NCBI GenBank assembly: GCA_964435035.1
Contig: CAYSXR010000001.1
Coordinates: forward strand, 144,192 to 208,191
Reading direction: 5' to 3'
Length of the DNA: 64,000 nt
Origin: an uncultured Gammaproteobacteria bacterium
Lineage (GTDB): Bacteria > Patescibacteriota > Patescibacteriia > Magasanikbacterales > UBA922
This document shows positions 1-64,000 of the stretch, one piece after another. The notes beneath the pieces are model-generated. The model did no database searches, had not been told where the DNA came from, and was given only the letters and a program-made list of their open reading frames with translations. Numbering within the stretch: position 1 is the stretch's first letter; each line of letters opens with the position of its first letter. Made by a program: the position numbers and the translations under genes.

Positions 1-239
1 GTCGAAAGTAAAATACGCAACTGGTTGCGTCTAGTATGGTAGGTAGTATATACTAATTTCACCTCAAAATCAACCAGAATAAAGTTTAAAAGACCTAAAA
101 GGTTAAAGTAAGATTTTATCCGTTTCAATCCGTCAAATCCGTGTTATCTGTGTTCTATTGCACAACATTCGCTTAATGGAACACGGATTGAACGGATAAC
201 ACGGATATACACGGATTTTAATCAATGTAAATCAATATT

Positions 240-1604
240 ATGGTTTATCCAAAACACATATTTAAAGCATACGACATTCGTGGGCTTGCAGAATCAGAAC
301 TTTCAGAAGAACTCGCTTGGTCAGTAGGGCACACATTTGCTCATATACTTGAAAAAAACGGAGTAGCATTGTCGGGTCGCTCCATTGTGGTTGGGTATGA
401 CATGAGACCAACAAGTATTCCCTTTGCCAAAAAAGTAATTGAAGGAATCCAGGCGCATGGAGTGTCGGTCGTGGATATTGGGCTTACCTCGACTCCGGTA
501 TTTAATTTTGCGTGTGCACATTACCCAGCTCATGCGGGGGGAATTATGGTGACTGCAAGTCATAATCCTGCAGAATACAATGGATTCAAGTTGACGTATG
601 AAAACGGATTGGCATTGGGTACCGGAAGCGGGATGGAAGAACTCCGTGATTTGATTATTTCCAATTATCGAGAAGAAAAACCAGAAAAAGGAGGGTATAC
701 AACATATGCGGTAGTGGATGAATATGTAGCATATATTTTGAGCTTAGTAGATACCTCAAAAATTAGACCCATGAAAATCGTGGTCGATGCGGGAAATGGA
801 ATGGCAAGTGTCTCAATTCCAAAATTACTCGAAAAACTTCCAGTCACTGTTGAGTATCTATTTCTCGAACCAGATGGGACATTCCCAAATCATGAAGCAA
901 ATCCACTGAAAGAGGAAACATTGAGAGATCTTCAAAAGAAAGTAATAGAAAATAACGCAGATTTTGGATTTGCACTTGATGGTGATGCTGATCGTATTGG
1001 ATTGGTAGATGAAATGGGCGAAGTGGTACCTGCATCATTTGTGGGTGGGCTGGTAGGGCTTGAAATTTTGAAATTACATCCAGGAGCACACATGTTCTAC
1101 GATCTTCGTATGAGTCGAAGTGTCAAAGAAGCATGGGAATCACATGGAGCAACTACTGAGATATGTAAGGTAGGGCATGCCAATATTAAGCGTATGATGA
1201 AAGATAAGAAAGCAATATTTGCGGCTGAGCTATCACTTCATTTGTTCTATCAAGATACGCATGATGTGGAGTCTACTGATTTTTCATTATTACTTGTCTT
1301 ATTGATGCTTTCGGGCACCGATAAAAAATTAAACGAATTGTGGAGGCCATTGCAAAAATATGCACATTCAGGAGAAATTAATTTTCATGTGGAGAATGCC
1401 GATGTGATTATTTCAGAATTAAAAGAAACGTATGCGGATGCAAAAATTAACGAACTTGACGGGGTATTATTTGAATATCCCGAATGTTGGATTAGCGTAC
1501 GCAAGAGTAATACTGAGCCGGTATTAAGGTTGATTATTGAAGCTGAAGACAAAAAGAAAATGGACCAATTGGTCAAAGAGATTTCCGCGAGTATCAGTGC
1601 ATAG
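240..1604 (+). CDS. phosphomannomutase/phosphoglucomutase (alpha-D-phosphohexomutase family)
   Basis: 454-aa ORF; active-site phosphoserine loop TASHNPAEYNGFK; metal-binding DGDADR motif; phosphohexomutase domain order. Confidence 0.85.
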   Translation: MVYPKHIFKAYDIRGLAESELSEELAWSVGHTFAHILEKNGVALSGRSIVVGYDMRPTSIPFAKKVIEGIQAHGVSVVDIGLTSTPVFNFACAHYPAHAGGIMVTASHNPAEYNGFKLTYENGLALGTGSGMEELRDLIISNYREEKPEKGGYTTYAVVDEYVAYILSLVDTSKIRPMKIVVDAGNGMASVSIPKLLEKLPVTVEYLFLEPDGTFPNHEANPLKEETLRDLQKKVIENNADFGFALDGDADRIGLVDEMGEVVPASFVGGLVGLEILKLHPGAHMFYDLRMSRSVKEAWESHGATTEICKVGHANIKRMMKDKKAIFAAELSLHLFYQDTHDVESTDFSLLLVLLMLSGTDKKLNELWRPLQKYAHSGEINFHVENADVIISELKETYADAKINELDGVLFEYPECWISVRKSNTEPVLRLIIEAEDKKKMDQLVKEISASISA

Positions 1605-1608
1605 AATT

Positions 1609-3060
1609 TTAAGACTTTAATTCCTGCTGTAGTTCAATTAGAATAATTTTTTTGATGTCATCGACTAAACCTTCCTCATCTGTATAAGAGTCTTCAATTT
1701 CTTGCTCAAAGGAATCTTCGGAAATAGTTATGCCAGTACCGGCAAATTGTTCGTGGAAACTTCCAAATACATGAAGATCATTTTTTATCTGAAGAGTTGG
1801 AAATGTTTGGTGTAATTTATGTATGATTGTGTCAGCTAGTAAAATATCCTGCTCTCTGTTTCTTTCGGGTGAAACAAAGCTGTGGTACGTGGGAGTTTTT
1901 GCAGGTTCAACAGATGTATGGTAAACAGAATTATAGGTTTCTCCTATACCGAGATTGATTTTGACGGACTCTGTTGCGTAGGCACTTTTTTCTGGGAATA
2001 CCATTAACACGTCATTCCAAATGGTGATTGCACGTTCTTGTGCCAAAAAGCCTAACTCGAGCATAGCAGCCGTAGTCATTTTACTTTTTCCTAGGAATAT
2101 TTCATTAAATGCCTCTATTTTCCGATGCAAAGAGTAACGTTGTGCGTCTTTTTCAATAAGTTGTGCTTGTATAGTTTCCACTGCTTCTCTGCAGCTAGAG
2201 CGTTTATATGAAAATAAAATTGCCTTCATCTCTTTTTTTTTGGTGCGTCCTACGACATCGCCGACCATATCTTTATCATCGCAGGTTTTTAAAAATTCGA
2301 TAACTTCGTTATATAACAAAATTACCTCTGTTTCGGTAATATATTTATTTTGTAATTTTGTTGCGATTTCATTTTTTTTATAAATGTAATCTCGAATTTG
2401 TTGTTGGGTCCACTTGTCTAAGATCGTATCAATATCAATCATTCCTTCAGTCATCAAATTTTCAATGAGGGTGTGTGTAGGAATTTTCTCTTCGTTGTAG
2501 TGATAACGTGGTGTATATATTTTATTTTTAGGATCGGTAATATTAGTGAGTTCTCCGCGATTTCCAAAATTAGGATAATGAGGTGAAGAGCCATGTACCT
2601 CAATTTGATTGCCTTCAAATAATCCATACTGTCCGTCATATTGACAAGATAGGATAATCAGGTGGGCTGGGCGTATCGAAATAGAAAATTCATTGGGTTC
2701 TTTTTTTTGTCTATCAGACTGTGTTTGGTTGACTTGGGTTGATGGAGATTCAATAAGTCTGATTAATCTTCGTAAAAAGGAGGTAGTCAATTTTTTTTCA
2801 TGAGTAAGATCAACAGAAGTAATCTCATTCGGAGGAATTTTATTAGATAAATCTGGAATCAGTGCAGCTAGTTCTGCATCAATACAGCATGAAGATGTAT
2901 CTTTATCCCAGTCAACATCTTCTTCAAAAGAATCCAATGTTGCGTTTAACCATTGAAGCACGTGTTCACGAACTTCTCGTTTTTTTTCAGTTTCTAGATT
3001 AGGTTTTGTTTCGATTTTATTAAATTCGTCTGGTCTATGGTGAGACTCTGGGTTAGACAT
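1609..3060 (-). CDS. hypothetical protein (acidic, cytoplasmic-looking; no family recognised)
   Basis: 483-aa uninterrupted ORF with host-like AT-rich codon usage; tightly packed between manB stop and htpX. Confidence 0.5.
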   Translation of the reverse strand: MSNPESHHRPDEFNKIETKPNLETEKKREVREHVLQWLNATLDSFEEDVDWDKDTSSCCIDAELAALIPDLSNKIPPNEITSVDLTHEKKLTTSFLRRLIRLIESPSTQVNQTQSDRQKKEPNEFSISIRPAHLIILSCQYDGQYGLFEGNQIEVHGSSPHYPNFGNRGELTNITDPKNKIYTPRYHYNEEKIPTHTLIENLMTEGMIDIDTILDKWTQQQIRDYIYKKNEIATKLQNKYITETEVILLYNEVIEFLKTCDDKDMVGDVVGRTKKKEMKAILFSYKRSSCREAVETIQAQLIEKDAQRYSLHRKIEAFNEIFLGKSKMTTAAMLELGFLAQERAITIWNDVLMVFPEKSAYATESVKINLGIGETYNSVYHTSVEPAKTPTYHSFVSPERNREQDILLADTIIHKLHQTFPTLQIKNDLHVFGSFHEQFAGTGITISEDSFEQEIEDSYTDEEGLVDDIKKIILIELQQELKS

Positions 3061-3070
3061 ATGTATTATC

Positions 3071-3943
3071 TTACATTGTTCTCAGTCTCTTAACTCTTTC
3101 CTCAATCGGTGGGTGAGTAGAAAAAGCATTCGCAAACATTTTGCCTTTAAACGGATTTGAAATGAATAGATGAGCCGTTGCAGAGTTTGCAGTTTTCAAG
3201 GGTACATTTGATTGTTGAATTTTCTCGAGTGCCTTTGCTAGGCCTTCAGGGTATCGGGTCATGAGAGCCCCAGACGCATCAGCTAGATATTCACGTTTGC
3301 GTGAAACTGCAAGCTTGATAAGCTCTGCAATAATCGGGGAGAGGATGAGTAATACAATCCCAACGATTGCGAGAACTCCACCTGCTTTACTATCAGAATC
3401 ACGTTTTCCGCCAAAAAGACCAAATCGGAAAAACATATCAGCGAGAAGCGATACGGTTCCTACTAGTACAATGACAATGGTCATGACGCGAATATCAAAA
3501 TTTTTGACGTGTGATAATTCGTGTGCGAGTACCCCTTCAAGCTCTTCATTTTCAAGTGCATTGATAAGTCCGGTAGTAACGGCAATTGAAGCATGTTCAG
3601 GATCTCGTCCAGTCGCAAATGCATTTAAGGCAGGAGAATCGATAATGTGTACGCGTGGCGTAGACATGCCATTGGCAATTGCGAGGTTTTCTACCATGCG
3701 ATACACATAGGGATTATCTTCTTTTTTAATTTCCTTGGCACCGGTGGATCGGAGTGCAATTGCATCACCTTTGTAATACGAGATAAGAGTCATAACAATC
3801 GAGATGATGAATGCGAGGAAAACAGACTCGTATCCAAGACCAAGATAACTCGCGCCAAGCCAGCCAAGTCCAATGATGAATGCACAAAAAATTGCGATAA
3901 GCATTCTCGTTTTTCGTTTATTACTGTCGATTTGGCTATACAT
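3071..3943 (-). CDS. htpX: zinc metalloprotease HtpX (peptidase M48)
   Basis: N-terminal TM helices; HELSHV (HExxH) zinc motif; typical HtpX length; adjacent lemA as in many genomes. Confidence 0.85.
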   Translation of the reverse strand: MYSQIDSNKRKTRMLIAIFCAFIIGLGWLGASYLGLGYESVFLAFIISIVMTLISYYKGDAIALRSTGAKEIKKEDNPYVYRMVENLAIANGMSTPRVHIIDSPALNAFATGRDPEHASIAVTTGLINALENEELEGVLAHELSHVKNFDIRVMTIVIVLVGTVSLLADMFFRFGLFGGKRDSDSKAGGVLAIVGIVLLILSPIIAELIKLAVSRKREYLADASGALMTRYPEGLAKALEKIQQSNVPLKTANSATAHLFISNPFKGKMFANAFSTHPPIEERVKRLRTM

Positions 3944-4057
3944 ACATTAATAATAGAACACAGATCTAACGGATTGAACGGAATTGAAACGGATTTAATT
4001 TCTTAATTTCCAATTTCTCAATTTCGTATTTATTTTATCTGTGGTGAGAGGCTAATC

Positions 4058-4621
4058 CTAGAAAGTAACCTTCACATTTTCCCTCTCCTTCGCATCTTCG
4101 ATTTCGAAGTATTCAAACTTAGTGAATTTCAATTGTCCTGCAATCATGTTGTTTGGGAATGATTCAATTTTGGTATTGAAATCACGAACCATGGTGTTAT
4201 AGAAGCGACGCGATGCTTGTATTTTGTTCTCAGTATCTGATAATTCATCCATCAATTGTGCAACATTCGTATTTGCCTTGAGATCTGGATATGCTTCGAA
4301 AGCGACTTGTAATTTACCAAGACTACTTCCGAGCATGCTTTCAGCTGAGGCAAGAGCCTGAGTGTCGCCACTGCTTTGAGCAGACATTGCTGCTGTTCGG
4401 TATTTGGTTACATTTTCAAGAATTTCACGTTCATGAGTCATGAATCCTTTGACACTAGCGATTAAGTTGGGGATGAGATCATGGCGGCGTTTGAGCTGTA
4501 CATCAATATCACTCCATCCTTCTTGGGTACGGTTGCGAAGCCGGATAAGAGCGTTATAGAGAAAAATAACCCAGAGCACAATTACTCCTACTACTATTAA
4601 TACAATAACAAGTGGGGGCAT
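4058..4621 (-). CDS. lemA: LemA family membrane protein
   Basis: 187 aa; N-terminal TM followed by the LemA-like stretch LIRLRNRTQEGWSDIDVQLKRRHDLIPNL; conserved lemA-htpX gene pair. Confidence 0.8.
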   Translation of the reverse strand: MPPLVIVLIVVGVIVLWVIFLYNALIRLRNRTQEGWSDIDVQLKRRHDLIPNLIASVKGFMTHEREILENVTKYRTAAMSAQSSGDTQALASAESMLGSSLGKLQVAFEAYPDLKANTNVAQLMDELSDTENKIQASRRFYNTMVRDFNTKIESFPNNMIAGQLKFTKFEYFEIEDAKERENVKVTF

Positions 4622-4812
4622 AGAGACATGATTAAGATTAACAATTTAAAATGAGTAACTAACAAGTGGTATTATGTTAGCCTTTCGCTGTTTAACGTTG
4701 CTTAAATGAAATTCATTCGGCTATTGAATAAAGGGCCTATGTGTGAAATAATTAGAACCGTACAATTTAATTGTAGAGAAAGTTTAACATTTGGTCAATA
4801 CTAAGCGAATTT

Positions 4813-5982
4813 ATGGTCACTATCCTATTGTTTATTGTTATACTTGGTGTTTTGGTAGTAGTACATGAATGGGGACATTATTACAGTGCAAAAAAATTTG
4901 GTATCAAAGTCCATGAATTTGGTTTTGGCTATCCACCGCGCGCTTTTGGGTGGTATCGTGATCCAAAGACCAAAAAGATCGTCTGGATCTGGGGAAAAGG
5001 TAAAAGTAGTCTCAAAGAGACGGTATCGGGTAATGAACAAAATTCTGAATTTCCTGGAATGCTTTGGAGTATAAATTGGCTTCCACTTGGTGGATTTGTG
5101 CGTATCAAGGGTGAGAATGGCGAACGAGCTAAGGAAGCTGATAGTTTTGGATACCATAAAGCGTGGAAACGAATTACTGTGTTAGCGGCTGGTGTCATTA
5201 TGAATTTTATTCTTGCTGCAGTGGTGCTGGGGTTTGGATTTATGATTGGACTTCCCACAGATCTGTCGGAGGGAATAGATAAACATGCACAAATCGTTGA
5301 AGCTCCAAGTGTTATCGTAGAATCAGTAGAAGAAGGATTGCCCGCTGATGTTGCAGGTATGGTATTTGGGGACAAAATTACTTCAGTCGATGGAGTTCTT
5401 GTAGCTGGGGCGAACGACTTAATTGAATATATCAAGACACATGGAGACAATGAAGTCACGGTGCGTATCATGCGTGGACAAGAAGAGCTTGATATAAAAC
5501 TTACGCCTACCGTGACAGATGGGGAGAGCGCTCCTCGACTTGGAATTTCGATTGCTGAAGCGGGAATCATTAGATACCCATGGTACATAGCAATCTATAA
5601 AGGATTTGCTGCGGCAGGAATTGGTCTTATAACGATATTTGTTTCATTTTATTATCTCATTGGAAGCCTTGTTACTGGGCAGGGTCTCATGTTTGATATC
5701 GCAGGGCCTGTGGGAATTGCGCAGATTGTAGGACAGAGCGCAAAACTTGGTTTCCATTATGTGTTAAATGTCGTCGCCATGCTCTCTCTTAGTCTTGCGG
5801 CGATTAATATTTTACCTATTCCAGCGCTAGATGGGGGACGTATCTTGTTTATCATCATTGAAAAAATTATTGGTCGACCAGTATCCATGAAATACGAGCA
5901 ACTTGCACATACGATTGGATTTCTATTATTAATGGCCCTTGTTGTAGTGGTCACCTGGAGAGATATCGCAAAACTCTTTTAA
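4813..5982 (+). CDS. rseP: RIP metalloprotease RseP / site-2 protease (peptidase M50) with PDZ domain
   Basis: HEWGHYYSAKK HExxH motif in TM1; central PDZ-like segment; C-terminal LSLAAINILPIPALDGGRILF motif. Confidence 0.85.
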   Translation: MVTILLFIVILGVLVVVHEWGHYYSAKKFGIKVHEFGFGYPPRAFGWYRDPKTKKIVWIWGKGKSSLKETVSGNEQNSEFPGMLWSINWLPLGGFVRIKGENGERAKEADSFGYHKAWKRITVLAAGVIMNFILAAVVLGFGFMIGLPTDLSEGIDKHAQIVEAPSVIVESVEEGLPADVAGMVFGDKITSVDGVLVAGANDLIEYIKTHGDNEVTVRIMRGQEELDIKLTPTVTDGESAPRLGISIAEAGIIRYPWYIAIYKGFAAAGIGLITIFVSFYYLIGSLVTGQGLMFDIAGPVGIAQIVGQSAKLGFHYVLNVVAMLSLSLAAINILPIPALDGGRILFIIIEKIIGRPVSMKYEQLAHTIGFLLLMALVVVVTWRDIAKLF

Positions 5983-6042
5983 AACATTGATTTAGACAGA
6001 TTAAAACGGATTACGCAGAAAATATTTATCAGTCTAAATCAA

Positions 6043-7098
6043 TTGAATCTGTGTAATCAATGTTATATGATTGAAAAATTAGAAAGTATAAAAAAAGAAG
6101 CAATTACTGAGGTCAAAAAAGTAACGTCACTTATTGACCTTGAAGCTGTGCGTGAACGTTTTTTTTCTCGGAAAACGGGCACCTTTACAGTGCTTGTAAA
6201 AAACATGAAAGGATTGTCAGATGCTGAACGCAAAGCAGTGGGGCAAAAAATAAATGAAGTGAAAGTCGCGATTGAATCTGAATTTGAAAACAAAAAAGGA
6301 GAGTTTGAAAGCCAAGTATGGGATTCAATTGGAAAAACTGAGGTGCTTGATGTAACCCAACCAAAAGTTGAAGGAGTTAGTCGGGGCCATGTTCATCCAA
6401 TGTCTGCTGTCCACACTGAACTTGAGGATTTGTTTACCTCAATGGGATTCATTCTTCTTGATGGTCCTGAGCTTGAGAGTGAATATTATAATTTTGATGC
6501 CTTGAATATTCCAGAGAACCATCCAGCAAGAGATTCACAAGATACTTTTTTTATCAAAGATCATACTGAATGGGTGATGCGCACACACACCAGTCCGGTA
6601 CAGATCCGTGCAATGCAAAAATATGGCGCACCTTTGCGTGCAGTCGTCTCTGGTCGCTGTTTTAGAAATGAGTCAACTGATGCAAGTCACGAACATACAT
6701 TTTATCAAATGGAAGGTATTGTAATTGATAAAAATATTTCAATTGCAAACCTAATCGGGGTTATGAAAGAATTATTAAAAGGTGTACTCCGAAAAGATGT
6801 TGAAGTACGATTGCGCCCTGGATATTTTCCTTTTGTTGAACCGGGATTTGAACTTGATATGAAATGTTTGGTATGTGCGGGGGTAGGATGTGGTGCATGC
6901 AAACATAGTGGTTGGATCGAAACTTTGCCATGCGGTTTAGTTCACCCGAAAGTAATTGAAGCAGGAGGACTTGATCCGAAAGTATGGAGCGGTTTTGCAT
7001 TTGGTCTAGGATCCATGCGTCTCTGTATGCAAAAATATGGAATTGAAGATATTCGCCAATTGCATGGTGGAAATTTAAGTTTTCTTGAACAGTTTTAA
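6043..7098 (+). CDS. pheS: phenylalanine--tRNA ligase alpha subunit
   Basis: class II aaRS motifs (FRNESTDASHEHTFYQMEG; GSMRLCMQKYGIEDIRQL); immediately followed by pheT; true start may be the in-frame ATG at 6067. Confidence 0.9.
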   Translation: MNLCNQCYMIEKLESIKKEAITEVKKVTSLIDLEAVRERFFSRKTGTFTVLVKNMKGLSDAERKAVGQKINEVKVAIESEFENKKGEFESQVWDSIGKTEVLDVTQPKVEGVSRGHVHPMSAVHTELEDLFTSMGFILLDGPELESEYYNFDALNIPENHPARDSQDTFFIKDHTEWVMRTHTSPVQIRAMQKYGAPLRAVVSGRCFRNESTDASHEHTFYQMEGIVIDKNISIANLIGVMKELLKGVLRKDVEVRLRPGYFPFVEPGFELDMKCLVCAGVGCGACKHSGWIETLPCGLVHPKVIEAGGLDPKVWSGFAFGLGSMRLCMQKYGIEDIRQLHGGNLSFLEQF

Positions 7099-7100
7099 TT

Positions 7101-9566
7101 ATGCTTATTTCATACAAGTGGCTCAAACAATACGTCGATCTTCCAGACTCTCTGTCGCCTGCAGAGCTGGGTTTGGCATTGACTATGTCGACGGTCGAAG
7201 TCGAAGGAGTGGAGTATCAGGGAAAACAATTTGAAAATTTGGTCGTTGGTATCATACAAAAAGTAAAAAAACATGAAAATGCTGACTCGCTCAAAGTGTG
7301 TGATGTAGATGCGGGGAGTGAAATAGTACAAATTGTGTGTGGTGGATCAAATGTACGTGAAGGAATGAAAGTTATTTTAGGAAAAGTTGGTGCACGGGTG
7401 AAATGGCATGGGGAAGGAGAGCTTGTGGAACTTGCTCCAACAAAAATTCGCGGAGTTGAATCATTTGGCATGATTTGCGGGTCAGATGAAGTTGGTCTCC
7501 TTGAAATGTTTCCAAAAAAAGAAGAAAAAGAAATCGCAGACTTATCAAAAGTCAAAGCAAAGGCAGGGACTCCGCTTGCAGAAGCGCTGGAGCTTAATGA
7601 TGTGGTAATTGAGGTGGATAATAAATCAATCAATCATCGTCCAGACCTGTGGGGGCACTATGGAATGGCTCGTGAAGTTGCTGCAAAATACCGAAAGAAA
7701 TGGTCAGTGTACACAGTTCCTGAGATAAAAGAAGGTGGTGAGAAAAAAATTAAAGTCACGATTGAGGATGCGGCGAATTCAATGAAATATACGGCGGTTG
7801 CACTGGATGGGATAACTATTGGTCCATCGCCCGAAAAACTGCAAGCGCGCCTCCGAGCTGTGGGAATTCGTCCGATCAATAATATTGTCGACATTACTAA
7901 CTACGTCATGTGTGATTTGGGTCAGCCAATGCATGCATTCGATAGTTCAAAACTCAAAAGTCAAAAGTCGAAACTAGAGATTTCAGTTAGAAGGGCAAAG
8001 CCTGGAGAGACACTGGTTGGAATTGATGGAAAAGAGCGAAATTTAAATGAAGAGATGCTTGTTATTGCAGATAGTGAAAAGCCAATCGCGCTTGCTGGAA
8101 TTATTGGTGGAAAAGAGACTGAAATTACTGATTCTACTACTTCAATTATTTTTGAGTCGGCTCATTTTAATGCTGCATTGATCAGAAAAACTACCACCAA
8201 ACTTGGACTCCGGACTGATTCAAGTTCTCGATTTGAAAAAAGTTTGGATCCGAATAATTGTATCTATGCACTTAAACGTGCGGTTGAACTCACACTCGAA
8301 GTCTGTTCTGGGGCACGAGTAGTGAGTAATATTGCTGAAAAGGGAAAATCAATTGTGTTCACGGGTCCAATTACTATTACCAAAAAATTTATTGATACAA
8401 AAATAGGAGCGAGTATTCCTACCAAAGAATGTGTACGAATTTTGGAAAATCTAGGATTTGGTGTTGCGGTTAGTGGTAAAAAAGAGGAAGAAACTCTGAA
8501 GATTGAGGTACCAAGCTGGAGAGGGACTAAAGATATCTCAACCCCCGAAGACATGGTTGAAGAAATCGCACGCATGTATGGATATGGAAATGTGGAAACA
8601 ACACTGCCTATGTTTACGATTACTCCACCCGAGCGAAATGAAGTGAAAATGGTGGAAAGAAAAGTTAGAAACACACTTTCGACCATGTTTGGGTTTACTG
8701 AAACTTTGAATTATTCTTTTGTTTCACCGCGATTGCTGCAGTTATTACATCTTGATGTGTCAGAACATATCGAACTTGCAAATCCAATTGCAAGTGACCG
8801 TCCATATCTTCGTCGAAGTTTATTGCCAAATATATTGGAATTAGTAGAAAGAAATTCGCATGAATATGATGAGGTGAAAGTGTATGAAATTGGAAAAACG
8901 TATCTGAGAGAAGAAGCGGGTCCACGTGTATCTGAAAGTGGTGATGATTTATTACCACGACAAGATGTGGTGTTGGGAATTGCCTGTTTGAAAAAAGGGG
9001 AAAACACTCCATTCTTTACTGTTGCAGAAGCAATTCGAGAAATTGGAAAAGTCTCTGGGGTTGAGCTCGTAATTGAACCAATGGTTGCTTCAGCTGACTA
9101 TATACACCCAGGTCGTGTTGCAAGAGTTGCAACAGCATCCGGAGACTATGTGGGTGATATGTTTGAACTTCACCCGAAGATTGCACAGGATTTTGGTTTT
9201 TCTGATCGAGTTGCATATGCAGAATTAAATCTACGTGTACTATCTGAATTCGCTCGTACTCATTCAAATTATAAGGCACTTTCATTATATCCAGTAGTTG
9301 TCCGTGATGTTGCATTTGCTGTACAGACTATGGTATTCCATCGTGATATCCACACAGCACTTGTAGAAGCTCATCCATTAATTACCTCAGTAACACTTTT
9401 TGATGTGTTTGAGGGAAAAAATGTGGGAGAGGGGAAGAAAAGTATGGCATATCGGATTACATATCAATCAAAAGAAAAAACACTGGAGACGTCTGAAATT
9501 GATGAGGCACATAAAACAGTAGAAAAAATTCTCAAAGAAAAATTCAAAGCTGAAATTCGAACCTAA
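7101..9566 (+). CDS. pheT: phenylalanine--tRNA ligase beta subunit
   Basis: 821 aa; N-terminal tRNA-binding (EMAP-like) domain, B3/4 and B5 regions, C-terminal FDX-ACB-like region; 3-nt spacer after pheS. Confidence 0.9.
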   Translation: MLISYKWLKQYVDLPDSLSPAELGLALTMSTVEVEGVEYQGKQFENLVVGIIQKVKKHENADSLKVCDVDAGSEIVQIVCGGSNVREGMKVILGKVGARVKWHGEGELVELAPTKIRGVESFGMICGSDEVGLLEMFPKKEEKEIADLSKVKAKAGTPLAEALELNDVVIEVDNKSINHRPDLWGHYGMAREVAAKYRKKWSVYTVPEIKEGGEKKIKVTIEDAANSMKYTAVALDGITIGPSPEKLQARLRAVGIRPINNIVDITNYVMCDLGQPMHAFDSSKLKSQKSKLEISVRRAKPGETLVGIDGKERNLNEEMLVIADSEKPIALAGIIGGKETEITDSTTSIIFESAHFNAALIRKTTTKLGLRTDSSSRFEKSLDPNNCIYALKRAVELTLEVCSGARVVSNIAEKGKSIVFTGPITITKKFIDTKIGASIPTKECVRILENLGFGVAVSGKKEEETLKIEVPSWRGTKDISTPEDMVEEIARMYGYGNVETTLPMFTITPPERNEVKMVERKVRNTLSTMFGFTETLNYSFVSPRLLQLLHLDVSEHIELANPIASDRPYLRRSLLPNILELVERNSHEYDEVKVYEIGKTYLREEAGPRVSESGDDLLPRQDVVLGIACLKKGENTPFFTVAEAIREIGKVSGVELVIEPMVASADYIHPGRVARVATASGDYVGDMFELHPKIAQDFGFSDRVAYAELNLRVLSEFARTHSNYKALSLYPVVVRDVAFAVQTMVFHRDIHTALVEAHPLITSVTLFDVFEGKNVGEGKKSMAYRITYQSKEKTLETSEIDEAHKTVEKILKEKFKAEIRT

Positions 9567-9580
9567 TTTAGTTAATTTAA

Positions 9581-10822
9581 ATGCCTGTTATGAAAATTAT
9601 TGAGATATTTGTGTGGTCAATTATAGTGACACTTGCTTTTGTCTACGCAGTAATTTTTCAGTGGATAATAAATCCACCCACTGTGCGAATGTCCAAGGTG
9701 GTTGCTCCAACTTCAACACCTGAAAATCAATTAGTAGAAAATGCTGAGAAAAAAGAGGGTATATGGGCTTTGCGATGGAAAGATGGTGAAGGTGAGGTAA
9801 TTCTCACAACATCAACAAATAAGAATGCGTGGTTAGGTTATTATCCAGATTCACTTGTTGTGCACTATAAGAAAGAAAACAAAGATCTTGTAGCTTTTTT
9901 CAAAGAGACCATAAGTCTTAAAGATGACACAAATATAATTTCTCATCAGCTTGTTTTGTTTGATGTGCTTACTAAAAAATCGAGTATTATTTTTGAATTA
10001 GAAAAGAAGGAGGGTGTTGTACCGCAGCAATTGGTATTAATTGGTGATACGGTGTACTTCTCTTTTACACGTGGGGAAGATGTGCTTGATAATAGTGTGA
10101 ATTATATCGATCTTTCAGAAAATAACATTTCGGTAAAAAAAATAATGGCTTCGGGTGCGAATCATTTGATTCAAAGATGGGGATATTATTGGTTAGAGGG
10201 TGGGTATGGGCATGCGGGAGCGTATGATAGTACTATGGTTTTTTTTGACACCGTTTCAAAGAAAACGGGTGAAGTCATTATTAGTGGATATGGGGGTGAG
10301 GAAGGATCGGATCTATTGGGTGTGACAAAGGATGGCATGGTTGTAATAGGATTTAAAAAGGAAGTAGGGGAAGAAGGGGGATGGGATATCACTGTTTATA
10401 ATAAGGTAACTACACATTTATTGAATAATGAAAATAAAAATACTGTAACACTCTTTGACGTAAGCGACATGCCGACGAATGTAGAAGATATTTTTTATAG
10501 AGAGGAAGAAAATGACCTATACTTAGTAGGTGATGAAGTGTGGTTATATGATTTTGATACCAAAAATACGGTAAAGATACGTCTCGATCAAAGTATGGTA
10601 GGTTTACGTATAACAAAATTTTTCGAGGGAGGTAGAAAGGTATGTTTGAGCAGTAGTCGATCCTGGAATGTAGGGGTACGCGCAATATGGAATACAGAAA
10701 ATAATTCAGTAGACTATTCTGATGTTTTATCATGCGAATCAAAAGCAGAAGATGAATCTATCAAAGCTCATTCGTTATTGCGTGAAGAGCTACCATTACA
10801 ATTGGAAGTTGTGGAAATATAG
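9581..10822 (+). CDS. hypothetical membrane-anchored protein (N-terminal TM, beta-rich ectodomain)
   Basis: 413-aa ORF; hydrophobic N-terminus IIEIFVWSIIVTLAFVYAVIF; followed by a rho-independent terminator. Confidence 0.5.
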   Translation: MPVMKIIEIFVWSIIVTLAFVYAVIFQWIINPPTVRMSKVVAPTSTPENQLVENAEKKEGIWALRWKDGEGEVILTTSTNKNAWLGYYPDSLVVHYKKENKDLVAFFKETISLKDDTNIISHQLVLFDVLTKKSSIIFELEKKEGVVPQQLVLIGDTVYFSFTRGEDVLDNSVNYIDLSENNISVKKIMASGANHLIQRWGYYWLEGGYGHAGAYDSTMVFFDTVSKKTGEVIISGYGGEEGSDLLGVTKDGMVVIGFKKEVGEEGGWDITVYNKVTTHLLNNENKNTVTLFDVSDMPTNVEDIFYREEENDLYLVGDEVWLYDFDTKNTVKIRLDQSMVGLRITKFFEGGRKVCLSSSRSWNVGVRAIWNTENNSVDYSDVLSCESKAEDESIKAHSLLREELPLQLEVVEI

Positions 10823-10883
10823 TGATCATAAAAAATGAGTATCTTAGAACCGGGATGATTTGATAATGTGAAATAAGTACTTA

Positions 10884-10914
10884 TACACACCTGAATTCAG
10901 GTGTGTTTATTTTT
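10884..10914 (+). terminator. rho-independent terminator (ACACACCTGAATTCAGGTGTGT + T-run)
   Basis: perfect 8-bp stem with loop followed by TTTATTTTT immediately after the 9581..10822 CDS. Confidence 0.6.
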
Positions 10915-10963
10915 GATCAACAAATTATGGTATACTGTATTTATTAACTTTGTATGCCTGTCT

Positions 10964-11290
10964 ATGTTTGAAACTAGCCGCGACTTATTATATGTAGTGC
11001 TCTCACTCGCCATCATCTGGTTTACGGTATTTTTGTGCTGGCTCATGTATCAGGCAGGTAGAACACTTCGAAATGTAAATAGAATTGTAGAAACTGCGCT
11101 TGAAAAGATGGAATTGATATCTACCGCAGTAGAATTTATACGAAAAAAAGTAGATAATATGTCGAGTCACCTCGGAGCAGTGTCAGGAATTGCATCAGGG
11201 TTATTTGAAAAGTTCGTGGTAAGTAAGTTGTCTGACAAACTGGATGAAAAACTTTCAGGAAAGAAAGGAAAATCTAGAAAAGAAGATTAA
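10964..11290 (+). CDS. hypothetical small membrane protein
   Basis: ORF track starts at 10901 but that overlaps the upstream terminator; first ATG after the terminator is 10964 (MFETSRDLLYVVLSLAIIWFTVFLCWLMY, TM helix). Confidence 0.45.
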   Translation: MFETSRDLLYVVLSLAIIWFTVFLCWLMYQAGRTLRNVNRIVETALEKMELISTAVEFIRKKVDNMSSHLGAVSGIASGLFEKFVVSKLSDKLDEKLSGKKGKSRKED

Positions 11291-11328
11291 TTTACCCGCC
11301 TGTTTAGGGAGGGATTAAAAAAATTTAT

Positions 11329-11895
11329 ATGAGGAGGGGAGCAGCAATCTTTATTTTAATTGGATTGTTTTTTGTGTTTGTAATTAGTGGAGTGGTGTAT
11401 TTTTTGAGTCTCGAAAATACGCGCACTTCTGAAACAACGGACGTCCCAGTTGTCTCGGGAGTTCTTCCACAAGGTGTGCGTATTATCGAAAAAGAAGGTA
11501 ATAGAATATTGAAGGACGAACGAGCGGGTTATGAGATGGAGTTACCAGAAGAAATTAGTGCCGTTGTTGGTAAAGATAATACAGTCTTATTTTATTCCGA
11601 TAGCAGTATTCCCGACTATGGGACAGTACTTGGAGGTATCGGTATTTTTGATAGGGATAATTTATCTCTCGAAGATTGGGTTGCGCGGTTGCACAAAGAA
11701 ACGTTTTTGGTCTTCTTTGAAGAAAGAGAAAGAATTGACAAGGGTGATTTAGAAATTATAAAAATTAAGATGGATGGACCAGGTGAACCTTATGACTATT
11801 TTTTTCTGCATAAGGATAAAATTATTAACGTATCGTGGGTCACAGGGGATTACCTGGATACCTATATTCAAAATATAGTTTTTATGAACTTATAA
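11329..11895 (+). CDS. hypothetical secreted/membrane-anchored protein
   Basis: 188 aa; N-terminal hydrophobic segment AAIFILIGLFFVFVISGVVYFL. Confidence 0.45.
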   Translation: MRRGAAIFILIGLFFVFVISGVVYFLSLENTRTSETTDVPVVSGVLPQGVRIIEKEGNRILKDERAGYEMELPEEISAVVGKDNTVLFYSDSSIPDYGTVLGGIGIFDRDNLSLEDWVARLHKETFLVFFEERERIDKGDLEIIKIKMDGPGEPYDYFFLHKDKIINVSWVTGDYLDTYIQNIVFMNL

Positions 11896-11899
11896 TTAT

Positions 11900-14800
11900 A
11901 TGAATAAAAGGAGGGGGAAGAAAACACAATTCTTAAGTTATTTTTTATTCTGCTTATTCATTTCTATTATTTTTGGAAAAAATGCGTTCGCTAGTCAGGA
12001 GATACAAAGGTTTCTTATCTTACCTTTTTCTAGTGAAATAAGGTTATTGCAGGGCTGGGAATATACTATGCTAGTTCGAGGTAATAAGATACATGGAGGG
12101 ATTGATTATGATTGTAATTTAGGAGATCCGATTTATGCATCATATGATGGTGAAGCAATGACATCGGTTCAAGTTGAAAAAAAGTCTGGAGCTGGTTATG
12201 GAAATTTTGTTTTTATAAAACACCATAATGGATATGCAACATTGTATGGACACTTAAACAAAGTTGCAGAACATATTACTTTGTATCCTTCTGGGCTACG
12301 AAGTAATACTAATTATGTTGAATGGACGTCAGTTCTGAAAGGAGATTATATTGGTGACTGCGGGACTTCTGGAACCGACAATGTGCATCTGCATTTTGAA
12401 GTGACTACGGGAAAATATTCAACAGGTAGAATAGATAGCTATGATCTATACAAGACCAAACAATTTTATCCACCGAATGCGTCATACACTACCATGGGGG
12501 AAAAACATTTGTGGATGAGCGATCCTCCCCAATATCTAGAAGCAAAACATGTCGAGAATCAAAAAGGTAGGGCAACTGAAGAAAATAAAAATATTTGGGA
12601 GACAATAAAAGATTGGTTTGCGTCAAAAGAATCTAAGTCAGTTGGTGTGGTGTTAGGTGGAGAAAAAGAGTTACCAGAGAAAAAGGAAGAATTAGGGTTA
12701 TCTTTTGTTGATAGAAAAATTTTTGTATCGTCCACCGCCACCACTGAGGATATCTCAGTGGTGGTACAAGCAAAAAATACTGGTTCAAAAATTTGGAAAA
12801 AACAGGAAATCTCGCTTAATGTAATTGGAGGACGTGAAGCAAATGCGCCATTTAGGCATGCCTCATGGATTACCGATCTGCGTCCTGCGCTTCTCGATAA
12901 TACAGATATAAAACCAGGAGAAACAGGTTCGTTTAGTTTTAGTATTAAAAGTTTGCCTGAAGGTCTACATACAATAAAATTAATGGTAGTAGAAGTGGGG
13001 ACATGGAAACAAATAGGGAGTGAATATGTTGAGATTGAAATATTGGTTGCTAAACCAGTTAAAGAGCTGACTGAAGAGAGCAGAGAAGAGGGAATAGCTG
13101 AAGGAGTTATTCATGGAATAAAAGAATTTGCTGAAACAGTGGTGGACAAGGTGGTCGATGTAATCAAATCAGTACCAAAAATTTTTAGAGGTGGAGGAGG
13201 GAGTGGTGGTTCTCGACAATCGAATGAGAGTGTTGATACTATCACCGAAAGTCCTACTGAAGAAGTGATCCTGATAGAAGAAGATAATATAGTAGATGAA
13301 GATAGTGAAATCGAAAGTGTTTCTGACATGAGTAGAGAAATCATATTCAATGAAATTGCATGGTCCGGGTCAAGTTCGGTCTGCACTGATCGAGAATGGA
13401 TTGAAATATATAATGCATCGAGTACAGTCCTCTCACTTGAAAATTGGAAATTAGATATTTCTACTGCAGAGTCTACAAGTAGTATTGCGTTAGTCGGATC
13501 AATTGAAGCATATGGATATTATCTCATCTCACACGCAAATATATTTTCTTCGTTTATTACAACAGATGCGATATTACCTCAGCAGATACAAATTCCAGAT
13601 AGTGGTGCGAGATTGGTATTAAAAAATCAAGATGGTGAAAACATTGATGAGATAGACCAAACCAATGGGTGGCTTGGTGGAGATATGGGGCAATTCCCAC
13701 ATACGCTTGAGCGTGTTGCATCAAGTACATGGGGCACTAGTAACTCAGTGCGATATGGGGCACAATCAGGCAATTGTGGACAAATCACTGGTAGTCCTCG
13801 AATGGAAAATGATGGATATGCATTTATTTCAGATGCCACGTTGGGCTTTTATTCAAGGAATGTAGAAGGAAATATAATACTTACTCAAGAGGAAAATCCG
13901 TATTTATTTTCTAGTGTTACGATACCAGAAGATGAGGTGGTCGAAATTGGTTCAGGTGTGGTTTTTGTAGGCACTAATCCAGAGTCAAGAATGGTGGTGC
14001 AAGGTGAATTGGTCTTGAAGGGGGAAGAAAATGATCCAGTTGTAGTTACTTCGAGACACGATCATGAAGTTGTGACAACAAGTGCGTTATTTTCTAGTAT
14101 CTTTACCGGAGACTTCGCACAAGCAGGAGATTGGCAAAATATTGAAGTTTTGGAAAGTGGAAAATTAAAGATTGATCACAGTGTGTTGAAATATGGGGGA
14201 AATAAATTTGGTGTGAGTGCATTCTGTCAGGGTTGTAGTCGTTCACAAGTAATTACTAATATTGGTGGTGAGGTTGTATTACAAAATGTTGAAATTGGAA
14301 ATGGATTTGAATTAGGAAGTGGCGCGGGTCCAGATGTACTAGTCTATTCAAACAATGGAACTCTTAACTTACAAAATGTACAACTCCATAATGGAAAACG
14401 GGCGCTGCATAGTGAGGGAAATACAGAAGTTTTAGCGAGGTCTGTAGATGTGCATAATTTTGATTTGTCAGATAAGGTAATATATGTTGAACAGAAAATG
14501 CCTGCTGTATGGGAAGATGTAGATTTTTTAGAAAATACACCCTCGTATGCGTATAGTCCTGCATTAGTTGTAACTAGTTCGTACACACTTTCACCTGATC
14601 ATGCGTTTGAGTTTGGTATGGTATCCATAGAATCAGGTGGAGAGCTTGTGCTCGACGGGGGAAATTTGTATGCGCGTGAAATTACCGTACAAGGAAACTT
14701 GCGTTCTGGTGAAAATGAACACATGAGTGAAATAGCAGGTGGTGTATCACCTTCATCAACATTTTCTCGAATATTATTTTCAGTTGGATCATTGGGTAAT

Positions 14801-15238
14801 CTTGAGAATATAAAAATTCGAGGCGGGGGATATTTTCAAAGTACTTCGGGTTATCCATTTTCTTCACCTCGTCCCTATATGATATGGGTTGATGGGGCGA
14901 CGGTCTCAATTTCGCATTCTCAGTTGATTGATTCAAGACGTCCTGGCGGAATAATGGTAGTTCGAAATGGAAAAGTAGATATACAGGACACGGAGATAGG
15001 ATGGAATAGTGGGTATAATAAATTAAACAGTTTCGTAGAATATGGAATGGTATTGAATACTCAATCAGTTGGTCATATTGAAAATGTAAACTTCAGAAAA
15101 ATGGATTATGTGGTCGAATTGAATCAAGGGTCAACTGTAACCTTTGATCGGATGAGTAAAGCAAATTTGATTGATTTGTATCCTGCATTTTTTCCGAGCA
15201 AAAATTGGTTCCCGACAAGTATATTTCCATTTCAATAG
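11900..15238 (+). CDS. secreted multidomain protein: M23 (LytM) peptidase + lamin-tail domain + right-handed beta-helix
   Basis: signal peptide; M23 motifs HGGIDYDCNLGDPIYA...GYGNFVFIKHHNGYATLYGHL...HLHFEV; GGGGSGGS linker; LTD-like IIFNEIAWSGSSSVCTDREWIEIYNAS; C-terminal third with repeated beta-helix-like segments. Confidence 0.7.
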   Translation: MNKRRGKKTQFLSYFLFCLFISIIFGKNAFASQEIQRFLILPFSSEIRLLQGWEYTMLVRGNKIHGGIDYDCNLGDPIYASYDGEAMTSVQVEKKSGAGYGNFVFIKHHNGYATLYGHLNKVAEHITLYPSGLRSNTNYVEWTSVLKGDYIGDCGTSGTDNVHLHFEVTTGKYSTGRIDSYDLYKTKQFYPPNASYTTMGEKHLWMSDPPQYLEAKHVENQKGRATEENKNIWETIKDWFASKESKSVGVVLGGEKELPEKKEELGLSFVDRKIFVSSTATTEDISVVVQAKNTGSKIWKKQEISLNVIGGREANAPFRHASWITDLRPALLDNTDIKPGETGSFSFSIKSLPEGLHTIKLMVVEVGTWKQIGSEYVEIEILVAKPVKELTEESREEGIAEGVIHGIKEFAETVVDKVVDVIKSVPKIFRGGGGSGGSRQSNESVDTITESPTEEVILIEEDNIVDEDSEIESVSDMSREIIFNEIAWSGSSSVCTDREWIEIYNASSTVLSLENWKLDISTAESTSSIALVGSIEAYGYYLISHANIFSSFITTDAILPQQIQIPDSGARLVLKNQDGENIDEIDQTNGWLGGDMGQFPHTLERVASSTWGTSNSVRYGAQSGNCGQITGSPRMENDGYAFISDATLGFYSRNVEGNIILTQEENPYLFSSVTIPEDEVVEIGSGVVFVGTNPESRMVVQGELVLKGEENDPVVVTSRHDHEVVTTSALFSSIFTGDFAQAGDWQNIEVLESGKLKIDHSVLKYGGNKFGVSAFCQGCSRSQVITNIGGEVVLQNVEIGNGFELGSGAGPDVLVYSNNGTLNLQNVQLHNGKRALHSEGNTEVLARSVDVHNFDLSDKVIYVEQKMPAVWEDVDFLENTPSYAYSPALVVTSSYTLSPDHAFEFGMVSIESGGELVLDGGNLYAREITVQGNLRSGENEHMSEIAGGVSPSSTFSRILFSVGSLGNLENIKIRGGGYFQSTSGYPFSSPRPYMIWVDGATVSISHSQLIDSRRPGGIMVVRNGKVDIQDTEIGWNSGYNKLNSFVEYGMVLNTQSVGHIENVNFRKMDYVVELNQGSTVTFDRMSKANLIDLYPAFFPSKNWFPTSIFPFQ

Positions 15239-15324
15239 TAGTCGTTGAGGATTTGTTAAGGGGTATTTTGTATATAGAAATGCATTTTTTTGGCTTATTT
15301 TAGGGAAATTATAGTACAAAAGTA

Positions 15325-15353
15325 TTGACAAATTGTCTCACGTGTGATACTAT
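15325..15353 (+). promoter_or_regulatory. sigma70-like extended -10 promoter TTGACA-N17-(TGa)TACTAT
   Basis: exact TTGACA, 17-bp spacer containing TG at -15/-14, -10 TACTAT; same architecture as three other cassettes in the window. Confidence 0.45.
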
Positions 15354-15430
15354 TTTACATTCCAAGTGAAGAGGCGTCTGCCTTTTTACCTCTGGGATAT
15401 AACAAGATCCTTAGGTTATAGGTGTAACTC

Positions 15431-15772
15431 ATGGCTCGTTTGATCGACATGTACTTCACTGCCCCCGTGGTCAACCACTGGACTACCTTCTACGAGAAGG
15501 CGTTCATGGGGGAGCTGATCATGGTTTACATCCATGGGGTGGGACGTCGCTGGGTACTTCTCCAGGACTTTCGCAGTAACGAGGAGGCTAAGAAACTTGA
15601 GTTCAGGGTACAGATTGTGCCGGAGCCGGGTAAAAAAAACCGGGACTCGATACCAAACAGCTGGTTTACTGGCACCTACTCCTGGGAGACCAACGATGGT
15701 TACCTCAAACTGCCGTCGGTTATGCGGCCATTGCCGTCGGTTATCCTCTCAAGCTGGATCAACCACGCCTGA
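15431..15772 (+). CDS. hypothetical protein in a mildly GC-elevated islet
   Basis: 113-aa ORF, GC visibly higher than flanks; no recognisable family; a longer overlapping ORF in another frame makes the call uncertain. Confidence 0.3.
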   Translation: MARLIDMYFTAPVVNHWTTFYEKAFMGELIMVYIHGVGRRWVLLQDFRSNEEAKKLEFRVQIVPEPGKKNRDSIPNSWFTGTYSWETNDGYLKLPSVMRPLPSVILSSWINHA

Positions 15773-15975
15773 GGCAATAGCACACCCGACGCGTGCACAA
15801 GATTTGTTCCCACATGGGCACAAAATCGCGCACGCGTCGGGAACAATCTACCCTATACCATGATTGGTATGGGGTTTTTGTTTACAAAAATATTTTTTAC
15901 ACGTAAAATATCTCACGTTGATTCTGCAATACATAGTGCAGAAATGGCTCCATCGAAAAAGAGGGGGTTCGCAAA

Positions 15976-16392
15976 ATGGTCTACGATAAAAAATACTCGG
16001 TCGTGCACGAATGGCTGAGACGATTCAATCTGCATGAGGTGGAAGGTCTCCTGGAGCTCTACGTTGAGAAGCCCGCTCATACCTCTATGGATATCAAAAA
16101 AGCACACCCGAAGACGTACGGCACTATCTATGGAAGGACCCCGCTGTCCCAGTGGTGGTACCGGTGCTTCGAGTGCGATCCGAATCTCAGGTACGAGATG
16201 GATCTGTACCTCTCGTCTGGAGGAGACACTGCAGTACTCGTCTACTTCGAGGGGGTCGGTGGTGGAAATCCTCCAGCACATCGGATGATCACCTTCACCT
16301 TCGAGGGTCTCCTGATCAAGAGTACGAAGACTGAAGATGTGGACGATCATAGTTCACACATTCGTGGTGCAATCAACCCACGAGCCAACTGA
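15976..16392 (+). CDS. hypothetical protein, possibly NTF2/SnoaL-like fold
   Basis: 138 aa; SD-like AGAGGGGG upstream; N-terminal VVHEWLRRFNLHEVEGLLELYVEKPAHTS resembles NTF2-like/ketosteroid-isomerase-like starts; GC higher than host average. Confidence 0.35.
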   Translation: MVYDKKYSVVHEWLRRFNLHEVEGLLELYVEKPAHTSMDIKKAHPKTYGTIYGRTPLSQWWYRCFECDPNLRYEMDLYLSSGGDTAVLVYFEGVGGGNPPAHRMITFTFEGLLIKSTKTEDVDDHSSHIRGAINPRAN

Positions 16393-16537
16393 GTCTCACG
16401 GGGGGCACACTGACAAAAATAGCCCCCCAACCTGTACATATTGGTATATAGCAAGTATCTACAGGTTGGGAGGGAAAATGGGCTATGTTGTGATGCATGT
16501 AGTGCTACCCGATGCGTATCGTATTGATTAGATACAA

Positions 16538-16566
16538 TAAAACTCTGAGTAATTTCAGAGTTTTAT
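16538..16566. terminator. bidirectional hairpin terminator AAAACTCTGAgtaatttTCAGAGTTTT
   Basis: perfect 10-bp stem flanked by A-run and T-run, sits between the islet ORFs and the tRNA-Lys 3' end. Confidence 0.55.
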
Positions 16567-16574
16567 TGTTTTTG

Positions 16575-16647
16575 TGACCCCGGTGGGGATCGAACCCACG
16601 ACCATTGGCTTAAAAGGCCACTGCTCTACCAGCTGAGCTACAGGGTC
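16575..16647 (-). tRNA. tRNA-Lys (anticodon TTT)
   Basis: hand-folded cloverleaf on minus strand: acceptor GACCCTG/CGGGGTC, D-arm GCTC..GAGC, anticodon loop CTTTTAA, T-arm GTGGG-TTCGATC-CCCAC, discriminator A; 73 nt. Confidence 0.8.
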
Positions 16648-16794
16648 TTAAATTAGTTCATAGCTAATAGCAAGAAAGTTCATAGGAAAATACAAATTCG
16701 TATTTCCATTGGCTATCCATCTATTGGCTATGAACTACGAGAGACGCGAATATGATATACTAAGTAAACATAAAAGTCAAGTAAACTTTATCTC

Positions 16795-19470
16795 ATGAAA
16801 AAACAAGATTTTCATTCATTAAGTATCGCACATTCGCTCGATATTTTAAAGAGCAGTAAACAAGGCATCACTCATGAGGAGGCACGCCGACGACTGCAGG
16901 TCAACGGTAAAAATGAAATTCCCTCGGGAGATCGGGATGTTACTGGTTGGAAAATCTTTGGTGAGCAATTTGCAAGTCCACTTATTATTATTCTGATTGT
17001 TGCAACAGCAATCAGTTTTTTGCTCGGCGAATGGGTCGATGTAATGGTGATCGGTATAACTATCGGAGTAAATGTATTGGTTGGGTTTATTCAAGAATAT
17101 CAGGCAAATGCAGCACTTAAAAAACTGAAAAACATGGTGACGTATAATGCGACTGTAATTCGAAAAGGAGAATCAATGCGCATACCAAGTCGGGAAATAG
17201 TAGTAGGGGATATCATGATTATTCTTGCTGGGGACAAAATTCAAGCTGATGGTCGAGTAATTGAAGTGTCTGAATGCGAAGTAAATGAGTCTGTTCTCAC
17301 TGGTGAAGTAGAACCACAGAAAAAAATAAGCAATACGGTTCTCAAGAAACATATTCCCATAGCAGATCGAATGAATATGGTGTACCGTGGTACAGTCGTT
17401 ACTCGCGGGCGTGCACAGGTGGTAGTGACTGCAATTGGTGGGTCTACTGAAATTGGAAAAATCGCTGAGATGGTTGGAAGTATGGATGAGGAGTCTACTC
17501 CGTTGCAAAAACAAATTTCAAAATTAGGGAAAACATTAGGTGTATTGGTGGTAGTTATGTGCACAGGCATTCTCATGCTGGGATTTTTTTTACAATCTGA
17601 ACATAGTGAAAAAGGAATTGAATTATTTAAGACAGCGGTCGCAGTTGCAGTGGCTGCTATTCCTGAAGGATTGGCAATTTCAATGACTATTATTCTTGCA
17701 ATCGGAATGAAAAATATTCTCAAAAGAAAAGCGTTGGTCCGGAAATTACTTGCCGCAGAAACACTAGGTTCGGTTTCGGTGATTTGTACAGATAAAACAG
17801 GTACCTTGACTGAAGGAAATATGTCAGTCGTAAAAATAGTCACATCCCGTGCAGTATTTGGTGCATCAGATTTTATTGGTAAAGAGATAGGCGATGATTC
17901 TCTGGAACATGACGCGAGATATGCACTCAAGCTAGGAATACTCTGTAATGATGGGATGATTGAAAATTATACTAAGCCAGAAAGCGAATGGACAGTATCT
18001 GGAAATCTTACTGATTCCGCACTCATACGTTATGGTGCAAAAATAGGGTTATATAAGACTGAACTCGATCATGTATACGAACGCTTATCTGATATTCCGT
18101 TTGATAGTAAGAAGAAATACATGGGGGTATTAACTAATGAAAGCACTTCTCGGCTGGTGATTATGAAGGGTGCCCCTGAAAAAATGTATTCACGTGTGCG
18201 TTCGTATCAAGCTGAAGGAAAAGTATATGCGTGGGGTAAAAAAATTGAAGAGTATATTAAAGAAAAAGAAAGAGCACTTACAGGGGAAGGACTGCGAGTC
18301 ATCGGGGTGGCGTATAAAGAAACATATTCAGGAAAAAGAGTAGTAACTGAACATGATTTTTCTGACTTGGTATTTGTAGGATTGATTGCGTTTGCAGATC
18401 CACTACGGTCAGACGTACCGAAGACTGTTCAGGCTGCAAAGAAAGCTGGAATTCGGGTTATTATGATGACCGGAGATCATGCAGTGACTGCACATACGAT
18501 TGCGCAAAGTGCGGGAATAGGCGGACGTTTAGAGCGAGTTTGTGAGGGGGTTGAATTAGATCTATTATCTGATCGTGAATTGGAAGAAAAAATTAAAAAT
18601 ACTTCAGTATTTGCACGGGTTGAACCAAAACATAAAATGAGAGTAATCCAGACACTTCAATCAGAGGGGCATGTAGTCGCTATGACGGGGGACGGAGTAA
18701 ATGATGCTCCAGCACTTAAAGCTGCTGATATTGGGGTTGCAGTAGGGTCAGGAACTGATGTGGCAAAAGAAATTGCTGATGTAATTTTATTAGATAATTC
18801 ATTTACGACGATTGTGTCATCAGTCGAAGAAGGAAGGGGGATTTATCAGAACATTAAAAAAGTGGTGTTATATTTACTTTCCAGTAGTTTTTCCGAAGTA
18901 TTGTTGATTGCTTCAAGTATTATCGCGGGCATGCCACTACCAGTACTTCCAGTGCAGATTTTGTGGGTCAATTTGATCCAAGATACCTTTCCGGTAATTG
19001 CACTTGCCTTTGACCGTGGGAGTACACAGGTTATGGAAGAGCGTCCGCGCAAAAGAAATGCACCTATTATTGATCCTGAAATCAGGACCATTATTATTGC
19101 AAAAACAATTTTTGCGAATATTCTTTTATTTGGAATGTTTTTCTATTTTCATACCACAAGTGACGATATCGCACATACTCGCACCATCATGTTCCTCGCG
19201 TTTGCAGTGAATTCGCTGTTCTATATTTATGCAATTAGGGATTTAAGAAAACCAATGATTAAAATGCGATGGTTTGATAATCACTATCTCACGGCTGCGG
19301 TAATTTTTGGGTGGACGATGTTACTTCTTGCTACCTACGTCGCGCCATTCCAGAAAATTTTACACACGGTCCCACTGGGTGTGAATGAGTGGATCATATT
19401 GCTCGGATTCGGTGTAGCAAATTTGTTATTTATAGAAATACTCAAAGTAGTGATGAATAGAAAAAAGTAA
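16795..19470 (+). CDS. cation-transporting P-type ATPase (type IIA Ca2+-ATPase-like)
   Basis: 891 aa; phosphorylation motif ICTDKTGTLT; hinge MTGDGVNDAPALK; TGES-like actuator region; 8-10 TM helices. Confidence 0.85.
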   Translation: MKKQDFHSLSIAHSLDILKSSKQGITHEEARRRLQVNGKNEIPSGDRDVTGWKIFGEQFASPLIIILIVATAISFLLGEWVDVMVIGITIGVNVLVGFIQEYQANAALKKLKNMVTYNATVIRKGESMRIPSREIVVGDIMIILAGDKIQADGRVIEVSECEVNESVLTGEVEPQKKISNTVLKKHIPIADRMNMVYRGTVVTRGRAQVVVTAIGGSTEIGKIAEMVGSMDEESTPLQKQISKLGKTLGVLVVVMCTGILMLGFFLQSEHSEKGIELFKTAVAVAVAAIPEGLAISMTIILAIGMKNILKRKALVRKLLAAETLGSVSVICTDKTGTLTEGNMSVVKIVTSRAVFGASDFIGKEIGDDSLEHDARYALKLGILCNDGMIENYTKPESEWTVSGNLTDSALIRYGAKIGLYKTELDHVYERLSDIPFDSKKKYMGVLTNESTSRLVIMKGAPEKMYSRVRSYQAEGKVYAWGKKIEEYIKEKERALTGEGLRVIGVAYKETYSGKRVVTEHDFSDLVFVGLIAFADPLRSDVPKTVQAAKKAGIRVIMMTGDHAVTAHTIAQSAGIGGRLERVCEGVELDLLSDRELEEKIKNTSVFARVEPKHKMRVIQTLQSEGHVVAMTGDGVNDAPALKAADIGVAVGSGTDVAKEIADVILLDNSFTTIVSSVEEGRGIYQNIKKVVLYLLSSSFSEVLLIASSIIAGMPLPVLPVQILWVNLIQDTFPVIALAFDRGSTQVMEERPRKRNAPIIDPEIRTIIIAKTIFANILLFGMFFYFHTTSDDIAHTRTIMFLAFAVNSLFYIYAIRDLRKPMIKMRWFDNHYLTAAVIFGWTMLLLATYVAPFQKILHTVPLGVNEWIILLGFGVANLLFIEILKVVMNRKK

Positions 19471-19582
19471 TAATACAAAACACCACCTACATCCTCCCTT
19501 TGCTGCTTCAAAATATTTTGGAGCAATAAAGGGTATGCAGGTGGTGTTTGAAAACATCCTCCTCATACCTTGTAAAGACTAG

Positions 19583-19783
19583 TCACTCTACGGACTCTCC
19601 TTCGGTAGTGGCTTTCTCCGACTCTGAGTCGGGGTTGGTATCCTGCGGGCGCGCACGAGCGATCGTATCACTCATGGGACGCCGGATACATTTTCCATTT
19701 TTATCGTAGATCCACACTTTGCCGACGCCATTCTCGATCTCAAGGCGCATTGTCTTGCCGTCGGGTCTAGGAAAAAGTCCCAT
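19583..19783 (-). CDS. hypothetical small protein (66 aa), GC-elevated
   Basis: SD-like GAGGTGA 6 nt upstream of ATG on minus strand; GC about 50% versus AT-rich flanks; no family recognised. Confidence 0.3.
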   Translation of the reverse strand: MGLFPRPDGKTMRLEIENGVGKVWIYDKNGKCIRRPMSDTIARARPQDTNPDSESEKATTEGESVE

Positions 19784-19914
19784 AGCTCACCTCGTTGTTG
19801 TGTCGTAGAAAGGACCTATCTCAGACAGTATACTAAAGTAAATAAACTGTAAATAGTATCGTATTGCCCCTTTTCTTCTTTCACGATACACTATGTTCAT
19901 CCTAATTTTTATAT

Positions 19915-21360
19915 ATGTCTAAAAGAATAAAACAAACAAAAATCGTTGCAACCATTGGTCCAGCATGTGAAAGTATCGAAATTCTTGAGCGCATGGTACA
20001 TGCAGGTATGAATGTTGCTCGATTGAATTTTTCCCACGGTACTCATGAAAATCATGCGATGCTTATCAAAAATATTCGTGAAGTGGAAAAGCGCACGGGA
20101 GAGCCAGTGGCAATTCTACAGGATTTGCAAGGGCCAAAATTACGACTAGGGGAATTGCCGCCTGAGGGTATTGAAATAGAAAAAGGCACAGAAATTGTGT
20201 TTGCATATAATCCCGAAACATCGGTGGAAATTCCAATTGGTTTTAAAGAATTGTGTGAATTTATGAAACCAGGAGAGCGTATTTTACTCGATGATGGGAA
20301 ATGCGAAGCACGTGTCTTCCGAATTGAAAAAGAAAAAATTATCACCACTGTAGTGGTGGGTGGAAAGCTCACGTCACACAAGGGAATCAATGTGCCTGAT
20401 ACTGATTTGAAAACACTTAAAGTGTTAACTGAAAAAGATAAAGAAGATTTGAAATTTGGTGTAGAACACGGAGTTGATTTGGTCGCATTGTCTTTTGTGA
20501 TGGACGCACAAGATATTCTTGACGTGAAGTTTTTTATTACTGAAATCGAGCAATCAACAAAAAAAGTGGGAAATAATCCAATTCGTATTATTGCAAAAAT
20601 AGAAAAACACGAAGCAGTACAGAAAATTGAAAAAATTATTGATGTTGCTGATGGAATCATGGTGGCACGTGGAGATTTGGGTATTGAAATACCTGCAGAG
20701 GAAGTGCCGCTTATTCAGAAAAGAATTATTGATTTGGCGCGTGAGGGAGCAAAGCCTGTGATTGTAGCAACTCAAATGCTTGATTCTATGCAACATAACC
20801 CTCGTCCGACGCGTGCAGAGGTGTCAGATGTGTCAAATGCGGTAATCGATCATACTGATGCAGTAATGCTTTCAAATGAGACGGCGACAGGAGAATATCC
20901 AGTTGAGACCATTGAAACTATGGCTTCAATCATCCGATCTGCAGAAGAATCAGATTATGATGATGTGAGTGTGGCTACAAGCTCTAGTTCAAAACGAAAA
21001 AATATTGATACGACGATTAGTGGATTATCAAAATTAGTTGCCGAAGAAGTGGGTGCAACATTGATTTTGGCAGCATCACTTTCCGGGGACACAGGTCGTC
21101 TGATCTCAAAATATCGTCCAGAGCTCCCCATTGCTGTTGCTGCAAGCTCGGATCGGGTACTTCGTCAGCTCAATCTTTCATGGGGCGTGAGACCATTTAT
21201 TCTCGAGGAATGCAAAACTATCGAAGAGCTGATTGAACGCTCAATTCTGATACTCAAAGATAGAAAAATGGTAGAAAAAGAAGATCGGATTATTATCGTT
21301 GCTGGGGAGCCAGTTGGGCAAGCAGGACATGTAAATTTACTGGAAGTTCGTGAGGTATAG
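19915..21360 (+). CDS. pyk: pyruvate kinase
   Basis: N-terminal KTKIVATIGPA...NVARLNFSHG motif; MVARGDLGIEIP catalytic region; 481 aa with C-terminal regulatory domain. Confidence 0.9.
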   Translation: MSKRIKQTKIVATIGPACESIEILERMVHAGMNVARLNFSHGTHENHAMLIKNIREVEKRTGEPVAILQDLQGPKLRLGELPPEGIEIEKGTEIVFAYNPETSVEIPIGFKELCEFMKPGERILLDDGKCEARVFRIEKEKIITTVVVGGKLTSHKGINVPDTDLKTLKVLTEKDKEDLKFGVEHGVDLVALSFVMDAQDILDVKFFITEIEQSTKKVGNNPIRIIAKIEKHEAVQKIEKIIDVADGIMVARGDLGIEIPAEEVPLIQKRIIDLAREGAKPVIVATQMLDSMQHNPRPTRAEVSDVSNAVIDHTDAVMLSNETATGEYPVETIETMASIIRSAEESDYDDVSVATSSSSKRKNIDTTISGLSKLVAEEVGATLILAASLSGDTGRLISKYRPELPIAVAASSDRVLRQLNLSWGVRPFILEECKTIEELIERSILILKDRKMVEKEDRIIIVAGEPVGQAGHVNLLEVREV

Positions 21361-21380
21361 TTTTTATAAGAATATAAAAA

Positions 21381-21405
21381 GACCCTGTAAAAGGGGCTTT
21401 TTTTA
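21381..21405 (+). terminator. rho-independent terminator after pyk
   Basis: CCCTgtaaAAGGGG hairpin followed by CTTTTTTT. Confidence 0.55.
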
Positions 21406-21472
21406 TACACAAAATTGTTTAAAAATAACTGAAAAAGAGGTATACTATATCTGTGTTTGAAAACTATGACAC

Positions 21473-24400
21473 ATGACTAGATTAACATTTTATCGAAGAC
21501 TTTCAATTGTCTCAGGTTTAGTATTGGTATTACTAAACCATTTTGCGTTTGGTTTTTTGGGATTTTTTATTCCAGTCGCAAAGGCCGATGCGATAACATG
21601 GGTAGGTCCATCAACGGGTTATTGGGATAATCCAACAAATTGGAGTAGTGGCACTATACCAACTGCTTCAGATGAGGTGATAATCTCAGGGGACGACATG
21701 TTTATATTAGCAACATCAACTATTAATTTTGCTTCGCTTACTCTTGCGGGTCCTGATGTGCGTTTCAGTCTGTTGGGGGGTATTGGAACTGGAGGTGACC
21801 TTACGATCTCTGAGAGTTTGTTTATACAATCCACGTCAACACGTCAGACGATCAGTGGGACTTTAACAATTAATGATGGGGTGATGCAGCATCTACAAAA
21901 CACTTCAACAACGTTATATAAGCTTGATTTTGTGGCGGAAAATATTGTTATCGAGCCGGGCGGACATGTACGAGTGGATAATGAGGGTTCACCGGGAGGT
22001 GAAATAGGAGAAGACGGGTATGGAAATGGAGGGGGTGATGGAGATTCAAATATAAGTGCTGGTGCAGGTGGAAGCAATGCTGGGACCGGAGGATCGAGTA
22101 GTTCAGGAAACTATGGAGGGTTTTCAACCTGTACTTTTTCTGATGTTGGACCATCCTATGGCGGAAGTGGGGGAGGCGGAAGTGCTACCTCTACTGGAGG
22201 GGATGGGGGAGGATTTGTGCGTCTTGAAGCAAATAATACATTTACGATAAATGGACGTATTACCGCAGACGCTGATCATACTTCGGGGCAGACTGCAGGC
22301 GAAGGTGCGGGGGGTGGATCTGGAGGAACTATTTATCTAGTCGCTGATACGATTAGCGGAGTTCCAGAAGCTCCAATTTCTGCTCGTGGGGGAAATAGTT
22401 TTGATGCAAATGGAGGAGCTGGAGGTGGTGGGTGTGTCCGCTTACAATATACCACAACAAGTACCATCGATGGTGCAAATATTATTGTTGATGGTGGAGT
22501 TGGTTTTGAAAACGGTGGTGCTGGAGTTGCACTGGTAGAAAAAGAAGATCAGTCAATTCGAAAAATGTATGTAACTGCAACAACAACACTTAATTATGGA
22601 GTTGGACAGCTTTATAGCACTGCTGGTACAAATTTTATTTCCTTATCCGGCGCTGAGGAACTCACGACCTTGTCAGTCTCAACTTCTTCTGTATATATCA
22701 TTGGAGATTTTTTAGGTGCAAGTGAACTCACACTTACGGGGGCTACTCCATTTCAAGGCAGTAGTCCATCAGGTACCGTACGAATTCAGGGTGACGTAAA
22801 ATTAAAGCTGTCTTCAGGGGCAAGTATTGAGGATGTAACTCTGGAACTGTATCACGAAGATGTGTCTCGGCGTGCGCGTCTCGTAGATCGTGCTACAGAC
22901 GAATCAGCTACTCTTGATATTGTAATTGGTGACCAAGGGACGCTTCTTTTAAATAATTTCAATTCCACAACTCCCTTGATGGTTGAGACATTTACTGTTG
23001 CAGCCGGTGGAGTCGTGACTCATGAACAAAATAGTATCTCACCGGAACAAAGAGAAATGGTGAATATACAGGCTGAAAATATTACCATTGAGAGTGGTGG
23101 ATCTATTAATGTAGCTGGAAAAGGATACAGTGGGGGTAGAGGTTTAGGAGGTAGTGGCGATGGGCTTGGTGGTGGAGCCTATACGTCGAATGTAGGTGTA
23201 GGTGCGGGACATGGTGGAGATGGTACAGCAAATAATCTTGATGGCTCGTCTGCTGGAGCTGGTGGCACATCATATTGTGATGTTTCTAATCCTTCTACTA
23301 TTGGTTCAGGGGGAAGCTCAGGGTTGTTTAGTGGGAGCTTAGGGCGTAGAGGTGGAAATGGTGGGGGGATGGTATGGCTCGTAGCGACAAATACAATTAC
23401 GCTTGCAGGAGATATTTTTGCAGATGGCGAAAATGGGTCGTTTGACTCGTATGCAGGTGAAGAAACTTTTGAATCTATTTCCGGTGCAGGTTCAGGGGGG
23501 AGTGTAAAATTATTTGCTCCCACTATTGGAGGAGCAGGAGAAATTTTTGTAAGAGGTGGAAATAATGGGGTTGATCCAAGTCCGGCTCCTTCAGAATATG
23601 GCGGAGGCGGAGGCGGATGTGTATTGATAAACTATACGTATGACAATTCAGTTGTCACATCAAGTATATATATTACTGGAGGTGGACTTGATGCTGGGGT
23701 CGCAGAAGATGGACAATTGAGTATTGTGGAAGAAAATGAAGTTCCTGAGTTGTTTTTGAATTTTCATAAACCGGAATTTGTAGCTCGAGTTACAAGTACT
23801 ATTATTGATGGAGCTGGTGACCTGGCAGTTTCGGGCGATTATGCATATGTGGGAGGATTGATGGGTTCGAGTTTTGCGATTATCAATATCTCTAGTACTA
23901 CCAATCCGGCCGTAGTAGGAACCATAGAAACTACATCTGATTTGGCAGGTATATATGGAGTCGAGGTTTCGGGTAATTATGCGTATGTTGTTAATAGTTT
24001 TGACAATAGTTTTCGAGTGATCGATATTTCTAGTAGTACCAACCCGACTATTGTTGCAGGGATAGAGTTCGATACACCGATTCCAGAATTAATGAGCATT
24101 GCAGTATTAGGGAATTATGCTTATGTGATAGTAGGAGAAGATGGATACAGTTCACTCCGTGTGATAAATATTTCAAATCCGCTTTCTCCAACAGTAGTCG
24201 GGAGTATCATTAATGATTCTGACTTAGATTTTCTGAGTGATATTGTAGTTTCTGGAAGTTATGCATATGTTTCAACATTAGCAGCACAGTTTTCAATTAT
24301 TAATATCTCAAATCCAAGTTCGCCTGCCGTGGTAGGAAGTGTGCATGATACAACAATCCTTGATAATTCATTTGGTGTCGCAGTATCAGGAAATTACGCG

Positions 24401-27400
24401 TATGTAACTTCAGATGATAATAGTTCTGTTGCAGTTATTGATATTTCTGATCCAGAGAATCCGGATATAGTGAAAGTGGTGACTGGTGGTGAGTCGATAG
24501 TTGATAGTCTTCGGATGATTGTGATTGAGGGAGATTATGCGTATGTGGGAATGATTAGCCCTAATCCAGGAATTGGGATAATTGATATTACAAATCCACT
24601 CACTGCTAATTTTGTAGGGTATATTTTAGATCCAGATTTACTCACTACGCCAGCTAGAATGCAGGTAGCAGAGGGGGTGGTGTATATGACAGATTTTTCT
24701 GAGGATTCATTGAATATATTTAATGTATCACTGCCTTATTCGGTAAATCCTATTGTTCCATTTGATATTTCAGATGGTGATCGAGAAACACTCTCGGTGA
24801 AGGCAGAGTTTGTTCCTGGATCATGCGCGTACAGTGGTACGACATATGCAACGTTTGTTACCTCGACCGCAACATCAACCTATGGGGTTGCAATAGATAA
24901 TTCTGCAGTTGATAATCGAAGAATTAAAGATATTATCATTGACCCAGTTTCTGATTTTCCAATTACACAAGTAACCACCACATGGCACACCTCAGTAGAT
25001 ATTCCCGGTGATGAAGGGGAATATTGTATGTTTATGACTCCTTATGACGGTGAAGATGAAGGAATACGTGTAGCGGGTACGCTATTTGTCGATGATCCAT
25101 TACTCGCCCCAAACGCCCCTTCTCTCTCTGCCACCAAAACTCAAACCTCGATTACGCTTTCTTGGCCTGTGGCAAATGGGGCTAATCATTATGTGATTGT
25201 ATCAAGTATTTCGGGTATTCCTACAGAAACAGATGAAACTTCGGTGACTTACGCGGGTTTGGTAGCAGGGAATGAATATACTTTTCAGGTTAAATCGGTG
25301 GATAATTATGGTAATGAAAGTGCGTATTCAGAAGTATTTCCTGTTACTACTGTTGCACTAGGATCCTCTCCTCAACCCAGTGCACCCCCTCCTCCGTCAG
25401 ACACCACTCCTTCATCAACGACGACTTCAACGGTCTCGAATCCTTCTAGTCTCATTGTTATTAATAGTGGAGCATACTATACCAAATCACGAGAAGTGAA
25501 CGTGTTATTTAATACTGATTTTACGTCGGCGTATATGCTCGCAGACACTTTTGATTTTTCAGGAAAGATATACAAACCAATCGTTTCCTCAACAACCTAC
25601 ATACTCACTCCAGGAGACGGGGAAAAAAGAATTTATGCTCGTTTTAGTAATAATTATGGTATTTATGATGCGTATGATGTGATTGTGCTTGATACCGTGC
25701 CACCGAGCCAACCTACTATTAATGCAATTAGTTCTCCTGATTTTGTTCTAAAAACTGAAGGAGTGTATGGGCGAAAGAATACGAGTAGTACTGTGCGCAT
25801 CAAACCAACACTTGGAGGTACTGCTGAGCCAGGAAAACGAATTATGATCACTGTCTCCTATGGAGGAACAAATATGGTGATGATGATGTTAGCTGCAGTA
25901 GAAACATACTACACCACTGCAGACAGTAATGGAAATTGGTCGTTTACGTTTCCGAACGAACTTCAAAATACGTATTATACTATTTCGGTACAAACACAAG
26001 ATGAAGCAGAAAATAACTCAAGTGCAGTAGAAATAGAGCTTGACTTACGTAGTCTGGAGACTCTTCCTTGTACTATAAATTGTGAACCATTAGACGAACC
26101 TCCTCTAGAGGAGCCCCCTGAAGATCTGCTGCCAGTCGAAGAGCCATTAGACGAACTTCCTCCTATTGAAACAGCTGAAGAGATTCCTTCCTGTACGATT
26201 GATTGTGGGGGAGAAGAATCTTCACCTGTAGATACGGGAGGAGAGAGTTCAGGTACTGAAGAAGAAAATACAACTGATGCTACGAGTGGAGGTGATACAG
26301 AGGGTAATGTAGACAATAGTTCAAATGAACCAATAGGCGAGCAAGTTATTTCGAGTATTACTGATTCAGTGTCTATTATTTCAGATACAATTGAAACTTT
26401 TTTTACTGAAGTTGGTAACTTATTACAAGAGATACCTATGGTGCGGGGGATAGTAGAAACTGCATCAGTTGCAGTTGAAAAAACGAGAGAAGTTATTGAT
26501 AATCCAACAATTGAAAAAAGTAATGAAGTAATTGCTGCCCCTATAATCGCTGTAGCTGCAGCAGCAAACGTCGCAGTTGGCGGGGCAGGTCTTCTATCAC
26601 AAGCCATGTTGTATCTTCGTCTTATTTTCTCTCAGCCACTACTTTTACTTAAATTGAGAAAGCGTAAAAGGTGGGGTGTGGTATTCAATGCATACACCAA
26701 ATTACCACTTGATTTAGCAACGGTTCGTCTAGTAAATGGAAAAAGTGATTCAATTATAAGAACACAAGTGACTGATGCAAAAGGTAGATATTTTATGGTT
26801 GCTGAAAATGGTGTATATCGACTTGAAGCAAAAAAGGATGGGTTTGGAACTAATGTTAACGTGACTACGGAGGATTCAGCGTTTCCAAATGTGTACCATG
26901 GAGAAGAGTTGGAATTAGCAGAGGAATCGAATAATCTTAATTACAATATCCCACTCGAACCTATCGTAGAAGAAAAATCAAATACGCACGTGCTCCGAGA
27001 ATATGCGAGGAAAGCTACTCATAAAACGGTTAGTTTGATCGGAGCGGTGGCAACCATTGTTTCGCTGATTATTTCTCCGAAGCCATGGATCACTGCATTG
27101 CTTGTATTCCATATTGTCCTGTATAGCCTCATGAGGCGCCTTGCTCATAAAAAGATCAAAGGAACCTTTGGTTTAGTTACTGATAAAAAAACAGGTAAAG
27201 AGATTGGTAAAGTGGTAATCCGTGTTTTTGATGCAGCGTACAATAAGCTAGTTGAAACCGGAGTTACAGATTCAAAAGGTAGGTATGCAATTCTGGTAGG
27301 TCCAAGTATCTACTATATTACTGCAGAAAAAGAAGGTTTTATTACCTATCAATCACCAACGATAGATTTTTCAAGTGAGAAGACGGATGGTCTCGGAGGT

Positions 27401-27466
27401 GTAATTTCTGAGTCATGTAGTTTAAAACCCATTGATTTTCATGAGAAAAATGGCGACACGCTTTGA
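21473..27466 (+). CDS. giant cell-surface protein (1997 aa): beta-helix/Gly-rich region, LVIVD-type beta-propeller repeats, FN3 domain, Pro-rich linker, C-terminal two-TM anchor with two CarboxypepD_reg-like domains
   Basis: N-terminal hydrophobic signal/anchor; about 12 repeats of (V/I)SGNYAYV...FxIINIS..P (LVIVD-like); FN3-like SITLSWPVANGANHYVI...EYTFQVKSVDNYGNES; C-terminal module shared with the next gene. Confidence 0.7.
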   Translation: MTRLTFYRRLSIVSGLVLVLLNHFAFGFLGFFIPVAKADAITWVGPSTGYWDNPTNWSSGTIPTASDEVIISGDDMFILATSTINFASLTLAGPDVRFSLLGGIGTGGDLTISESLFIQSTSTRQTISGTLTINDGVMQHLQNTSTTLYKLDFVAENIVIEPGGHVRVDNEGSPGGEIGEDGYGNGGGDGDSNISAGAGGSNAGTGGSSSSGNYGGFSTCTFSDVGPSYGGSGGGGSATSTGGDGGGFVRLEANNTFTINGRITADADHTSGQTAGEGAGGGSGGTIYLVADTISGVPEAPISARGGNSFDANGGAGGGGCVRLQYTTTSTIDGANIIVDGGVGFENGGAGVALVEKEDQSIRKMYVTATTTLNYGVGQLYSTAGTNFISLSGAEELTTLSVSTSSVYIIGDFLGASELTLTGATPFQGSSPSGTVRIQGDVKLKLSSGASIEDVTLELYHEDVSRRARLVDRATDESATLDIVIGDQGTLLLNNFNSTTPLMVETFTVAAGGVVTHEQNSISPEQREMVNIQAENITIESGGSINVAGKGYSGGRGLGGSGDGLGGGAYTSNVGVGAGHGGDGTANNLDGSSAGAGGTSYCDVSNPSTIGSGGSSGLFSGSLGRRGGNGGGMVWLVATNTITLAGDIFADGENGSFDSYAGEETFESISGAGSGGSVKLFAPTIGGAGEIFVRGGNNGVDPSPAPSEYGGGGGGCVLINYTYDNSVVTSSIYITGGGLDAGVAEDGQLSIVEENEVPELFLNFHKPEFVARVTSTIIDGAGDLAVSGDYAYVGGLMGSSFAIINISSTTNPAVVGTIETTSDLAGIYGVEVSGNYAYVVNSFDNSFRVIDISSSTNPTIVAGIEFDTPIPELMSIAVLGNYAYVIVGEDGYSSLRVINISNPLSPTVVGSIINDSDLDFLSDIVVSGSYAYVSTLAAQFSIINISNPSSPAVVGSVHDTTILDNSFGVAVSGNYAYVTSDDNSSVAVIDISDPENPDIVKVVTGGESIVDSLRMIVIEGDYAYVGMISPNPGIGIIDITNPLTANFVGYILDPDLLTTPARMQVAEGVVYMTDFSEDSLNIFNVSLPYSVNPIVPFDISDGDRETLSVKAEFVPGSCAYSGTTYATFVTSTATSTYGVAIDNSAVDNRRIKDIIIDPVSDFPITQVTTTWHTSVDIPGDEGEYCMFMTPYDGEDEGIRVAGTLFVDDPLLAPNAPSLSATKTQTSITLSWPVANGANHYVIVSSISGIPTETDETSVTYAGLVAGNEYTFQVKSVDNYGNESAYSEVFPVTTVALGSSPQPSAPPPPSDTTPSSTTTSTVSNPSSLIVINSGAYYTKSREVNVLFNTDFTSAYMLADTFDFSGKIYKPIVSSTTYILTPGDGEKRIYARFSNNYGIYDAYDVIVLDTVPPSQPTINAISSPDFVLKTEGVYGRKNTSSTVRIKPTLGGTAEPGKRIMITVSYGGTNMVMMMLAAVETYYTTADSNGNWSFTFPNELQNTYYTISVQTQDEAENNSSAVEIELDLRSLETLPCTINCEPLDEPPLEEPPEDLLPVEEPLDELPPIETAEEIPSCTIDCGGEESSPVDTGGESSGTEEENTTDATSGGDTEGNVDNSSNEPIGEQVISSITDSVSIISDTIETFFTEVGNLLQEIPMVRGIVETASVAVEKTREVIDNPTIEKSNEVIAAPIIAVAAAANVAVGGAGLLSQAMLYLRLIFSQPLLLLKLRKRKRWGVVFNAYTKLPLDLATVRLVNGKSDSIIRTQVTDAKGRYFMVAENGVYRLEAKKDGFGTNVNVTTEDSAFPNVYHGEELELAEESNNLNYNIPLEPIVEEKSNTHVLREYARKATHKTVSLIGAVATIVSLIISPKPWITALLVFHIVLYSLMRRLAHKKIKGTFGLVTDKKTGKEIGKVVIRVFDAAYNKLVETGVTDSKGRYAILVGPSIYYITAEKEGFITYQSPTIDFSSEKTDGLGGVISESCSLKPIDFHEKNGDTL

Positions 27467-27627
27467 ATATAATTACCGAAGAAGTAGAAAAGATTGTGTG
27501 ATGTAGTTAGTATGGTCTATTCACAAGAATATATGGGAAGTATTGATTAGTAGCTGGTGTGAATGTTTAAAAGTCGATTTATTAGTAGAATAAACGTATA
27601 CTTATTAGGGTAATCTATTATTACAAC

Positions 27628-29610
27628 ATGAGTAGTTTGATTAAAAAAATAATTTTCGCAGCTTTTCTTCTGTGGCTTGTGCCTTCAGTAATTTTTGCTT
27701 CAGATAGTAATGGTACAATCAATACAAGTCATAAATATGGATGGGGAGAAAACTTGGGTTGGATTAATTTTGCCCCAACTGATGGGTCGAGTAATTATCA
27801 CGGGCTTACCATTACTGATTCTGCTGTTACTGGCTATGCATGGTCAGAAGCCTATGGCTGGATTAATTTTGCTCCAAGTAATGGCGGAGTAACTAATAGC
27901 TGTACCGGACAACTTGGTGGTTGGGCATGGTCTACACAATTGGGCTGGATTTCCATGAGCGGAGTAACAATTGGATCGACCGGAGAATTTAATGGTGTAT
28001 CAGGTGGAACAACGCTTCCTTCGGGTAGAATTACCTTTGATTGTGATAATTGTGATGTGCGTACTGATTGGATTCCTTGCGCTGAGCGTGAAGAAGAAGG
28101 TGGTGGAGGCCCTCCGCCCACCTGTTCCAATGGCGCGTCAGATTATCCAACCTGTACACCACCCACTCCACCAACCTGTTCTAATGGTGCTTCGGATTAT
28201 CCTACCTGCACACCTCCTCCAGATCCCACCTGTTCCAATGGCGCATCAGATTATCCAACCTGTACACCACCCACTCCACCTCCAGATCCAGTCTGCTCTA
28301 ATGGCGCATCAGACTACCCAACTTGTACGCAGCCACCAGATCCCACCTGTTCCAATGGTGCATCAGACTACCCAGCTTGTACTGCCTCTACCGATGGGGG
28401 TGATGGAGGTACCGGAGAGGGTGATGGAGGTGCTAGTGATGGGGGAGAAAGTGAAGGGGCGGGGAGTAGTGGAGGCGGAGGTGGTGGTGTTGCCACAGAA
28501 ATAATTTCAAATATTACTGATTCAGTTGGGGTAGTGGCTGATGCAACAGTAGCTGTTTTGCAAGATGTAGCAGAAGTGCTGGTTACTATTCCCGGAGTAC
28601 AAACTGTAGTTAATGCGGCCCAAGTTGCTATAGAAAGAACAGAAAAAGTTATTAATAATCCTACGGTTGAAAAAATAGATGAAGCAGTTTCAACTCCAGT
28701 GCTCACAGCAACAGCTGTAGTAAACGTAGTAGTAGGTGGTGCAACATTATTTTCGCAGATTTTAATATTTCTCCGTTTATTGTTTTTGCAGCCCTTACTA
28801 TTATTATTCAAACGTCATAAACAAAAAACATGGGGAACGGTTTTCAATAGTCATACAAAGCAACCTCTTGATTTGGCAATGGTGCGTCTGGTGCATGGAG
28901 AAAATGACACAATTGTACGCACCCAGGTGACTGATGCCCAGGGTCGTTATTTTATGGCTGCAGGAAGTGGTACGTATATTTTGAAGACTACTAAAGAAGG
29001 TTTTGGTCCACATAGTGGAACGCAAGCTGAAGATTCGGTATATCCAAATTTGTATCGTGGAGAAAAATTGGAATTAGTGGACAGAGAAAGTGAACTTAAT
29101 TACAACATCCCGCTTGAACCAGTGTATGAGGCAAAGAGTACTGCTGATATAATCAAAGAATATTCGAGAAAAACATTCCAAAAAACGTTGAGTTTGATTG
29201 GTGCAATTGCAACGGTGGCATCACTGATTATTTCTCCAAACATTTGGATGGCTGCTCTTTTGGTAGTACATCTGCTTATCTATGTGGTCATGAAACGGTT
29301 TGCACAAAAAAAAGTAAAAGGTGATCGTGGAATAGTAGTGGATAGTAAAACTAAAAAACCAATGAAGAAGGTGGTGATCCGTGTGTTTGATAATGCATAC
29401 AATAAATTGGTGGACACTGCAATTACTGATAACAATGGGTGTTATGCGGTTCTAGTGGGTCCTAGTACTTATTATATTACTGCAGAAAAAGAAGGGTATG
29501 CTCCATATCAGTCTGATACGATTGATCTAACGAGTAAAAAGACTAATGGAATTGGAGGTGTTATTACAGAAAACTTCTCTTTGATGTCAGTTGATGAAAA
29601 GAAAAAGTAA
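27628..29610 (+). CDS. cell-surface protein paralog (660 aa) with Trp-rich GWINFAP repeats, PTCSNGASDYPTCTPP tandem repeats and the same C-terminal anchor module
   Basis: signal peptide; C-terminal ~370 aa alignable by eye to the C-terminus of 21473..27466 (e.g. GTVFNSHTKQPLDLAMVRLVHGENDTIVRTQVTDAQGRYFM vs GVVFNAYTKLPLDLATVRLVNGKSDSIIRTQVTDAKGRYFM). Confidence 0.7.
   Translation: MSSLIKKIIFAAFLLWLVPSVIFASDSNGTINTSHKYGWGENLGWINFAPTDGSSNYHGLTITDSAVTGYAWSEAYGWINFAPSNGGVTNSCTGQLGGWAWSTQLGWISMSGVTIGSTGEFNGVSGGTTLPSGRITFDCDNCDVRTDWIPCAEREEEGGGGPPPTCSNGASDYPTCTPPTPPTCSNGASDYPTCTPPPDPTCSNGASDYPTCTPPTPPPDPVCSNGASDYPTCTQPPDPTCSNGASDYPACTASTDGGDGGTGEGDGGASDGGESEGAGSSGGGGGGVATEIISNITDSVGVVADATVAVLQDVAEVLVTIPGVQTVVNAAQVAIERTEKVINNPTVEKIDEAVSTPVLTATAVVNVVVGGATLFSQILIFLRLLFLQPLLLLFKRHKQKTWGTVFNSHTKQPLDLAMVRLVHGENDTIVRTQVTDAQGRYFMAAGSGTYILKTTKEGFGPHSGTQAEDSVYPNLYRGEKLELVDRESELNYNIPLEPVYEAKSTADIIKEYSRKTFQKTLSLIGAIATVASLIISPNIWMAALLVVHLLIYVVMKRFAQKKVKGDRGIVVDSKTKKPMKKVVIRVFDNAYNKLVDTAITDNNGCYAVLVGPSTYYITAEKEGYAPYQSDTIDLTSKKTNGIGGVITENFSLMSVDEKKK
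28117..28385 (+). repeat. coding tandem repeat, 5 units of 54-63 bp (PTCSNGASDYPTCTPP(T/P)P..)
   Basis: near-identical units cctgttccaatggcgcgtcagattatccaacctgtacaccacc... repeated head-to-tail inside CDS 27628..29610. Confidence 0.8.
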
Positions 29611-29664
29611 TAAACAGGTATATATTTTTGAAAAAAACTGAAATATGATATACTACTTGCATCT

Positions 29665-32600
29665 ATGAAATTGAGTATAAAAAAAGGTAAAAATAAAAAA
29701 AATAGTGCACGAGAATCCGCACATATTTTGTGGTTTGAAGAAATTGGAATTACTGATATTCCATTGGTTGGTGGAAAAAATGCGTCATTGGGGGAAATGT
29801 ATACTGGACTCAGATCAAAAAATATTGCAGTTCCGAATGGTTTTGCAATTACCGCAAAAGCGTATTGGGATTTTTTCGAAGCTCATGGATTAAATAAGAT
29901 AATCAAGAAAGAAATTAAAGGATTGAATGTACTTAAAATTAAAGATTTGAATCGAGTGGGAAAAAAGATACGATCACTCATTATTAACGCAAAATTTCCT
30001 GACGATTTACAAAAAGAAATTATTGAAGCGTACGAATCACTTAAAAAACAAGAAGGAGTAACTCATCTTTCAGTAGCGGTGCGATCGAGTGCAACTGCAG
30101 AAGATTTACCTGATGCAAGCTTTGCGGGTCAGCAAGAAACATATTTGAATATCGAAGGCCATGATGAATTATTGATTGCGGTAAAAAAATGTATTGCATC
30201 TCTATTCACTGATCGTGCGATTTCTTATCGTGAAACCAAAGGATTTGATCACATGGCAGTTGCTCTCTCGGTGACCGTGCAGACTATGGTTCGGTCAGAT
30301 GTGGGAGTCTCAGGAGTAATGTTCACGATTGATACTGAATCTGGTTTCCCTGGAGTAGTGCTTATTAATGCGTCATACGGGTTGGGTGAATATGTAGTCA
30401 AAGGTCAGGTAACTCCGGATCAGTTTTATGTGTTTAAAGAAGGTGTAAGAAAAGGGAAATCAGCAATTATCAGTAGAATCTTTGGTTCAAAAGAAGTGAA
30501 GTTGGTATATGGAAAACGCCTCACTACTCAAAATATTGTTCCGGCTGCTGATCGTCATAGATTGTGTATTTCAGATGAAGATGTGCTCACTCTTGCAAAA
30601 TGGGGGATGGAGATTGAGAAATTTTATAATAAAGCCCAAGATATTGAATGGGCAAAAGATGGTGTTACTGGGAAATTATATATCGTTCAGGCACGACCTG
30701 AAACAGTTCAGTCCCAAGCAAATCATGCGGTTATTGAGTCGTACGAGCTGAAAGAAAAAGGAAAATTAATTGCTCGCGGTATCTCAATTGGACAAAAAAT
30801 TGGGGCAGGTGTCGCGCGTATTATCAATGATCCTCGAGACATGAAGCTGTTTAAAAAAGGTGAAGTATTGGTAACCCGTATCACTGATCCTGATTGGGAG
30901 CCGATTATGCGTCTTGCGAGTGCAATTGTAACTGAACAAGGAGGAAAAACAAGTCATGCAGCAATTGTATCTCGTGAATTGGGAGTCCCTTGTGTAGTGG
31001 GTACCAAACAAGCACGTGCACTGATCAAAACAGGAGTAAAAGTAACGGTTTCGTGTGCTGAAAGCGAAGAGGGGCATGTGTATAAAGGCATGCTTCCGTT
31101 TGAAGTAAAAAAAACCACAATTACTGATATTGCAAAGACCAAGACTAAAATCATGATGAATGTGGGAGATCCGGATCATGCATTTGCATTATCATATTTA
31201 CCAAACGATGGAGTAGGACTTGCGCGCGAAGAATTTATATTTTCTAATTTTATTAGAATTCATCCACAAGCTCTCCTTAATTTTGACAAACTTAAAGATA
31301 AAAAAGCAAAAAAGAAAATTTCTGAATTAACTGTCGGGTACAAAGATAAACGCCAGTACGGAGTGGATAAACTCGCCGATGGTATTGCACGTATTGCTGC
31401 TGCATTCTACCCTCGCGATGTCATTGTACGTCTGTCTGATTTCAAAACCAATGAATACGCCACCTTGATTGGGGGGCTCGAATTTGAACCTAAAGAAGAA
31501 AATCCAATGATTGGTTGGCGTGGAGCTTCTCGGTATTATTCAGAGGAATATAAGACTGCATTTGGTATCGAGTGTGAAGCATTGAAAAAAGTTCGAAGCG
31601 ATTGGGGACTCAATAATGTAATTGTCATGGTGCCATTTTGTCGTACTCCAGAAGAAGGGAAGAATGTATTGAAAACCATGGCGGATTTTGGACTCAAACA
31701 AGGTGAAGATAAATTACAGGTCTATGTCATGTGTGAAATCCCATCAAACGTCATACTTGCAGAAGAATTCGCGAAAATTTTTGATGGATTCAGTATCGGA
31801 TCTAATGATTTAACGCAGTTGACGCTTGGGGTAGATCGTGATTCTGCATTAGTAAGCCATGTGTATGATGAGAAGAATAGTGCGGTAATGACACTGATCA
31901 AGCAGGTGATCAGAGTAGCTCATAAACATAAACGAAAAATTGGAATTTGTGGCCAAGCGCCAAGTGATTATCCAGAGTTTGCTGAATTTCTTGTGCGTGA
32001 AGGAATCGATAGCATCTCACTCAATCCAGATACGGTATTAGCAACACGCGCACGCATTGCAAAGACAGAAAAGAAAGTAGGTATGCGTGGCGGTACCACG
32101 AATCATAAATTTTTGACACTAGTATTTCTACTTGGGGTTTGCTCAGCAAGTATGATACTTCTTGGTGGTGGTTGCGGTGCAATCAAATCTGACAATTCGG
32201 TAAATACAATTACAACAGAATTAAGTCCGGCGCAAGTGAGAGCACAGTTTGAAGCGCGTGCATTGAGTGAGGCAGAAGAGCGTATTGAATCGAAACGAAG
32301 CACAATGACTATCTCCTCGCTAGGGTCATTTAAAGTTTCGTATCCACAAACGTGGGCAGTTGAAGAGCTTTCGAGTGTGCCAGGATATATGTTTTCAAAA
32401 CCTGAATCAAAAGCGCAGGTCGTAGTGGTAAAACAGAAAAAGTCTTCGACTACTGTGTCAGATGGTACTTCCTCCGTAGAGACTGCCGATACAGGTTTGT
32501 CTGCTGGAACAGTTGATAAGAATACTGCAAGCTCATACATCATAGTTGGTGAAAATACGCTAGAAGTCGAATATCGAAAAACTGAAGAGGGAACTGTTCT

Positions 32601-32802
32601 TACTGCAGTACATATTCCTCTTGATGAGGAAGAAGAATTATTTGTGTATGGGACACCAGGAAATGAATTTAATGACATTGTAGAAAGTCTTACGTTCACT
32701 GATCCTGAGGTGGCACCACCTCAAATATTACCAGATGCAGGAGAAGCTTGTATCCATGTAACACCTGATTCGGGTGGAAGTGATGCTGTTAGTTGTTACT
32801 AA
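29665..32802 (+). CDS. ppsA: phosphoenolpyruvate synthase (pyruvate, water dikinase) with in-frame ~230-aa C-terminal lipoprotein-like extension
   Basis: PEP-utilising enzyme N-terminal ATP-grasp region; phosphohistidine domain GGKTSHAAIVSRELGVPCVVG; C-terminal TIM-barrel ICGQAPSDYPEF; continues without stop into MRGGTTNHKFLTLVFLLGVCSASMILLGGGCGA... (TM/lipobox-like) and a Ser/Thr-rich domain. Confidence 0.75.
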   Translation: MKLSIKKGKNKKNSARESAHILWFEEIGITDIPLVGGKNASLGEMYTGLRSKNIAVPNGFAITAKAYWDFFEAHGLNKIIKKEIKGLNVLKIKDLNRVGKKIRSLIINAKFPDDLQKEIIEAYESLKKQEGVTHLSVAVRSSATAEDLPDASFAGQQETYLNIEGHDELLIAVKKCIASLFTDRAISYRETKGFDHMAVALSVTVQTMVRSDVGVSGVMFTIDTESGFPGVVLINASYGLGEYVVKGQVTPDQFYVFKEGVRKGKSAIISRIFGSKEVKLVYGKRLTTQNIVPAADRHRLCISDEDVLTLAKWGMEIEKFYNKAQDIEWAKDGVTGKLYIVQARPETVQSQANHAVIESYELKEKGKLIARGISIGQKIGAGVARIINDPRDMKLFKKGEVLVTRITDPDWEPIMRLASAIVTEQGGKTSHAAIVSRELGVPCVVGTKQARALIKTGVKVTVSCAESEEGHVYKGMLPFEVKKTTITDIAKTKTKIMMNVGDPDHAFALSYLPNDGVGLAREEFIFSNFIRIHPQALLNFDKLKDKKAKKKISELTVGYKDKRQYGVDKLADGIARIAAAFYPRDVIVRLSDFKTNEYATLIGGLEFEPKEENPMIGWRGASRYYSEEYKTAFGIECEALKKVRSDWGLNNVIVMVPFCRTPEEGKNVLKTMADFGLKQGEDKLQVYVMCEIPSNVILAEEFAKIFDGFSIGSNDLTQLTLGVDRDSALVSHVYDEKNSAVMTLIKQVIRVAHKHKRKIGICGQAPSDYPEFAEFLVREGIDSISLNPDTVLATRARIAKTEKKVGMRGGTTNHKFLTLVFLLGVCSASMILLGGGCGAIKSDNSVNTITTELSPAQVRAQFEARALSEAEERIESKRSTMTISSLGSFKVSYPQTWAVEELSSVPGYMFSKPESKAQVVVVKQKKSSTTVSDGTSSVETADTGLSAGTVDKNTASSYIIVGENTLEVEYRKTEEGTVLTAVHIPLDEEEELFVYGTPGNEFNDIVESLTFTDPEVAPPQILPDAGEACIHVTPDSGGSDAVSCY

Positions 32803-32812
32803 AAAATAAATC

Positions 32813-32838
32813 AAACACCTCCTTGTGGGGTGTTTTTG
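32813..32838 (+). terminator. rho-independent terminator after ppsA
   Basis: AAACACCtccttgtgGGGTGTTT hairpin followed by TTGT. Confidence 0.5.
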
Positions 32839-32898
32839 TAATACTTTGTTCTCATTGAATAAAACATAAAAAATTGGTATTCTAAGAATACTAATTCT

Positions 32899-34224
32899 AT
32901 GAAAAAATGGTCCCAAAAAATAACTTGCATTCTCATGCTTTTTAGCATGTCTATTGTGGTTTTTTTTGGTAGACCTGTGTATAGTTCAATCGAAGAACAG
33001 AAAGAGTTACAACAGGAGCTCAAAAATATCGAAGCAGAGATTGGGAAGCTTGAACAAGAAATTACAACTACAAAAGGCGAAAAGAAAACACTTGCAAGTA
33101 AGATTCAACAACTTAAACAAGAACAAAATAAAATTAAGCTTCAGATACAGGCAACTGCCCTGCACATTAAAGACCTGGAAAATAAAATTGATGTCACTCT
33201 TGATGAAATACAAAAGAATGAAGAAAAAAGTGAGGAGCTTAAAAATAATTTAGGCGTATTACTTCGTCTCTTGTACCAGAGAAATCAGGAAGCGCGGGCG
33301 TTTCGATTAATATTGCAGGGAAAGCTTAGTGATGCGATTGTTGAAGTAAGAAATTTGGAACGGTTGTCTGATTCAATCGGGGAGTTACTGGATGATGCAA
33401 AAAAAGTACGGAAAGATCTTGAAGTGCAGAAAGAGAAGTATGCGACTGACCAGGAAGACGCAAGTGAACTTTTGAAGCTTGTAGAAGCGGAGGGTGGTTC
33501 ACTTACGGGTAAGCTGCAGGAACAAGCAAAATTATTGAAGAGTACACAAGGCAAAGAAGAAAATTATCAGAGTCAGCTTCAGGATAATAAAAAACGCGCA
33601 GCAGAAATCAAGAGTCGAATTTATGAGCTTCTTGATGTGGGTACGCAAATTACCTTTGGTGAAGCGGTAACCATTTCTGAATGGGTGAGTGGACAGATTG
33701 GTGTGCCAGCTTCGCTTCAGCTCGCAATTCTGACCCAAGAATCAAATCTAGGTAAAAATGTAGGAACCTGTAATCGTCTGGGCGACCCCCCTGAAAAAAG
33801 CTGGAAAGTGATTATGAAGCCTGAACGGGACCAAGAGCCGTTCAAAAAAATTACCGAAGAATTGGGAAAAGATCCGGATATTACACCGGTGTCTTGTCCT
33901 ATGCGGAATAAAGATGGTAGTCAGCTCGGATGGGGAGGTGCTATGGGTCCAGCACAATTTATTCCTTCGACATGGGTGGGGTATAAGGCTAAAGTTTCAG
34001 CAATTACGGGTAAAACTCCAGCAGACCCTTGGGATATTCGAGATGCATTTCTCGCCTCTGCCTTGCTTCTCAAGGCAAATGGAGCTGATGGTACTCGTGA
34101 CGGGAATTGGAAAGCCGCAATGCGCTATTTTTCAGGTGGAATCAATCCAAAATATAGTTTTTATGGGGATAATGTGATAGCTCTTTCGGATAAGTACGAG
34201 GAAGATATTAAAGCGTTGAAATAG
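32899..34224 (+). CDS. secreted coiled-coil protein with C-terminal lytic transglycosylase (SLT_2/MltB-like) domain
   Basis: signal peptide; ~200 aa heptad-rich coiled coil; C-terminal GWGGAMGPAQFIPSTW motif characteristic of the MltB/SLT_2 family. Confidence 0.6.
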   Translation: MKKWSQKITCILMLFSMSIVVFFGRPVYSSIEEQKELQQELKNIEAEIGKLEQEITTTKGEKKTLASKIQQLKQEQNKIKLQIQATALHIKDLENKIDVTLDEIQKNEEKSEELKNNLGVLLRLLYQRNQEARAFRLILQGKLSDAIVEVRNLERLSDSIGELLDDAKKVRKDLEVQKEKYATDQEDASELLKLVEAEGGSLTGKLQEQAKLLKSTQGKEENYQSQLQDNKKRAAEIKSRIYELLDVGTQITFGEAVTISEWVSGQIGVPASLQLAILTQESNLGKNVGTCNRLGDPPEKSWKVIMKPERDQEPFKKITEELGKDPDITPVSCPMRNKDGSQLGWGGAMGPAQFIPSTWVGYKAKVSAITGKTPADPWDIRDAFLASALLLKANGADGTRDGNWKAAMRYFSGGINPKYSFYGDNVIALSDKYEEDIKALK

Positions 34225-34296
34225 CTCATAGCCAATAGGAGGAAAATGCGAATCGGTACTCTTAATTGGCTTTCTTGCTTTCTCTCTATGAACTAA

Positions 34297-34866
34297 TTAA
34301 AATTGTTTCATTATCCACATCACCTCGTCAGGGTAGGATGGGATCACGGTGCCATTGTAGTAGTATAATTTTCTTTTGACCGAAGGAGTCGAATACCATC
34401 GAGCAGTTCTCGGATTATCTCCACACAAATTTTTGCCTACTTCCTGTATTGCTTCATCAATATTTTTGAAAGGAATTTGGGCTCCTCCCCAACCAAAAGG
34501 ATTATTATACTGCATCCGCTTTCCACCAGTGGATTCGCGTACTGCAATTGCAGGAAGCAATCGCCAATCCAGTCCGCAGCTATCAGCAACTGCAATAAAA
34601 CTTTTACCATATCCAGCAAGCGGCATGTTATATTTTTCAAAATACGCATCAATCCTGTCTGCTCGCTCGTCGGCAATTGTTGGCTCTGTATATATGCGTG
34701 CAATAATATATATTGTAAGTCCTCCGAGTATACTCAAGATAAGAATTGTGCTCATGAGGTGTCTGCGATAACGAAGAAAAAGTACGGGGAATACTGGCTG
34801 TTTTTTGATGCGACGGTTTTTTTTCTGTTGAATAGAAAGAGTACTTCGTTTTTTTGTACGGGGCAT
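34297..34866 (-). CDS. membrane-anchored peptidoglycan hydrolase, glucosaminidase (FlgJ/LytD-like) domain
   Basis: basic N-terminus + TM; AIAVRESTGGKRMQYNNPFGWGG matches glucosaminidase-domain ES..G...NN.FG signature. Confidence 0.5.
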   Translation of the reverse strand: MPRTKKRSTLSIQQKKNRRIKKQPVFPVLFLRYRRHLMSTILILSILGGLTIYIIARIYTEPTIADERADRIDAYFEKYNMPLAGYGKSFIAVADSCGLDWRLLPAIAVRESTGGKRMQYNNPFGWGGAQIPFKNIDEAIQEVGKNLCGDNPRTARWYSTPSVKRKLYYYNGTVIPSYPDEVMWIMKQF

Positions 34867-34941
34867 ACAAATATGTTATTGCACTAGTATACCATAACAT
34901 ACCCCGTGGGTGGGGTATGTTATGGTAGGTGTAGGGTGTGA

Positions 34942-36417
34942 TTAGAGTTTTCCCAAATTTAATTCTTCAGTGATACGAATTTGTTCGACAAAATCTGGCA
35001 TATGAGATACGAGGATGATTGTTCCTTCATATTCATTGATAGCTTCTGCAATCACCGGGATGTGTCTGAAATTGATATGGTTGGTAGGCTCATCAAGAAT
35101 GAGAAGTCCAGGTTTTTGCAATACAAATCGGGCATAGCAGAGTAATCCTTTTTGTCCTTCTGAGAGTGACCCGACCGTATTTTTCATAATGTCAGAAGTC
35201 AGAAGAAATTGTGCACCTGTCGCATATATTTCCTGATTATCAGGCACGTCCATCATCTGAGCAAGAGAATCATACACCGTAGCTTCAAAATCAAGCCCAG
35301 AGAAGTCTTGTCGGTAATAACCAATCTTTATTCCCGGAGCAATAGTCGCGTGATCAGCAGGTTCAAGTGCAAGTTCTTTCAAAAGCGTGCTTTTCCCAAC
35401 GCCATTAGGTCCGACAATTTGTAGTCTGTTTCCTTTCCACAGTTTAATGTCCACTTTTTTACTGATGCGTTTATGATTAATAATAGCGCCCACATTTGAA
35501 ATAGTCACAACCACTTCAGACCATGATTGCGCAGGAATTGTAAATGGGCGGATGGTTTTGTCATCACGTTTTACCTCAACCATGTTATCTTCATCCTCTT
35601 CAACTTGGTCTTTGAGTTTGCTTGCGAGTTTTCGCATCTTACCTCCTTTGTGTGCAAAGAAGTTTACTTTATCTTTTTTGTCTTGGATATTTTTTCGGAG
35701 TTGTGCATTTTTTCGTTCTTCACGTTCAATTTGCGCTTTAATTTCCTCGATCACATCGAAATAGTTTCCCACATATTGCTCAACTTTTTTGGTATGAAAG
35801 TCTACGTTCAAAACTCCATCAGTAAATGAATTCAAAAATGCTGCATCATGGGAAATAACAATAACCGTTCCTTCATACATCACGAGGAAGGCAGTGAGAT
35901 GTGCAATACCATCAGCATCAAGATTATTGGTAGGTTCATCAAGTAGAAGAATGTCAGGTTTCTGTATGAGTGCATATGCCAAGAGCAGGCGCGCGTGTTG
36001 TCCACCTGAGAGTTCTTTTACTTTCTTTTCAAGTGGAATGCTGAGGTCAACTACTGAAAGTACATCAGTAACCAGTTTTTCAAGGTTATACAGATGTTCA
36101 GAAAATGCAGTCGCAAAATATTCAAGAATAGTTAAATCAAAAAATTCTTTGGGCATGACCTGGAGCCCGATCGCAATAGTTGCGTTGTCTGTAATATGTA
36201 TATTACCTGAATTTGGTTTGAGGATGTCAGGTTTGGTAGAGCCAGAAGCACCGAGAATAAGCTTGAATATCGTACTTTTTCCTACACCATTTTGTCCCAT
36301 GATGGTAATTTTTGCATTTTCACGAACCGAAAAAGAAGCCCCATCAAGGATTTGTTTATCATCGGTATAGGCGAATGATACGTTATCAAAACGCACAATA
36401 ACATTGCCGTGGCTCAT
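34942..36417 (-). CDS. ABC-F family ATPase (tandem ABC domains, no TMD; EttA/Uup-like)
   Basis: two Walker A sites (GQNGVGKST; GPNGVGKST), two signature motifs (LSGGQHARLLLAYAL; LSEGQKGLLCYARF), inter-domain charged linker. Confidence 0.85.
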   Translation of the reverse strand: MSHGNVIVRFDNVSFAYTDDKQILDGASFSVRENAKITIMGQNGVGKSTIFKLILGASGSTKPDILKPNSGNIHITDNATIAIGLQVMPKEFFDLTILEYFATAFSEHLYNLEKLVTDVLSVVDLSIPLEKKVKELSGGQHARLLLAYALIQKPDILLLDEPTNNLDADGIAHLTAFLVMYEGTVIVISHDAAFLNSFTDGVLNVDFHTKKVEQYVGNYFDVIEEIKAQIEREERKNAQLRKNIQDKKDKVNFFAHKGGKMRKLASKLKDQVEEDEDNMVEVKRDDKTIRPFTIPAQSWSEVVVTISNVGAIINHKRISKKVDIKLWKGNRLQIVGPNGVGKSTLLKELALEPADHATIAPGIKIGYYRQDFSGLDFEATVYDSLAQMMDVPDNQEIYATGAQFLLTSDIMKNTVGSLSEGQKGLLCYARFVLQKPGLLILDEPTNHINFRHIPVIAEAINEYEGTIILVSHMPDFVEQIRITEELNLGKL

Positions 36418-36492
36418 AGTGAAATAGTTCTAAAATAAATAACTCGCACGTAGGAGTTATTCTGGTGGACAGGTTTTTAGTAAAACAATAAG

Positions 36493-36566
36493 CGGGCTGG
36501 ACGGGACTCGAACCCGCAACTTCTGCCGTGACAGGGCAGTGCTCTAACCAGTTGAACTACCAGCCC
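36493..36566 (-). tRNA. tRNA-Asp (anticodon GTC)
   Basis: hand-folded on minus strand: acceptor GGGCTGG/CCAGCCC, anticodon stem CTGCC/GGCAG with loop CTGTCAC, T-arm GCGGG-TTCGAGT-CCCGT, discriminator G; 74 nt. Confidence 0.8.
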
Positions 36567-36607
36567 GCTTATTGTTTTACACATGTAAGGAAAAGGCCTT
36601 GGATGAC

Positions 36608-36727
36608 TTATTTCTGTGCGGTTGCAGCAGCCTTACGTACGCGCTTCAACTTTTTTTTGTCGCGTGTAACTTTGTCCACTTTCCATTGTGCCTTCATTTT
36701 ATTTCTCATTTTTTTGCGCATTCCCAT
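36608..36727 (-). CDS. hypothetical very basic 39-aa peptide (MGMRKKMRNKMKAQWKVDKVTRDKKKLKRVRKAAATAQK)
   Basis: not in ORF track (too short); minus-strand TTGACA-N17-TATTAT promoter-like sequence about 60 nt upstream; ribosomal-protein-like composition but no family recognised. Confidence 0.3.
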   Translation of the reverse strand: MGMRKKMRNKMKAQWKVDKVTRDKKKLKRVRKAAATAQK

Positions 36728-36826
36728 ATGAGGTAAAGATAACCAATTAAATATCTGTGTGAATGAAATATATAATACGTTTTTTTTACACGTTTGTCAA
36801 TATGTAGAGGGTCGTCTACAAAACAA

Positions 36827-36906
36827 AAGACCCTTAGTGTGTCCGGCGCGGCAAGGGAGCGAAGGAGGGGGCGCTCCCGCCATCGCCAAACACACTAAGA
36901 GTCTTT
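36827..36906 (-). terminator. large GC-rich hairpin + T-run, probable terminator of infC-rpmI-rplT operon
   Basis: 16-bp imperfect inverted repeat AAGACCCTTAGTGTGT / ACACACTAAGAGTCTT enclosing a nested GGGAGCG..CGCTCCC stem; on minus strand followed by TTTTGTTTTG. Confidence 0.5.
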
Positions 36907-37151
36907 AAGTGTTAGTATACAAAATAGTACCATCCCAGAATAAGACGTGTCAAGGGTAATTAAGCGAAAAAAATTCTTATTTTTAGGGGATTGTAAACTG
37001 TATACTAATTAGATAGTAAAAAATTTTTAAGTATTAGTTTATGTAATAATTTCACCGGGAATATTACGTATGAAGTGTTGCTGTGTATAAAATAATCCCC
37101 CAGAATGGGGGATTAGATACTGTTGAGGAATTTTGTACTGCTTGTAAGTGT

Positions 37152-37496
37152 TTAGGAAACTGATTTTACTATTGCAGCAAATACTTTTGGATGTTTTTCA
37201 GCAATCTGTGAGAGTACTTTGCGGTCAAATACCATATCATTCTTTTTCAATGCTCCCATGAATTTACTATAAGACATTCCGTGCTTGCGGATTTCAGCAT
37301 TGATCTTTACCTGCCATAGATTTCGTGTCGTACGTTTTTTTACTCGACGATCACGATATGCGTGTGCTCCAGCTTTAGTATCTGCAGTTTTTGCAAGTTT
37401 CAATAATTTTTTGCGACCACCTTCAAATCCTTTCACCCGTTTGAGAATGTTTGAACGTCTTTTGGCATGTCGCATTCCTCGTTTTACTCGTGGCAT
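37152..37496 (-). CDS. rplT: 50S ribosomal protein L20
   Basis: MPRVKRG...RRxxxLKxxKGFxG...AHxYRDRRxKKR hallmark L20 N-terminus; infC-rpmI-rplT order. Confidence 0.9.
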   Translation of the reverse strand: MPRVKRGMRHAKRRSNILKRVKGFEGGRKKLLKLAKTADTKAGAHAYRDRRVKKRTTRNLWQVKINAEIRKHGMSYSKFMGALKKNDMVFDRKVLSQIAEKHPKVFAAIVKSVS

Positions 37497-37523
37497 ACTA
37501 TCTTAAATAAGTCTTTTAATGGG

Positions 37524-37742
37524 TTAGTTTGAAGCAGCGTAGGGGAGTGCTTTCAATACGGTGCGCTGCAACGGGGTAGAAGTACTTCGATCCCGGCGTT
37601 TGTTTCTGCGTACGCTTCCTGATTCACGGGAATTAAAATGGTCCTGTCCGTCAGTGCGTTTGAGGACTTTTAATCCGTTCTTTCGTGATTTCTTTACTTG
37701 AAATCTTTTTGCGGTTGCTTTATGAGTTTTGAGTTTAGGCAT
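37524..37742 (-). CDS. rpmI: 50S ribosomal protein L35
   Basis: MPKLKTHKATAKRF start typical of bL35; 72 aa; position between infC and rplT. Confidence 0.85.
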   Translation of the reverse strand: MPKLKTHKATAKRFQVKKSRKNGLKVLKRTDGQDHFNSRESGSVRRNKRRDRSTSTPLQRTVLKALPYAASN

Positions 37743-37797
37743 ACAAATTCATTATGTGCGGGCTAGTATATAGTATTTTGTGTCAGGAGTCAAGAGC

Positions 37798-38346
37798 TTA
37801 TTTCCGCACCACGACTGCAGTCACTTTCTTGCCCTGTCTCGTGATTTCTTGCTCAAATTTTACGGGGACCTTTGGTTCGAGCTTTTTGACCATGGTATCG
37901 ATGATTTCGTTCGCCAAATCACCTCTTGCATTCTCTCGTCCTTTGAGTACGACTTCAAGTCGTACCTTGTCCCCACGTAAGAGGAATTTCTCAGCCTGAT
38001 CAGCTTTGATCGTGAGATCATGATCGCTAATGCGGATAGAGAGACGGATTCCCTTGATTTCACTCACATGTGAATGAGCTTTTTGTTTGCGAGCTTCTTT
38101 TTCTTTTTGATACTTAAATTCAGTAAAATCAATCAGTTTTACGACGGGAGGAGTGCTTTTAGGGTTGATTTCAACTAGATCCAGTTCTTTCTCTTCTGCA
38201 AGAGCAAGTGCTTCTTTCGCAGTCATGACATTGATTCGTTTACCTTCTTCATCAAGAACCATAACTTCAGGAGAGTCAATTTCCTGATTTTTTCGATAGT
38301 GTGCAATGAGCGGCTTATCTGGTCTTTTTTTACGGGAAATTCGCAT
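37798..38346 (-). CDS. infC: translation initiation factor IF-3
   Basis: 182 aa; N-domain (EALALAEEKELDLVEINPKSTPPVVKLIDF) and C-domain (KGIRLSIRISDHDLTIK) signatures; true start may be a non-ATG codon upstream as usual for infC. Confidence 0.85.
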   Translation of the reverse strand: MRISRKKRPDKPLIAHYRKNQEIDSPEVMVLDEEGKRINVMTAKEALALAEEKELDLVEINPKSTPPVVKLIDFTEFKYQKEKEARKQKAHSHVSEIKGIRLSIRISDHDLTIKADQAEKFLLRGDKVRLEVVLKGRENARGDLANEIIDTMVKKLEPKVPVKFEQEITRQGKKVTAVVVRK

Positions 38347-38374
38347 AGTTTAAAGTGAAAGGTAAATTTAAGTT

Positions 38375-38647
38375 CTACAAAGTTGAGTTATTTTCTAGAT
38401 AATATCTTAATTGTTTTTTTAAAAACTTCCATCCTGATCCACTTTTAAGAAATTTTTCTCTTCCGGTAGCATCTTTTTTGTTTAGATACAGTTCTGCATA
38501 AATTAATTTCCATGGCATGTGTTTTTTTGTTGATATCGTTGAACCTTGATTATGTTGAATTATTCTACGTTTAATATCCGTAGTCCAGCCGATATAATGC
38601 CGATTTGGGTCTTTAATTGATTCAATAAAATAAACTACATAATACAT
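38375..38647 (-). CDS. GIY-YIG nuclease family small protein
   Basis: 90 aa; MYYVVYFIESIKDPNRHYIGWTTDIKRRIIQHN = GIY...YIG motif with catalytic Arg/Glu spacing; sits directly 3' of tmRNA. Confidence 0.75.
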   Translation of the reverse strand: MYYVVYFIESIKDPNRHYIGWTTDIKRRIIQHNQGSTISTKKHMPWKLIYAELYLNKKDATGREKFLKSGSGWKFLKKQLRYYLENNSTL

Positions 38648-38776
38648 ACTTCCTCCTTAAAAAAGTTGTATTGGCAGTGCCACGAGGGCGCGCTGTGCTT
38701 AGTAATGTTGCTGCCACGTAAAGTCGCTACGCTCCTACGTGGCACTCAAAGGCGCTCTGAGAATCGCGCCTTTTCG

Positions 38777-39173
38777 TGGAGATGCCGGGAGTCGAACCCG
38801 GGTCTAGACGGGTTACCCCGATACTCTACATGTGTATCGATGTTTGGTGTTTCGCATACGAATATGAAACATCGAAAAATATCGCATGCTATCGCATGAA
38901 TGGTTTCAACTAACTTCCATACGAACAAAGTTAGTCTACGCTCGAACTAGGGTTGGCACCGTGGATCCACCATCGAGTATCGTGGGTACGATGGTCGTAG
39001 TGATTTAGGCTACAACAGAAGCAAAGCTAGGCATACTGAAAGCTTTCGCTACAGTGTTTTTAGCTCGCTCGAACAAGTTTGCACTTGTGGAATTGCCTAT
39101 TTGTTACAGAGACAGGCACTCTGACATGCATATACAAGATAACAGAATCCATCTATCGAAGCCTGTCATCCCC
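38777..39173 (-). ncRNA. ssrA: tmRNA (ssrA)
   Basis: minus-strand 5' GGGGATGACAGGCTTCGA... and 3' ...GACCCGGGTTCGACTCCCGGCATCTCCA tRNA-like domain (acceptor GGGGATG/CATCTCC with one G-U); immediately downstream of smpB; ~397 nt; followed by a GGCGC..GCGCC + TTT terminator. Confidence 0.75.
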
Positions 39174-39198
39174 GTTGGTCTTTTGTAAAGGACGCTCA

Positions 39199-39690
39199 TT
39201 AGTCGTCTCTTCCGTGCTTCAATATTCGTTGGAGCGATCGTTTGCTCTCTCGTTCTTTTATCGTACGGCGCTTGTCATGGGTTTTTTTACCTTTGGCAAT
39301 ACCGATCTCAAGTTTGATTAAAGTTCCCTTAGTATAGAGGGAAAGTGGCACGATTGTCAAGCCTTTTTCCTCGGTTTTTCCGCGTAAATAATTGATTTCT
39401 TTGGTACTCAAAAGTAATTTTCTGGTGGCATCGGGGACATAATGGGGATTGGTCGCGTACCGATAGGCTCCAATATGCATGTTTACGATTGTCGCACTTC
39501 GGCCTCTCACCATCACAAAACTCCCGTCTAATTTGGCACTGCCATTGCGGATAGATTTTACCTCGGCTCCAGTCAATACCAAACCTGCCTCGAGACTCTC
39601 AAGGATTTCATAGTCGAATCGTACTTTTTTATGAGTGGCGAGTGTAGGCATAATCAGTGCCAAGTATAGCGTATTTTTGCTATTTTGCAA
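39199..39690 (-). CDS. smpB: SsrA-binding protein SmpB
   Basis: 163 aa; typical SmpB core (KVRFDYEILESLEAGLVLTGAEVKSIR...) and basic C-terminal tail KKTHDKRRTIKERESKRSL. Confidence 0.85.
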   Translation of the reverse strand: MQNSKNTLYLALIMPTLATHKKVRFDYEILESLEAGLVLTGAEVKSIRNGSAKLDGSFVMVRGRSATIVNMHIGAYRYATNPHYVPDATRKLLLSTKEINYLRGKTEEKGLTIVPLSLYTKGTLIKLEIGIAKGKKTHDKRRTIKERESKRSLQRILKHGRDD

Positions 39691-39704
39691 GATAGAGGGG
39701 AAAA

Positions 39705-40187
39705 GTGTATACTTACCGTTACTTTATCGTATACCTAATCGTTTATATGGACACTGAATTCTCATCAACCAGAAAAATACCAGTCGTTATGTGGATTGTT
39801 TTAGGAGTAGTATTGGTCTCCGCCATTGCATTGGGAATATGGGCATTCCGTCATAAGGGTGAGATTTTGCCAGGTGGATTTGGTGGTACGAATGATTCAG
39901 GAAGTGCAACTACCCCTGTTCTCACGGAAAAAGAAATTAAAGATCGGTATGTGGCGTCACTTACTGCGATCGCGACCGAAGTTCAGACAATGAATGTTAC
40001 AAGTCAGGCTGAACTAGTAGAAAAAGTAGAAGAGAAACTGATGGAAGTTCGGGTACCAGGTGAGCGGAGAGATCTGTTTATACACACATTTTTAGCAATT
40101 GGAAAATTACGAGAGACAGGAGAGAATAGTGATGTGCTCAAAACAAAAATTCTGCAATTAATTAACTCATTGCGTACATCAACATAA
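39705..40187 (+). CDS. hypothetical membrane-anchored protein
   Basis: 160 aa; single N-terminal TM (IPVVMWIVLGVVLVSAIALGIWAF). Confidence 0.45.
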   Translation: MYTYRYFIVYLIVYMDTEFSSTRKIPVVMWIVLGVVLVSAIALGIWAFRHKGEILPGGFGGTNDSGSATTPVLTEKEIKDRYVASLTAIATEVQTMNVTSQAELVEKVEEKLMEVRVPGERRDLFIHTFLAIGKLRETGENSDVLKTKILQLINSLRTST

Positions 40188-40212
40188 GTTCTTGGTTGAT
40201 TGAGAAGTAGCT

Positions 40213-40968
40213 ATGAATAAAACGTTTACTATCAAAATAATTTCATGGCTTCTGCCATCGGTGGTACTTCTTGTTATTTTATTATTTCCCGATCTTTTTG
40301 TTGCACTCCTTGCGAGTGCAGTATGGTTTGGGTACATGGCGTATGTAGCAATCGTGTACCGGAGCCAGATTTATGAGCTACTTACCCAAGTCTTCACCAT
40401 GTTTTCACTGTTGTGGCTTCTGTTTCTGGTAGAGTCGTTGACCCTTCGGTGGTTTTTGGTCGGCATCTCACTTCCATTTTTCTTCTTTTTGATCTGGATG
40501 AGCTCAGAGCTTACGGGGATGCTCGTGCATATACAGGAGAAGCCGCTTCGCCGTATACGCATGATGATTCATGTGTTCAATATGTATGCAGGATGTCTTG
40601 CGTTATTTGCGGTAAATATTTTTTTTCCAGGAATTCCGTTTGTGGCTGTTGCAGTGATTGGAGGAATGTATGCGGCAATCATCTCATTACTTATTTGGAA
40701 ATTATATTTCAAAGTACCCATTCGTGAATTTGCCTTGCCTCTTCTTGCAGTATCAGTCGGTGTGACCGAACTTATGTGGGCATTGCATTTGATGCCATTT
40801 GGATATCTCGCACAAGGGCTGCTCGTGGTATGGGTATGGTATATATTACAGCTCTTAGTTCGTTTTCATCGAAGTCCTCGGGGAATTGTGTGGAAAGAAC
40901 AGGCTATTTTTTTGGGTATCAACGCTGTATTATTTATGTCAGTACTTGCATTTATTCGCTGGGTTTGA
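40213..40968 (+). CDS. hypothetical polytopic membrane protein (about 7 TM)
   Basis: 251 aa, hydrophobic throughout with short loops. Confidence 0.5.
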   Translation: MNKTFTIKIISWLLPSVVLLVILLFPDLFVALLASAVWFGYMAYVAIVYRSQIYELLTQVFTMFSLLWLLFLVESLTLRWFLVGISLPFFFFLIWMSSELTGMLVHIQEKPLRRIRMMIHVFNMYAGCLALFAVNIFFPGIPFVAVAVIGGMYAAIISLLIWKLYFKVPIREFALPLLAVSVGVTELMWALHLMPFGYLAQGLLVVWVWYILQLLVRFHRSPRGIVWKEQAIFLGINAVLFMSVLAFIRWV

Positions 40969-41016
40969 GAAGTTTAGAGTAGTTTAGGTTAATTAGAATA
41001 ATTTGTATTAATTTGT

Positions 41017-42069
41017 ATGTCCCATCCTCCACATCTACCACTTCCTGAAAAAGATTCTTCAATACAGGTGCAACAGCAGAGGATGTTTGTCATACTGGTA
41101 AATGTGGTATTATCTCTTGGTGCAGGGATAGTTGGGGCACTGAGTGTATTCGCGTGGATTATTCCTGGCGGGTATATAGATGGTGGAGTATTAGTTTCTA
41201 GAGGACAATCTGGATTCAATACTGCTGTATATAATGAGCCAGAAATTTCAGTAATACGAAAAGTGAAAAATGTTACTGCTGATGTATTTCAGAAAAGTCA
41301 GATTCTTCCGAATGGGTATTATGGAAGTGAGGCGCAAGTTGGTAGTGGTGTGATGCTTACCTCTAATGGGTGGGGGGTAGTGTATGCTCCACAATTAGTG
41401 AGTGCAGGAACAATTCCCGCACTCACCGTGCGAGATGCTCAGGGTGTGTGGTACACACCAGACATGGTAGTTGCAGATAAAGAAAATGGACTCGTGTATT
41501 TCAAACTCACGGGAAACGAATTTTATGTAACGACTTTTCCTGATTGGCGGACCCTTGCAACGGGAGGCGAAGTTTGGACTTTTACCGGACGTGAATGGAG
41601 AGGTCGAGTCTTAGGAGAAATGGAGCCTGTTTCAGATGAGATGGTGTTTGCTGCGGTAGACGAACACACTCGATTTAGGTTGTCTCCGGTGAGTACGATA
41701 AATACGGGCACCGTTATTTCAGATGCAGGAGATTTTATTGGATTTAGTGATGCAAATGGAGTATTGCATGATGCATGGATTATTGAATATTCAATTCCAA
41801 AATTACTCGAGTTGGGTGTAATCGAAAAAGCAGAGATAGAGTGGAAAGGTTCGATAGTCGAAGCAATGGAAGAGGGAAAATTAGTCAAAGGATTTTTGGT
41901 TGATCAACCAGGGAAAACAACGGTGAATGGGCTCAAGCGGGGGGATATTGTACGTGCAGTTAATGGGACTCCTGTTACTGAAATGAATCTCTATCGTCTA
42001 GTGAGGGAAACACCACTAAACGCGACGATATGGAGAGATGGGCAAGTTTTTGATATACTAGTACCGTAA
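41017..42069 (+). CDS. membrane-anchored PDZ-domain protein, possible degenerate HtrA-like protease
   Basis: N-terminal TM; C-terminal PDZ-like VNGLKRGDIVRAVNGTPVTEMNLYRLVRE; no intact GNSGGP catalytic motif recognised. Confidence 0.45.
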   Translation: MSHPPHLPLPEKDSSIQVQQQRMFVILVNVVLSLGAGIVGALSVFAWIIPGGYIDGGVLVSRGQSGFNTAVYNEPEISVIRKVKNVTADVFQKSQILPNGYYGSEAQVGSGVMLTSNGWGVVYAPQLVSAGTIPALTVRDAQGVWYTPDMVVADKENGLVYFKLTGNEFYVTTFPDWRTLATGGEVWTFTGREWRGRVLGEMEPVSDEMVFAAVDEHTRFRLSPVSTINTGTVISDAGDFIGFSDANGVLHDAWIIEYSIPKLLELGVIEKAEIEWKGSIVEAMEEGKLVKGFLVDQPGKTTVNGLKRGDIVRAVNGTPVTEMNLYRLVRETPLNATIWRDGQVFDILVP

Positions 42070-42070
42070 G

Positions 42071-42185
42071 TAAATTCAAAACTTAAATCTCAAAATTCAA
42101 AACTGGAATTCAAAATTCCGGGAGATGAAAGTTTTAAGATTTAAGTTATAGTTTTGAACTTTGAGTTTTACATTTTGAATTTAAT
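42071..42185. repeat. AT-rich palindromic repeat (caaaactt/aagttttg family), full-length copy
   Basis: about 115-bp imperfect inverted repeat; related shorter copies at 51671-51726 and 61795-61845. Confidence 0.6.
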
Positions 42186-42220
42186 ATATTATTTCCATCA
42201 CTATTTAAACTTAGTCTACT

Positions 42221-42832
42221 ATGGACCTCCCCATGACTCATTCACCAATGAAACGCCTCGCCAGATCAAAAAAATTGCTTATTGCGGTCGGAATACTCTG
42301 TGGATTGATTGCGGGAGGGGCAACATTAGCATTTCCACTCAAATATCGGGCAGACGCACAGGTTTATATTCTTTCTCAGGCACGTTTTGGAGTTGATCCC
42401 TATACGGTTGCAAAATCAGGAGAACGAATTGCCGAGAATTTGGCACAGATCATGAAGACCGAAGATTTTTATGAAAAAACAAAATCAGAAACCAGCTACG
42501 CAGTAGACTGGAGTTATTTTGAAAACAAGACGCTAAGAGATCGAAAAAAAATGTGGGAGAAAACAATTGATCCAGCGGTAGTGTATGGATCAAGCGTGCT
42601 CACGGTAAGCGCGTATCACGAAGAACCTGCACAGGCAATCGCAATTGCAGGTGCAGCAGCGACTGCTCTCGTCACCAAGACAAGTGAGTACGTAGGTGGT
42701 GATGTATCGATTCGATTGGTGAGTCGCCCTATCGCGACACAGTTTCCGGTAAAACCAAATCCACTCGTGAATGCATTTCTGGGAGCCGGAGTGGGAATAC
42801 TTTTTGCGGCTCTGCTATTACTTAGAAAATAG
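42221..42832 (+). CDS. Wzz/chain-length-determinant-like protein (two TM flanking an extracytoplasmic domain)
   Basis: 203 aa; TM near N-terminus and at extreme C-terminus (NAFLGAGVGILFAALLLLRK), topology typical of Wzz/Cap8A family; weak sequence resemblance only. Confidence 0.4.
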   Translation: MDLPMTHSPMKRLARSKKLLIAVGILCGLIAGGATLAFPLKYRADAQVYILSQARFGVDPYTVAKSGERIAENLAQIMKTEDFYEKTKSETSYAVDWSYFENKTLRDRKKMWEKTIDPAVVYGSSVLTVSAYHEEPAQAIAIAGAAATALVTKTSEYVGGDVSIRLVSRPIATQFPVKPNPLVNAFLGAGVGILFAALLLLRK

Positions 42833-42848
42833 ATATTAATTTTTTTCT

Positions 42849-43172
42849 ATGCCTGGTCCGCTTTATTTTACTGATGAATATATTCGGAAACTGTTGGTAG
42901 AAGAATCGATTACATTTTCAGAAGCTGAAAGCAGGGTGTATATCCCGCGTTTTGTTGCACTGATAGAAGAAAAACTGGGTGGCGTACTCATGGAAAAACT
43001 CACTGATGCTCAACTTACTGAATTCGAAAAGCTATTTTCAGATGCACAGACTACTGGAGAACAGTGGAAAATATTTTGGAACAAAAGTATTCCGAATTTT
43101 TCTCTGTTTGTGGAGGAATACTTGCATAGCTGCACCGGAGAACTCAAAGGGCTTTTGAAAAATAATGTATAG
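42849..43172 (+). CDS. hypothetical protein
   Basis: 107-aa ORF, host-like composition. Confidence 0.4.
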   Translation: MPGPLYFTDEYIRKLLVEESITFSEAESRVYIPRFVALIEEKLGGVLMEKLTDAQLTEFEKLFSDAQTTGEQWKIFWNKSIPNFSLFVEEYLHSCTGELKGLLKNNV

Positions 43173-43377
43173 AGGTATGTCGCAGATGAAAGATTTTGGT
43201 GTACAAAAATCAACCCTGCATGAAGCGGATGTGCTTCTTGGTGAGTACGAAGAATTAATGGTAGAAATTAGGGATTTGAAAAAGAAAGCGATGCGTCTAT
43301 ACTCGGAGGTAGAGAAAGACCAGAATAAATCAGAAGTCGTACAAGCTCTTGGAAAAATTTTAGAAATTCCTGAATAA
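43165..43377 (+). CDS. hypothetical small coiled-coil protein
   Basis: 70 aa overlapping previous stop by 8 nt (translational coupling likely). Confidence 0.35.
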   Translation: MYRGMSQMKDFGVQKSTLHEADVLLGEYEELMVEIRDLKKKAMRLYSEVEKDQNKSEVVQALGKILEIPE

Positions 43378-43393
43378 ATTATTTTTTAAATCT

Positions 43394-46240
43394 GTGTGTA
43401 TGGTAGCGATATCCCCCGAACAATCAGTACCGCAAGAATCACGAAAGAAAAAAACACCTGATACGGTAAAAATAGAGAAATATAGTGAGGTGTGGGAGCA
43501 TGCAAAAAATCTGGAGGGTAAAATAAAAAAACTCAAAGAACATGCAATCGATGCGGATGAAATCGGAGAAATAGAAGGTATTCTCAAAGATGCAAAAGGA
43601 TATTTTTCTAGATTTGGAGAGAAAAAAGATAAAGGCAGAAGTGTTGCTCAGCTTGAAGAGAGGCGTAAGGCTGCAGTAGAAAAACTTACTGACCTTAATC
43701 GGCGCATGGTGTCGATGCTTGAAAAATTAGGACAACCAATTCCTAATACTCTTTTGTCGTACAAAGACAGTGGATTTGTTGATATTGTAAAAGAATCTAA
43801 TAAAGAAGGGTTGTCTGAAGAAAAAAAAGAAGAAGTGTCTGAAGTTGTGGGTGCTCATATAATTCAGCCCCCTGAAAATTATTCTAAAGAGTCATTGGGT
43901 GATTCAGAAATTGGTGGTGTGAATAGTATCGAGGCGCCAGAGAAGAAGGAAGAAGTGTTGGTTTCTGCCGAAGAGTCGCCTGTAAATGTACGAGAGGAAT
44001 CATCCTCACCTGAAACACCAATAGAAGATGTTATCAAGATTTCTTCAGGAGGAAAAACATATGAATTCGGCTGGCACGAACAGGTGGTTTACACTACTGC
44101 AAAGGGTAAGCAGCTTGAGTGTATTGTGCTTGGAAAATCAAATGATGAGAATAAGCCGGGGCTTATTTTGAAAGATCTTGAAAAAGGAAAAGTATTTGCT
44201 CTTGGTGCAGATGCGGTTGCAAAACGGGTACATGTTTCTGATGGTGAAATAGTTTCTCCACGTGTAGAAAATAATAAGGCCGATTCTGGTCAATCTGCTG
44301 AAGGTGAAGATATTGATAGAGAAGAAAAAGCTGCTCTTGAAAAAATGAAAAAAGACCAGAGGGAAGTAGAAGAGAAAAAAGCTCAAGAATTAAGTGAATT
44401 ATTAGCACAAGCTGGAAAGTCTGCCGAAGATGACACTTCATTTGTACACACAAGCACAGATGAGAGGGGAAGTTTCGATCAGAAGATGGTTGATAAACTT
44501 GTAGCTGATGGATCGATTGAAAAAATTAACACGTTATTGAAAAATAAATCCGAGGTGTGGGTACAGGAAGATGGTAAATGGTATCAGGGTGTAGTGCAAG
44601 ATATTACCGGAGCACAGGTGGGTGTTACTGTAGGAGAGGAGGGTCGAGAGAAAAAATATTTCTATGTGGATGCTGAAGAATTTTTGGGCATGCAGGATCG
44701 AGCGAAAAAATTGTTGAAATACAAAAAAGAATTAGAGCTTCCCTCGGTGGTGGTGGACACCGAATTCCTCGCTCGTCCAGATACGATCACCAAAGGTGAA
44801 ATTTTTACTCCTCCGACCGAGAGAAAGACCGTACCTGACGTGCCTCTAGTGAGTATTGATACTCCATTGCCGGTACGAGAACGAAAAACCTACCCAGAAG
44901 TTTCAGAAAAAAAAGCAATACAGATGATTCAATCAGTCGCTGAAGAATTTGAAAAAACATGGAAAGGAATGCGCATGATGACGACAGAAAAACAAAAGAC
45001 CGGATGGCTCCAGAGTAAGGAAGTTGAACGAGAGATGACGGTGACAGAAAAAAAGGAGCAATTAGAAGCGTGGCTTGATATGGTGGAGCAGGCATTTGAT
45101 TCACTCGACAAGCAAAAAGATGGGACACACATGGAAAAACCAGTACTCATGTGGCATCAGGCACAGGCATTAATTCGCGCATTAGAAAATGAACTTCGGT
45201 ATACAGAAGAAACGAATAAAAGTGAAGAGTGGGATCACGCACTTGAGGCTTTTAGTAGTATAATTAATGAAAGAAGCACACGTCTCAAGGAAAAAAAGAA
45301 AGGGTCATTGATTGCACCGTGGGCCATGAAAACGACACTTGCTGCCTTGGGTGCTTTTGCAATCGGAAATGCAACAAACAATCGAATAGAAGATGTGGCT
45401 GCAGTGAGTGAACGATATATGGAAGCAGGTGAAAAAAAATATGAATTACCCAGAGAAGAACATACGGGTGATGCACAGAGAAATATGCTAGATTTTGTAA
45501 TTAATATGAATCGGATGATAAACGAGCCCACACTTTCGATAACACCCGTTGCAATTGATGCTCGACTTACTCCACAGATCAAGGATAAAATATCAGGGAA
45601 AGTTCCGGGTTTGGCTGGTGCAGAAATAGCATCTGATGGAAAATCAGTTACATTGACTTTTGATAATAACCAAACAGTTGAAAGTCGTCCTGAAAAAATA
45701 CAAAAGTCGGGTCGCGATAGTTGGAAACTGAAGACAGCTGAGAAAAAGGGTCCGGAGTATGGCGAACAAATGTTGAGAGAATTAAGGAAAGTATTGGGTG
45801 AAGTAAAGCAAGAGTTTCCTGATATGTTTCGTGGACCAGAATCATCTTCCAAGCAAAAGAGAGTAGTAAGAACAGTAGTACAGGCCGAAAAGAAATTACG
45901 AGAAGCAGAGGTAGTAATACCGAGAAGTGGTGAGGCGAGAAGACAGTTGGAACAAGTAAAACAGGTGTTGGAACAAGTAAAACCAGGACTCGAATCTATT
46001 TCAAAAGAGATTGTAGATGAGATTAAGGCAGAGGATCTCGAATTGCCACAGGATGTATTTGTGCGTTTTAGTCGAGAGGTTACGTTTGATCCAAAGGCAG
46101 ATGCTCTATTTGAGGAATGGGGAAATGCACGAAATTCTCTCAAAGCAGCACAGGAAGCAGGAGATCAAGAGGGGGTAAAGAAAAGTAACGAGGAGTTGCG
46201 TAAGGTTATTGAAAAAATAACGAAAGAGTATAGTAAATAA
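43394..46240 (+). CDS. hypothetical large charged/coiled-coil protein (948 aa)
   Basis: long uninterrupted ORF with Lys/Glu-rich low-complexity segments; host-like codon usage. Confidence 0.5.
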   Translation: MCMVAISPEQSVPQESRKKKTPDTVKIEKYSEVWEHAKNLEGKIKKLKEHAIDADEIGEIEGILKDAKGYFSRFGEKKDKGRSVAQLEERRKAAVEKLTDLNRRMVSMLEKLGQPIPNTLLSYKDSGFVDIVKESNKEGLSEEKKEEVSEVVGAHIIQPPENYSKESLGDSEIGGVNSIEAPEKKEEVLVSAEESPVNVREESSSPETPIEDVIKISSGGKTYEFGWHEQVVYTTAKGKQLECIVLGKSNDENKPGLILKDLEKGKVFALGADAVAKRVHVSDGEIVSPRVENNKADSGQSAEGEDIDREEKAALEKMKKDQREVEEKKAQELSELLAQAGKSAEDDTSFVHTSTDERGSFDQKMVDKLVADGSIEKINTLLKNKSEVWVQEDGKWYQGVVQDITGAQVGVTVGEEGREKKYFYVDAEEFLGMQDRAKKLLKYKKELELPSVVVDTEFLARPDTITKGEIFTPPTERKTVPDVPLVSIDTPLPVRERKTYPEVSEKKAIQMIQSVAEEFEKTWKGMRMMTTEKQKTGWLQSKEVEREMTVTEKKEQLEAWLDMVEQAFDSLDKQKDGTHMEKPVLMWHQAQALIRALENELRYTEETNKSEEWDHALEAFSSIINERSTRLKEKKKGSLIAPWAMKTTLAALGAFAIGNATNNRIEDVAAVSERYMEAGEKKYELPREEHTGDAQRNMLDFVINMNRMINEPTLSITPVAIDARLTPQIKDKISGKVPGLAGAEIASDGKSVTLTFDNNQTVESRPEKIQKSGRDSWKLKTAEKKGPEYGEQMLRELRKVLGEVKQEFPDMFRGPESSSKQKRVVRTVVQAEKKLREAEVVIPRSGEARRQLEQVKQVLEQVKPGLESISKEIVDEIKAEDLELPQDVFVRFSREVTFDPKADALFEEWGNARNSLKAAQEAGDQEGVKKSNEELRKVIEKITKEYSK

Positions 46241-46416
46241 CATTTTGATATAGAGAAGAAAAATCACTGATAGCAGTCGGTGATTTTTTGTTTTTTTAAG
46301 GTGTTTGGGCTAGAAATGTGCTAAAAAGTATGAGAGTAGTCAAAAGGGGCTACACCCTTTACTTTTTGTCAAAATTTGCATAAAGTACGTTAATGCTTAT
46401 TGTGGCAGGGGTATAC

Positions 46417-46445
46417 TTGACAAAAAGGTATAAATATGCTATAGT
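46417..46445 (+). promoter_or_regulatory. extended -10 promoter TTGACA-N17-(TGc)TATAGT
   Basis: exact -35, 17-bp spacer with TG at -15/-14, -10 TATAGT; AT-rich host-like context immediately upstream of the first high-GC gene. Confidence 0.55.
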
Positions 46446-46655
46446 ACTGCGTTATTTCAAAAGCCCTACATAGGTCTTCGAAATAGCAATCCAGGGGCCC
46501 CATCAGAGAGGATATGTGTCCCTTCTGATGGAGTCCCTGGTCTAGGAGCTCCCACTGTGGCCCGTTCGGGCAATAGTGAGAGCCTTAGGCTCATTACAAT
46601 CGAAGAAGCTAGAACACGTGCCCCTATGAAAGGGGTGTAAACGAGGAGATCAGAA

Positions 46656-48104
46656 ATGATTGACCGCAACAAGAAGAGCAACAAGAAGAGCACGCCCGTG
46701 AAGGGCGGCGCTGCGGCGAACCCGCAGGCGATGGCAACCGTGGCGTCTCACAAGGACGACACGGCTCAGATCGATGTGGTGGTCGAGACCAATCCCGAGG
46801 CCGACAAGGTCGAGGGTGAGGTCAAGGCCGATGAAGAGGCGAAGGTCGAAGAGACCGTCGCCACCGCCCCGACCGAGAACGTCGAGAAGAGCGAGGAGCC
46901 GGCCGTTGTGGTCGACCCCGAGCCCGAGCTCGAGCAGAAGCGGAACTTCCGTAAGGAAGACCTCCGCCTCCGGTACAACGACAACCCGCAGGTGCTGCTC
47001 ACCTCCGCGGATCTCAGCGAAGAGGACAAGGTCCTCATCGGCGAGATCGCGAGCGAGCAGAACCAGGTCGTCCGCGACTATGCCGCGCTGGCACAGGAGC
47101 TGACCGACGAGAAGGACCAGCTCGAGCAGAAGCTCGACGCGACCAACTCCAAGCTGGGGAACGTCACCAACCTCATCGCGACCACGGTCAAGGAGACCGT
47201 GGGACAGGTGGACAAGGAGACGTCGGCCTTGATCGAAGGTCTGAAGATCGAGATCGAGGGCGTCATCGGCAAGGGTAACGGCGTGAAGAACGCCGTCACG
47301 AAGATCGGGGACGATGTCAACAAGGACATCGGCTCGCTCAAGGGTCAGGTCAACGCCAACGCCAAGTCGGTCAACGACAAGGTCGATGGGATGGCCGCGA
47401 TGCTCGGGAAGATCGACGAGAAGATCTCCGAGATCAAGTCCCCGCCGCCCCCGCAGCAGCCGCCGGCTCAGTCCAGCACCACCCCGTCCTCCGGATCCTC
47501 CGGGTGGCCGTGGGTCGTGGCCGTGGGCATCTTGCTCGCGGCCGTGATCGCGGTCTTCCTCCTGAACAAGGATGTGAAGATCGAGGTCCAGGTGCAGCAG
47601 CCGGCGGTGAACACCGTGAAGGGTGTGGTGCCGCCGGTGGTGGACAACGCTCTCGGGGTGACCTCGCAGCAGGTGACCCCGGGTGGACCGGGGAATCCGA
47701 TCGTGCCCACGGTGGTCGGTGCCACGTCCGAGGATCCCTGCAAGGGGAAGGTCGGTGGGGAGCTCGGGTCGTGTGTCCTTCAGCTGGAGAAGTTCCGGCC
47801 GAAGGGGTTCACTGATGCGCACTGGAACACGGTCGTCGAGACCTTCCAGAACGTCATCATGGTCCCCTTGAGCGTTCCGTTCAAGGACATCAAGCACCAC
47901 GACAAGGCCATCGAGCACAACATGAGGAAAGACGCGGCACTGCAGGCGTGCGTCGACGCATACGTCTTGAAGACGGATGATGTCGAGTCGAACGTCCGGT
48001 GTCAGCGGGCGGTCGATTGTCTGTTCACTTCGGTGGACGAGGCAGCACAGTGCTACATGACGCATACGCGCTCGATCACGGGCGTTTTGGTCACTGTCAA
48101 CTGA
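46656..48104 (+). CDS. high-GC island gene A: membrane protein with cytoplasmic acidic/coiled-coil N-domain, one TM, extracytoplasmic C-domain with 6 Cys
   Basis: GC about 63-66% with strong GC3 bias; SD GAGGAG; TM WPWVVAVGILLAAVIAVFLL preceded by PPPPQQPP linker. Confidence 0.65.
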   Translation: MIDRNKKSNKKSTPVKGGAAANPQAMATVASHKDDTAQIDVVVETNPEADKVEGEVKADEEAKVEETVATAPTENVEKSEEPAVVVDPEPELEQKRNFRKEDLRLRYNDNPQVLLTSADLSEEDKVLIGEIASEQNQVVRDYAALAQELTDEKDQLEQKLDATNSKLGNVTNLIATTVKETVGQVDKETSALIEGLKIEIEGVIGKGNGVKNAVTKIGDDVNKDIGSLKGQVNANAKSVNDKVDGMAAMLGKIDEKISEIKSPPPPQQPPAQSSTTPSSGSSGWPWVVAVGILLAAVIAVFLLNKDVKIEVQVQQPAVNTVKGVVPPVVDNALGVTSQQVTPGGPGNPIVPTVVGATSEDPCKGKVGGELGSCVLQLEKFRPKGFTDAHWNTVVETFQNVIMVPLSVPFKDIKHHDKAIEHNMRKDAALQACVDAYVLKTDDVESNVRCQRAVDCLFTSVDEAAQCYMTHTRSITGVLVTVN

Positions 48105-48159
48105 ACCTCAACCCAACTAGTCCGACCTCCCTCGGGAGGTCGGACACAGGAGAACAGAC

Positions 48160-49095
48160 ATGAAGCAGCTCGTCGCGAAGATCGTGGTTTATTACATCGT
48201 ACTTCTCTCGGCGTCGGCCTTCGGCTCGACGCCGAACCCCGGTGACCAGTTCGACCTGATCCAGGGAGGGATCCCGGCGAAGGTCGAGGTCACGCAGCAG
48301 GAGATCAAGGCGATGGACACGTCCATCGACCAGCTCCTGAAGCGCACCGGCGGTCTCCTCAAGAAGGACGCCGAGCTCAAGAAGGAGCTCGAGGACCTCA
48401 AGAAGGAGCTCGAGGACCTCAAGAGCAAGCTCGACAAGGTGGTGAAGCCGGGTGATCTCACGGTCATCCGAGTGGATCTGGGAAGGTTGTGGACGCAAGT
48501 CAACAACCATGGACAGCGCCTCACCGAGCTCGAGCAGGACGTCGAAGATCTGAAGAGGAGCGACAAGGCTCAGGACGATCGACTCGGTGATCACGACCAG
48601 AAAATCGAGGACATCAACAAGCGCCTCGATCGAGGTCTCGGAGTGAAGTTCGGCATCGGAGCCTATGGCGTCTACGGGACGCAAGGCTCGATCAACGGTG
48701 GAGCTTCGGCTCGGCTGAGGATCCCGCTGTCCGGTGGATGGCAAGCGATCGTCAATGGCGGAGTCGGCGGCAACCATCAGGGAGCTTCAGGATTCGCCGA
48801 TCTGTCGGTCGGCTACCAGTTCGCGAGCGGCATCTACCTGGGGGCAACCCTCGGTATCGACGCCAACTGCGACGGTATGTGCACCAGGCTCCTCACGGAG
48901 ATCTGGGGCGCAGGTCCCGACATCGGCTACCTGTCCGACGATGGACTCTTCATCCGGGCTCGTGTGCTCTTCGGGAGCGAGTGGATCAAGGGTCCGACGA
49001 TGCAGATCGAGTACCCGGATCGTACGGTCTTCAAGACCGACGAGTCCCGGGAGTTCGGCATCTCGGCTTTGATCCAGCTCGGTCACGAGTTCTAG
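48160..49095 (+). CDS. high-GC island gene B: secreted coiled-coil protein with Gly/aromatic-rich C-terminal domain ending in Phe (OMP beta-barrel-like)
   Basis: signal peptide; KKELEDLKKELEDLKSKLDK repeats; C-terminal alternating hydrophobic pattern and terminal ...LGHEF; followed by GGGGAGTgtctctACTCCCC hairpin. Confidence 0.6.
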   Translation: MKQLVAKIVVYYIVLLSASAFGSTPNPGDQFDLIQGGIPAKVEVTQQEIKAMDTSIDQLLKRTGGLLKKDAELKKELEDLKKELEDLKSKLDKVVKPGDLTVIRVDLGRLWTQVNNHGQRLTELEQDVEDLKRSDKAQDDRLGDHDQKIEDINKRLDRGLGVKFGIGAYGVYGTQGSINGGASARLRIPLSGGWQAIVNGGVGGNHQGASGFADLSVGYQFASGIYLGATLGIDANCDGMCTRLLTEIWGAGPDIGYLSDDGLFIRARVLFGSEWIKGPTMQIEYPDRTVFKTDESREFGISALIQLGHEF

Positions 49096-49346
49096 ACTTC
49101 AAGATTCGGGGAGTGTCTCTACTCCCCGGACCCCTCACCTCGCCGACTTCAAGGCAGAAGGGATAAGACAATGAGACAAACACTCGAGTAAACGGCGTGG
49201 TCGCACAACGCGGCCCCCAATACTGGAGCATGGGCGATATTTCGAAAGAAATGTCGCCCCTCGCACAGCGTATATCAGTCTCTGGTATGCGATGACGAGA
49301 AAAGCATCTCACGTAAATCCCGACTAAATCGGGACACGTGACAAGC

Positions 49347-49375
49347 TTGACAAACGAGAGTATTTATGCTATACT
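49347..49375 (+). promoter_or_regulatory. extended -10 promoter TTGACA-N17-(TGc)TATACT
   Basis: same cassette as at 46417 and 63780; lies in an AT-rich spacer inside the high-GC block, about 310 nt upstream of gene C start. Confidence 0.55.
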
Positions 49376-49685
49376 AAGCTGTTACAAAATAAAGAAGTGC
49401 CATGGGAAATCTCGATGTAGTCGGGGTATCTATGGTAGATCGTCATGCACTGCATGGTGGTCCATTGAACCTTACAATATATGCGAAATGTATAAAAAGC
49501 TTGAAAGGCTAGAAAGGCCGGAAAGGCTTGAAATGCTAGAGAACGTATCTTGTGACGTGAAGAAAGAAATTTTCAATAAGAATTTTTTCTTAGCGTCACG
49601 AGGAGTTCTCAGGCGTGAAAACTTCTCGTGTGGTACACGAGGAAGCAACAACAAAACCCCGATTGAATCGGGGAGGAGAAGAGTC

Positions 49686-51452
49686 ATGAAGAAGTTCAAC
49701 AAGTTCCTGTTCGTCGTCATGTTCATCTCGTTCGTCGCGGCCATCACGGGCTGCGCCGATCACGGTGGCGAGACGGTCGTCGTCAAGGGTGACGATGGGG
49801 AGAGCGTCAAGCTCTGCCCCGAGGAGCATCAGTGCTCCTCGGCCGAGTTCTGCAACTCGCAGGGTCTCTGCGTCATCCCCGGTGCCAACGGCACCAACGG
49901 CGAGGACTTCGAGCGATGCTCGAATAGTCGTGGTGACTGTGTCGGTAACGAGCTCTGCAACTCGCAGGGCGTGTGTGTGCTCGAAGGTCCGCAAGGGCCG
50001 GCGGGGGAGTCCTGTACCGTGTCGACGAAGGTCGACGGGTGCTTCTTCCTCTACTGTGGCGCAAGCGTCACGGAGATCTGCGACGGCGAGGACGGTGTGT
50101 CCTGCACGGTCGCAGGGCAGCCGGACGGCAGCGCTCAGGTCGAGTGCTCGGACGGTTCGTTCGCGACCATCCTCCCCGGACAAGACGGCGAGGACGGTCT
50201 CAACGGCACGAGCTGCACGGCCTCGACGGTCAAAGGTTGCCTCGTGGTGACCTGCGGAACGCAGTCGACGGAGATCTGCCCGGAGGATCTTCCGGATCCC
50301 GAGCCGGTCGACGGCTGCCAGAAGGACTCGGACTGCACGGACGGCAGCGAGTGCACCAACGACATCTGCGATCTCAACACCGGCACCTGCCGGTACGTGT
50401 CGCAGGTGTGTGATGACGGCGTCGCCTGCACCAACGACTGGTGTGACACGAACGGCTACTGCCGTTCGACCGCGGACAATGATCAGTGCAGCGGCGGCGA
50501 CTTCTGCTTGCCGACCGGTTACTGGTTTTGGTCCTCGGCGGTGGGTTCTGAGGAACTCGCTGACGGAGGCTGTTACGAGTGCCGCTGGGACTCTGATTGT
50601 GCCGACGGCGACGCGTGTACGGTCGACACCTGCGACGCGGGTGTTTGCAAGAAGGAAACGCGCGAGTGCCCCACGGGTGCGACGTGCGTCGAGTACTCGA
50701 GCAACTACTACGACGACTCGGAGTGGAACTACGTGTGCCAGGACAATCCGTCGTGCAGCAACAACAGCCAGTGCGACGACGGCAAGTACTGGACGACGGA
50801 TGCGTGCGTGGCCGGGGAGTGTGTCTACACCCAGGTGTCGTGCAACGACAACAACGCATGCACCGTGGACACGGTGAACTCGAGTGGGCAGTGCACCTAC
50901 GCCCAGATCTCGTGCGACGATGGCAAATCCGCCACGGTCGACACGTGCTCTGCGAATACGGGGTGCGTACACACGCCGGTGAACACCGGCTGCGAGCACG
51001 ATCTCGATTGCGATGACGTCGACGGTACGACCACGGACCTGTGCGAGGACAACGGGAGCTGTACACATACTCCCAATGCCCAGTGCAAGTCCCTGACGGT
51101 CAAGGTCGGCTGGGCCATCCTGTGGTCGCGCGGTCCCGAGATCGGAACCACCAATGTCCCGATGGGCAACTGGCGTAGCTGCGAGGAAGACGAGGCGGAG
51201 AACTGCCGTACCATGTCGTGGTGCGGTGACGACATCGTGGAGTTCAATGTTCAGCAGATGCCGAACGTGGCAGGTGCCGACTGGCTCGTGAAGAACGAGA
51301 AAGGCGACAGCCCTTGCACGTCGAACGCAGATGCGACCTTGAACTACACGCCCGCTGATCTCTTCGTCGGGGCGACGCCGGTGCAGAAGGGCTGTTCGCT
51401 CTTCTGCGACCCGAACGGGTACACCAACTACACCTGCGATTCCGCGGAGTAG
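49686..51452 (+). CDS. high-GC island gene C: Cys-rich lipoprotein (about 589 aa, many CxxDxCD / CDDG repeats)
   Basis: ORF track extends to 49338 but that stretch is AT-rich leader containing the promoter; GGAGGAG SD before ATG at 49686; lipobox-like FVAAITGC then ADHGG; more than 60 Cys. Confidence 0.6.
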   Translation: MKKFNKFLFVVMFISFVAAITGCADHGGETVVVKGDDGESVKLCPEEHQCSSAEFCNSQGLCVIPGANGTNGEDFERCSNSRGDCVGNELCNSQGVCVLEGPQGPAGESCTVSTKVDGCFFLYCGASVTEICDGEDGVSCTVAGQPDGSAQVECSDGSFATILPGQDGEDGLNGTSCTASTVKGCLVVTCGTQSTEICPEDLPDPEPVDGCQKDSDCTDGSECTNDICDLNTGTCRYVSQVCDDGVACTNDWCDTNGYCRSTADNDQCSGGDFCLPTGYWFWSSAVGSEELADGGCYECRWDSDCADGDACTVDTCDAGVCKKETRECPTGATCVEYSSNYYDDSEWNYVCQDNPSCSNNSQCDDGKYWTTDACVAGECVYTQVSCNDNNACTVDTVNSSGQCTYAQISCDDGKSATVDTCSANTGCVHTPVNTGCEHDLDCDDVDGTTTDLCEDNGSCTHTPNAQCKSLTVKVGWAILWSRGPEIGTTNVPMGNWRSCEEDEAENCRTMSWCGDDIVEFNVQQMPNVAGADWLVKNEKGDSPCTSNADATLNYTPADLFVGATPVQKGCSLFCDPNGYTNYTCDSAE

Positions 51453-51670
51453 TCGTACCCACAAACATTTCGTGTAAAAGCTTTGAGTAGCCTAGCTACC
51501 AGACTCAAAGTTCAATCAACGTAGCGGGAGGGGGCACAAGCGTTCATCTGAATTGCGCAAGCGATTCAGTGACGAGTGCCTCCCTCCCATTCCAACATAT
51601 CTTTATCAAAATTCAGAACTCAGATTACAGTGAGAGACTAGTGAGTATTGGTAGAGAGATGTGGGGATGG

Positions 51671-51726
51671 AAAATTCAAAACTTAAAACTTAAAACTCAA
51701 AATTTAGATTTAAGTTGTGAGTTATT
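51671..51726. repeat. AT-rich palindromic repeat (short copy) inside high-GC island
   Basis: AAAATTCAAAACTTAAAACTTAAAACTCAAAA + TTTAGATTTAAGTTGTGAGTT; matches arms of the 42071-42185 copy. Confidence 0.55.
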
Positions 51727-51794
51727 ACAAACCCTTTCCATCATTATGATGGTTTCAATTCCCCTCAACCGCGACGACAGAAATGTCACGCGCG

Positions 51795-51821
51795 GAAAAA
51801 ACCCGCGCATGCGGGTTTTTT
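51795..51821. terminator. bidirectional hairpin terminator AAAAAACCCGCGCATGCGGGTTTTTT
   Basis: perfect GC stem flanked by A6 and T6. Confidence 0.6.
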
Positions 51822-51913
51822 AAATTCCATTACCTCGGGTATATCGTATAATGATGGTATATCTATGGTAGAGGAATTCTACACGCCAGTTCACAAAAAC
51901 CAGGAGGGGACAC

Positions 51914-52651
51914 ATGTTGGGTATGACGTTTCGTTTGTTTGTTTTCTGTCTCACCGTGTTCACCGCCGCATGCATCGAGGATATGCGGCGGGAGGAAGCG
52001 TCCATGGTCCAGGTCGATACGTCGACTGGCATCATGGATATGGTGGAGGAAGTCAAAGACGTACCAGATTCACGGGTCCGTGATCGGTATGATATCGAAT
52101 TTCCTCCTACAGCCGACGAGTGTGTCGTCGATGAATTCATCGCAGAGGGAAGCCCTTGCGATGATGGCGATGCATGCACGATCGATGTCTGTATCCAGGG
52201 CATGTGTCGTAATCGAGCTATCGACTGCGACGACGGAAATCCCTGGACGGATGACGAGTGCATCGTCGACACTGGGGCGTGCTCCAGTGTACATCGGGTG
52301 ACTCATTTCACCGTTCGCGCGGAGCGTCCGGGAAAGGTGAAGCTTTGGTATGGGAATCACACCGAGCCAGAGACCTATCCCATGAACTCGAGCTTCGAGA
52401 TCCAGAAGATGGATCTCTGCGTCGAGAACCGTGTGCTCACGCTCGCGGTAGAGGACGAAGAGTTCCCGGGAACCTACTGGGGTTGTAACCCTGGCCTTCC
52501 TTCGAAGAGGGAACTCGCAGTCGAGATCGACGGGGTGGACACGCCCGGTTATTTCGCTGCGGATCTCGGATGGGAGGTGCCCAACTCTGCGTGTGGTGGG
52601 AAGGGAGAGGGTGACCTCTACTTCTTGCGGGCGCAACTCGCATGTGACTGA
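51914..52651 (+). CDS. high-GC island gene D: Cys-rich lipoprotein (245 aa), paralog of C and E
   Basis: signal + lipobox-like FTAAC; CDDGDACTIDVCIQGMCRNRAIDCDDGNPWTDDEC repeats; C-terminal CNPGLPSK domain shared with gene E. Confidence 0.6.
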   Translation: MLGMTFRLFVFCLTVFTAACIEDMRREEASMVQVDTSTGIMDMVEEVKDVPDSRVRDRYDIEFPPTADECVVDEFIAEGSPCDDGDACTIDVCIQGMCRNRAIDCDDGNPWTDDECIVDTGACSSVHRVTHFTVRAERPGKVKLWYGNHTEPETYPMNSSFEIQKMDLCVENRVLTLAVEDEEFPGTYWGCNPGLPSKRELAVEIDGVDTPGYFAADLGWEVPNSACGGKGEGDLYFLRAQLACD

Positions 52652-52998
52652 TGACCGGGTGTCTCGCGAAGGATAGGATGGCGTATACGCTATGCTGTCC
52701 ACCTTCGCGAGCACCACTAATTCAACAAATAGAATTATATTGACAAAATACTCTTTTCCTGATATGTTGATACGATTGTATCTACGCATATCGGATATCT
52801 AGAGAGGTATCTGGTATGCGCCACTGGAGAATCATTCTCAAGTGTGTATGTTCATTATAATCACATAAGTTTTTTGTTCAGCTAGAGGATGGGTGCAGAT
52901 AGAGGTATATGTAACATATCTTGTATCGATAGCCACCCTCTAGCTGAGACACAGTGTCACTGCTGGAGTTCAACGGCCTCACAACGGAGGAAGGCCAA

Positions 52999-55041
52999 AT
53001 GCGTCTGAAGAACAACAACAACCGGATGTTCATCATCACGGTTGCCCTCGCCATGGGGTTCATGGCGGCGTGCACGGAACACGGCGGCGACGAGCCGATC
53101 GTGGTCGTGATGAAGGCGGACCTCGACCTCGACGAGGTCCCCAACAACGTCGACAACTGCCCGGGGGACAACAACCCCGATCAGTTGGACACCGACGGCG
53201 ACGGCATGGGCGATGCGTGCGACAACGACGTCGACGGCGACGGGGTCTTGAACCCCGCCGACAACTGCCCCGACAACTTCAACCCCGACCAGGCGAACCT
53301 CGACAAGGTCCTGGCCGACAGCGGCAACGTCACCGTGGTCGCGGATCTCTTCGGAGACGTCTGCGACAACGACGACGACGGCGACGTGGTCTGCGACCCC
53401 TGGCTCGGCGTGGACGGGTGGGAAGAATTCCATCCCGGTCAGGGCGAGACGTGTCAGGGCGAGGACAACTGTCCCGACGTCGCCAACGCCGACCAGGCGA
53501 ACCTCGACAAGGACTTCGAGGGCGACGTCTGCGACAACGACGTCGACGGCGACGGCGACCTCAACGGCGCAGACAACTGCCCGCTCGTGACCAACGCCGA
53601 CCAGGCAAACCTGGATCGGGACGACTGGGGCGACGCCTGCGACACCGACGACGACAACGACAGCTTCTGCGACGAAGCTGCCCCCGTCTCGATGCCGCGA
53701 AATGCGCCCGCGATGCCCCTCTGCGAGGGCGAGGACAACTGCCCCCGCTTCAAGAACGCGGGACAGGAAGACATGGACGAGGACGGCATGGGCGACGTCT
53801 GCGACGACGACTGCGACGGGGACCTCTACCCCGAAGCGTCGCCCTGGGATTTCCCCAACCTGTCGTGCTTCGTGTATTGCAATCCGGAAGGTCCGGGAAC
53901 CGAGTGCGACGACGCGAACACGTGCACCACGGACACCTGCAACGGGCAGGGCGTTTGCGAGTACGTGTTCACGCAGTCCGAGACGTGCGAATGCGTCTTG
54001 GACTCCGACTGCGAGCCGACCGACGCCTGCGTCACCGAGATGGCGTGCGTGGAAAACACGTGCGTCGAGACCGGATGGAAGGTCCTGACCGACGGGGACA
54101 ACTGCACCATCGACACCTGTGATCCCTCGACCGGCGTGGTCACCCACGTCGAGAAGGACTGTGGTGGGGACCTCTGCGGAGGAGGCCTCTCGTGTAACCG
54201 CATGACCGGAGAGTGCAGCACACCCGTGCCGCAAATTCCGATCAACGACAGCAACGCCTGCACCACCGACGCGTGCGATCCCGAGACCGGCGTGGTCACC
54301 CACGTCGCGATCGTCTGCGACGATGGGAACGCATGCAACGGCACCGAGACGTGCAACCCGGCTTCCGGGTGCGTCGCGGGTACGCCGCTCACGTGCGATG
54401 ACGGAAGCGTCTGCACGATCGACAGTTGTTCGGCAAACACCTGCCAACACGTGGCGGTGACGACGAACGACAACAACATGTGCACCACCGACACCTGCGA
54501 TCCCGAGATGGGGGTGCAGCACACGGCGGTGGTGTGCAACGACGTGAACTCCAACACCACCGACACCTGCGATCCGGCGACGGGTTGCGTGCACACGCCG
54601 ACGGGGAACTGCACGGTCAACGCGGATTGCAACGACAGCAATCCCCTGACCTACGACACCTGCGTCGCGCTCGTCTGCCAACATGTGGAAGGTGTCCGCG
54701 TGCAGGTCTCGTCGACCGACACGTCGGAGACCTGGCAGGTCAATTTCTACTACAACGGTACGACGATCTCCGGCAACCTGCCCTTCGACGGGACCTTGCC
54801 GAAGACGCTCGCATGCAGCTGGGGCGCCGACATCGCCGTCAACCGTCCGAGCACGAACTTGTTCTTGGACTGCAACCCGGGGTTCCCCTCGAAGTCCACC
54901 CTGACCGTCATGGTCAATGGTGTCACGAAGGCGAACGACTTCCAGGTTCGTTCGCAGGCATGCGACGGCGCTCCGCCGGGCAACCTGTGGCTCTCCGACG
55001 AGAGCGGTGACAACGACCTGGGATGCCCCGCGGCACCCTAG
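52999..55041 (+). CDS. high-GC island gene E: lipoprotein with ~7 thrombospondin type-3 (Ca-binding) repeats and ~8 CTxDxCD Cys-rich repeats
   Basis: SD GGAGG then ATG at 52999 (ORF track starts 52954); lipobox-like FMAAC followed by TEHGGDEP (compare gene C ADHGGETV); TSP3 consensus DxDxDGxxDxxDNCPxxxNxDQ repeated from about 53150 to 53830; C-terminal CNPGFPSK domain. Confidence 0.65.
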   Translation: MRLKNNNNRMFIITVALAMGFMAACTEHGGDEPIVVVMKADLDLDEVPNNVDNCPGDNNPDQLDTDGDGMGDACDNDVDGDGVLNPADNCPDNFNPDQANLDKVLADSGNVTVVADLFGDVCDNDDDGDVVCDPWLGVDGWEEFHPGQGETCQGEDNCPDVANADQANLDKDFEGDVCDNDVDGDGDLNGADNCPLVTNADQANLDRDDWGDACDTDDDNDSFCDEAAPVSMPRNAPAMPLCEGEDNCPRFKNAGQEDMDEDGMGDVCDDDCDGDLYPEASPWDFPNLSCFVYCNPEGPGTECDDANTCTTDTCNGQGVCEYVFTQSETCECVLDSDCEPTDACVTEMACVENTCVETGWKVLTDGDNCTIDTCDPSTGVVTHVEKDCGGDLCGGGLSCNRMTGECSTPVPQIPINDSNACTTDACDPETGVVTHVAIVCDDGNACNGTETCNPASGCVAGTPLTCDDGSVCTIDSCSANTCQHVAVTTNDNNMCTTDTCDPEMGVQHTAVVCNDVNSNTTDTCDPATGCVHTPTGNCTVNADCNDSNPLTYDTCVALVCQHVEGVRVQVSSTDTSETWQVNFYYNGTTISGNLPFDGTLPKTLACSWGADIAVNRPSTNLFLDCNPGFPSKSTLTVMVNGVTKANDFQVRSQACDGAPPGNLWLSDESGDNDLGCPAAP

Positions 55042-55226
55042 AACTTCTCCTGCGACGACTGCAGGAGCATCTCGAAGTGAACGTGTGATTCGCTTCTGTA
55101 GGTGAATGTTCGAAGACAATCACACAAACCGGGGGAAGTGCGCTCGCTACTACAGCGACCGCTTCCTCCCCTCTACTCTGAATTCAAGTACGATCTTGAG
55201 AATAGAGTAGAAGGGCACGCTAGAAT

Positions 55227-55248
55227 AACCGCACTATGCGGTTTTTTT
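55227..55248 (+). terminator. rho-independent terminator (CCGCActaTGCGG + T7)
   Basis: hairpin followed by TTTTTTT at the right edge of the high-GC block. Confidence 0.55.
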
Positions 55249-55253
55249 GTTAT

Positions 55254-55355
55254 GTCATTCCGAGCGAGTGCACCCGAGCCGAGGAATCTTTCCTGTATAA
55301 GACCATGTAAGAAAGATTCCTCGACTCCCTCGGAGACTCGGTCGCTCGGAATGAC
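55254..55355. repeat. hairpin repeat element copy A (termini GTCATTCCGAGCGA ... TCGCTCGGAATGAC)
   Basis: perfect 14-bp terminal inverted repeats plus inner GAGGAATCTTTCCTG/CAGGAAAGATTCCTC stem; two further copies at 61105-61246 and 61583-61719. Confidence 0.7.
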
Positions 55356-55416
55356 TATCGTCACTTTTTCTTTTTTTAATTTCCCCCTTGCTTGTGATAT
55401 ACTTATCTAGAATTTT

Positions 55417-56493
55417 ATGAAACAAATCCATGTCGTGCATATCATTCCCAAGCTTGGTTTCGGTGGAGCCGAGCGTTTTGTGGTTGAACTTGCCAAGCAT
55501 ATGCCATCCAAGAATATCCGCCAGTCAATTATTACCCTGTGGGATGATCGTCCGCTGATGAAGGAATTACCTGATTCAGTTTCGTGCACCGTGTTTCCTT
55601 TTGATCGTATCGGATATATACATCGGATTCCAAAGCTTACAAAAATGCTTCGAGAAATGCAGGCTGATATAGTGCATACACATCTTTTTAGTGCAGATCT
55701 ATGGGGGAGGCTTGCAGCAAAGTCACTGGGGATTCCGGTAGTTACGACTGAACATAATATCAATGTAGGAGAATCGTGGCTCTGGGGAAGAATCAAACGT
55801 GCAATGAAAAAATATTCTCGCGTGTACACCGCACCATCAAGTGCTGTTCGAGAGTATATGAAAACGGCGTATGGGATTGCAGTTGAAAATACTCGAGTGA
55901 TTATGCATGGTATCGAATTAGAACATTTTATCAAAATAAAACCTGCAGCTTTTGCCCCACCATACAAGCTACTCATGATGGGAAGAATGGTAGAACAAAA
56001 AGGGCATTCAATTGCGCTTGATGCATTACAAAAAATTAGAGATATTTCGTGTACGCTTACGATGGTGGGTGATGGAGAAAAAAAAGAATCGCTCATGCAC
56101 TATGCAAAAGAATTAGGAGTAAGTGATCGAGTGATATGGAAATCAGCCACCGAGAATGTGTCGAGAGAATATGCAACAGCAGACATCGTACTCGTTCCAT
56201 CACGATGGGAAGGATTGGGAATTGTGGTATTTGAAGCGCTCGCAAGTGAGAGATTGGTAATCGGATCTCGGGTCGGAGGAATTCCTGAAATTATTATTGA
56301 TGGAGAAAATGGTCGATTGATTCCCGTAGAAAATAGCGACGCACTTGCAGATGCAATTCGGGCAAGTGTGAAAAATCAATTAGCTTCAAAAAAAATTGCA
56401 AAGCAGGGTCGTGTCTGGGTAAAAGAACAAGGAAGTGTTGCACGTATGACTGAAGCATATGAGGCACTGTATCAGGAAGTAGTAAAAAAATAA
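55417..56493 (+). CDS. glycosyltransferase family 4
   Basis: 358 aa; N-terminal HIIPKLGFGGAERFV and C-terminal E-x7-E region SRWEGLGIVVFEALASERLVIGSRVGGIPEII. Confidence 0.75.
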   Translation: MKQIHVVHIIPKLGFGGAERFVVELAKHMPSKNIRQSIITLWDDRPLMKELPDSVSCTVFPFDRIGYIHRIPKLTKMLREMQADIVHTHLFSADLWGRLAAKSLGIPVVTTEHNINVGESWLWGRIKRAMKKYSRVYTAPSSAVREYMKTAYGIAVENTRVIMHGIELEHFIKIKPAAFAPPYKLLMMGRMVEQKGHSIALDALQKIRDISCTLTMVGDGEKKESLMHYAKELGVSDRVIWKSATENVSREYATADIVLVPSRWEGLGIVVFEALASERLVIGSRVGGIPEIIIDGENGRLIPVENSDALADAIRASVKNQLASKKIAKQGRVWVKEQGSVARMTEAYEALYQEVVKK

Positions 56494-56500
56494 TCTACGT

Positions 56501-57976
56501 ATGGCTGAAGCGACGACTTCAAAATTTACCTGGTTTCTCGGTGTTTCCACACTTATGGTGGCACTTATTTTTGCTATCATGTTGAAGGGGAATATAGTGG
56601 TTGCAGCCATCCTTGGGTTTTTGATAATTTTATTTTTTTCCTATCATTTGGAAATTGGTCTGTATGTATTACTCATTCTCTATCCACTCATCGGATGGGA
56701 ATTCCATGCAAATATGTTTCGGGGACTACTCGGTTCGAGTTCTACGGTGCTTGAATTCTATGCGCCGATGGTCGATGTGTGGGCACTTCTTATGGTTGGT
56801 GCATATGTCTTTTATCTAATTCGCAAGTGGCTGTATGGCGAGAAGCATCGGATTTACCTGCCCGAATTTGGATGGTATTCATTATTTATTATCTCAGCAG
56901 TACTGTCTCTGATAAATGTTGCAGGGTGGGAATTACAGACAAGTGTTTCGTATATTGTCCGTTTCCTCTTGTTTGTGTATCTAGCATATGTAGTACTTGG
57001 TACAAATATTATGCGTACCAAAAAAATATTACATCGTGCACTTGAAGTCGTCGTATGGATTAGTGTGCTTGGTGCACTATTAGGACTTCTCTCGTTTGCG
57101 ATTGGTCCGGGGCGTGGAGTGATGCGTGCAGTTCCTATTCCTGTATTTGGATGGCAACCATTCAATTATGATATGGTGAGTGGACATATCCTTCTAGCAG
57201 AAGTGCTTGTAGTGGCATTCCCAATCGCCATATATCTCGCATTGAGGGCGAAAACTGATGCACAAAAAATTGCATATACCATTGCGAGTGCGATATGTGG
57301 AATAACTGCATTTCTTACCTTTTCTCGCGCGAGCTGGCTCACACTTATGGTGCAGGGAATGTTGGCACTCTATATATTTCGTTCGCAGATCAAATGGACA
57401 AAAATCAGAGGATATTTTTTTACCTCACTCCTATTCTTGATTCCGGCAGGAGCGTATATGGCACTGCTTCTACAGAGTGCAGTGGTATCGTCATCCAATA
57501 GTACGCGTATTACTCTAACTGAAGTTGCATGGAGTTTTTTTCTCGAACATCCTCTCGTAGGACAGGGTGCAGGAACATTTGTAGAGAGATTGCGTGATAT
57601 ACATTATTTTACGTATGAATTTGGCGCTCCGATTGATGCGCATAGTATTCTTATGAAAATTCTTGCTGAGCAGGGAATACTCGGGATCGTCACCTTTGGG
57701 TTGTTTATCGGATTATTATTATTTTCAATATATAAGCGAACAATTGCCAAAGAATATAGCGCTGAAGCTCGTGGAGTGGCACAGCTGTGTTTGTTTTTAA
57801 TCATTGTGCCCTTATTTTTTCAGATGTTTAATACACAATATTATTCGGCGCGTATGTGGGTACCATTCATGCTCGCGATTGCGGCACATCTCCTGTATCG
57901 CCACGAGCATGAAGGGGACGCATTCTATACGCACTTCCGTCCGAATAAATACAAGATTGATACTGACGTTACCTAA
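56501..57976 (+). CDS. O-antigen ligase/polymerase (Wzy_C/WaaL) family membrane protein
   Basis: 491 aa, about 10-12 TM; FSRASWLTLMVQGMLALYIF region typical of the O-antigen ligase domain; sandwiched between two GT4 genes. Confidence 0.6.
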   Translation: MAEATTSKFTWFLGVSTLMVALIFAIMLKGNIVVAAILGFLIILFFSYHLEIGLYVLLILYPLIGWEFHANMFRGLLGSSSTVLEFYAPMVDVWALLMVGAYVFYLIRKWLYGEKHRIYLPEFGWYSLFIISAVLSLINVAGWELQTSVSYIVRFLLFVYLAYVVLGTNIMRTKKILHRALEVVVWISVLGALLGLLSFAIGPGRGVMRAVPIPVFGWQPFNYDMVSGHILLAEVLVVAFPIAIYLALRAKTDAQKIAYTIASAICGITAFLTFSRASWLTLMVQGMLALYIFRSQIKWTKIRGYFFTSLLFLIPAGAYMALLLQSAVVSSSNSTRITLTEVAWSFFLEHPLVGQGAGTFVERLRDIHYFTYEFGAPIDAHSILMKILAEQGILGIVTFGLFIGLLLFSIYKRTIAKEYSAEARGVAQLCLFLIIVPLFFQMFNTQYYSARMWVPFMLAIAAHLLYRHEHEGDAFYTHFRPNKYKIDTDVT

Positions 57977-57981
57977 ACTTT

Positions 57982-59061
57982 ATGATGACTATTGTGCAGA
58001 TTATTCCCCGATTGTATCCTGGTGGTGCTGAGCGCCTGGTCTTGCAATATGCAGAAGAATTCAGCTCTCGCGATTGTTCGGTCCATGTGATGAGTAGTGT
58101 GGGTGATGGCGCACTTCGTCCGTTGTTTGAGAGTACAAACGCAGAACTTATTGTAGGTAGTCGTGAAAAACACGGGGGACGATGGGGTGTATGGAAATTT
58201 TTAAAAAAAGAATTGCAGCGGATTCAGCCAGATATTGTGCATACGCATTTGATGGGCGGAGACATGATTGGATATCTCTGGAAACGTATATCACCTCAAA
58301 CGATCTGGATTTCGACTGCGCATAATGTGGAATTTCATACACTTTGGATCAAACGATTTGCATGGAAAATATTTTTGAAAAAAGTTGATGTAGTAATTGC
58401 CGTGTCTGACGCGGTAGCATCGTACTCCCATGAAGAGTTTGGTGTTCCAAAAGAAAAAATTCAGACGATTTATAATGGCGTAGAAATAGGGAAGTGGAAA
58501 AAAATTCCAACAAAAAAAATTGACCCGCGTACACCGGTGTTTGCAACTATTGGACGATTGGAAGAGCAAAAAGGACATATATTCGCGCTTCGAGCGCTTG
58601 CAGAATTGCAATCGCTGCCATGGATCTATCATGTGTATGGAGATGGAAGTTTGCTTAGCATGTTACAATATACTGCTCAGGCATTGGGGATTGCCAATCG
58701 TATTGTTTGGCATGGGAATCAGAGTGATATGGCGAGTGCTTTGAAAGAGATTGATGTAGTGGTACAGCCGTCGCTGTGGGAAGGGATGAGTCTGGTGGTG
58801 CTTGAATCAATGGCAGCAGGACGCACGGTGATTGCAAGTACTGCAGCAGGCGCAGGAATTATTGAACATGGGCGTACGGGATTTTTATTTGAAACAGGTA
58901 ATACGAAAGAATTAGTACGCACATTCAAAGATGTGTTGGAAAATCCAACAGATGTTACACGTATTGCAAAACAAGCGCGCACTTATGCAGAAAAAAATTT
59001 TGATATGAAACATCATTATCGTGCAGTGAAAAATCTTTATTCATCTCTTGTGTCATCATAA
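57982..59061 (+). CDS. glycosyltransferase family 4
   Basis: 359 aa; IIPRLYPGGAERLV N-terminus; SLWEGMSLVVLESMAAGRTVIASTAAGAGIIEHGRTGFLFE. Confidence 0.75.
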   Translation: MMTIVQIIPRLYPGGAERLVLQYAEEFSSRDCSVHVMSSVGDGALRPLFESTNAELIVGSREKHGGRWGVWKFLKKELQRIQPDIVHTHLMGGDMIGYLWKRISPQTIWISTAHNVEFHTLWIKRFAWKIFLKKVDVVIAVSDAVASYSHEEFGVPKEKIQTIYNGVEIGKWKKIPTKKIDPRTPVFATIGRLEEQKGHIFALRALAELQSLPWIYHVYGDGSLLSMLQYTAQALGIANRIVWHGNQSDMASALKEIDVVVQPSLWEGMSLVVLESMAAGRTVIASTAAGAGIIEHGRTGFLFETGNTKELVRTFKDVLENPTDVTRIAKQARTYAEKNFDMKHHYRAVKNLYSSLVSS

Positions 59062-59064
59062 GGT

Positions 59065-61074
59065 ATGGTGCCTGTCCGTCGGCTACAATACATGGTGTAT
59101 ACGCTGCTCGTGGTTTTTTGTAGCACCTTTTTTCAGATACCGGTACACGCGAATACTGCTCCAAAAAAAGCAAATTATTTTTTGAAATGGAGTATTACTG
59201 ATTTTGAAATGCAAGAATTAGCAAAATGGGATTTGCTTATTCTTGATATGGAAAATCAAATAACTAATCCATCAAAATTAAAAAAAATCAGAGAATTAAA
59301 TCCGGATATTATGATACTTGCCTATATTACATCGCAAGAAATTCGTGTGGATGCACGCGGGGGTCCGGGTGTAATGCGAGACCGTCTAGCGCGGGGAATT
59401 CCTGATGCGTGGTATCTCACCAATAGTAAAAATGTACCGTTCAGTTTTTGGCCAGGTACACACATGCTCAATGTTACTAATTATGCACCAGTCGTTGAAG
59501 GAAGAAGATTCAATGAATATTTAGCTGATTTTGTGGCTTCAGAAGTAATTTCAAGTGGTCTGTGGGACGGAGTTTTTTATGATAATGCGTGGAAAGATGT
59601 ATCATGGTTCACCGGCACCGATGTGGATTATGATCGAAGTAATTCTCCTGATGGAAGTGTGGATGCAAAATGGTATGAGGGGATGGTTGCGTTATATGGG
59701 CACACTAGAGCAAAGGTGGCGAGTAATATTATTATTGTAGGAAATGGACACACTGAAGGGTATGTCGAAGCACTCAACGGGAAGATGATAGAAAATTTTG
59801 AAAAACATCGGTGGAAGGATATTATGCAGACGTACGCCTTGAATCAAAGCGCAAAACATCAGCCCAACGTAAATATTATCAATTCAAATACGGGAAATGT
59901 GGAGAATTCTTACAATTATCGAGCAATGCGTTTTGGACTCACGAGCGCTTTATTAGAAGATGGATATTATTCATTTGATTATGGTGACGAGGATCATGCA
60001 CGTACCTGGTATTATGATGAATACGATGTCTCTTTGGGTAATGCACTAGGTAAATCAAGTTCACGAAGTGGTGCTGCTGACTATACTGAAGATATATGGT
60101 CACGAAATTTTGAAAATGGGATTGCGGTCGTCAATAGTACTAATGAAGTAAGGACCGTTTCATTGAATGGTGAATATGAAAAAATTCATGGTGTACAAGA
60201 TTCGGCGGTGAATGATGGATCGATTGTATCAGAAGTCACACTTGCACCAAAAGATGGTCTCATACTTCTGAAAACGTTTGAAACATTGAAGAAAGTAGTA
60301 TTTACCAATGGTTTTTTTGCTCGCTTTTTCAAGCCTACGGGAGAGCGTGCACGAAATGGTATGTTTGTATTCGAAGAAGGTCAGGAAGGTGGCGCGCAAA
60401 TTGCACATCTTGATCTTGATTTTAATAATAAAGAAGAATTGATTATCGTAGATAATAACAAAATTTTGGCCTGGAGAGATGATGAGCAGCCATTATTCAA
60501 AATATATCCGTATGGAGCGAATTACACAGGCTCACTGCAGGTTGCAGTAGGCGACTTGAATAACGATGGTTTTTATGAGATCTATGTGGCGCCGAGTGCG
60601 GGATTCAAAGAACCAATTCGTGCGTACAATCGTCATGGAGATGTGGTGGTATCTGATTTTTTTCCGTTTGGAAAAAACTACAAGGGTGGATATCATATAG
60701 CTCTCACCAAAGCAGTCGAAAAAGTTCCTTCACGTCTGATTATTGGATCAGGGACAGGAGTCGCCCCAACGATTACGTTATTTGAATACAGATTCAAAAA
60801 ATTAAAAAGTTTTACTGCGTTTGAATCAGGATTCCGTGGTGGTGTGAGTGTGGCTGCAGGAGACCTCGATGGAGATGGAGTCCAAGAAATCATTGCTGGA
60901 AAAGGGCAGGGAGGTAGTCCGACTGTGCGAGTGTTCTCCTTAGATGGAAAAGAAAAGTATAAATCATTCAATGCGTACACTACACTGTTCAAACCAGGAA
61001 TAGATGTCCGAGCACTTGATATTGATTTTGATGGGGTAGATGAGATTATGACATTGAGTGAAAGTGCGCTATAA
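59065..61074 (+). CDS. secreted protein: putative glycoside-hydrolase-like TIM-barrel N-domain + C-terminal FG-GAP/VCBS-type repeats
   Basis: signal peptide; WDLLILDMEN...ILAYITSQE resembles GH114/GHL-type barrels (weak); C-terminal GDLNNDGFYEIYV, GDLDGDGVQEIIAG, LDIDFDGVDEIM repeats. Confidence 0.45.
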   Translation: MVPVRRLQYMVYTLLVVFCSTFFQIPVHANTAPKKANYFLKWSITDFEMQELAKWDLLILDMENQITNPSKLKKIRELNPDIMILAYITSQEIRVDARGGPGVMRDRLARGIPDAWYLTNSKNVPFSFWPGTHMLNVTNYAPVVEGRRFNEYLADFVASEVISSGLWDGVFYDNAWKDVSWFTGTDVDYDRSNSPDGSVDAKWYEGMVALYGHTRAKVASNIIIVGNGHTEGYVEALNGKMIENFEKHRWKDIMQTYALNQSAKHQPNVNIINSNTGNVENSYNYRAMRFGLTSALLEDGYYSFDYGDEDHARTWYYDEYDVSLGNALGKSSSRSGAADYTEDIWSRNFENGIAVVNSTNEVRTVSLNGEYEKIHGVQDSAVNDGSIVSEVTLAPKDGLILLKTFETLKKVVFTNGFFARFFKPTGERARNGMFVFEEGQEGGAQIAHLDLDFNNKEELIIVDNNKILAWRDDEQPLFKIYPYGANYTGSLQVAVGDLNNDGFYEIYVAPSAGFKEPIRAYNRHGDVVVSDFFPFGKNYKGGYHIALTKAVEKVPSRLIIGSGTGVAPTITLFEYRFKKLKSFTAFESGFRGGVSVAAGDLDGDGVQEIIAGKGQGGSPTVRVFSLDGKEKYKSFNAYTTLFKPGIDVRALDIDFDGVDEIMTLSESAL

Positions 61075-61104
61075 AGTAAAAGCTTAAAACGCAAAAGTAT
61101 TAAT

Positions 61105-61246
61105 GTGTCATCCCGAGGGAGGAGTGCATCCGACGATTCGAGGGATCTTTCCTGCATAAGGCTGATTAGGAAAAATGTATTTAAAGCTTAGTAAGGACTT
61201 GGTAGGAAAGATTCCTCGACTCGGGTGCACTCGCTCGGAATGACAC
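61105..61246. repeat. hairpin repeat element copy B (degenerate left arm, intact right arm ...TCGCTCGGAATGAC)
   Basis: right arm CTCGACTCGGGTGCACTCGCTCGGAATGAC nearly identical to reverse complement of copy A left arm; lies 42 bp upstream of GIY-YIG gene. Confidence 0.6.
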
Positions 61247-61287
61247 ATTAAGTAATTGTATTGGGTGGTAAAAAGTAAGGGGGTAGT

Positions 61288-61566
61288 ATGAAAACATACT
61301 ATGTGTATATTATGTCGAGCATTAATCAAACACTCTATGTCGGTATAACCAATAATTTATTCCGTAGAGTTTTTGAACATAGGATGAAACTCAATGAAGG
61401 TTTTACAGAAAAATATCAGATATATAAATTAGTATATGCTGAATACTATACAAATGTGCAGGAGGCAATACGTCGTGAAAAACAAATCAAAAAGTGGCGT
61501 CGAGAGAAGAAAATCAAATTGATTGAAAAAGATAATCCCGATTGGGTGGATCTCGCAAGGAATTAA
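61288..61566 (+). CDS. GIY-YIG nuclease family small protein
   Basis: 92 aa; MKTYYVYIMSSINQTLYVGITNNLFRRVFEH = GIY...YVG motif; paralogous in style to 38375..38647. Confidence 0.75.
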   Translation: MKTYYVYIMSSINQTLYVGITNNLFRRVFEHRMKLNEGFTEKYQIYKLVYAEYYTNVQEAIRREKQIKKWRREKKIKLIEKDNPDWVDLARN

Positions 61567-61582
61567 TGGTGTGATTGGTATT

Positions 61583-61719
61583 GTCATTCCGAGCGACCGA
61601 GTCTTCGAGGGAGTCGAGGAATCTTTCCTGTATAGTATTCTGTAAAAAAATGTAACTATAGTTTGGTAAATACTTTGCAGGAAAGATTTCTCGACTCGGG
61701 TGCACTCACTCGAAATGAC
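61583..61719. repeat. hairpin repeat element copy C (GTCATTCCGAGCGACCGAG... / ...CACTCGAAATGAC)
   Basis: left arm matches reverse complement of copy A right arm almost exactly; starts 17 bp after GIY-YIG stop. Confidence 0.65.
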
Positions 61720-61794
61720 AGTGAATAGCTCGGAATCAGGTCACAGAAGTTGCAAATATGCTTGGATCAAGTATCATTACCTTGAAGAATAAGA

Positions 61795-61845
61795 AGTTTT
61801 AAATTTTTAGTTTCAGTTTTGAACTTTGAGTTTTAAGTTTTGAGA
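61795..61845. repeat. AT-rich palindromic repeat, half copy
   Basis: AGTTTTAAATTTTTAGTTTCAGTTTTGAACTTTGAGTTTTAAGTTTTGAG nearly identical to right arm of 42071-42185 copy. Confidence 0.55.
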
Positions 61846-61854
61846 TAGATATCT

Positions 61855-63705
61855 ATGAAATACGTTGAGAATCATCTAACCAAACATCACCTCCTCCACG
61901 CTCCTCATCGATGGTTCTTCGCATTTCTCGCATCCCCAATTCATTTTGCTGAGATGCACTATAAAAATCGATATCATCTACAGTTTTCTCACGCTCGGAA
62001 ACTGTTCTTATTCGACATTTCTTTAGTTGCAACACTCCTCGTCATTCTCGGAGCATTTCTCGGATGGAGTGTGTATAATCCTACCGTAACTGATCTGGTG
62101 TATGTATCAGTCACTCCGTCAAAAGATCGAATATTGAGTGGTGAATATGTAGGCTATACGATTGGGTATATCAACGAAAGTACAGTTCGACTCACTGATG
62201 CAGTGCTCTCACTTGAATTACCCGAGGGTTATATTGTAGATGCGACGACACCCAAAGACACGTATAATTCTGAATCAAACGAGTTTGTGCTTGAGAATAT
62301 TTCTCCAGGTGATGAGGGTAAAGTATCAGTCTCAGGCTGGTTTTATGGTACACCAAATATTGAAGATAGTATTCATGCAAGCATTACGTATCGCCAAGAT
62401 GGAAAAACACGTATCGAAGAAAAGACTAGTCCGCATATTATCTTTTTGCGCGGATCACTCCTTACTTCATCGGTTGAACTCCGGGAACAGGTGGTCGAGG
62501 GTTCGCGAGTACCTATAAAAATCAAGCTTACTAATGAGGGTGATGAACCACTGCAAAATATTTCATTTTCTTTTGATCCACTGATGGTAATTGGTGTGGT
62601 AGAAGATATGTCTGCAACTATCGGATCAGCAACCGAACACACATGGTCTGTTCCTGAGCTTACCCCTGGCCAGTCAGGAGAATTTACGGGAATCGTACAT
62701 GTTTTAGATACTCTTGGGCAATCAGAATATCTGCTCGAACTTGCTCCAGCATTGATAGTACGCGGTAAAGCTATTCCACAATCAATTATAAAAAAGAACA
62801 TACGTATAGCACAACCAAAAGTGCAAGTTGGTGCGGAGTGGGATGGGGGAGTTGCGGCTTTTAAACCTGGAGAAACAGGTAGGCTTATAGTTTCTATTAG
62901 AAATACTGGAAATGTTGAAATAGTTGATGGAATCGTAGAAGTTCCATTGCCAAGAGGTGTAGTAAATATGTCAGAGGCTGCACGAGCAAATACAGGATCG
63001 ATTAGTCAGAGTACGCTTGTATTGAATGCTGGAAAGCATAGTGGTTTACGTTCAATACAACCAGGAGAATCTCGTGTGATTGCAGTATTACTTCCTGTTA
63101 TTTCTACTTCAGATGCTGGAACAAATGTGGTATTACAACCAACGGTTCGATTCAAAGGTGTGGTCGAGGTTGCAAAAGAGGTGATGGTTGAAGATGTATC
63201 TACTGCGGGGTCTGTAAAAATAGGGACTGATCTTCAGCTAGAGGGTGAGGTGAGATATTATACCGCAGAAGGTGATCAACTCGGACGAGGACCATTACCT
63301 CCTGAGGTTGGAAAAGAGACCAAATATGCAGCATTATTCACCATTAGAAATACAACAAGTAATGTAGTTGGAGGGGTCTTTACCGCACGTCTTGCTCCGG
63401 GTGCGGTATGGACGGGGAAAACGAGTGTTACTCAAGGTTCGGCTCCTGTATATAGTCCTTCTACACGAACGGTTCGTTGGAGTTTGGGGACTATTCCCGC
63501 ACATGCTAATGCAGGGCTATTTTTTGAACTTAGCTTGACTCCGACAGAGGTAGATAGAGGTACTACACCAGCCATGATTATGGGTGCAGAAATCACTGGA
63601 TCTGACTCATATGTAGGGTATTCAATGGTTAAAACGAGTGGTTTTTTGGATAGTTCGTTGAGAACTGATGCTAAAGGTAGTCAAAAGGGTAGTATTGTTC
63701 AGTAG
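61855..63705 (+). CDS. hypothetical membrane-anchored protein with predicted beta-sandwich-rich ectodomain
   Basis: 616 aa; TM LFLFDISLVATLLVILGAFLGW; no family recognised. Confidence 0.5.
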   Translation: MKYVENHLTKHHLLHAPHRWFFAFLASPIHFAEMHYKNRYHLQFSHARKLFLFDISLVATLLVILGAFLGWSVYNPTVTDLVYVSVTPSKDRILSGEYVGYTIGYINESTVRLTDAVLSLELPEGYIVDATTPKDTYNSESNEFVLENISPGDEGKVSVSGWFYGTPNIEDSIHASITYRQDGKTRIEEKTSPHIIFLRGSLLTSSVELREQVVEGSRVPIKIKLTNEGDEPLQNISFSFDPLMVIGVVEDMSATIGSATEHTWSVPELTPGQSGEFTGIVHVLDTLGQSEYLLELAPALIVRGKAIPQSIIKKNIRIAQPKVQVGAEWDGGVAAFKPGETGRLIVSIRNTGNVEIVDGIVEVPLPRGVVNMSEAARANTGSISQSTLVLNAGKHSGLRSIQPGESRVIAVLLPVISTSDAGTNVVLQPTVRFKGVVEVAKEVMVEDVSTAGSVKIGTDLQLEGEVRYYTAEGDQLGRGPLPPEVGKETKYAALFTIRNTTSNVVGGVFTARLAPGAVWTGKTSVTQGSAPVYSPSTRTVRWSLGTIPAHANAGLFFELSLTPTEVDRGTTPAMIMGAEITGSDSYVGYSMVKTSGFLDSSLRTDAKGSQKGSIVQ

Positions 63706-63726
63706 ATATAACATGCTTGAAAGTGC

Positions 63727-63754
63727 AAAAAAACGCTTATTTTAGCGTTTTTTT
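63727..63754 (+). terminator. rho-independent terminator AAAAAAACGCTtattttAGCGTTTTTTTG
   Basis: hairpin with flanking A/T runs right after 61855..63705. Confidence 0.6.
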
Positions 63755-63779
63755 GTTTTAAGTTACATGGATTGAACAC

Positions 63780-63808
63780 TTGACAAAAGTATATAGATGT
63801 GGTATAGT
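63780..63808 (+). promoter_or_regulatory. extended -10 promoter TTGACA-N17-(TGg)TATAGT
   Basis: same cassette as at 46417/49347, about 45 nt upstream of the GT4 start. Confidence 0.55.
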
Positions 63809-63850
63809 ACGTTGTTCGTAATAATAATTTTACACACCCTAACCAATAGT

Positions 63851-64000
63851 ATGCGTATAGCCATGATTGGACAAAAAGGTATCCCTGCAATCTATGGTGG
63901 CGTCGAAAGACACGTTCATGATCTTTCGGTACGCCTGGTTCAGCGTGGACATAATGTAGTGGTATATTCCCGAAAATGGTATACCACTGAGAATGGAATG
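63851..64000 (+). CDS. glycosyltransferase family 4, N-terminal fragment (runs off window)
   Basis: MRIAMIGQKGIPAIYGGVERHVHDLSVRLVQRGHNVVVYSRKW matches the common GT4 N-terminus (IGTRGIPAxYGGFE); not in ORF track because truncated. Confidence 0.6.
   Translation, partial: MRIAMIGQKGIPAIYGGVERHVHDLSVRLVQRGHNVVVYSRKWYTTENGM

Follow-up and report, generated by a model that had tools for sequence, protein, structure and literature searches.

Two genes of a surface-protein cluster in a chromosome of Candidatus Magasanikbacteria type, here called A and C, are preceded by long 5' leaders that are very probably real, selected RNA structures. That both leaders are long and structured had been proposed in an earlier note on this DNA, and this has held up: both fold with z-scores of about -7, and their hairpins are kept in related genomes. 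The reading we favour, at a probability of about 0.45, is that the leaders act in cis as constitutive elements that would stabilise or process the mRNA. They do not stand alone. At least five conserved structured untranslated modules are predicted in the cluster (the A leader, the B 3'UTR, the C leader, the C 3'UTR and the E leader), and together the five bracket every ORF of A-B, C, D and E.

The window, by which we mean the whole 64-kb stretch of DNA that was analysed, is a piece of chromosome of ~40% G+C that carries tmRNA, SmpB, IF3, Phe-tRNA synthetase and other housekeeping genes. In homologue searches its nearest relative is a Candidatus Magasanikbacteria MAG (CPR/Patescibacteria) with which it shares gene order, and the host appears to be a Candidatus Magasanikbacteria-like CPR bacterium. 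The cluster, or island, occupies 46656-55041 and comprises five genes of about 56-64% G+C, separated by gaps in which G+C falls to 42-53% (Table 1). The leaders precede genes for exported proteins, as the earlier note had it: signal peptides can be read at the starts of B, C, D and E. Pfam scans identified CTDC-type cysteine-rich repeats in C, D and E, and thrombospondin type 3 repeats in E as well. No recognised S-layer family was found among the cluster proteins, whose types are cysteine-rich repeat lipoproteins and coiled-coil proteins, and none of the 28 window proteins scanned was a reverse transcriptase or another diversification protein.

Table 1. Positions of the genes, promoters and structured untranslated elements of the cluster, in window coordinates.
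Feature	Position	Strand	Remarks
Promoter P_A	46417-46445	+	TTGACA-17-TATAGT with TG extension; 11/12 sigma-70 consensus match
Gene A 5' leader	46446-46655	+	~205 nt
A leader P1	46451-46487	+	at predicted 5' end; begins 6 nt past -10
A leader P2	46492-46539	+	long hairpin; 20 pairs
A leader P3	46540-46590	+	long hairpin, GUUC-capped tip 46559-46572; 20 pairs
A leader linker	46591-46619	+	invariant, unpaired; CUCAUUACAA
A leader P4	46620-46636	+	short hairpin
A leader SD GAGGAG	46643-46648	+	free of all conserved helices; ATG 46656
Gene A	46656-48104	+	one internal membrane helix, from translation
Gene B	48160-49095	+	signal peptide at start, from translation
B 3'UTR / B-C intercistronic	49096-49312	+	directly after gene B stop; five hairpins
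31-nt hairpin insertion	49313-49343	+	upstream of -35; contains GTG 49338 of ORF track
Promoter P_C	49347-49375	+	TTGACA-17-TATACT with TG extension; 11/12 sigma-70 consensus match
Gene C 5' leader	49376-49685	+	~305 nt; A-rich unpaired 5' end first
C leader H1	49398-49437	+	consensus fold
C leader H2	49438-49462	+	consensus fold; conserved unpaired GAACCUUACAAU segment follows
C leader 9-nt tandem repeat	49495-49540	+	strain-specific
C leader H3	49549-49602	+	sequence near-invariant; 22 pairs
C leader H4	49625-49641	+	hairpin string CTCGTGTGGTACACGAG
C leader H5	49657-49673	+	hairpin string CCCCGATTGAATCGGGG, overlaps SD
C leader SD GGAGGAG	49672-49678	+	ATG at 49686
Gene C	49686-51452	+	lipoprotein-type signal peptide, from translation
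C 3'UTR	51453-51821	+	hairpin, long covarying hairpin, long-range helix, terminator-like GC hairpin
Gene D	51914-52651	+	lipoprotein-type signal peptide, from translation
D 3' hairpin	about 52660-52712	+	three-lineage consensus fold; within 52652-52998
Promoter P_E	52740-52768	+	upstream of gene E; one mismatch to TTGACA-N14-TGnTATAnT
Gene E 5' leader	52769-52998	+	ATG 52999; three-lineage consensus fold
Gene E	52999-55041	+	lipoprotein-type signal peptide; start as called on Logan contig
Intrinsic terminator-like hairpin and T run	55227-55250	+	closes gene cluster; terminator scan

Homologues of genes A and B are rare, with four matches each among 5.8 billion proteins (42-91% identity), and a search with gene C returned generic cysteine-rich repeat proteins and no orthologues. 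Homologous loci were taken from the contigs of the gene A and B homologues and from an exact-motif scan of GTDB genomes, which found three Magasanikbacteria-like MAGs. These loci are L002, whose flank is at strain-level identity to the window; lineage 2, represented equally by L004, L006 and L010; L003, which equals L008; L005; L007; and L009. The comparison thus has a depth of 4-6 closely related lineages whose genomes are about 90% identical, and some of the conservation therefore reflects common ancestry. Wherever the sequence suffices, the architecture is the same, with GC-rich genes, AT-richer gaps and the same promoters before A, C and E. Exact scans for two conserved motifs in JGI metagenome contigs returned 0 matches, though the JGI contig L007 carries both, and a scan for the conserved motifs in IMG/VR viral contigs likewise returned 0. 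The modules so far appear confined to one genus-level clade. An origin from phage was considered and rejected, both intergenic regions being without a blastn match in phage records. Two of the loci, L009 (CAZMEW010000013.1) and L010 (CAYUTO010000002.1), carry the Magasanikbacteria-type locus under the title 'uncultured Gammaproteobacteria bacterium'; L010 overlaps L006, on which syntenic flanking genes are found, and both titles are probably taxonomic mislabels.

Conservation across these loci is concentrated outside the coding sequences of the island. Promoters and leaders are kept in five to six Candidatus Magasanikbacteria lineages, and the proteins downstream are only 42-91% identical. Between the window and lineage 2, DNA identity is 88-93% in host genes, 47-66% in ordinary intergenic DNA and 30-80% in island coding sequence; the A leader stands at 87%, the B 3'UTR (segment 49150-49299) at 94% and the C leader at about 60%.

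The cluster is predicted from its sequence to be transcribed from near-consensus promoters. P_A and P_C show 0 mismatches to the extended -10 pattern TTGACA-N14-TGnTATAnT, and in all lineages recovered the modules of promoter and leader stand at the same three sites. For instance, the P_A module is also found in L002, L004/L010 and L009, and P_C is kept in L002, L010/L004, L007 and L009. A fourth perfect promoter of this pattern lies at 63780-63808 before an ordinary host gene, where the leader is only ~43 nt long; the island promoters are therefore host-type, and it is the long leaders that are the exception. The terminator scan found no sense-strand intrinsic terminator in 46446-46655, in 49376-49685 or in the gap from gene B to P_C. 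Terminator-like elements stand in only two places of the cluster, where the C 3'UTR ends and past gene E. The first of these is a GC hairpin followed by a U run (about 51798-51821); it was read from the sequence and the consensus fold, and the terminator scan listed only an antisense site there.

Care must be taken with the start of gene C, which the ORF track places at GTG 49338, within what is here called the leader. In the window no stop interrupts the frame between 49338 and 49686, but the homologous frame contains 4-10 stops in L010, L007 and L009, which rules out a coding N-terminal extension from the GTG. The conserved promoter lies downstream of 49338, and the hairpin insertion that contains this codon is present in the window and L002 only, being missing from L010, L007 and L005. 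At 49686 the composition shifts, and an SD and a lipoprotein signal peptide go with the ATG. The earlier note was thus right to prefer ATG 49686, so 49376-49685 is untranslated.

Both leaders fold far more stably than expected from their composition. The C leader with its start (49376-49700) reaches -109 kcal/mol, against -73.9 +/- 5.0 in dinucleotide shuffles (z -7.0; 0/100 shuffles as good), and its antisense strand -77 (z -3.4). The A leader with its start (46446-46670) reaches -95.9 kcal/mol against -63.0 +/- 4.8 (z -6.9; 0/200 shuffles as good), and its antisense strand -88.7 (z -5.0). The sense strands fold better than the antisense strands, and the structure therefore belongs to the sense RNA. 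When the 64 kb were scanned roughly in 319 windows of 200 nt, that of the A leader was the most structured, and several others from island intergenic regions were in the top 20. Those wholly inside the C leader (49401-49800) fell outside the 25 best, among which only 49201-49400 reaches into this leader, over its first 25 nt. The second most structured segment of the scan was 16401-16600 (z about -10, a rough estimate); the region 15400-16600, of about 45% G+C and without a convincing ORF, adjoins tRNA-Lys and has no Rfam match at gathering score.

In the case of the C leader, the covariation check against homologous loci gave the clearest result. Here the strings to which the earlier note had drawn attention are all where it placed them: GTGACG...CGTCAC at 49552-49599, CTCGTGTGGTACACGAG, CCCCGATTGAATCGGGG and GGAGGAG. 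The alignment consists of four full sequences and one partial sequence. In it 95.3% of cells are paired, against 40-53% in slid controls. Compensatory double changes are seen at nine pairs, against 0-2 when slid, and the covariation score was reached by 0/500 shuffles, statistics that come from related sequences and from a structure derived from them. Despite divergence to 65% column identity, the C leader keeps its helices through compensatory changes. The order of the hairpins is the same when each lineage is folded alone: the freely covarying H1 and H2, the unpaired GAACCUUACAAU, a variable middle, H3, H4 and a hairpin near the SD. The first ~20 nt, which are A-rich, are unpaired with a probability of 0.72-0.96.

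The variable middle holds the GAAAGG-rich stretch (49500-49543) that the earlier note had found peculiar. The stretch is present as described, but its peculiarity is that of a strain-specific 9-nt unit repeated 5.1 times. This insertion is missing from L010, L007 and L009, which are all three of the homologous leaders that cover the stretch, so it lies outside the conserved element. Other features were read from the alignment. SD-like ACGAGGAG motifs that are unused for initiation lie inside the C leader, and a GUG stands 9 nt after the first of them. Frame, length and sequence of the short ORF that follows this GUG all differ among lineages, and frame comparison together with alignment reading found no conserved small ORF or leader peptide in the leaders. 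Finally, CACGAGGAG, which forms the 3' base of H3, has two possible partners: the 5' base of H3, and CUYCUCGUG in the 5' arm of H4. This alternative helix of 7-9 bp, in a 1-2-3-4 arrangement, can form in all four C leaders and is without covariation support.

The A leader is much less divergent, with 86% column identity over six lineages, and the same check yields compatible pairing only. As many as 96.5% of cells are paired, against 36-52% when slid, but a double change is seen at only one pair and the shuffles are not exceeded. The structure therefore fits the alignment and the sequence is constrained, with covariation that lacks statistical significance. On reading the alignment, one position of inner P3 is U-A, C-G and G-C in different lineages, and a C-G pair of P4 becomes G-C in L009. 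The first 10 nt of the leader, whose 5' end is predicted, are paired in all six lineages (unpaired probability 0.03-0.20). CCAGGG and CCCTGG (46491-46540) enclose CCATCAGA and TCTGATGG as previously described, and GAGCCTTAGGCTC (46580-46592) and CCCCTATGAAAGGGG (46621-46635) are also in place. Only GAGCCttaGGCTC needs another interpretation: the sequence is there, but what had been taken for a hairpin is, in the consensus fold, the 3' strand of the long P3 helix.

The remaining modules are of the same character. The B 3'UTR is closed by a long-range helix of 49096-49099 with 49302-49305 and folds with a z-score of -6.7. Of its 68 predicted pairs, 12 carry compensatory changes over six lineages, and the module keeps its pairing by this means. 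It is both better conserved and richer in compensatory pairs than the A or the C leader. The C 3'UTR contains an invariant long-range helix, CCAACAUAUCUUUAUCAA with UUGGUARAGAGAUGUKGG (also written CCAACATATCTTTATCAA with TTGGTARAGAGATGTKGG), and has 94 pairs, 19 of them compensatory. The segment from the D 3' hairpin through P_E and the E leader (52652-52998) has 83 pairs, 18 of them compensatory. For both of these regions the counts come from three lineages and are weak statistics. Searches with blastn and nhmmer found no paralogous copies of the elements in the window, where each is single-copy, and what the A, C and E leaders have in common is only the promoter and the first few bases to be transcribed. 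In the C 3'UTR, a 7-nt tandem repeat (AAAACTT x4) at 51678-51706 is missing from L010, and A-rich repeats resembling it occur in two host intergenic regions, 42072-42182 and 61800-61844.

The coding sequences framed by these modules differ from the host in their codon usage. GC3 is 0.81-0.89 in A, B, C and E and 0.65 in D, against 0.26-0.33 in most host genes (SmpB, 0.45). Genes A-E have A at only 3-11% of third positions, and their first and second positions are near host values. The orthologous clusters of L009 and L010 show the same composition, which is therefore a long-resident, gene-confined inversion of codon usage and not the mark of a recent transfer. The island coding sequences are also hypervariable and mosaic. 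For example, the window and L002 match perfectly (100%) as far as 46553, which lies within P3; from there to about 47200 their identity is 58-84%, lower in gapped parts, and further on it is about 98%, with additional divergent patches. The C-terminal half (44350-46150) of an upstream 948-aa protein is also unusually diverged. Just beyond the island terminator, at 55254-55355, lies a ~100-nt palindromic element; copies of 42-48 nt, 91-98% identical to it, are clustered at 61100-61720 and make it a MITE- or REP-like host repeat.

The leaders belong to no described riboswitch, thermometer or attenuator family. At gathering score, Rfam 15 gave only tmRNA and two tRNAs in the whole window and nothing in either leader, in keeping with the view of the earlier note that no known class could be assigned. 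A permissive scan (E<=10) of 46200-55600 gave only sub-threshold noise of microRNA and snoRNA type in the leaders, on the long hairpin and the SD/start region; the best was mir-4659 on H3, with 27 bits against a gathering score of 92. Three functions that the note had ventured fared poorly. As to a thermometer, the SD-overlapping hairpin CCCCGATTGAATCGGGG is present in the window and L009, and L010 and L007 have a different hairpin there, clear of the SD. The computed unpaired probability of the SD is 0.28-0.78 across leaders without a common pattern, and neither leader has a conserved helix that pairs the SD or start codon as in ROSE or fourU. As to an embedded sRNA, each leader has a promoter but no sense-strand intrinsic terminator, and SD and ATG follow directly. 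As to a riboswitch-like regulator, neither leader matches an Rfam family, has a conserved helix that sequesters the SD or has a terminator between promoter and start codon, a feature that transcription-attenuating riboswitches, T-boxes and leader-peptide attenuators would have. Conserved GGA motifs, as expected of CsrA/RsmA targets, were not found, the GAAAGG repeats (49495-49540) being present only in the window sequence. By contrast, P2, P3 and H3 are all nearly continuous duplexes of at least 20 bp and as such are candidate sites for RNase III cleavage.

How, then, might the leaders work? We favour a stabilising or processing role on the strength of the promoters, the 5' hairpin of the A leader, the 20-25-bp duplexes, the ACGAGGAG motifs and the usable SD. 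These are hallmarks of leaders that stabilise or process the mRNAs of exported proteins made in large amounts. Stable helices at the ends and in the interior would shield the transcripts from 5'-end-dependent and endonucleolytic decay, the long duplexes could offer defined processing sites, and the ribosome binding site would stay usable. Strong promoters combined with stabilising leaders may thus give high and robust expression of exported proteins, like the slpA, ompA and aprE leaders. In S-layer genes, strong promoters act together with a 5'UTR stem-loop that makes the transcript more stable and keeps the ribosome binding site accessible, and the long half-life and high expression of the mRNAs are due to both (PMC10221546). 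Stem-loops at the 5' terminus and SD-like leader elements are established stabilisers, with ompA, papA, aprE and the cryIIIA STAB-SD as examples (works cited in PMC3997798).

Not all features agree with this reading. The ~20 unpaired nucleotides at the 5' end of the C leader do not fit the type with a 5'-terminal hairpin. H3 of the C leader and P2 of the A leader are conserved in sequence beyond what pairing needs, and the unpaired GAACCUUACAAU and CUCAUUACAA are invariant, which suggests specific recognition by a protein, ligand or RNA and not generic protection. Together with the alternative pairing of CACGAGGAG, these features make a conditional switch the main rival, although an unlikely one. 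The leaders would then be a new riboswitch, a protein-binding leader or a ribosome-mediated attenuator, whose alternative pairings would switch the expression of adhesin-like genes upon a signal. Sequence-invariant helices beside freely covarying ones speak for it, as do SD-like motifs in unpaired segments with a GUG close by and the closed multi-stem domain of the B 3'UTR. Weighing against it are the lack of an Rfam match, of a terminator to control and of conserved SD sequestration, the variability of the short ORF after the GUG, and the fact that no compensatory change distinguishes the alternative helix from H3 and H4.

Antitermination, recombination anchors and trans-acting fragments are less likely than a conditional switch. 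Processive antitermination systems sit in the 5' leaders of polysaccharide or horizontally acquired operons. Elements with an antitermination or anti-Rho function, like the ops/JUMPstart, EAR and put RNAs, would help RNA polymerase to read through long GC3-rich, C-rich genes in an AT-rich host. The placement of the leaders before a surface-structure cluster of a composition opposite to that of the host would suit this, as would structured modules at each intercistronic gap and the scarcity of terminator-like elements. However, a search of all Rfam families, EAR RNA included, found no similarity, the 28 window proteins scanned against Pfam include no NusG/RfaH-like or Rho protein, and the idea is purely analogical; we consider it improbable.

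It is also doubtful that the conserved blocks act mainly as DNA, serving as homology anchors for the exchange of hypervariable coding cassettes between strains, with RNA structure as a secondary matter. The break in identity between the window and L002 inside P3 fits such anchors, and so does the far greater divergence of the coding sequences relative to flanks and untranslated blocks. But the fold is much better on the sense strand, many of its G-U pairs being A-C on the opposite strand, and pairing-preserving compensatory changes are not required of recombination anchors. The C leader is also only 65% identical, and so would be a poor anchor. A further reading, to which we give little credence as well, is that the five modules are the fixed scaffold of cassettes for surface-protein diversification. 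Promoter, leader and 3' signals would remain constant and be active as RNA or DNA, for example as exchange boundaries, while the coding sequence is replaced or scrambled, and the inverted codon composition would be a footprint of exchange. The mosaic breakpoint inside the A leader and the juxtaposition of conserved untranslated blocks and hypervariable coding sequence are compatible with this.

Less probable still is a role in trans, in which the regions would give rise to stable RNAs of their own, be they sRNAs or fragments processed from the 5' or 3'UTR. The modules are discrete, closed and very stable domains, the B 3'UTR above all, and their long duplexes could be RNase III sites, but no sense-strand terminator follows the leader hairpins, every element is single-copy in the window, and an SD and start codon directly follow each leader. 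That the C leader is coding from GTG 49338, or that the hairpins are chance features, is scarcely credible, since the open frame of the window is interrupted in the homologues and chance is excluded by the fold z-scores and the covariation.

The structures are of interest beyond this locus. RNA-level gene control in CPR/Patescibacteria is little described, and our literature searches turned up no account of a riboswitch or a structured mRNA leader native to this group. CPR organisms live attached to other microbes, and surface proteins are central to their lifestyle. At this locus, new, comparatively supported RNA structures and consensus promoters go together with the surface-protein genes that evolve fastest in one lineage. 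On the stabiliser reading, the modules would be a natural source of expression parts for organisms in which genetic tools are still missing; as switches or exchange scaffolds, they would reveal ways in which an episymbiont controls or varies its contact proteins. Their present value is limited by the narrow spread, within one genus-level clade. They gain interest in context, as a conserved frame around hypervariable, GC3-inverted coding sequences.

Several known systems invite comparison. The S-layer leaders of Lactobacillus slpA and its relatives also combine a strong promoter with a long structured 5'UTR before a surface-protein gene, and S-layer genes also vary between strains. They share no sequence or model similarity with the leaders described here, which exceed them two- to threefold in length and contain several long helices. 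The slpA product is an abundant exported surface protein; those of this cluster are predicted cysteine-rich repeat lipoproteins and coiled-coil proteins. RNase III processes hairpins between cistrons in the early region of phage T7 and in the lambda N leader, and every intercistronic gap of the cluster likewise has a predicted stable duplex of 20-25 bp; unlike those hairpins, the duplexes here have no recognisable internal-loop signature, and each gap has its own promoter. Riboswitches and thermometers in Rfam share the 5'UTR position, the conserved covarying helices and the conserved unpaired nucleotides, but no covariance model matches and an expression platform (a terminator or a conserved SD-sequestering helix) is missing. 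The ops/JUMPstart element with RfaH, EAR and the HK022 put RNA resemble the modules in that a conserved leader heads a surface-structure cluster of atypical composition; they differ in that no model matches, no partner protein was identified, and the elements here recur at 3'UTRs. The ompA, papA and aprE stem-loops find a counterpart in P1 of the A leader, a hairpin at its predicted 5' end, and the cryIIIA STAB-SD in the ACGAGGAG SD-like motifs of the C leader, which play no part in initiation. Such 5' hairpins and SD-like motifs are known to block 5'-end-dependent decay (works cited in PMC3997798). Unlike them, the C leader has an unpaired 5' end, and elements of 30-130 nt compare with 205-305 nt here, with invariant unpaired segments. 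Although they belong to no described family, the modules seem to resemble known mRNA-stabilising leaders most, and they count as new RNA motifs within a general kind that is already known, from a narrow clade and with a proposed function.

Follow-up and report, generated by a model that had tools for sequence, protein, structure and literature searches.

GIY-YIG gene and hairpin repeats in the window

The window analyzed in this study, a 64,000-nucleotide stretch of a Candidatus Magasanikbacteria genome, carries three composite hairpins (A, B, and C), two of which bracket a gene for a small GIY-YIG protein (Table 1). The initial annotation had placed the three elements correctly (A at 55254–55355, B at 61105–61246, and C at 61583–61719), with A in the opposite orientation to B and C. 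Its finer measurements required correction: the gaps between the elements and the gene are 41 and 16 nt instead of 42 and 17, and the inner stem of A (GAGGAATCTTTC/GAAAGATTCCTC) comprises 12 bp rather than 15. On one side of hairpin A lies the terminator of a high-GC gene and on the other the promoter region of a GT4 gene, and the pairing of hairpin B reaches 6 bp past its arms (AATGTG/CACATT).

Each hairpin is an inverted pair of arms. The 14-nt terminus GTCATTCCGAGCGA, searched with up to two mismatches, was found six times in the window (55254+, 55342-, 61107+, 61231-, 61583+, and 61706-), as compared with an expectation of 0.33 (mean of 100 shuffles, none of which reached six). All six arms were intergenic. 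The proposed repeat family is real. The arms are 35–41 nt long and of the form GTC-ATTCC...GGAAT-C; every one of them fits GTC-A(4 nt)...(4 nt)T-C, and its stem pairs perfectly over 5 bp. Five arms belong to the two types, X and Y, to which all arms had been assigned, whereas the left arm of B represents a third, divergent type (sharing 39/50 positions with Y and 37/48 with X). B and C are homologous in the right half of the loop (84% identity over 75 aligned nt). An independent Logan assembly (L001) contained the GIY-YIG gene together with hairpin C and, of hairpin B, the right arm, its contig ending inside B; given this agreement, an assembly artifact was rejected.

Table 1. Positions of the repeat arms, composite hairpins, and genes in the window
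Feature	Position	Strand	Basis
X-type SRM arm, element A (GTC-ATTCC...GGAAT-C)	55254..55288	+	sequence, motif count, arm alignment
Y-type SRM arm, element A	55315..55355	-	sequence, motif count, arm alignment
Composite hairpin A (inverted SRM pair)	55254..55355	.	folding; spacer comparison
Left SRM arm, element B, divergent type; compensatory basal stem ATCCC/GGGAT	61107..61147	+	arm alignment
Right SRM arm, element B, X type	61210..61244	-	motif count, arm alignment
Composite hairpin B	61100..61250	.	folding
ssnA-like gene, 92-aa single-domain GIY-YIG nuclease	61288..61566	+	Pfam, homologues, catalytic residues, tblastn
Left SRM arm, element C, Y type	61583..61623	+	motif count, arm alignment
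Right SRM arm, element C, X type; compensatory basal stem ATTTC/GAAAT	61685..61719	-	motif count, arm alignment
Composite hairpin C	61583..61719	.	repeat alignment, folding
3' remnant of 23S_rRNA_IVP (PF05635) gene	61747..61803	+	window EVANMLGSSIITLKNKKF vs L202 REIANILGSSILTLKRKK

The single arm as the conserved unit

The 100–140-bp hairpin had been taken as the unit of the repeat. Sequence comparison indicates that the functional unit is instead each 35–41-nt arm, which is conserved and covaries. In two window arms, both sides of the stem have changed in a compensatory manner (ATCCC/GGGAT and ATTTC/GAAAT); this preserves the intra-arm stem yet produces mismatches in the long hairpin, which argues that the arm is what is selected. 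Such compensatory change was seen not only in the window but also between phyla. Among 41 partner arms anchored on non-stem bases only, 27 were variant, and 16 of these 27 retained all five Watson–Crick pairs; position by position, changes on both sides resulted in a Watson–Crick pair 32 times and in an unpaired position six times. The arms also form a continuum from the NTS-type GTCATTCCCGCGAAAGCGGGAATC through GTCATTCCGAGCGAAGCGAGGAATC to the 35–41-nt window arms, with GTC-A...T-C common to all. A detector requiring GTC, stem, and C without the A was too permissive (25 observed versus approximately 15 in shuffles) and was tightened to GTCA.

Folded with RNA parameters, A, B, and C reached -54 to -78 kcal/mol (z -7 to -12), far below shuffled sequences. 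The single window arms folded as ssDNA with nearest-neighbor parameters gave -1.7 to -4.3 kcal/mol (z about +0.3 to +1), not better than shuffles under a model that takes no account of sheared G.A pairs or GNA loops, and the canonical NTS gave -9.0 kcal/mol (z -5.5) by the same method. The intra-arm stem is much less stable than the inter-arm hairpin, which might out-compete it.

Probable assignment to the Ssn nuclease family and its repeats

The 92-amino-acid product matched Pfam PF01541 (E 4.3e-14, residues 4–76), in agreement with its reading as a GIY-YIG protein. No model was matched in an NCBIfam search, and the nearest PDB entry, 1zg2, is a distant UPF0213 protein (E 2e-5). More than 600 homologues of 90–100 amino acids were found at approximately 60% identity, the closest at 70%, and Tyr7, Tyr17, Arg27, and Glu64 were invariant in an alignment of 35 sequences. 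Literature searches with the sequence strings and on GIY-YIG combined with hairpins or MITEs yielded nothing relevant; the literature on dRS3 and COG2827 led to the description of the Ssn nucleases (Chenal et al., Nat Commun 2025; PMC11893778). The elements, initially described as novel, and the GIY-YIG gene match the SRM (NTS-like) repeats and the nuclease of that description.

Ssn proteins are single-domain GIY-YIG nucleases of approximately 94 amino acids whose binding targets are NTS/SRM hairpin repeats in single-stranded form; the cut is made just 5' of the repeat (PMC11893778). SsnA neither binds nor cuts dsDNA, RNA, or the reverse strand; it acts on NTS ssDNA alone, with cleavage upstream of the motif (PMC11893778). 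Site-specific ssDNA hydrolysis beside the repeat is the sole activity demonstrated for the family. The ssn genes are typically bracketed by their repeats, with 71% of homologues SRM-flanked, and the mutations Y6A, Y17A, and E64A inactivate Neisseria meningitidis SsnA (PMC11893778). Y17 and E64 of the window protein share the numbering of the latter two mutant sites.

In a tblastn search against N. gonorrhoeae (NZ_CP119142.1), the window protein aligned at 47.1% identity over residues 6–89 with E 4e-18, below the homology threshold of 1e-10 that Chenal et al. had set for comparison with N. meningitidis SsnA (PMC11893778). The matched locus is flanked by the canonical NTS CGTCATTCCCGC.CAGGCGGGAATC and reads [NTS fwd...NTS rev] gene [NTS fwd][NTS fwd...NTS rev], a layout as in the window; a Planktothrix homologue (63% identity) likewise showed repeat pair, gene, and repeat pair. 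The putative membership of the window protein in the Ssn clade (cd10448) rests on the N. gonorrhoeae locus together with this context. The SRMs are Ssn-related motifs, relatives of the Neisseria NTS/dRS3 repeat. By homology, the product of 61288–61566 is a predicted site-specific ssDNA endonuclease; very probably, it belongs to the Ssn family and the six arms are its cognate SRMs, arranged in three inverted pairs.

The window loci resemble the described system in a single-domain GIY-YIG protein of approximately 92–94 amino acids with conserved catalytic residues, in oriented hairpin repeats with a GTCAT start and an ATC end on both sides of the gene, and in many gene-less copies in intergenic DNA. 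They differ in the arms, which are 35–41 nt long and consist of a basal stem of 5 bp around a long interior rich in CCGAG, whereas the NTS is an 8-bp palindrome. The host differs as well, a CPR bacterium (Candidatus Magasanikbacteria) outside the RefSeq set of Chenal et al. The published SRM pattern, HGTCWYN(0-2)YYVSBRHN(0-5)WNVSBRGN(0-2)RNCYNB (PMC11893778), and the NTS consensus had no match in the window. The pattern misses the window arms because their interior is too long; among 80 homologue loci it occurred in 16, and the strict NTS in one. The window arms are therefore a longer variant outside the formally defined or assayed motif class.

By homology with SsnA, we infer the following mechanism for the window protein. 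When DNA becomes single-stranded, as in incoming transforming or conjugative DNA or in replication or repair intermediates, each arm would display an oriented motif of GTC, the basal stem, and C. The nuclease would bind this motif and hydrolyze the strand at a point a few nucleotides to the 5' side of GTC. As the arms come in inverted pairs, the outer edge of each pair would offer a cleavable site on either strand.

Association of the arms with GIY-YIG genes

The predicted tie between the repeats and this GIY-YIG family was borne out as a specific one in metagenomic sequences. Among 80 homologues, a forward arm lay within 250 nt upstream in 54 and a reverse arm downstream in 53, and 44 were bracketed by both, against a background density of 0.32 arms per kb. 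In genomes, only 2 of 135 arm copies had such a gene within 300 nt and 133 were orphans, which ruled out that every copy adjoins a GIY-YIG gene. Near-identical 25-nt arms occurred in more than 15 phyla among the matches listed. Gene-less pairs such as A would be dispersed copies of the recognition motif.

Comparison with Magasanikbacteria relatives

Close Magasanikbacteria relatives were without the SRM-ssn-SRM module. In L205, the orthologous site is an empty spacer of 19 nt; in L202–L204 it carries a 23S_rRNA_IVP gene, whereas the window has the module and an IVP remnant, which forms the right edge of the replaced segment. Likewise, neither L205 nor L202 has element A in its orthologous spacer. 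The family shows presence/absence polymorphism between close relatives, and the pair-gene-pair module is very probably accessory DNA, gained or lost in this lineage. The module replaces approximately 300 nt of the IVP gene and is not a clean insertion, and no target-site duplication or flanking direct repeat was visible at A, B, or C.

Alternative explanations

One alternative places the function at the RNA level: the hairpins would be terminators, mRNA stabilizers, processing sites, or an undescribed structured RNA, and the adjacency of the GIY-YIG gene would be incidental. The stability of the predicted RNA hairpins and the intergenic position of all copies fit this view, as do a T-rich run approximately 9 nt past A and, in some homologues, a GAGGAAT within the arm that lies a few nucleotides before the ATG like a Shine–Dalgarno sequence. 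Yet B and C lack a downstream T-tract, the elements are present in either orientation, and a terminator scan placed the true terminator upstream of A and none at the elements. No Rfam family reached the gathering threshold in the 55–62 kb region, as the initial annotation had anticipated, and a search at E ≤ 10 returned just miRNA-model noise (21–24 bits versus cut-offs of 84–90). The covariation fits a small intra-arm stem with an oriented flank rather than a long RNA helix, and the strong, orientation-specific bracketing of GIY-YIG genes is not incidental. SsnA, moreover, neither binds nor acts on RNA (PMC11893778). The terminator or processing role once considered for the hairpins is consequently not supported, and we regard a function at the RNA level as very improbable.

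Another proposal extends the Ssn/SRM assignment and is compatible with it. SRM-ssn-SRM would be an autonomous IS-like or homing-like element whose GIY-YIG nuclease nicks ssDNA where the arms end. Hairpins that lack the gene, namely A and most of the copies in other places, would be non-autonomous MITE- or REP-like derivatives that it mobilizes. The presence/absence pattern of the module at the orthologous site and the absence of A from two relatives point in this direction, together with the TIR-like bracketing of the canonical gene by inverted arms and the predominance of orphan copies, as in REP/RAYT. Chenal et al. had already remarked on the IS-like NTS-ssnA-NTS layout and on the analogy with REP/BIME and IS200/IS605, and raised the same hypothesis (PMC11893778). 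The spread of near-identical arms across phyla also agrees with mobility, although constraint from a conserved binding protein can account for it. Against mobility stand the lack of visible target-site duplications, the divergence between B and C, which gives no sign of recent copying, and the identity of the closest protein homologue, which argues against recent transfer. GIY-YIG enzymes hydrolyze DNA without a covalent intermediate, so that rejoining would require host functions. What is seen in the window is an indel that combines replacement with deletion and could just as well be due to recombination. We consider an autonomous element of this kind possible but less than probable, and mobilization of the hairpins by the nuclease is retained as a hypothesis. 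A stronger version, in which SRM-ssn-SRM units are selfish elements of a new mechanistic class, with a nuclease of approximately 90 amino acids spreading its own gene and the gene-less pairs without a transposase or recombinase, appears unlikely. The enzyme would nick ssDNA marked by hairpins, either at the replication fork or in DNA entering the cell, and would depend on host repair; if so, the replacement of the IVP gene in this CPR genome would be a footprint of such an event.

Relation to other repeat systems

The arms share the ATTCC...GGAAT core palindrome with the Neisseria dRS3 repeats and NIMEs (ATTCCC-N8-GGGAAT), which also bracket variable intergenic segments as inverted pairs. In contrast, dRS3 is a fixed, genus-specific 20-bp palindrome and a target of an IS110-family recombinase (PivNM) for Nf prophage integration; no such recombinase was seen at the window module. 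REP/BIME repeats with RAYTs (IS200/IS605-like Y1 transposases) are similar in that short hairpins are recognized as ssDNA, hundreds of intergenic copies occur, often as inverted pairs, and the single-copy gene of the recognizing enzyme is flanked by the repeats. A RAYT, however, is a transesterase of the HUH/Y1 type, which acts through a covalent intermediate and is able to join DNA again, whereas Ssn is a hydrolytic GIY-YIG enzyme with no known joining activity. MITEs likewise are small, intergenic, and bounded by terminal inverted repeats, but the window elements are without a target-site duplication or a DDE transposase. Free-standing GIY-YIG homing endonucleases, such as T4 Seg, resemble the module as GIY-YIG genes between conserved genes that are variably present in relatives; they differ in having a separate DNA-binding domain and cutting dsDNA, whereas the window protein is a nuclease domain alone.

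Implications

The window module is real but of an already-known kind, a further example of Ssn, and extends the Ssn/SRM system to a CPR (Patescibacteria) genome. The arm class GTCATTCCGAGCGA...CGAGGAATC, commonest in environmental bacteria and spread over more than 15 phyla among the matches listed, escapes the published SRM pattern, so that surveys based on this pattern undercount the system. Such a distinct pairing of enzyme and site specificity would be on offer for ssDNA tools. The orthologous site, with its three states of empty spacer, IVP gene, and ssn module, provides a concrete case in which to ask whether such modules are mobile. CPR bacteria are believed to rely on DNA uptake, and an ssDNA-restricting nuclease with self-marks in the genome could therefore be relevant to CPR gene flow.

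Composite Hairpins Flanking a GIY-YIG Gene

The sequence agreed with the initial annotation on the positions of three hairpins (A, B, and C) and the opposite orientation of A. The 14-mer GTCATTCCGAGCGA (≤2 mismatches) occurred at six sites in the window, which are the termini of the three hairpins, versus a mean of 0.33 in shuffled controls (six in 0 of 100 shuffles). Folding showed that the three elements form long hairpins with stability far above that of shuffles (z −7 to −12). The inner stem of A, described as 15 bp, was 12 bp long, and the assignment of arms to types X and Y failed for the left arm of B, which is a third, divergent type. B and C bracket an ORF with a GIY-YIG domain (PF01541; E 4.3e-14). 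In an independent Logan assembly of SRR12762285, both the gene and hairpin C were present and the contig broke off within hairpin B, which ruled out an assembly artefact as the origin of the elements.

Positions of the features discussed
Feature	Locus	Position	Remarks
Hairpin A	Window	55254-55355	Inverted relative to B and C (sequence check); right border of high-GC island
Hairpin B	Window	61105-61246	Orientation as C; one side of GIY-YIG gene
Hairpin C	Window	61583-61719	Orientation as B; other side of GIY-YIG gene
GIY-YIG ORF (ssn gene)	Window	61288-61566	92 aa
Second GIY-YIG ORF	Window	38378-38647 (-)	MYYVVYFIESIKDPNRHYIGW...; just downstream of tmRNA gene
tmRNA gene	Window	38774-39173 (-)	
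IVP 3' remnant	Window	61747-61803	Last 17 codons and stop
23S_rRNA_IVP gene	L202 (relative)	12069-12437	122 aa; PF05635
High-GC island	Window	~46600-55100	GC 0.52-0.65 versus about 0.40 elsewhere
AT-rich intergenic repeat	Window	7943-7984, 42071-42201, 51672-51713, 61794-61852	AAGTTTTGAACTTTGAGTTTTAAG... and complement; partly palindromic at 42071-42183
Promoter-like repeat	Window	46415-46447, 49345-49377, 63778-63810	ACTTGACAAAAAGGTATAAATATGCTATAGTAC (TTGACA ... TATAGT); two copies within high-GC island
Tandem array of SRM pairs	Dehalococcoidia OZ244885.1	6247-7141	Seven arm copies; period ~329 bp
ssn homologue with SRM pairs on either side	Planktothrix agardhii plasmid NZ_LR882964.1	17847-20122	

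The Single Arm as Repeat Unit

The 100–140-bp hairpin had been taken as the repeat unit; compensatory changes, by contrast, preserved the stem within an arm and not the hairpin between arms. Two of the six window arms carried double compensatory changes, ATCCC/GGGAT (left arm of B) and ATTTC/GAAAT (right arm of C), which left the intra-arm stem intact and added mismatches to the long inter-arm hairpin. We also compared partner arms without presupposing pairing, using only non-stem bases as anchors (G-5 nt-TCG...CTC-5 nt-GAC). Among 41 partner arms, the stem was the same in 14 and different in 27, and 16 of these 27 kept all five Watson–Crick pairs; paired variants were ATCCT/AGGAT, ATCCC/GGGAT, ATGTC/GACAT, ATTCT/AGAAT, ATTTC/GAAAT, ACCTC/GAGGT, and ATGCT/AGCAT. 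By position, 32 double changes yielded a Watson–Crick pair versus 6 that yielded unpaired bases, several of the failures being visibly mis-anchored. These three lines of covariation showed the conserved unit to be the single arm, a putative small stem-loop of the form GTC-[ATTCC]-interior-[GGAAT]-C. Folded alone as ssDNA, the window arms reached −1.7 to −4.3 kcal/mol, not better than shuffles, and the canonical Neisseria repeat (NTS) reached −9.0 kcal/mol (z −5.5); support for the intra-arm hairpin of the window thus comes from covariation.

A search for GTCATTCCGAGCGA-N(0-30)-CGAGGAATC, with each species represented by a single genome, matched at least 120 loci. The matches listed included Acidobacteriota, Chloroflexota, Verrucomicrobiota, Planctomycetota, Bacteroidota, Patescibacteria, Bacillota, Pseudomonadota, Nitrospirota, Gemmatimonadota, Armatimonadota, Omnitrophota, and others, and their commonest form was TGTCATTCCGAGCGAAGCGAGGAATCT, often with an inverted partner within ~100 nt. 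The tandem array in Dehalococcoidia is reminiscent of BIME arrays.

Association of Arms with GIY-YIG Genes

Whether other copies adjoin GIY-YIG genes depended on the direction of the comparison. Most arm copies among the matches listed were orphans without a GIY-YIG neighbour, and of 135 arms matched in genome loci totalling 844 kb, only 2 lay within 300 nt of a homologous gene. Starting from the gene, in contrast, the association was strong. In 80 metagenomic loci encoding proteins 50–63% identical to the window protein, a structural detector (GTCA, a perfect stem of ≥5 bp, and C after it) found a forward arm no more than 250 nt upstream in 54, a reverse-orientation arm downstream in 53, and both in 44, compared with a background of 0.32 arms per kb at >400 nt from the gene; the proposed link between the hairpin family and GIY-YIG genes was thereby upheld. 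Arms within one locus were usually alike (in L142, GTCATTCCGAGCGAAGCCGAGGAATCCCTTAA...gene...TTAAGGGATTCCTCGGCTTCGCTCGGAATGAC), and across these loci they formed a continuum, with GTCATTCCCGCGAAAGCGGGAATC at one end, a GAGCG type in between, and long arms bearing an apical helix at the other. In some homologues the ORF runs on into the downstream arm, which gives the protein the ending ...SSLRSE*.

The second small GIY-YIG ORF of the window matched an Ssn-like HMM weakly (E 1.8e-10 versus 2.7e-46 for the main gene), and no SRM-type arms were evident around it; it therefore probably belongs to a different GIY-YIG subfamily.

Relationship to the Ssn/SRM System

The arm variant GTCATTCCCGCG.A.GCGGGAATC resembles the Neisseria dRS3 repeat. 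This likeness led, through a literature search on dRS3, to the Ssn system, published in 2025 (Chenal et al., 2025; PMC11893778), so that the element family is not novel as had been proposed. SsnA, a 94-aa single-domain GIY-YIG protein (CDD cd10448), binds NTS (CGTCATTCCCGCGMAVGCGGGAATCYRG), an oriented hairpin repeat, only as ssDNA and cuts a few nucleotides upstream of it; the enzyme does not act on dsDNA, RNA, or the reverse strand, and it depends critically on the bases directly 5' of the palindrome and on the C that follows (PMC11893778). A generalised SRM motif occurs near 71% of homologues, on both sides in 42%, and in N. meningitidis the system reduces transformation by NTS-bearing DNA (PMC11893778).

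Tyr7, Tyr17, Arg27, and Glu64 of the window protein were invariant in the alignment; Y6A, Y17A, and E64A inactivate SsnA (PMC11893778). A tblastn comparison with N. gonorrhoeae NZ_CP119142.1 matched the window protein to a gene of 47% identity (E 4e-18). The order of features there is [NTS forward ... NTS reverse] gene [NTS forward][NTS forward ... NTS reverse], the pair–gene–pair layout seen for B, the gene, and C in the window; the Planktothrix homologue (63% identity) has this layout too. The Planktothrix gene has an MmeI-type restriction-modification gene on one side and DISARM drmA on the other, a defence-island context. NZ_CP119142.1 (record length 2,167,441) is a 2.17-Mb chromosome filed as a plasmid; its ssnA-like frame seems to have no ATG in frame where the start is expected, so that the gene may either be a pseudogene or begin at an alternative start.

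Neither the published SRM search pattern nor the NTS consensus matched anywhere in the window, which places its arms in a longer class beyond the formal motif; the SRM pattern matched only 16 of the 80 homologue loci.

Variation of the Locus among Relatives

To judge from a protein in the same 90%-identity cluster as the neighbouring GHL15/FG-GAP protein, the organism is a Candidatus Magasanikbacteria (CPR) bacterium. Four relatives carrying the GHL15/FG-GAP protein (L202–L205) had conserved gene order and a variable GHL15–DUF11 spacer. The spacer was 19 nt in L205 (GCA_018061425.1), held a 122-aa 23S_rRNA_IVP (PF05635) gene in L202, L203, and L204, and in the window consisted of the left flank AGTAAAAGCTTAAAACGCAAAAGTA, also present in L202-type relatives, followed by hairpin B, the ssn gene, hairpin C, and the IVP remnant (EVANMLGSSIITLKNKKF versus REIANILGSSILTLKRKK). 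The remnant and shared flank indicated that the module took the place of ~300 nt of the IVP gene, and these alternative contents mark the spacer as a hot spot for small accessory genes. Element A was missing from the orthologous terminator-to-promoter spacer of L205 and L202, and in the four relatives ~70 kb of syntenic sequence contained neither SRM arms nor an ssn gene, a presence/absence difference that agrees with insertion polymorphism. No target-site duplication was seen at the hairpins, and identity between B and C was only 84% in the 75-nt stretch that the repeat search aligned; the replacement could be old.

Proteins encoded in the high-GC island are rich in repeats, which in one of them include the Dictyostelium CTDC and thrombospondin type 3 kinds. 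Relatives L202 and L205 had the high-GC gene end as well, which shows a genuine island that they share and rules out a chimeric assembly. The two promoter-like repeats within the island suggest that its genes use host-type promoters. Past hairpin C, one copy of the AT-rich repeat directly precedes the DUF11 gene.

Interpretation

The best-supported reading, which we consider very probable, is that the window gene encodes an Ssn nuclease and that the arms are the SRM repeats cognate to it. By extension from the Neisseria enzyme, cuts would be expected a few nucleotides 5' of each GTCAT on the strand bearing the forward arm, at the outer edges of each arm pair.

Our data would fit an SRM-ssn-SRM unit that moves, or once moved, as a mobile element, but no precise insertion was observed, and we know of no joining activity for a hydrolytic GIY-YIG enzyme; on these grounds we regard mobility as an active process as rather doubtful. 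The discoverers had already put forward the idea of a mobile element, describing NTS-ssnA-NTS as insertion-sequence-like and comparing it with REP/BIME and IS200/IS605 (PMC11893778). It is highly improbable that the hairpins act at the RNA level, as a terminator, a processing site, or a new RNA: they matched no Rfam family, B and C are not followed by a T-tract, a real terminator lies upstream of A, the elements occur in both orientations, and covariation favours a small oriented stem.

Read as an Ssn nuclease with its repeats, the locus adds to the published system a probable member in a CPR genome and a class of arms missed by the published motif.
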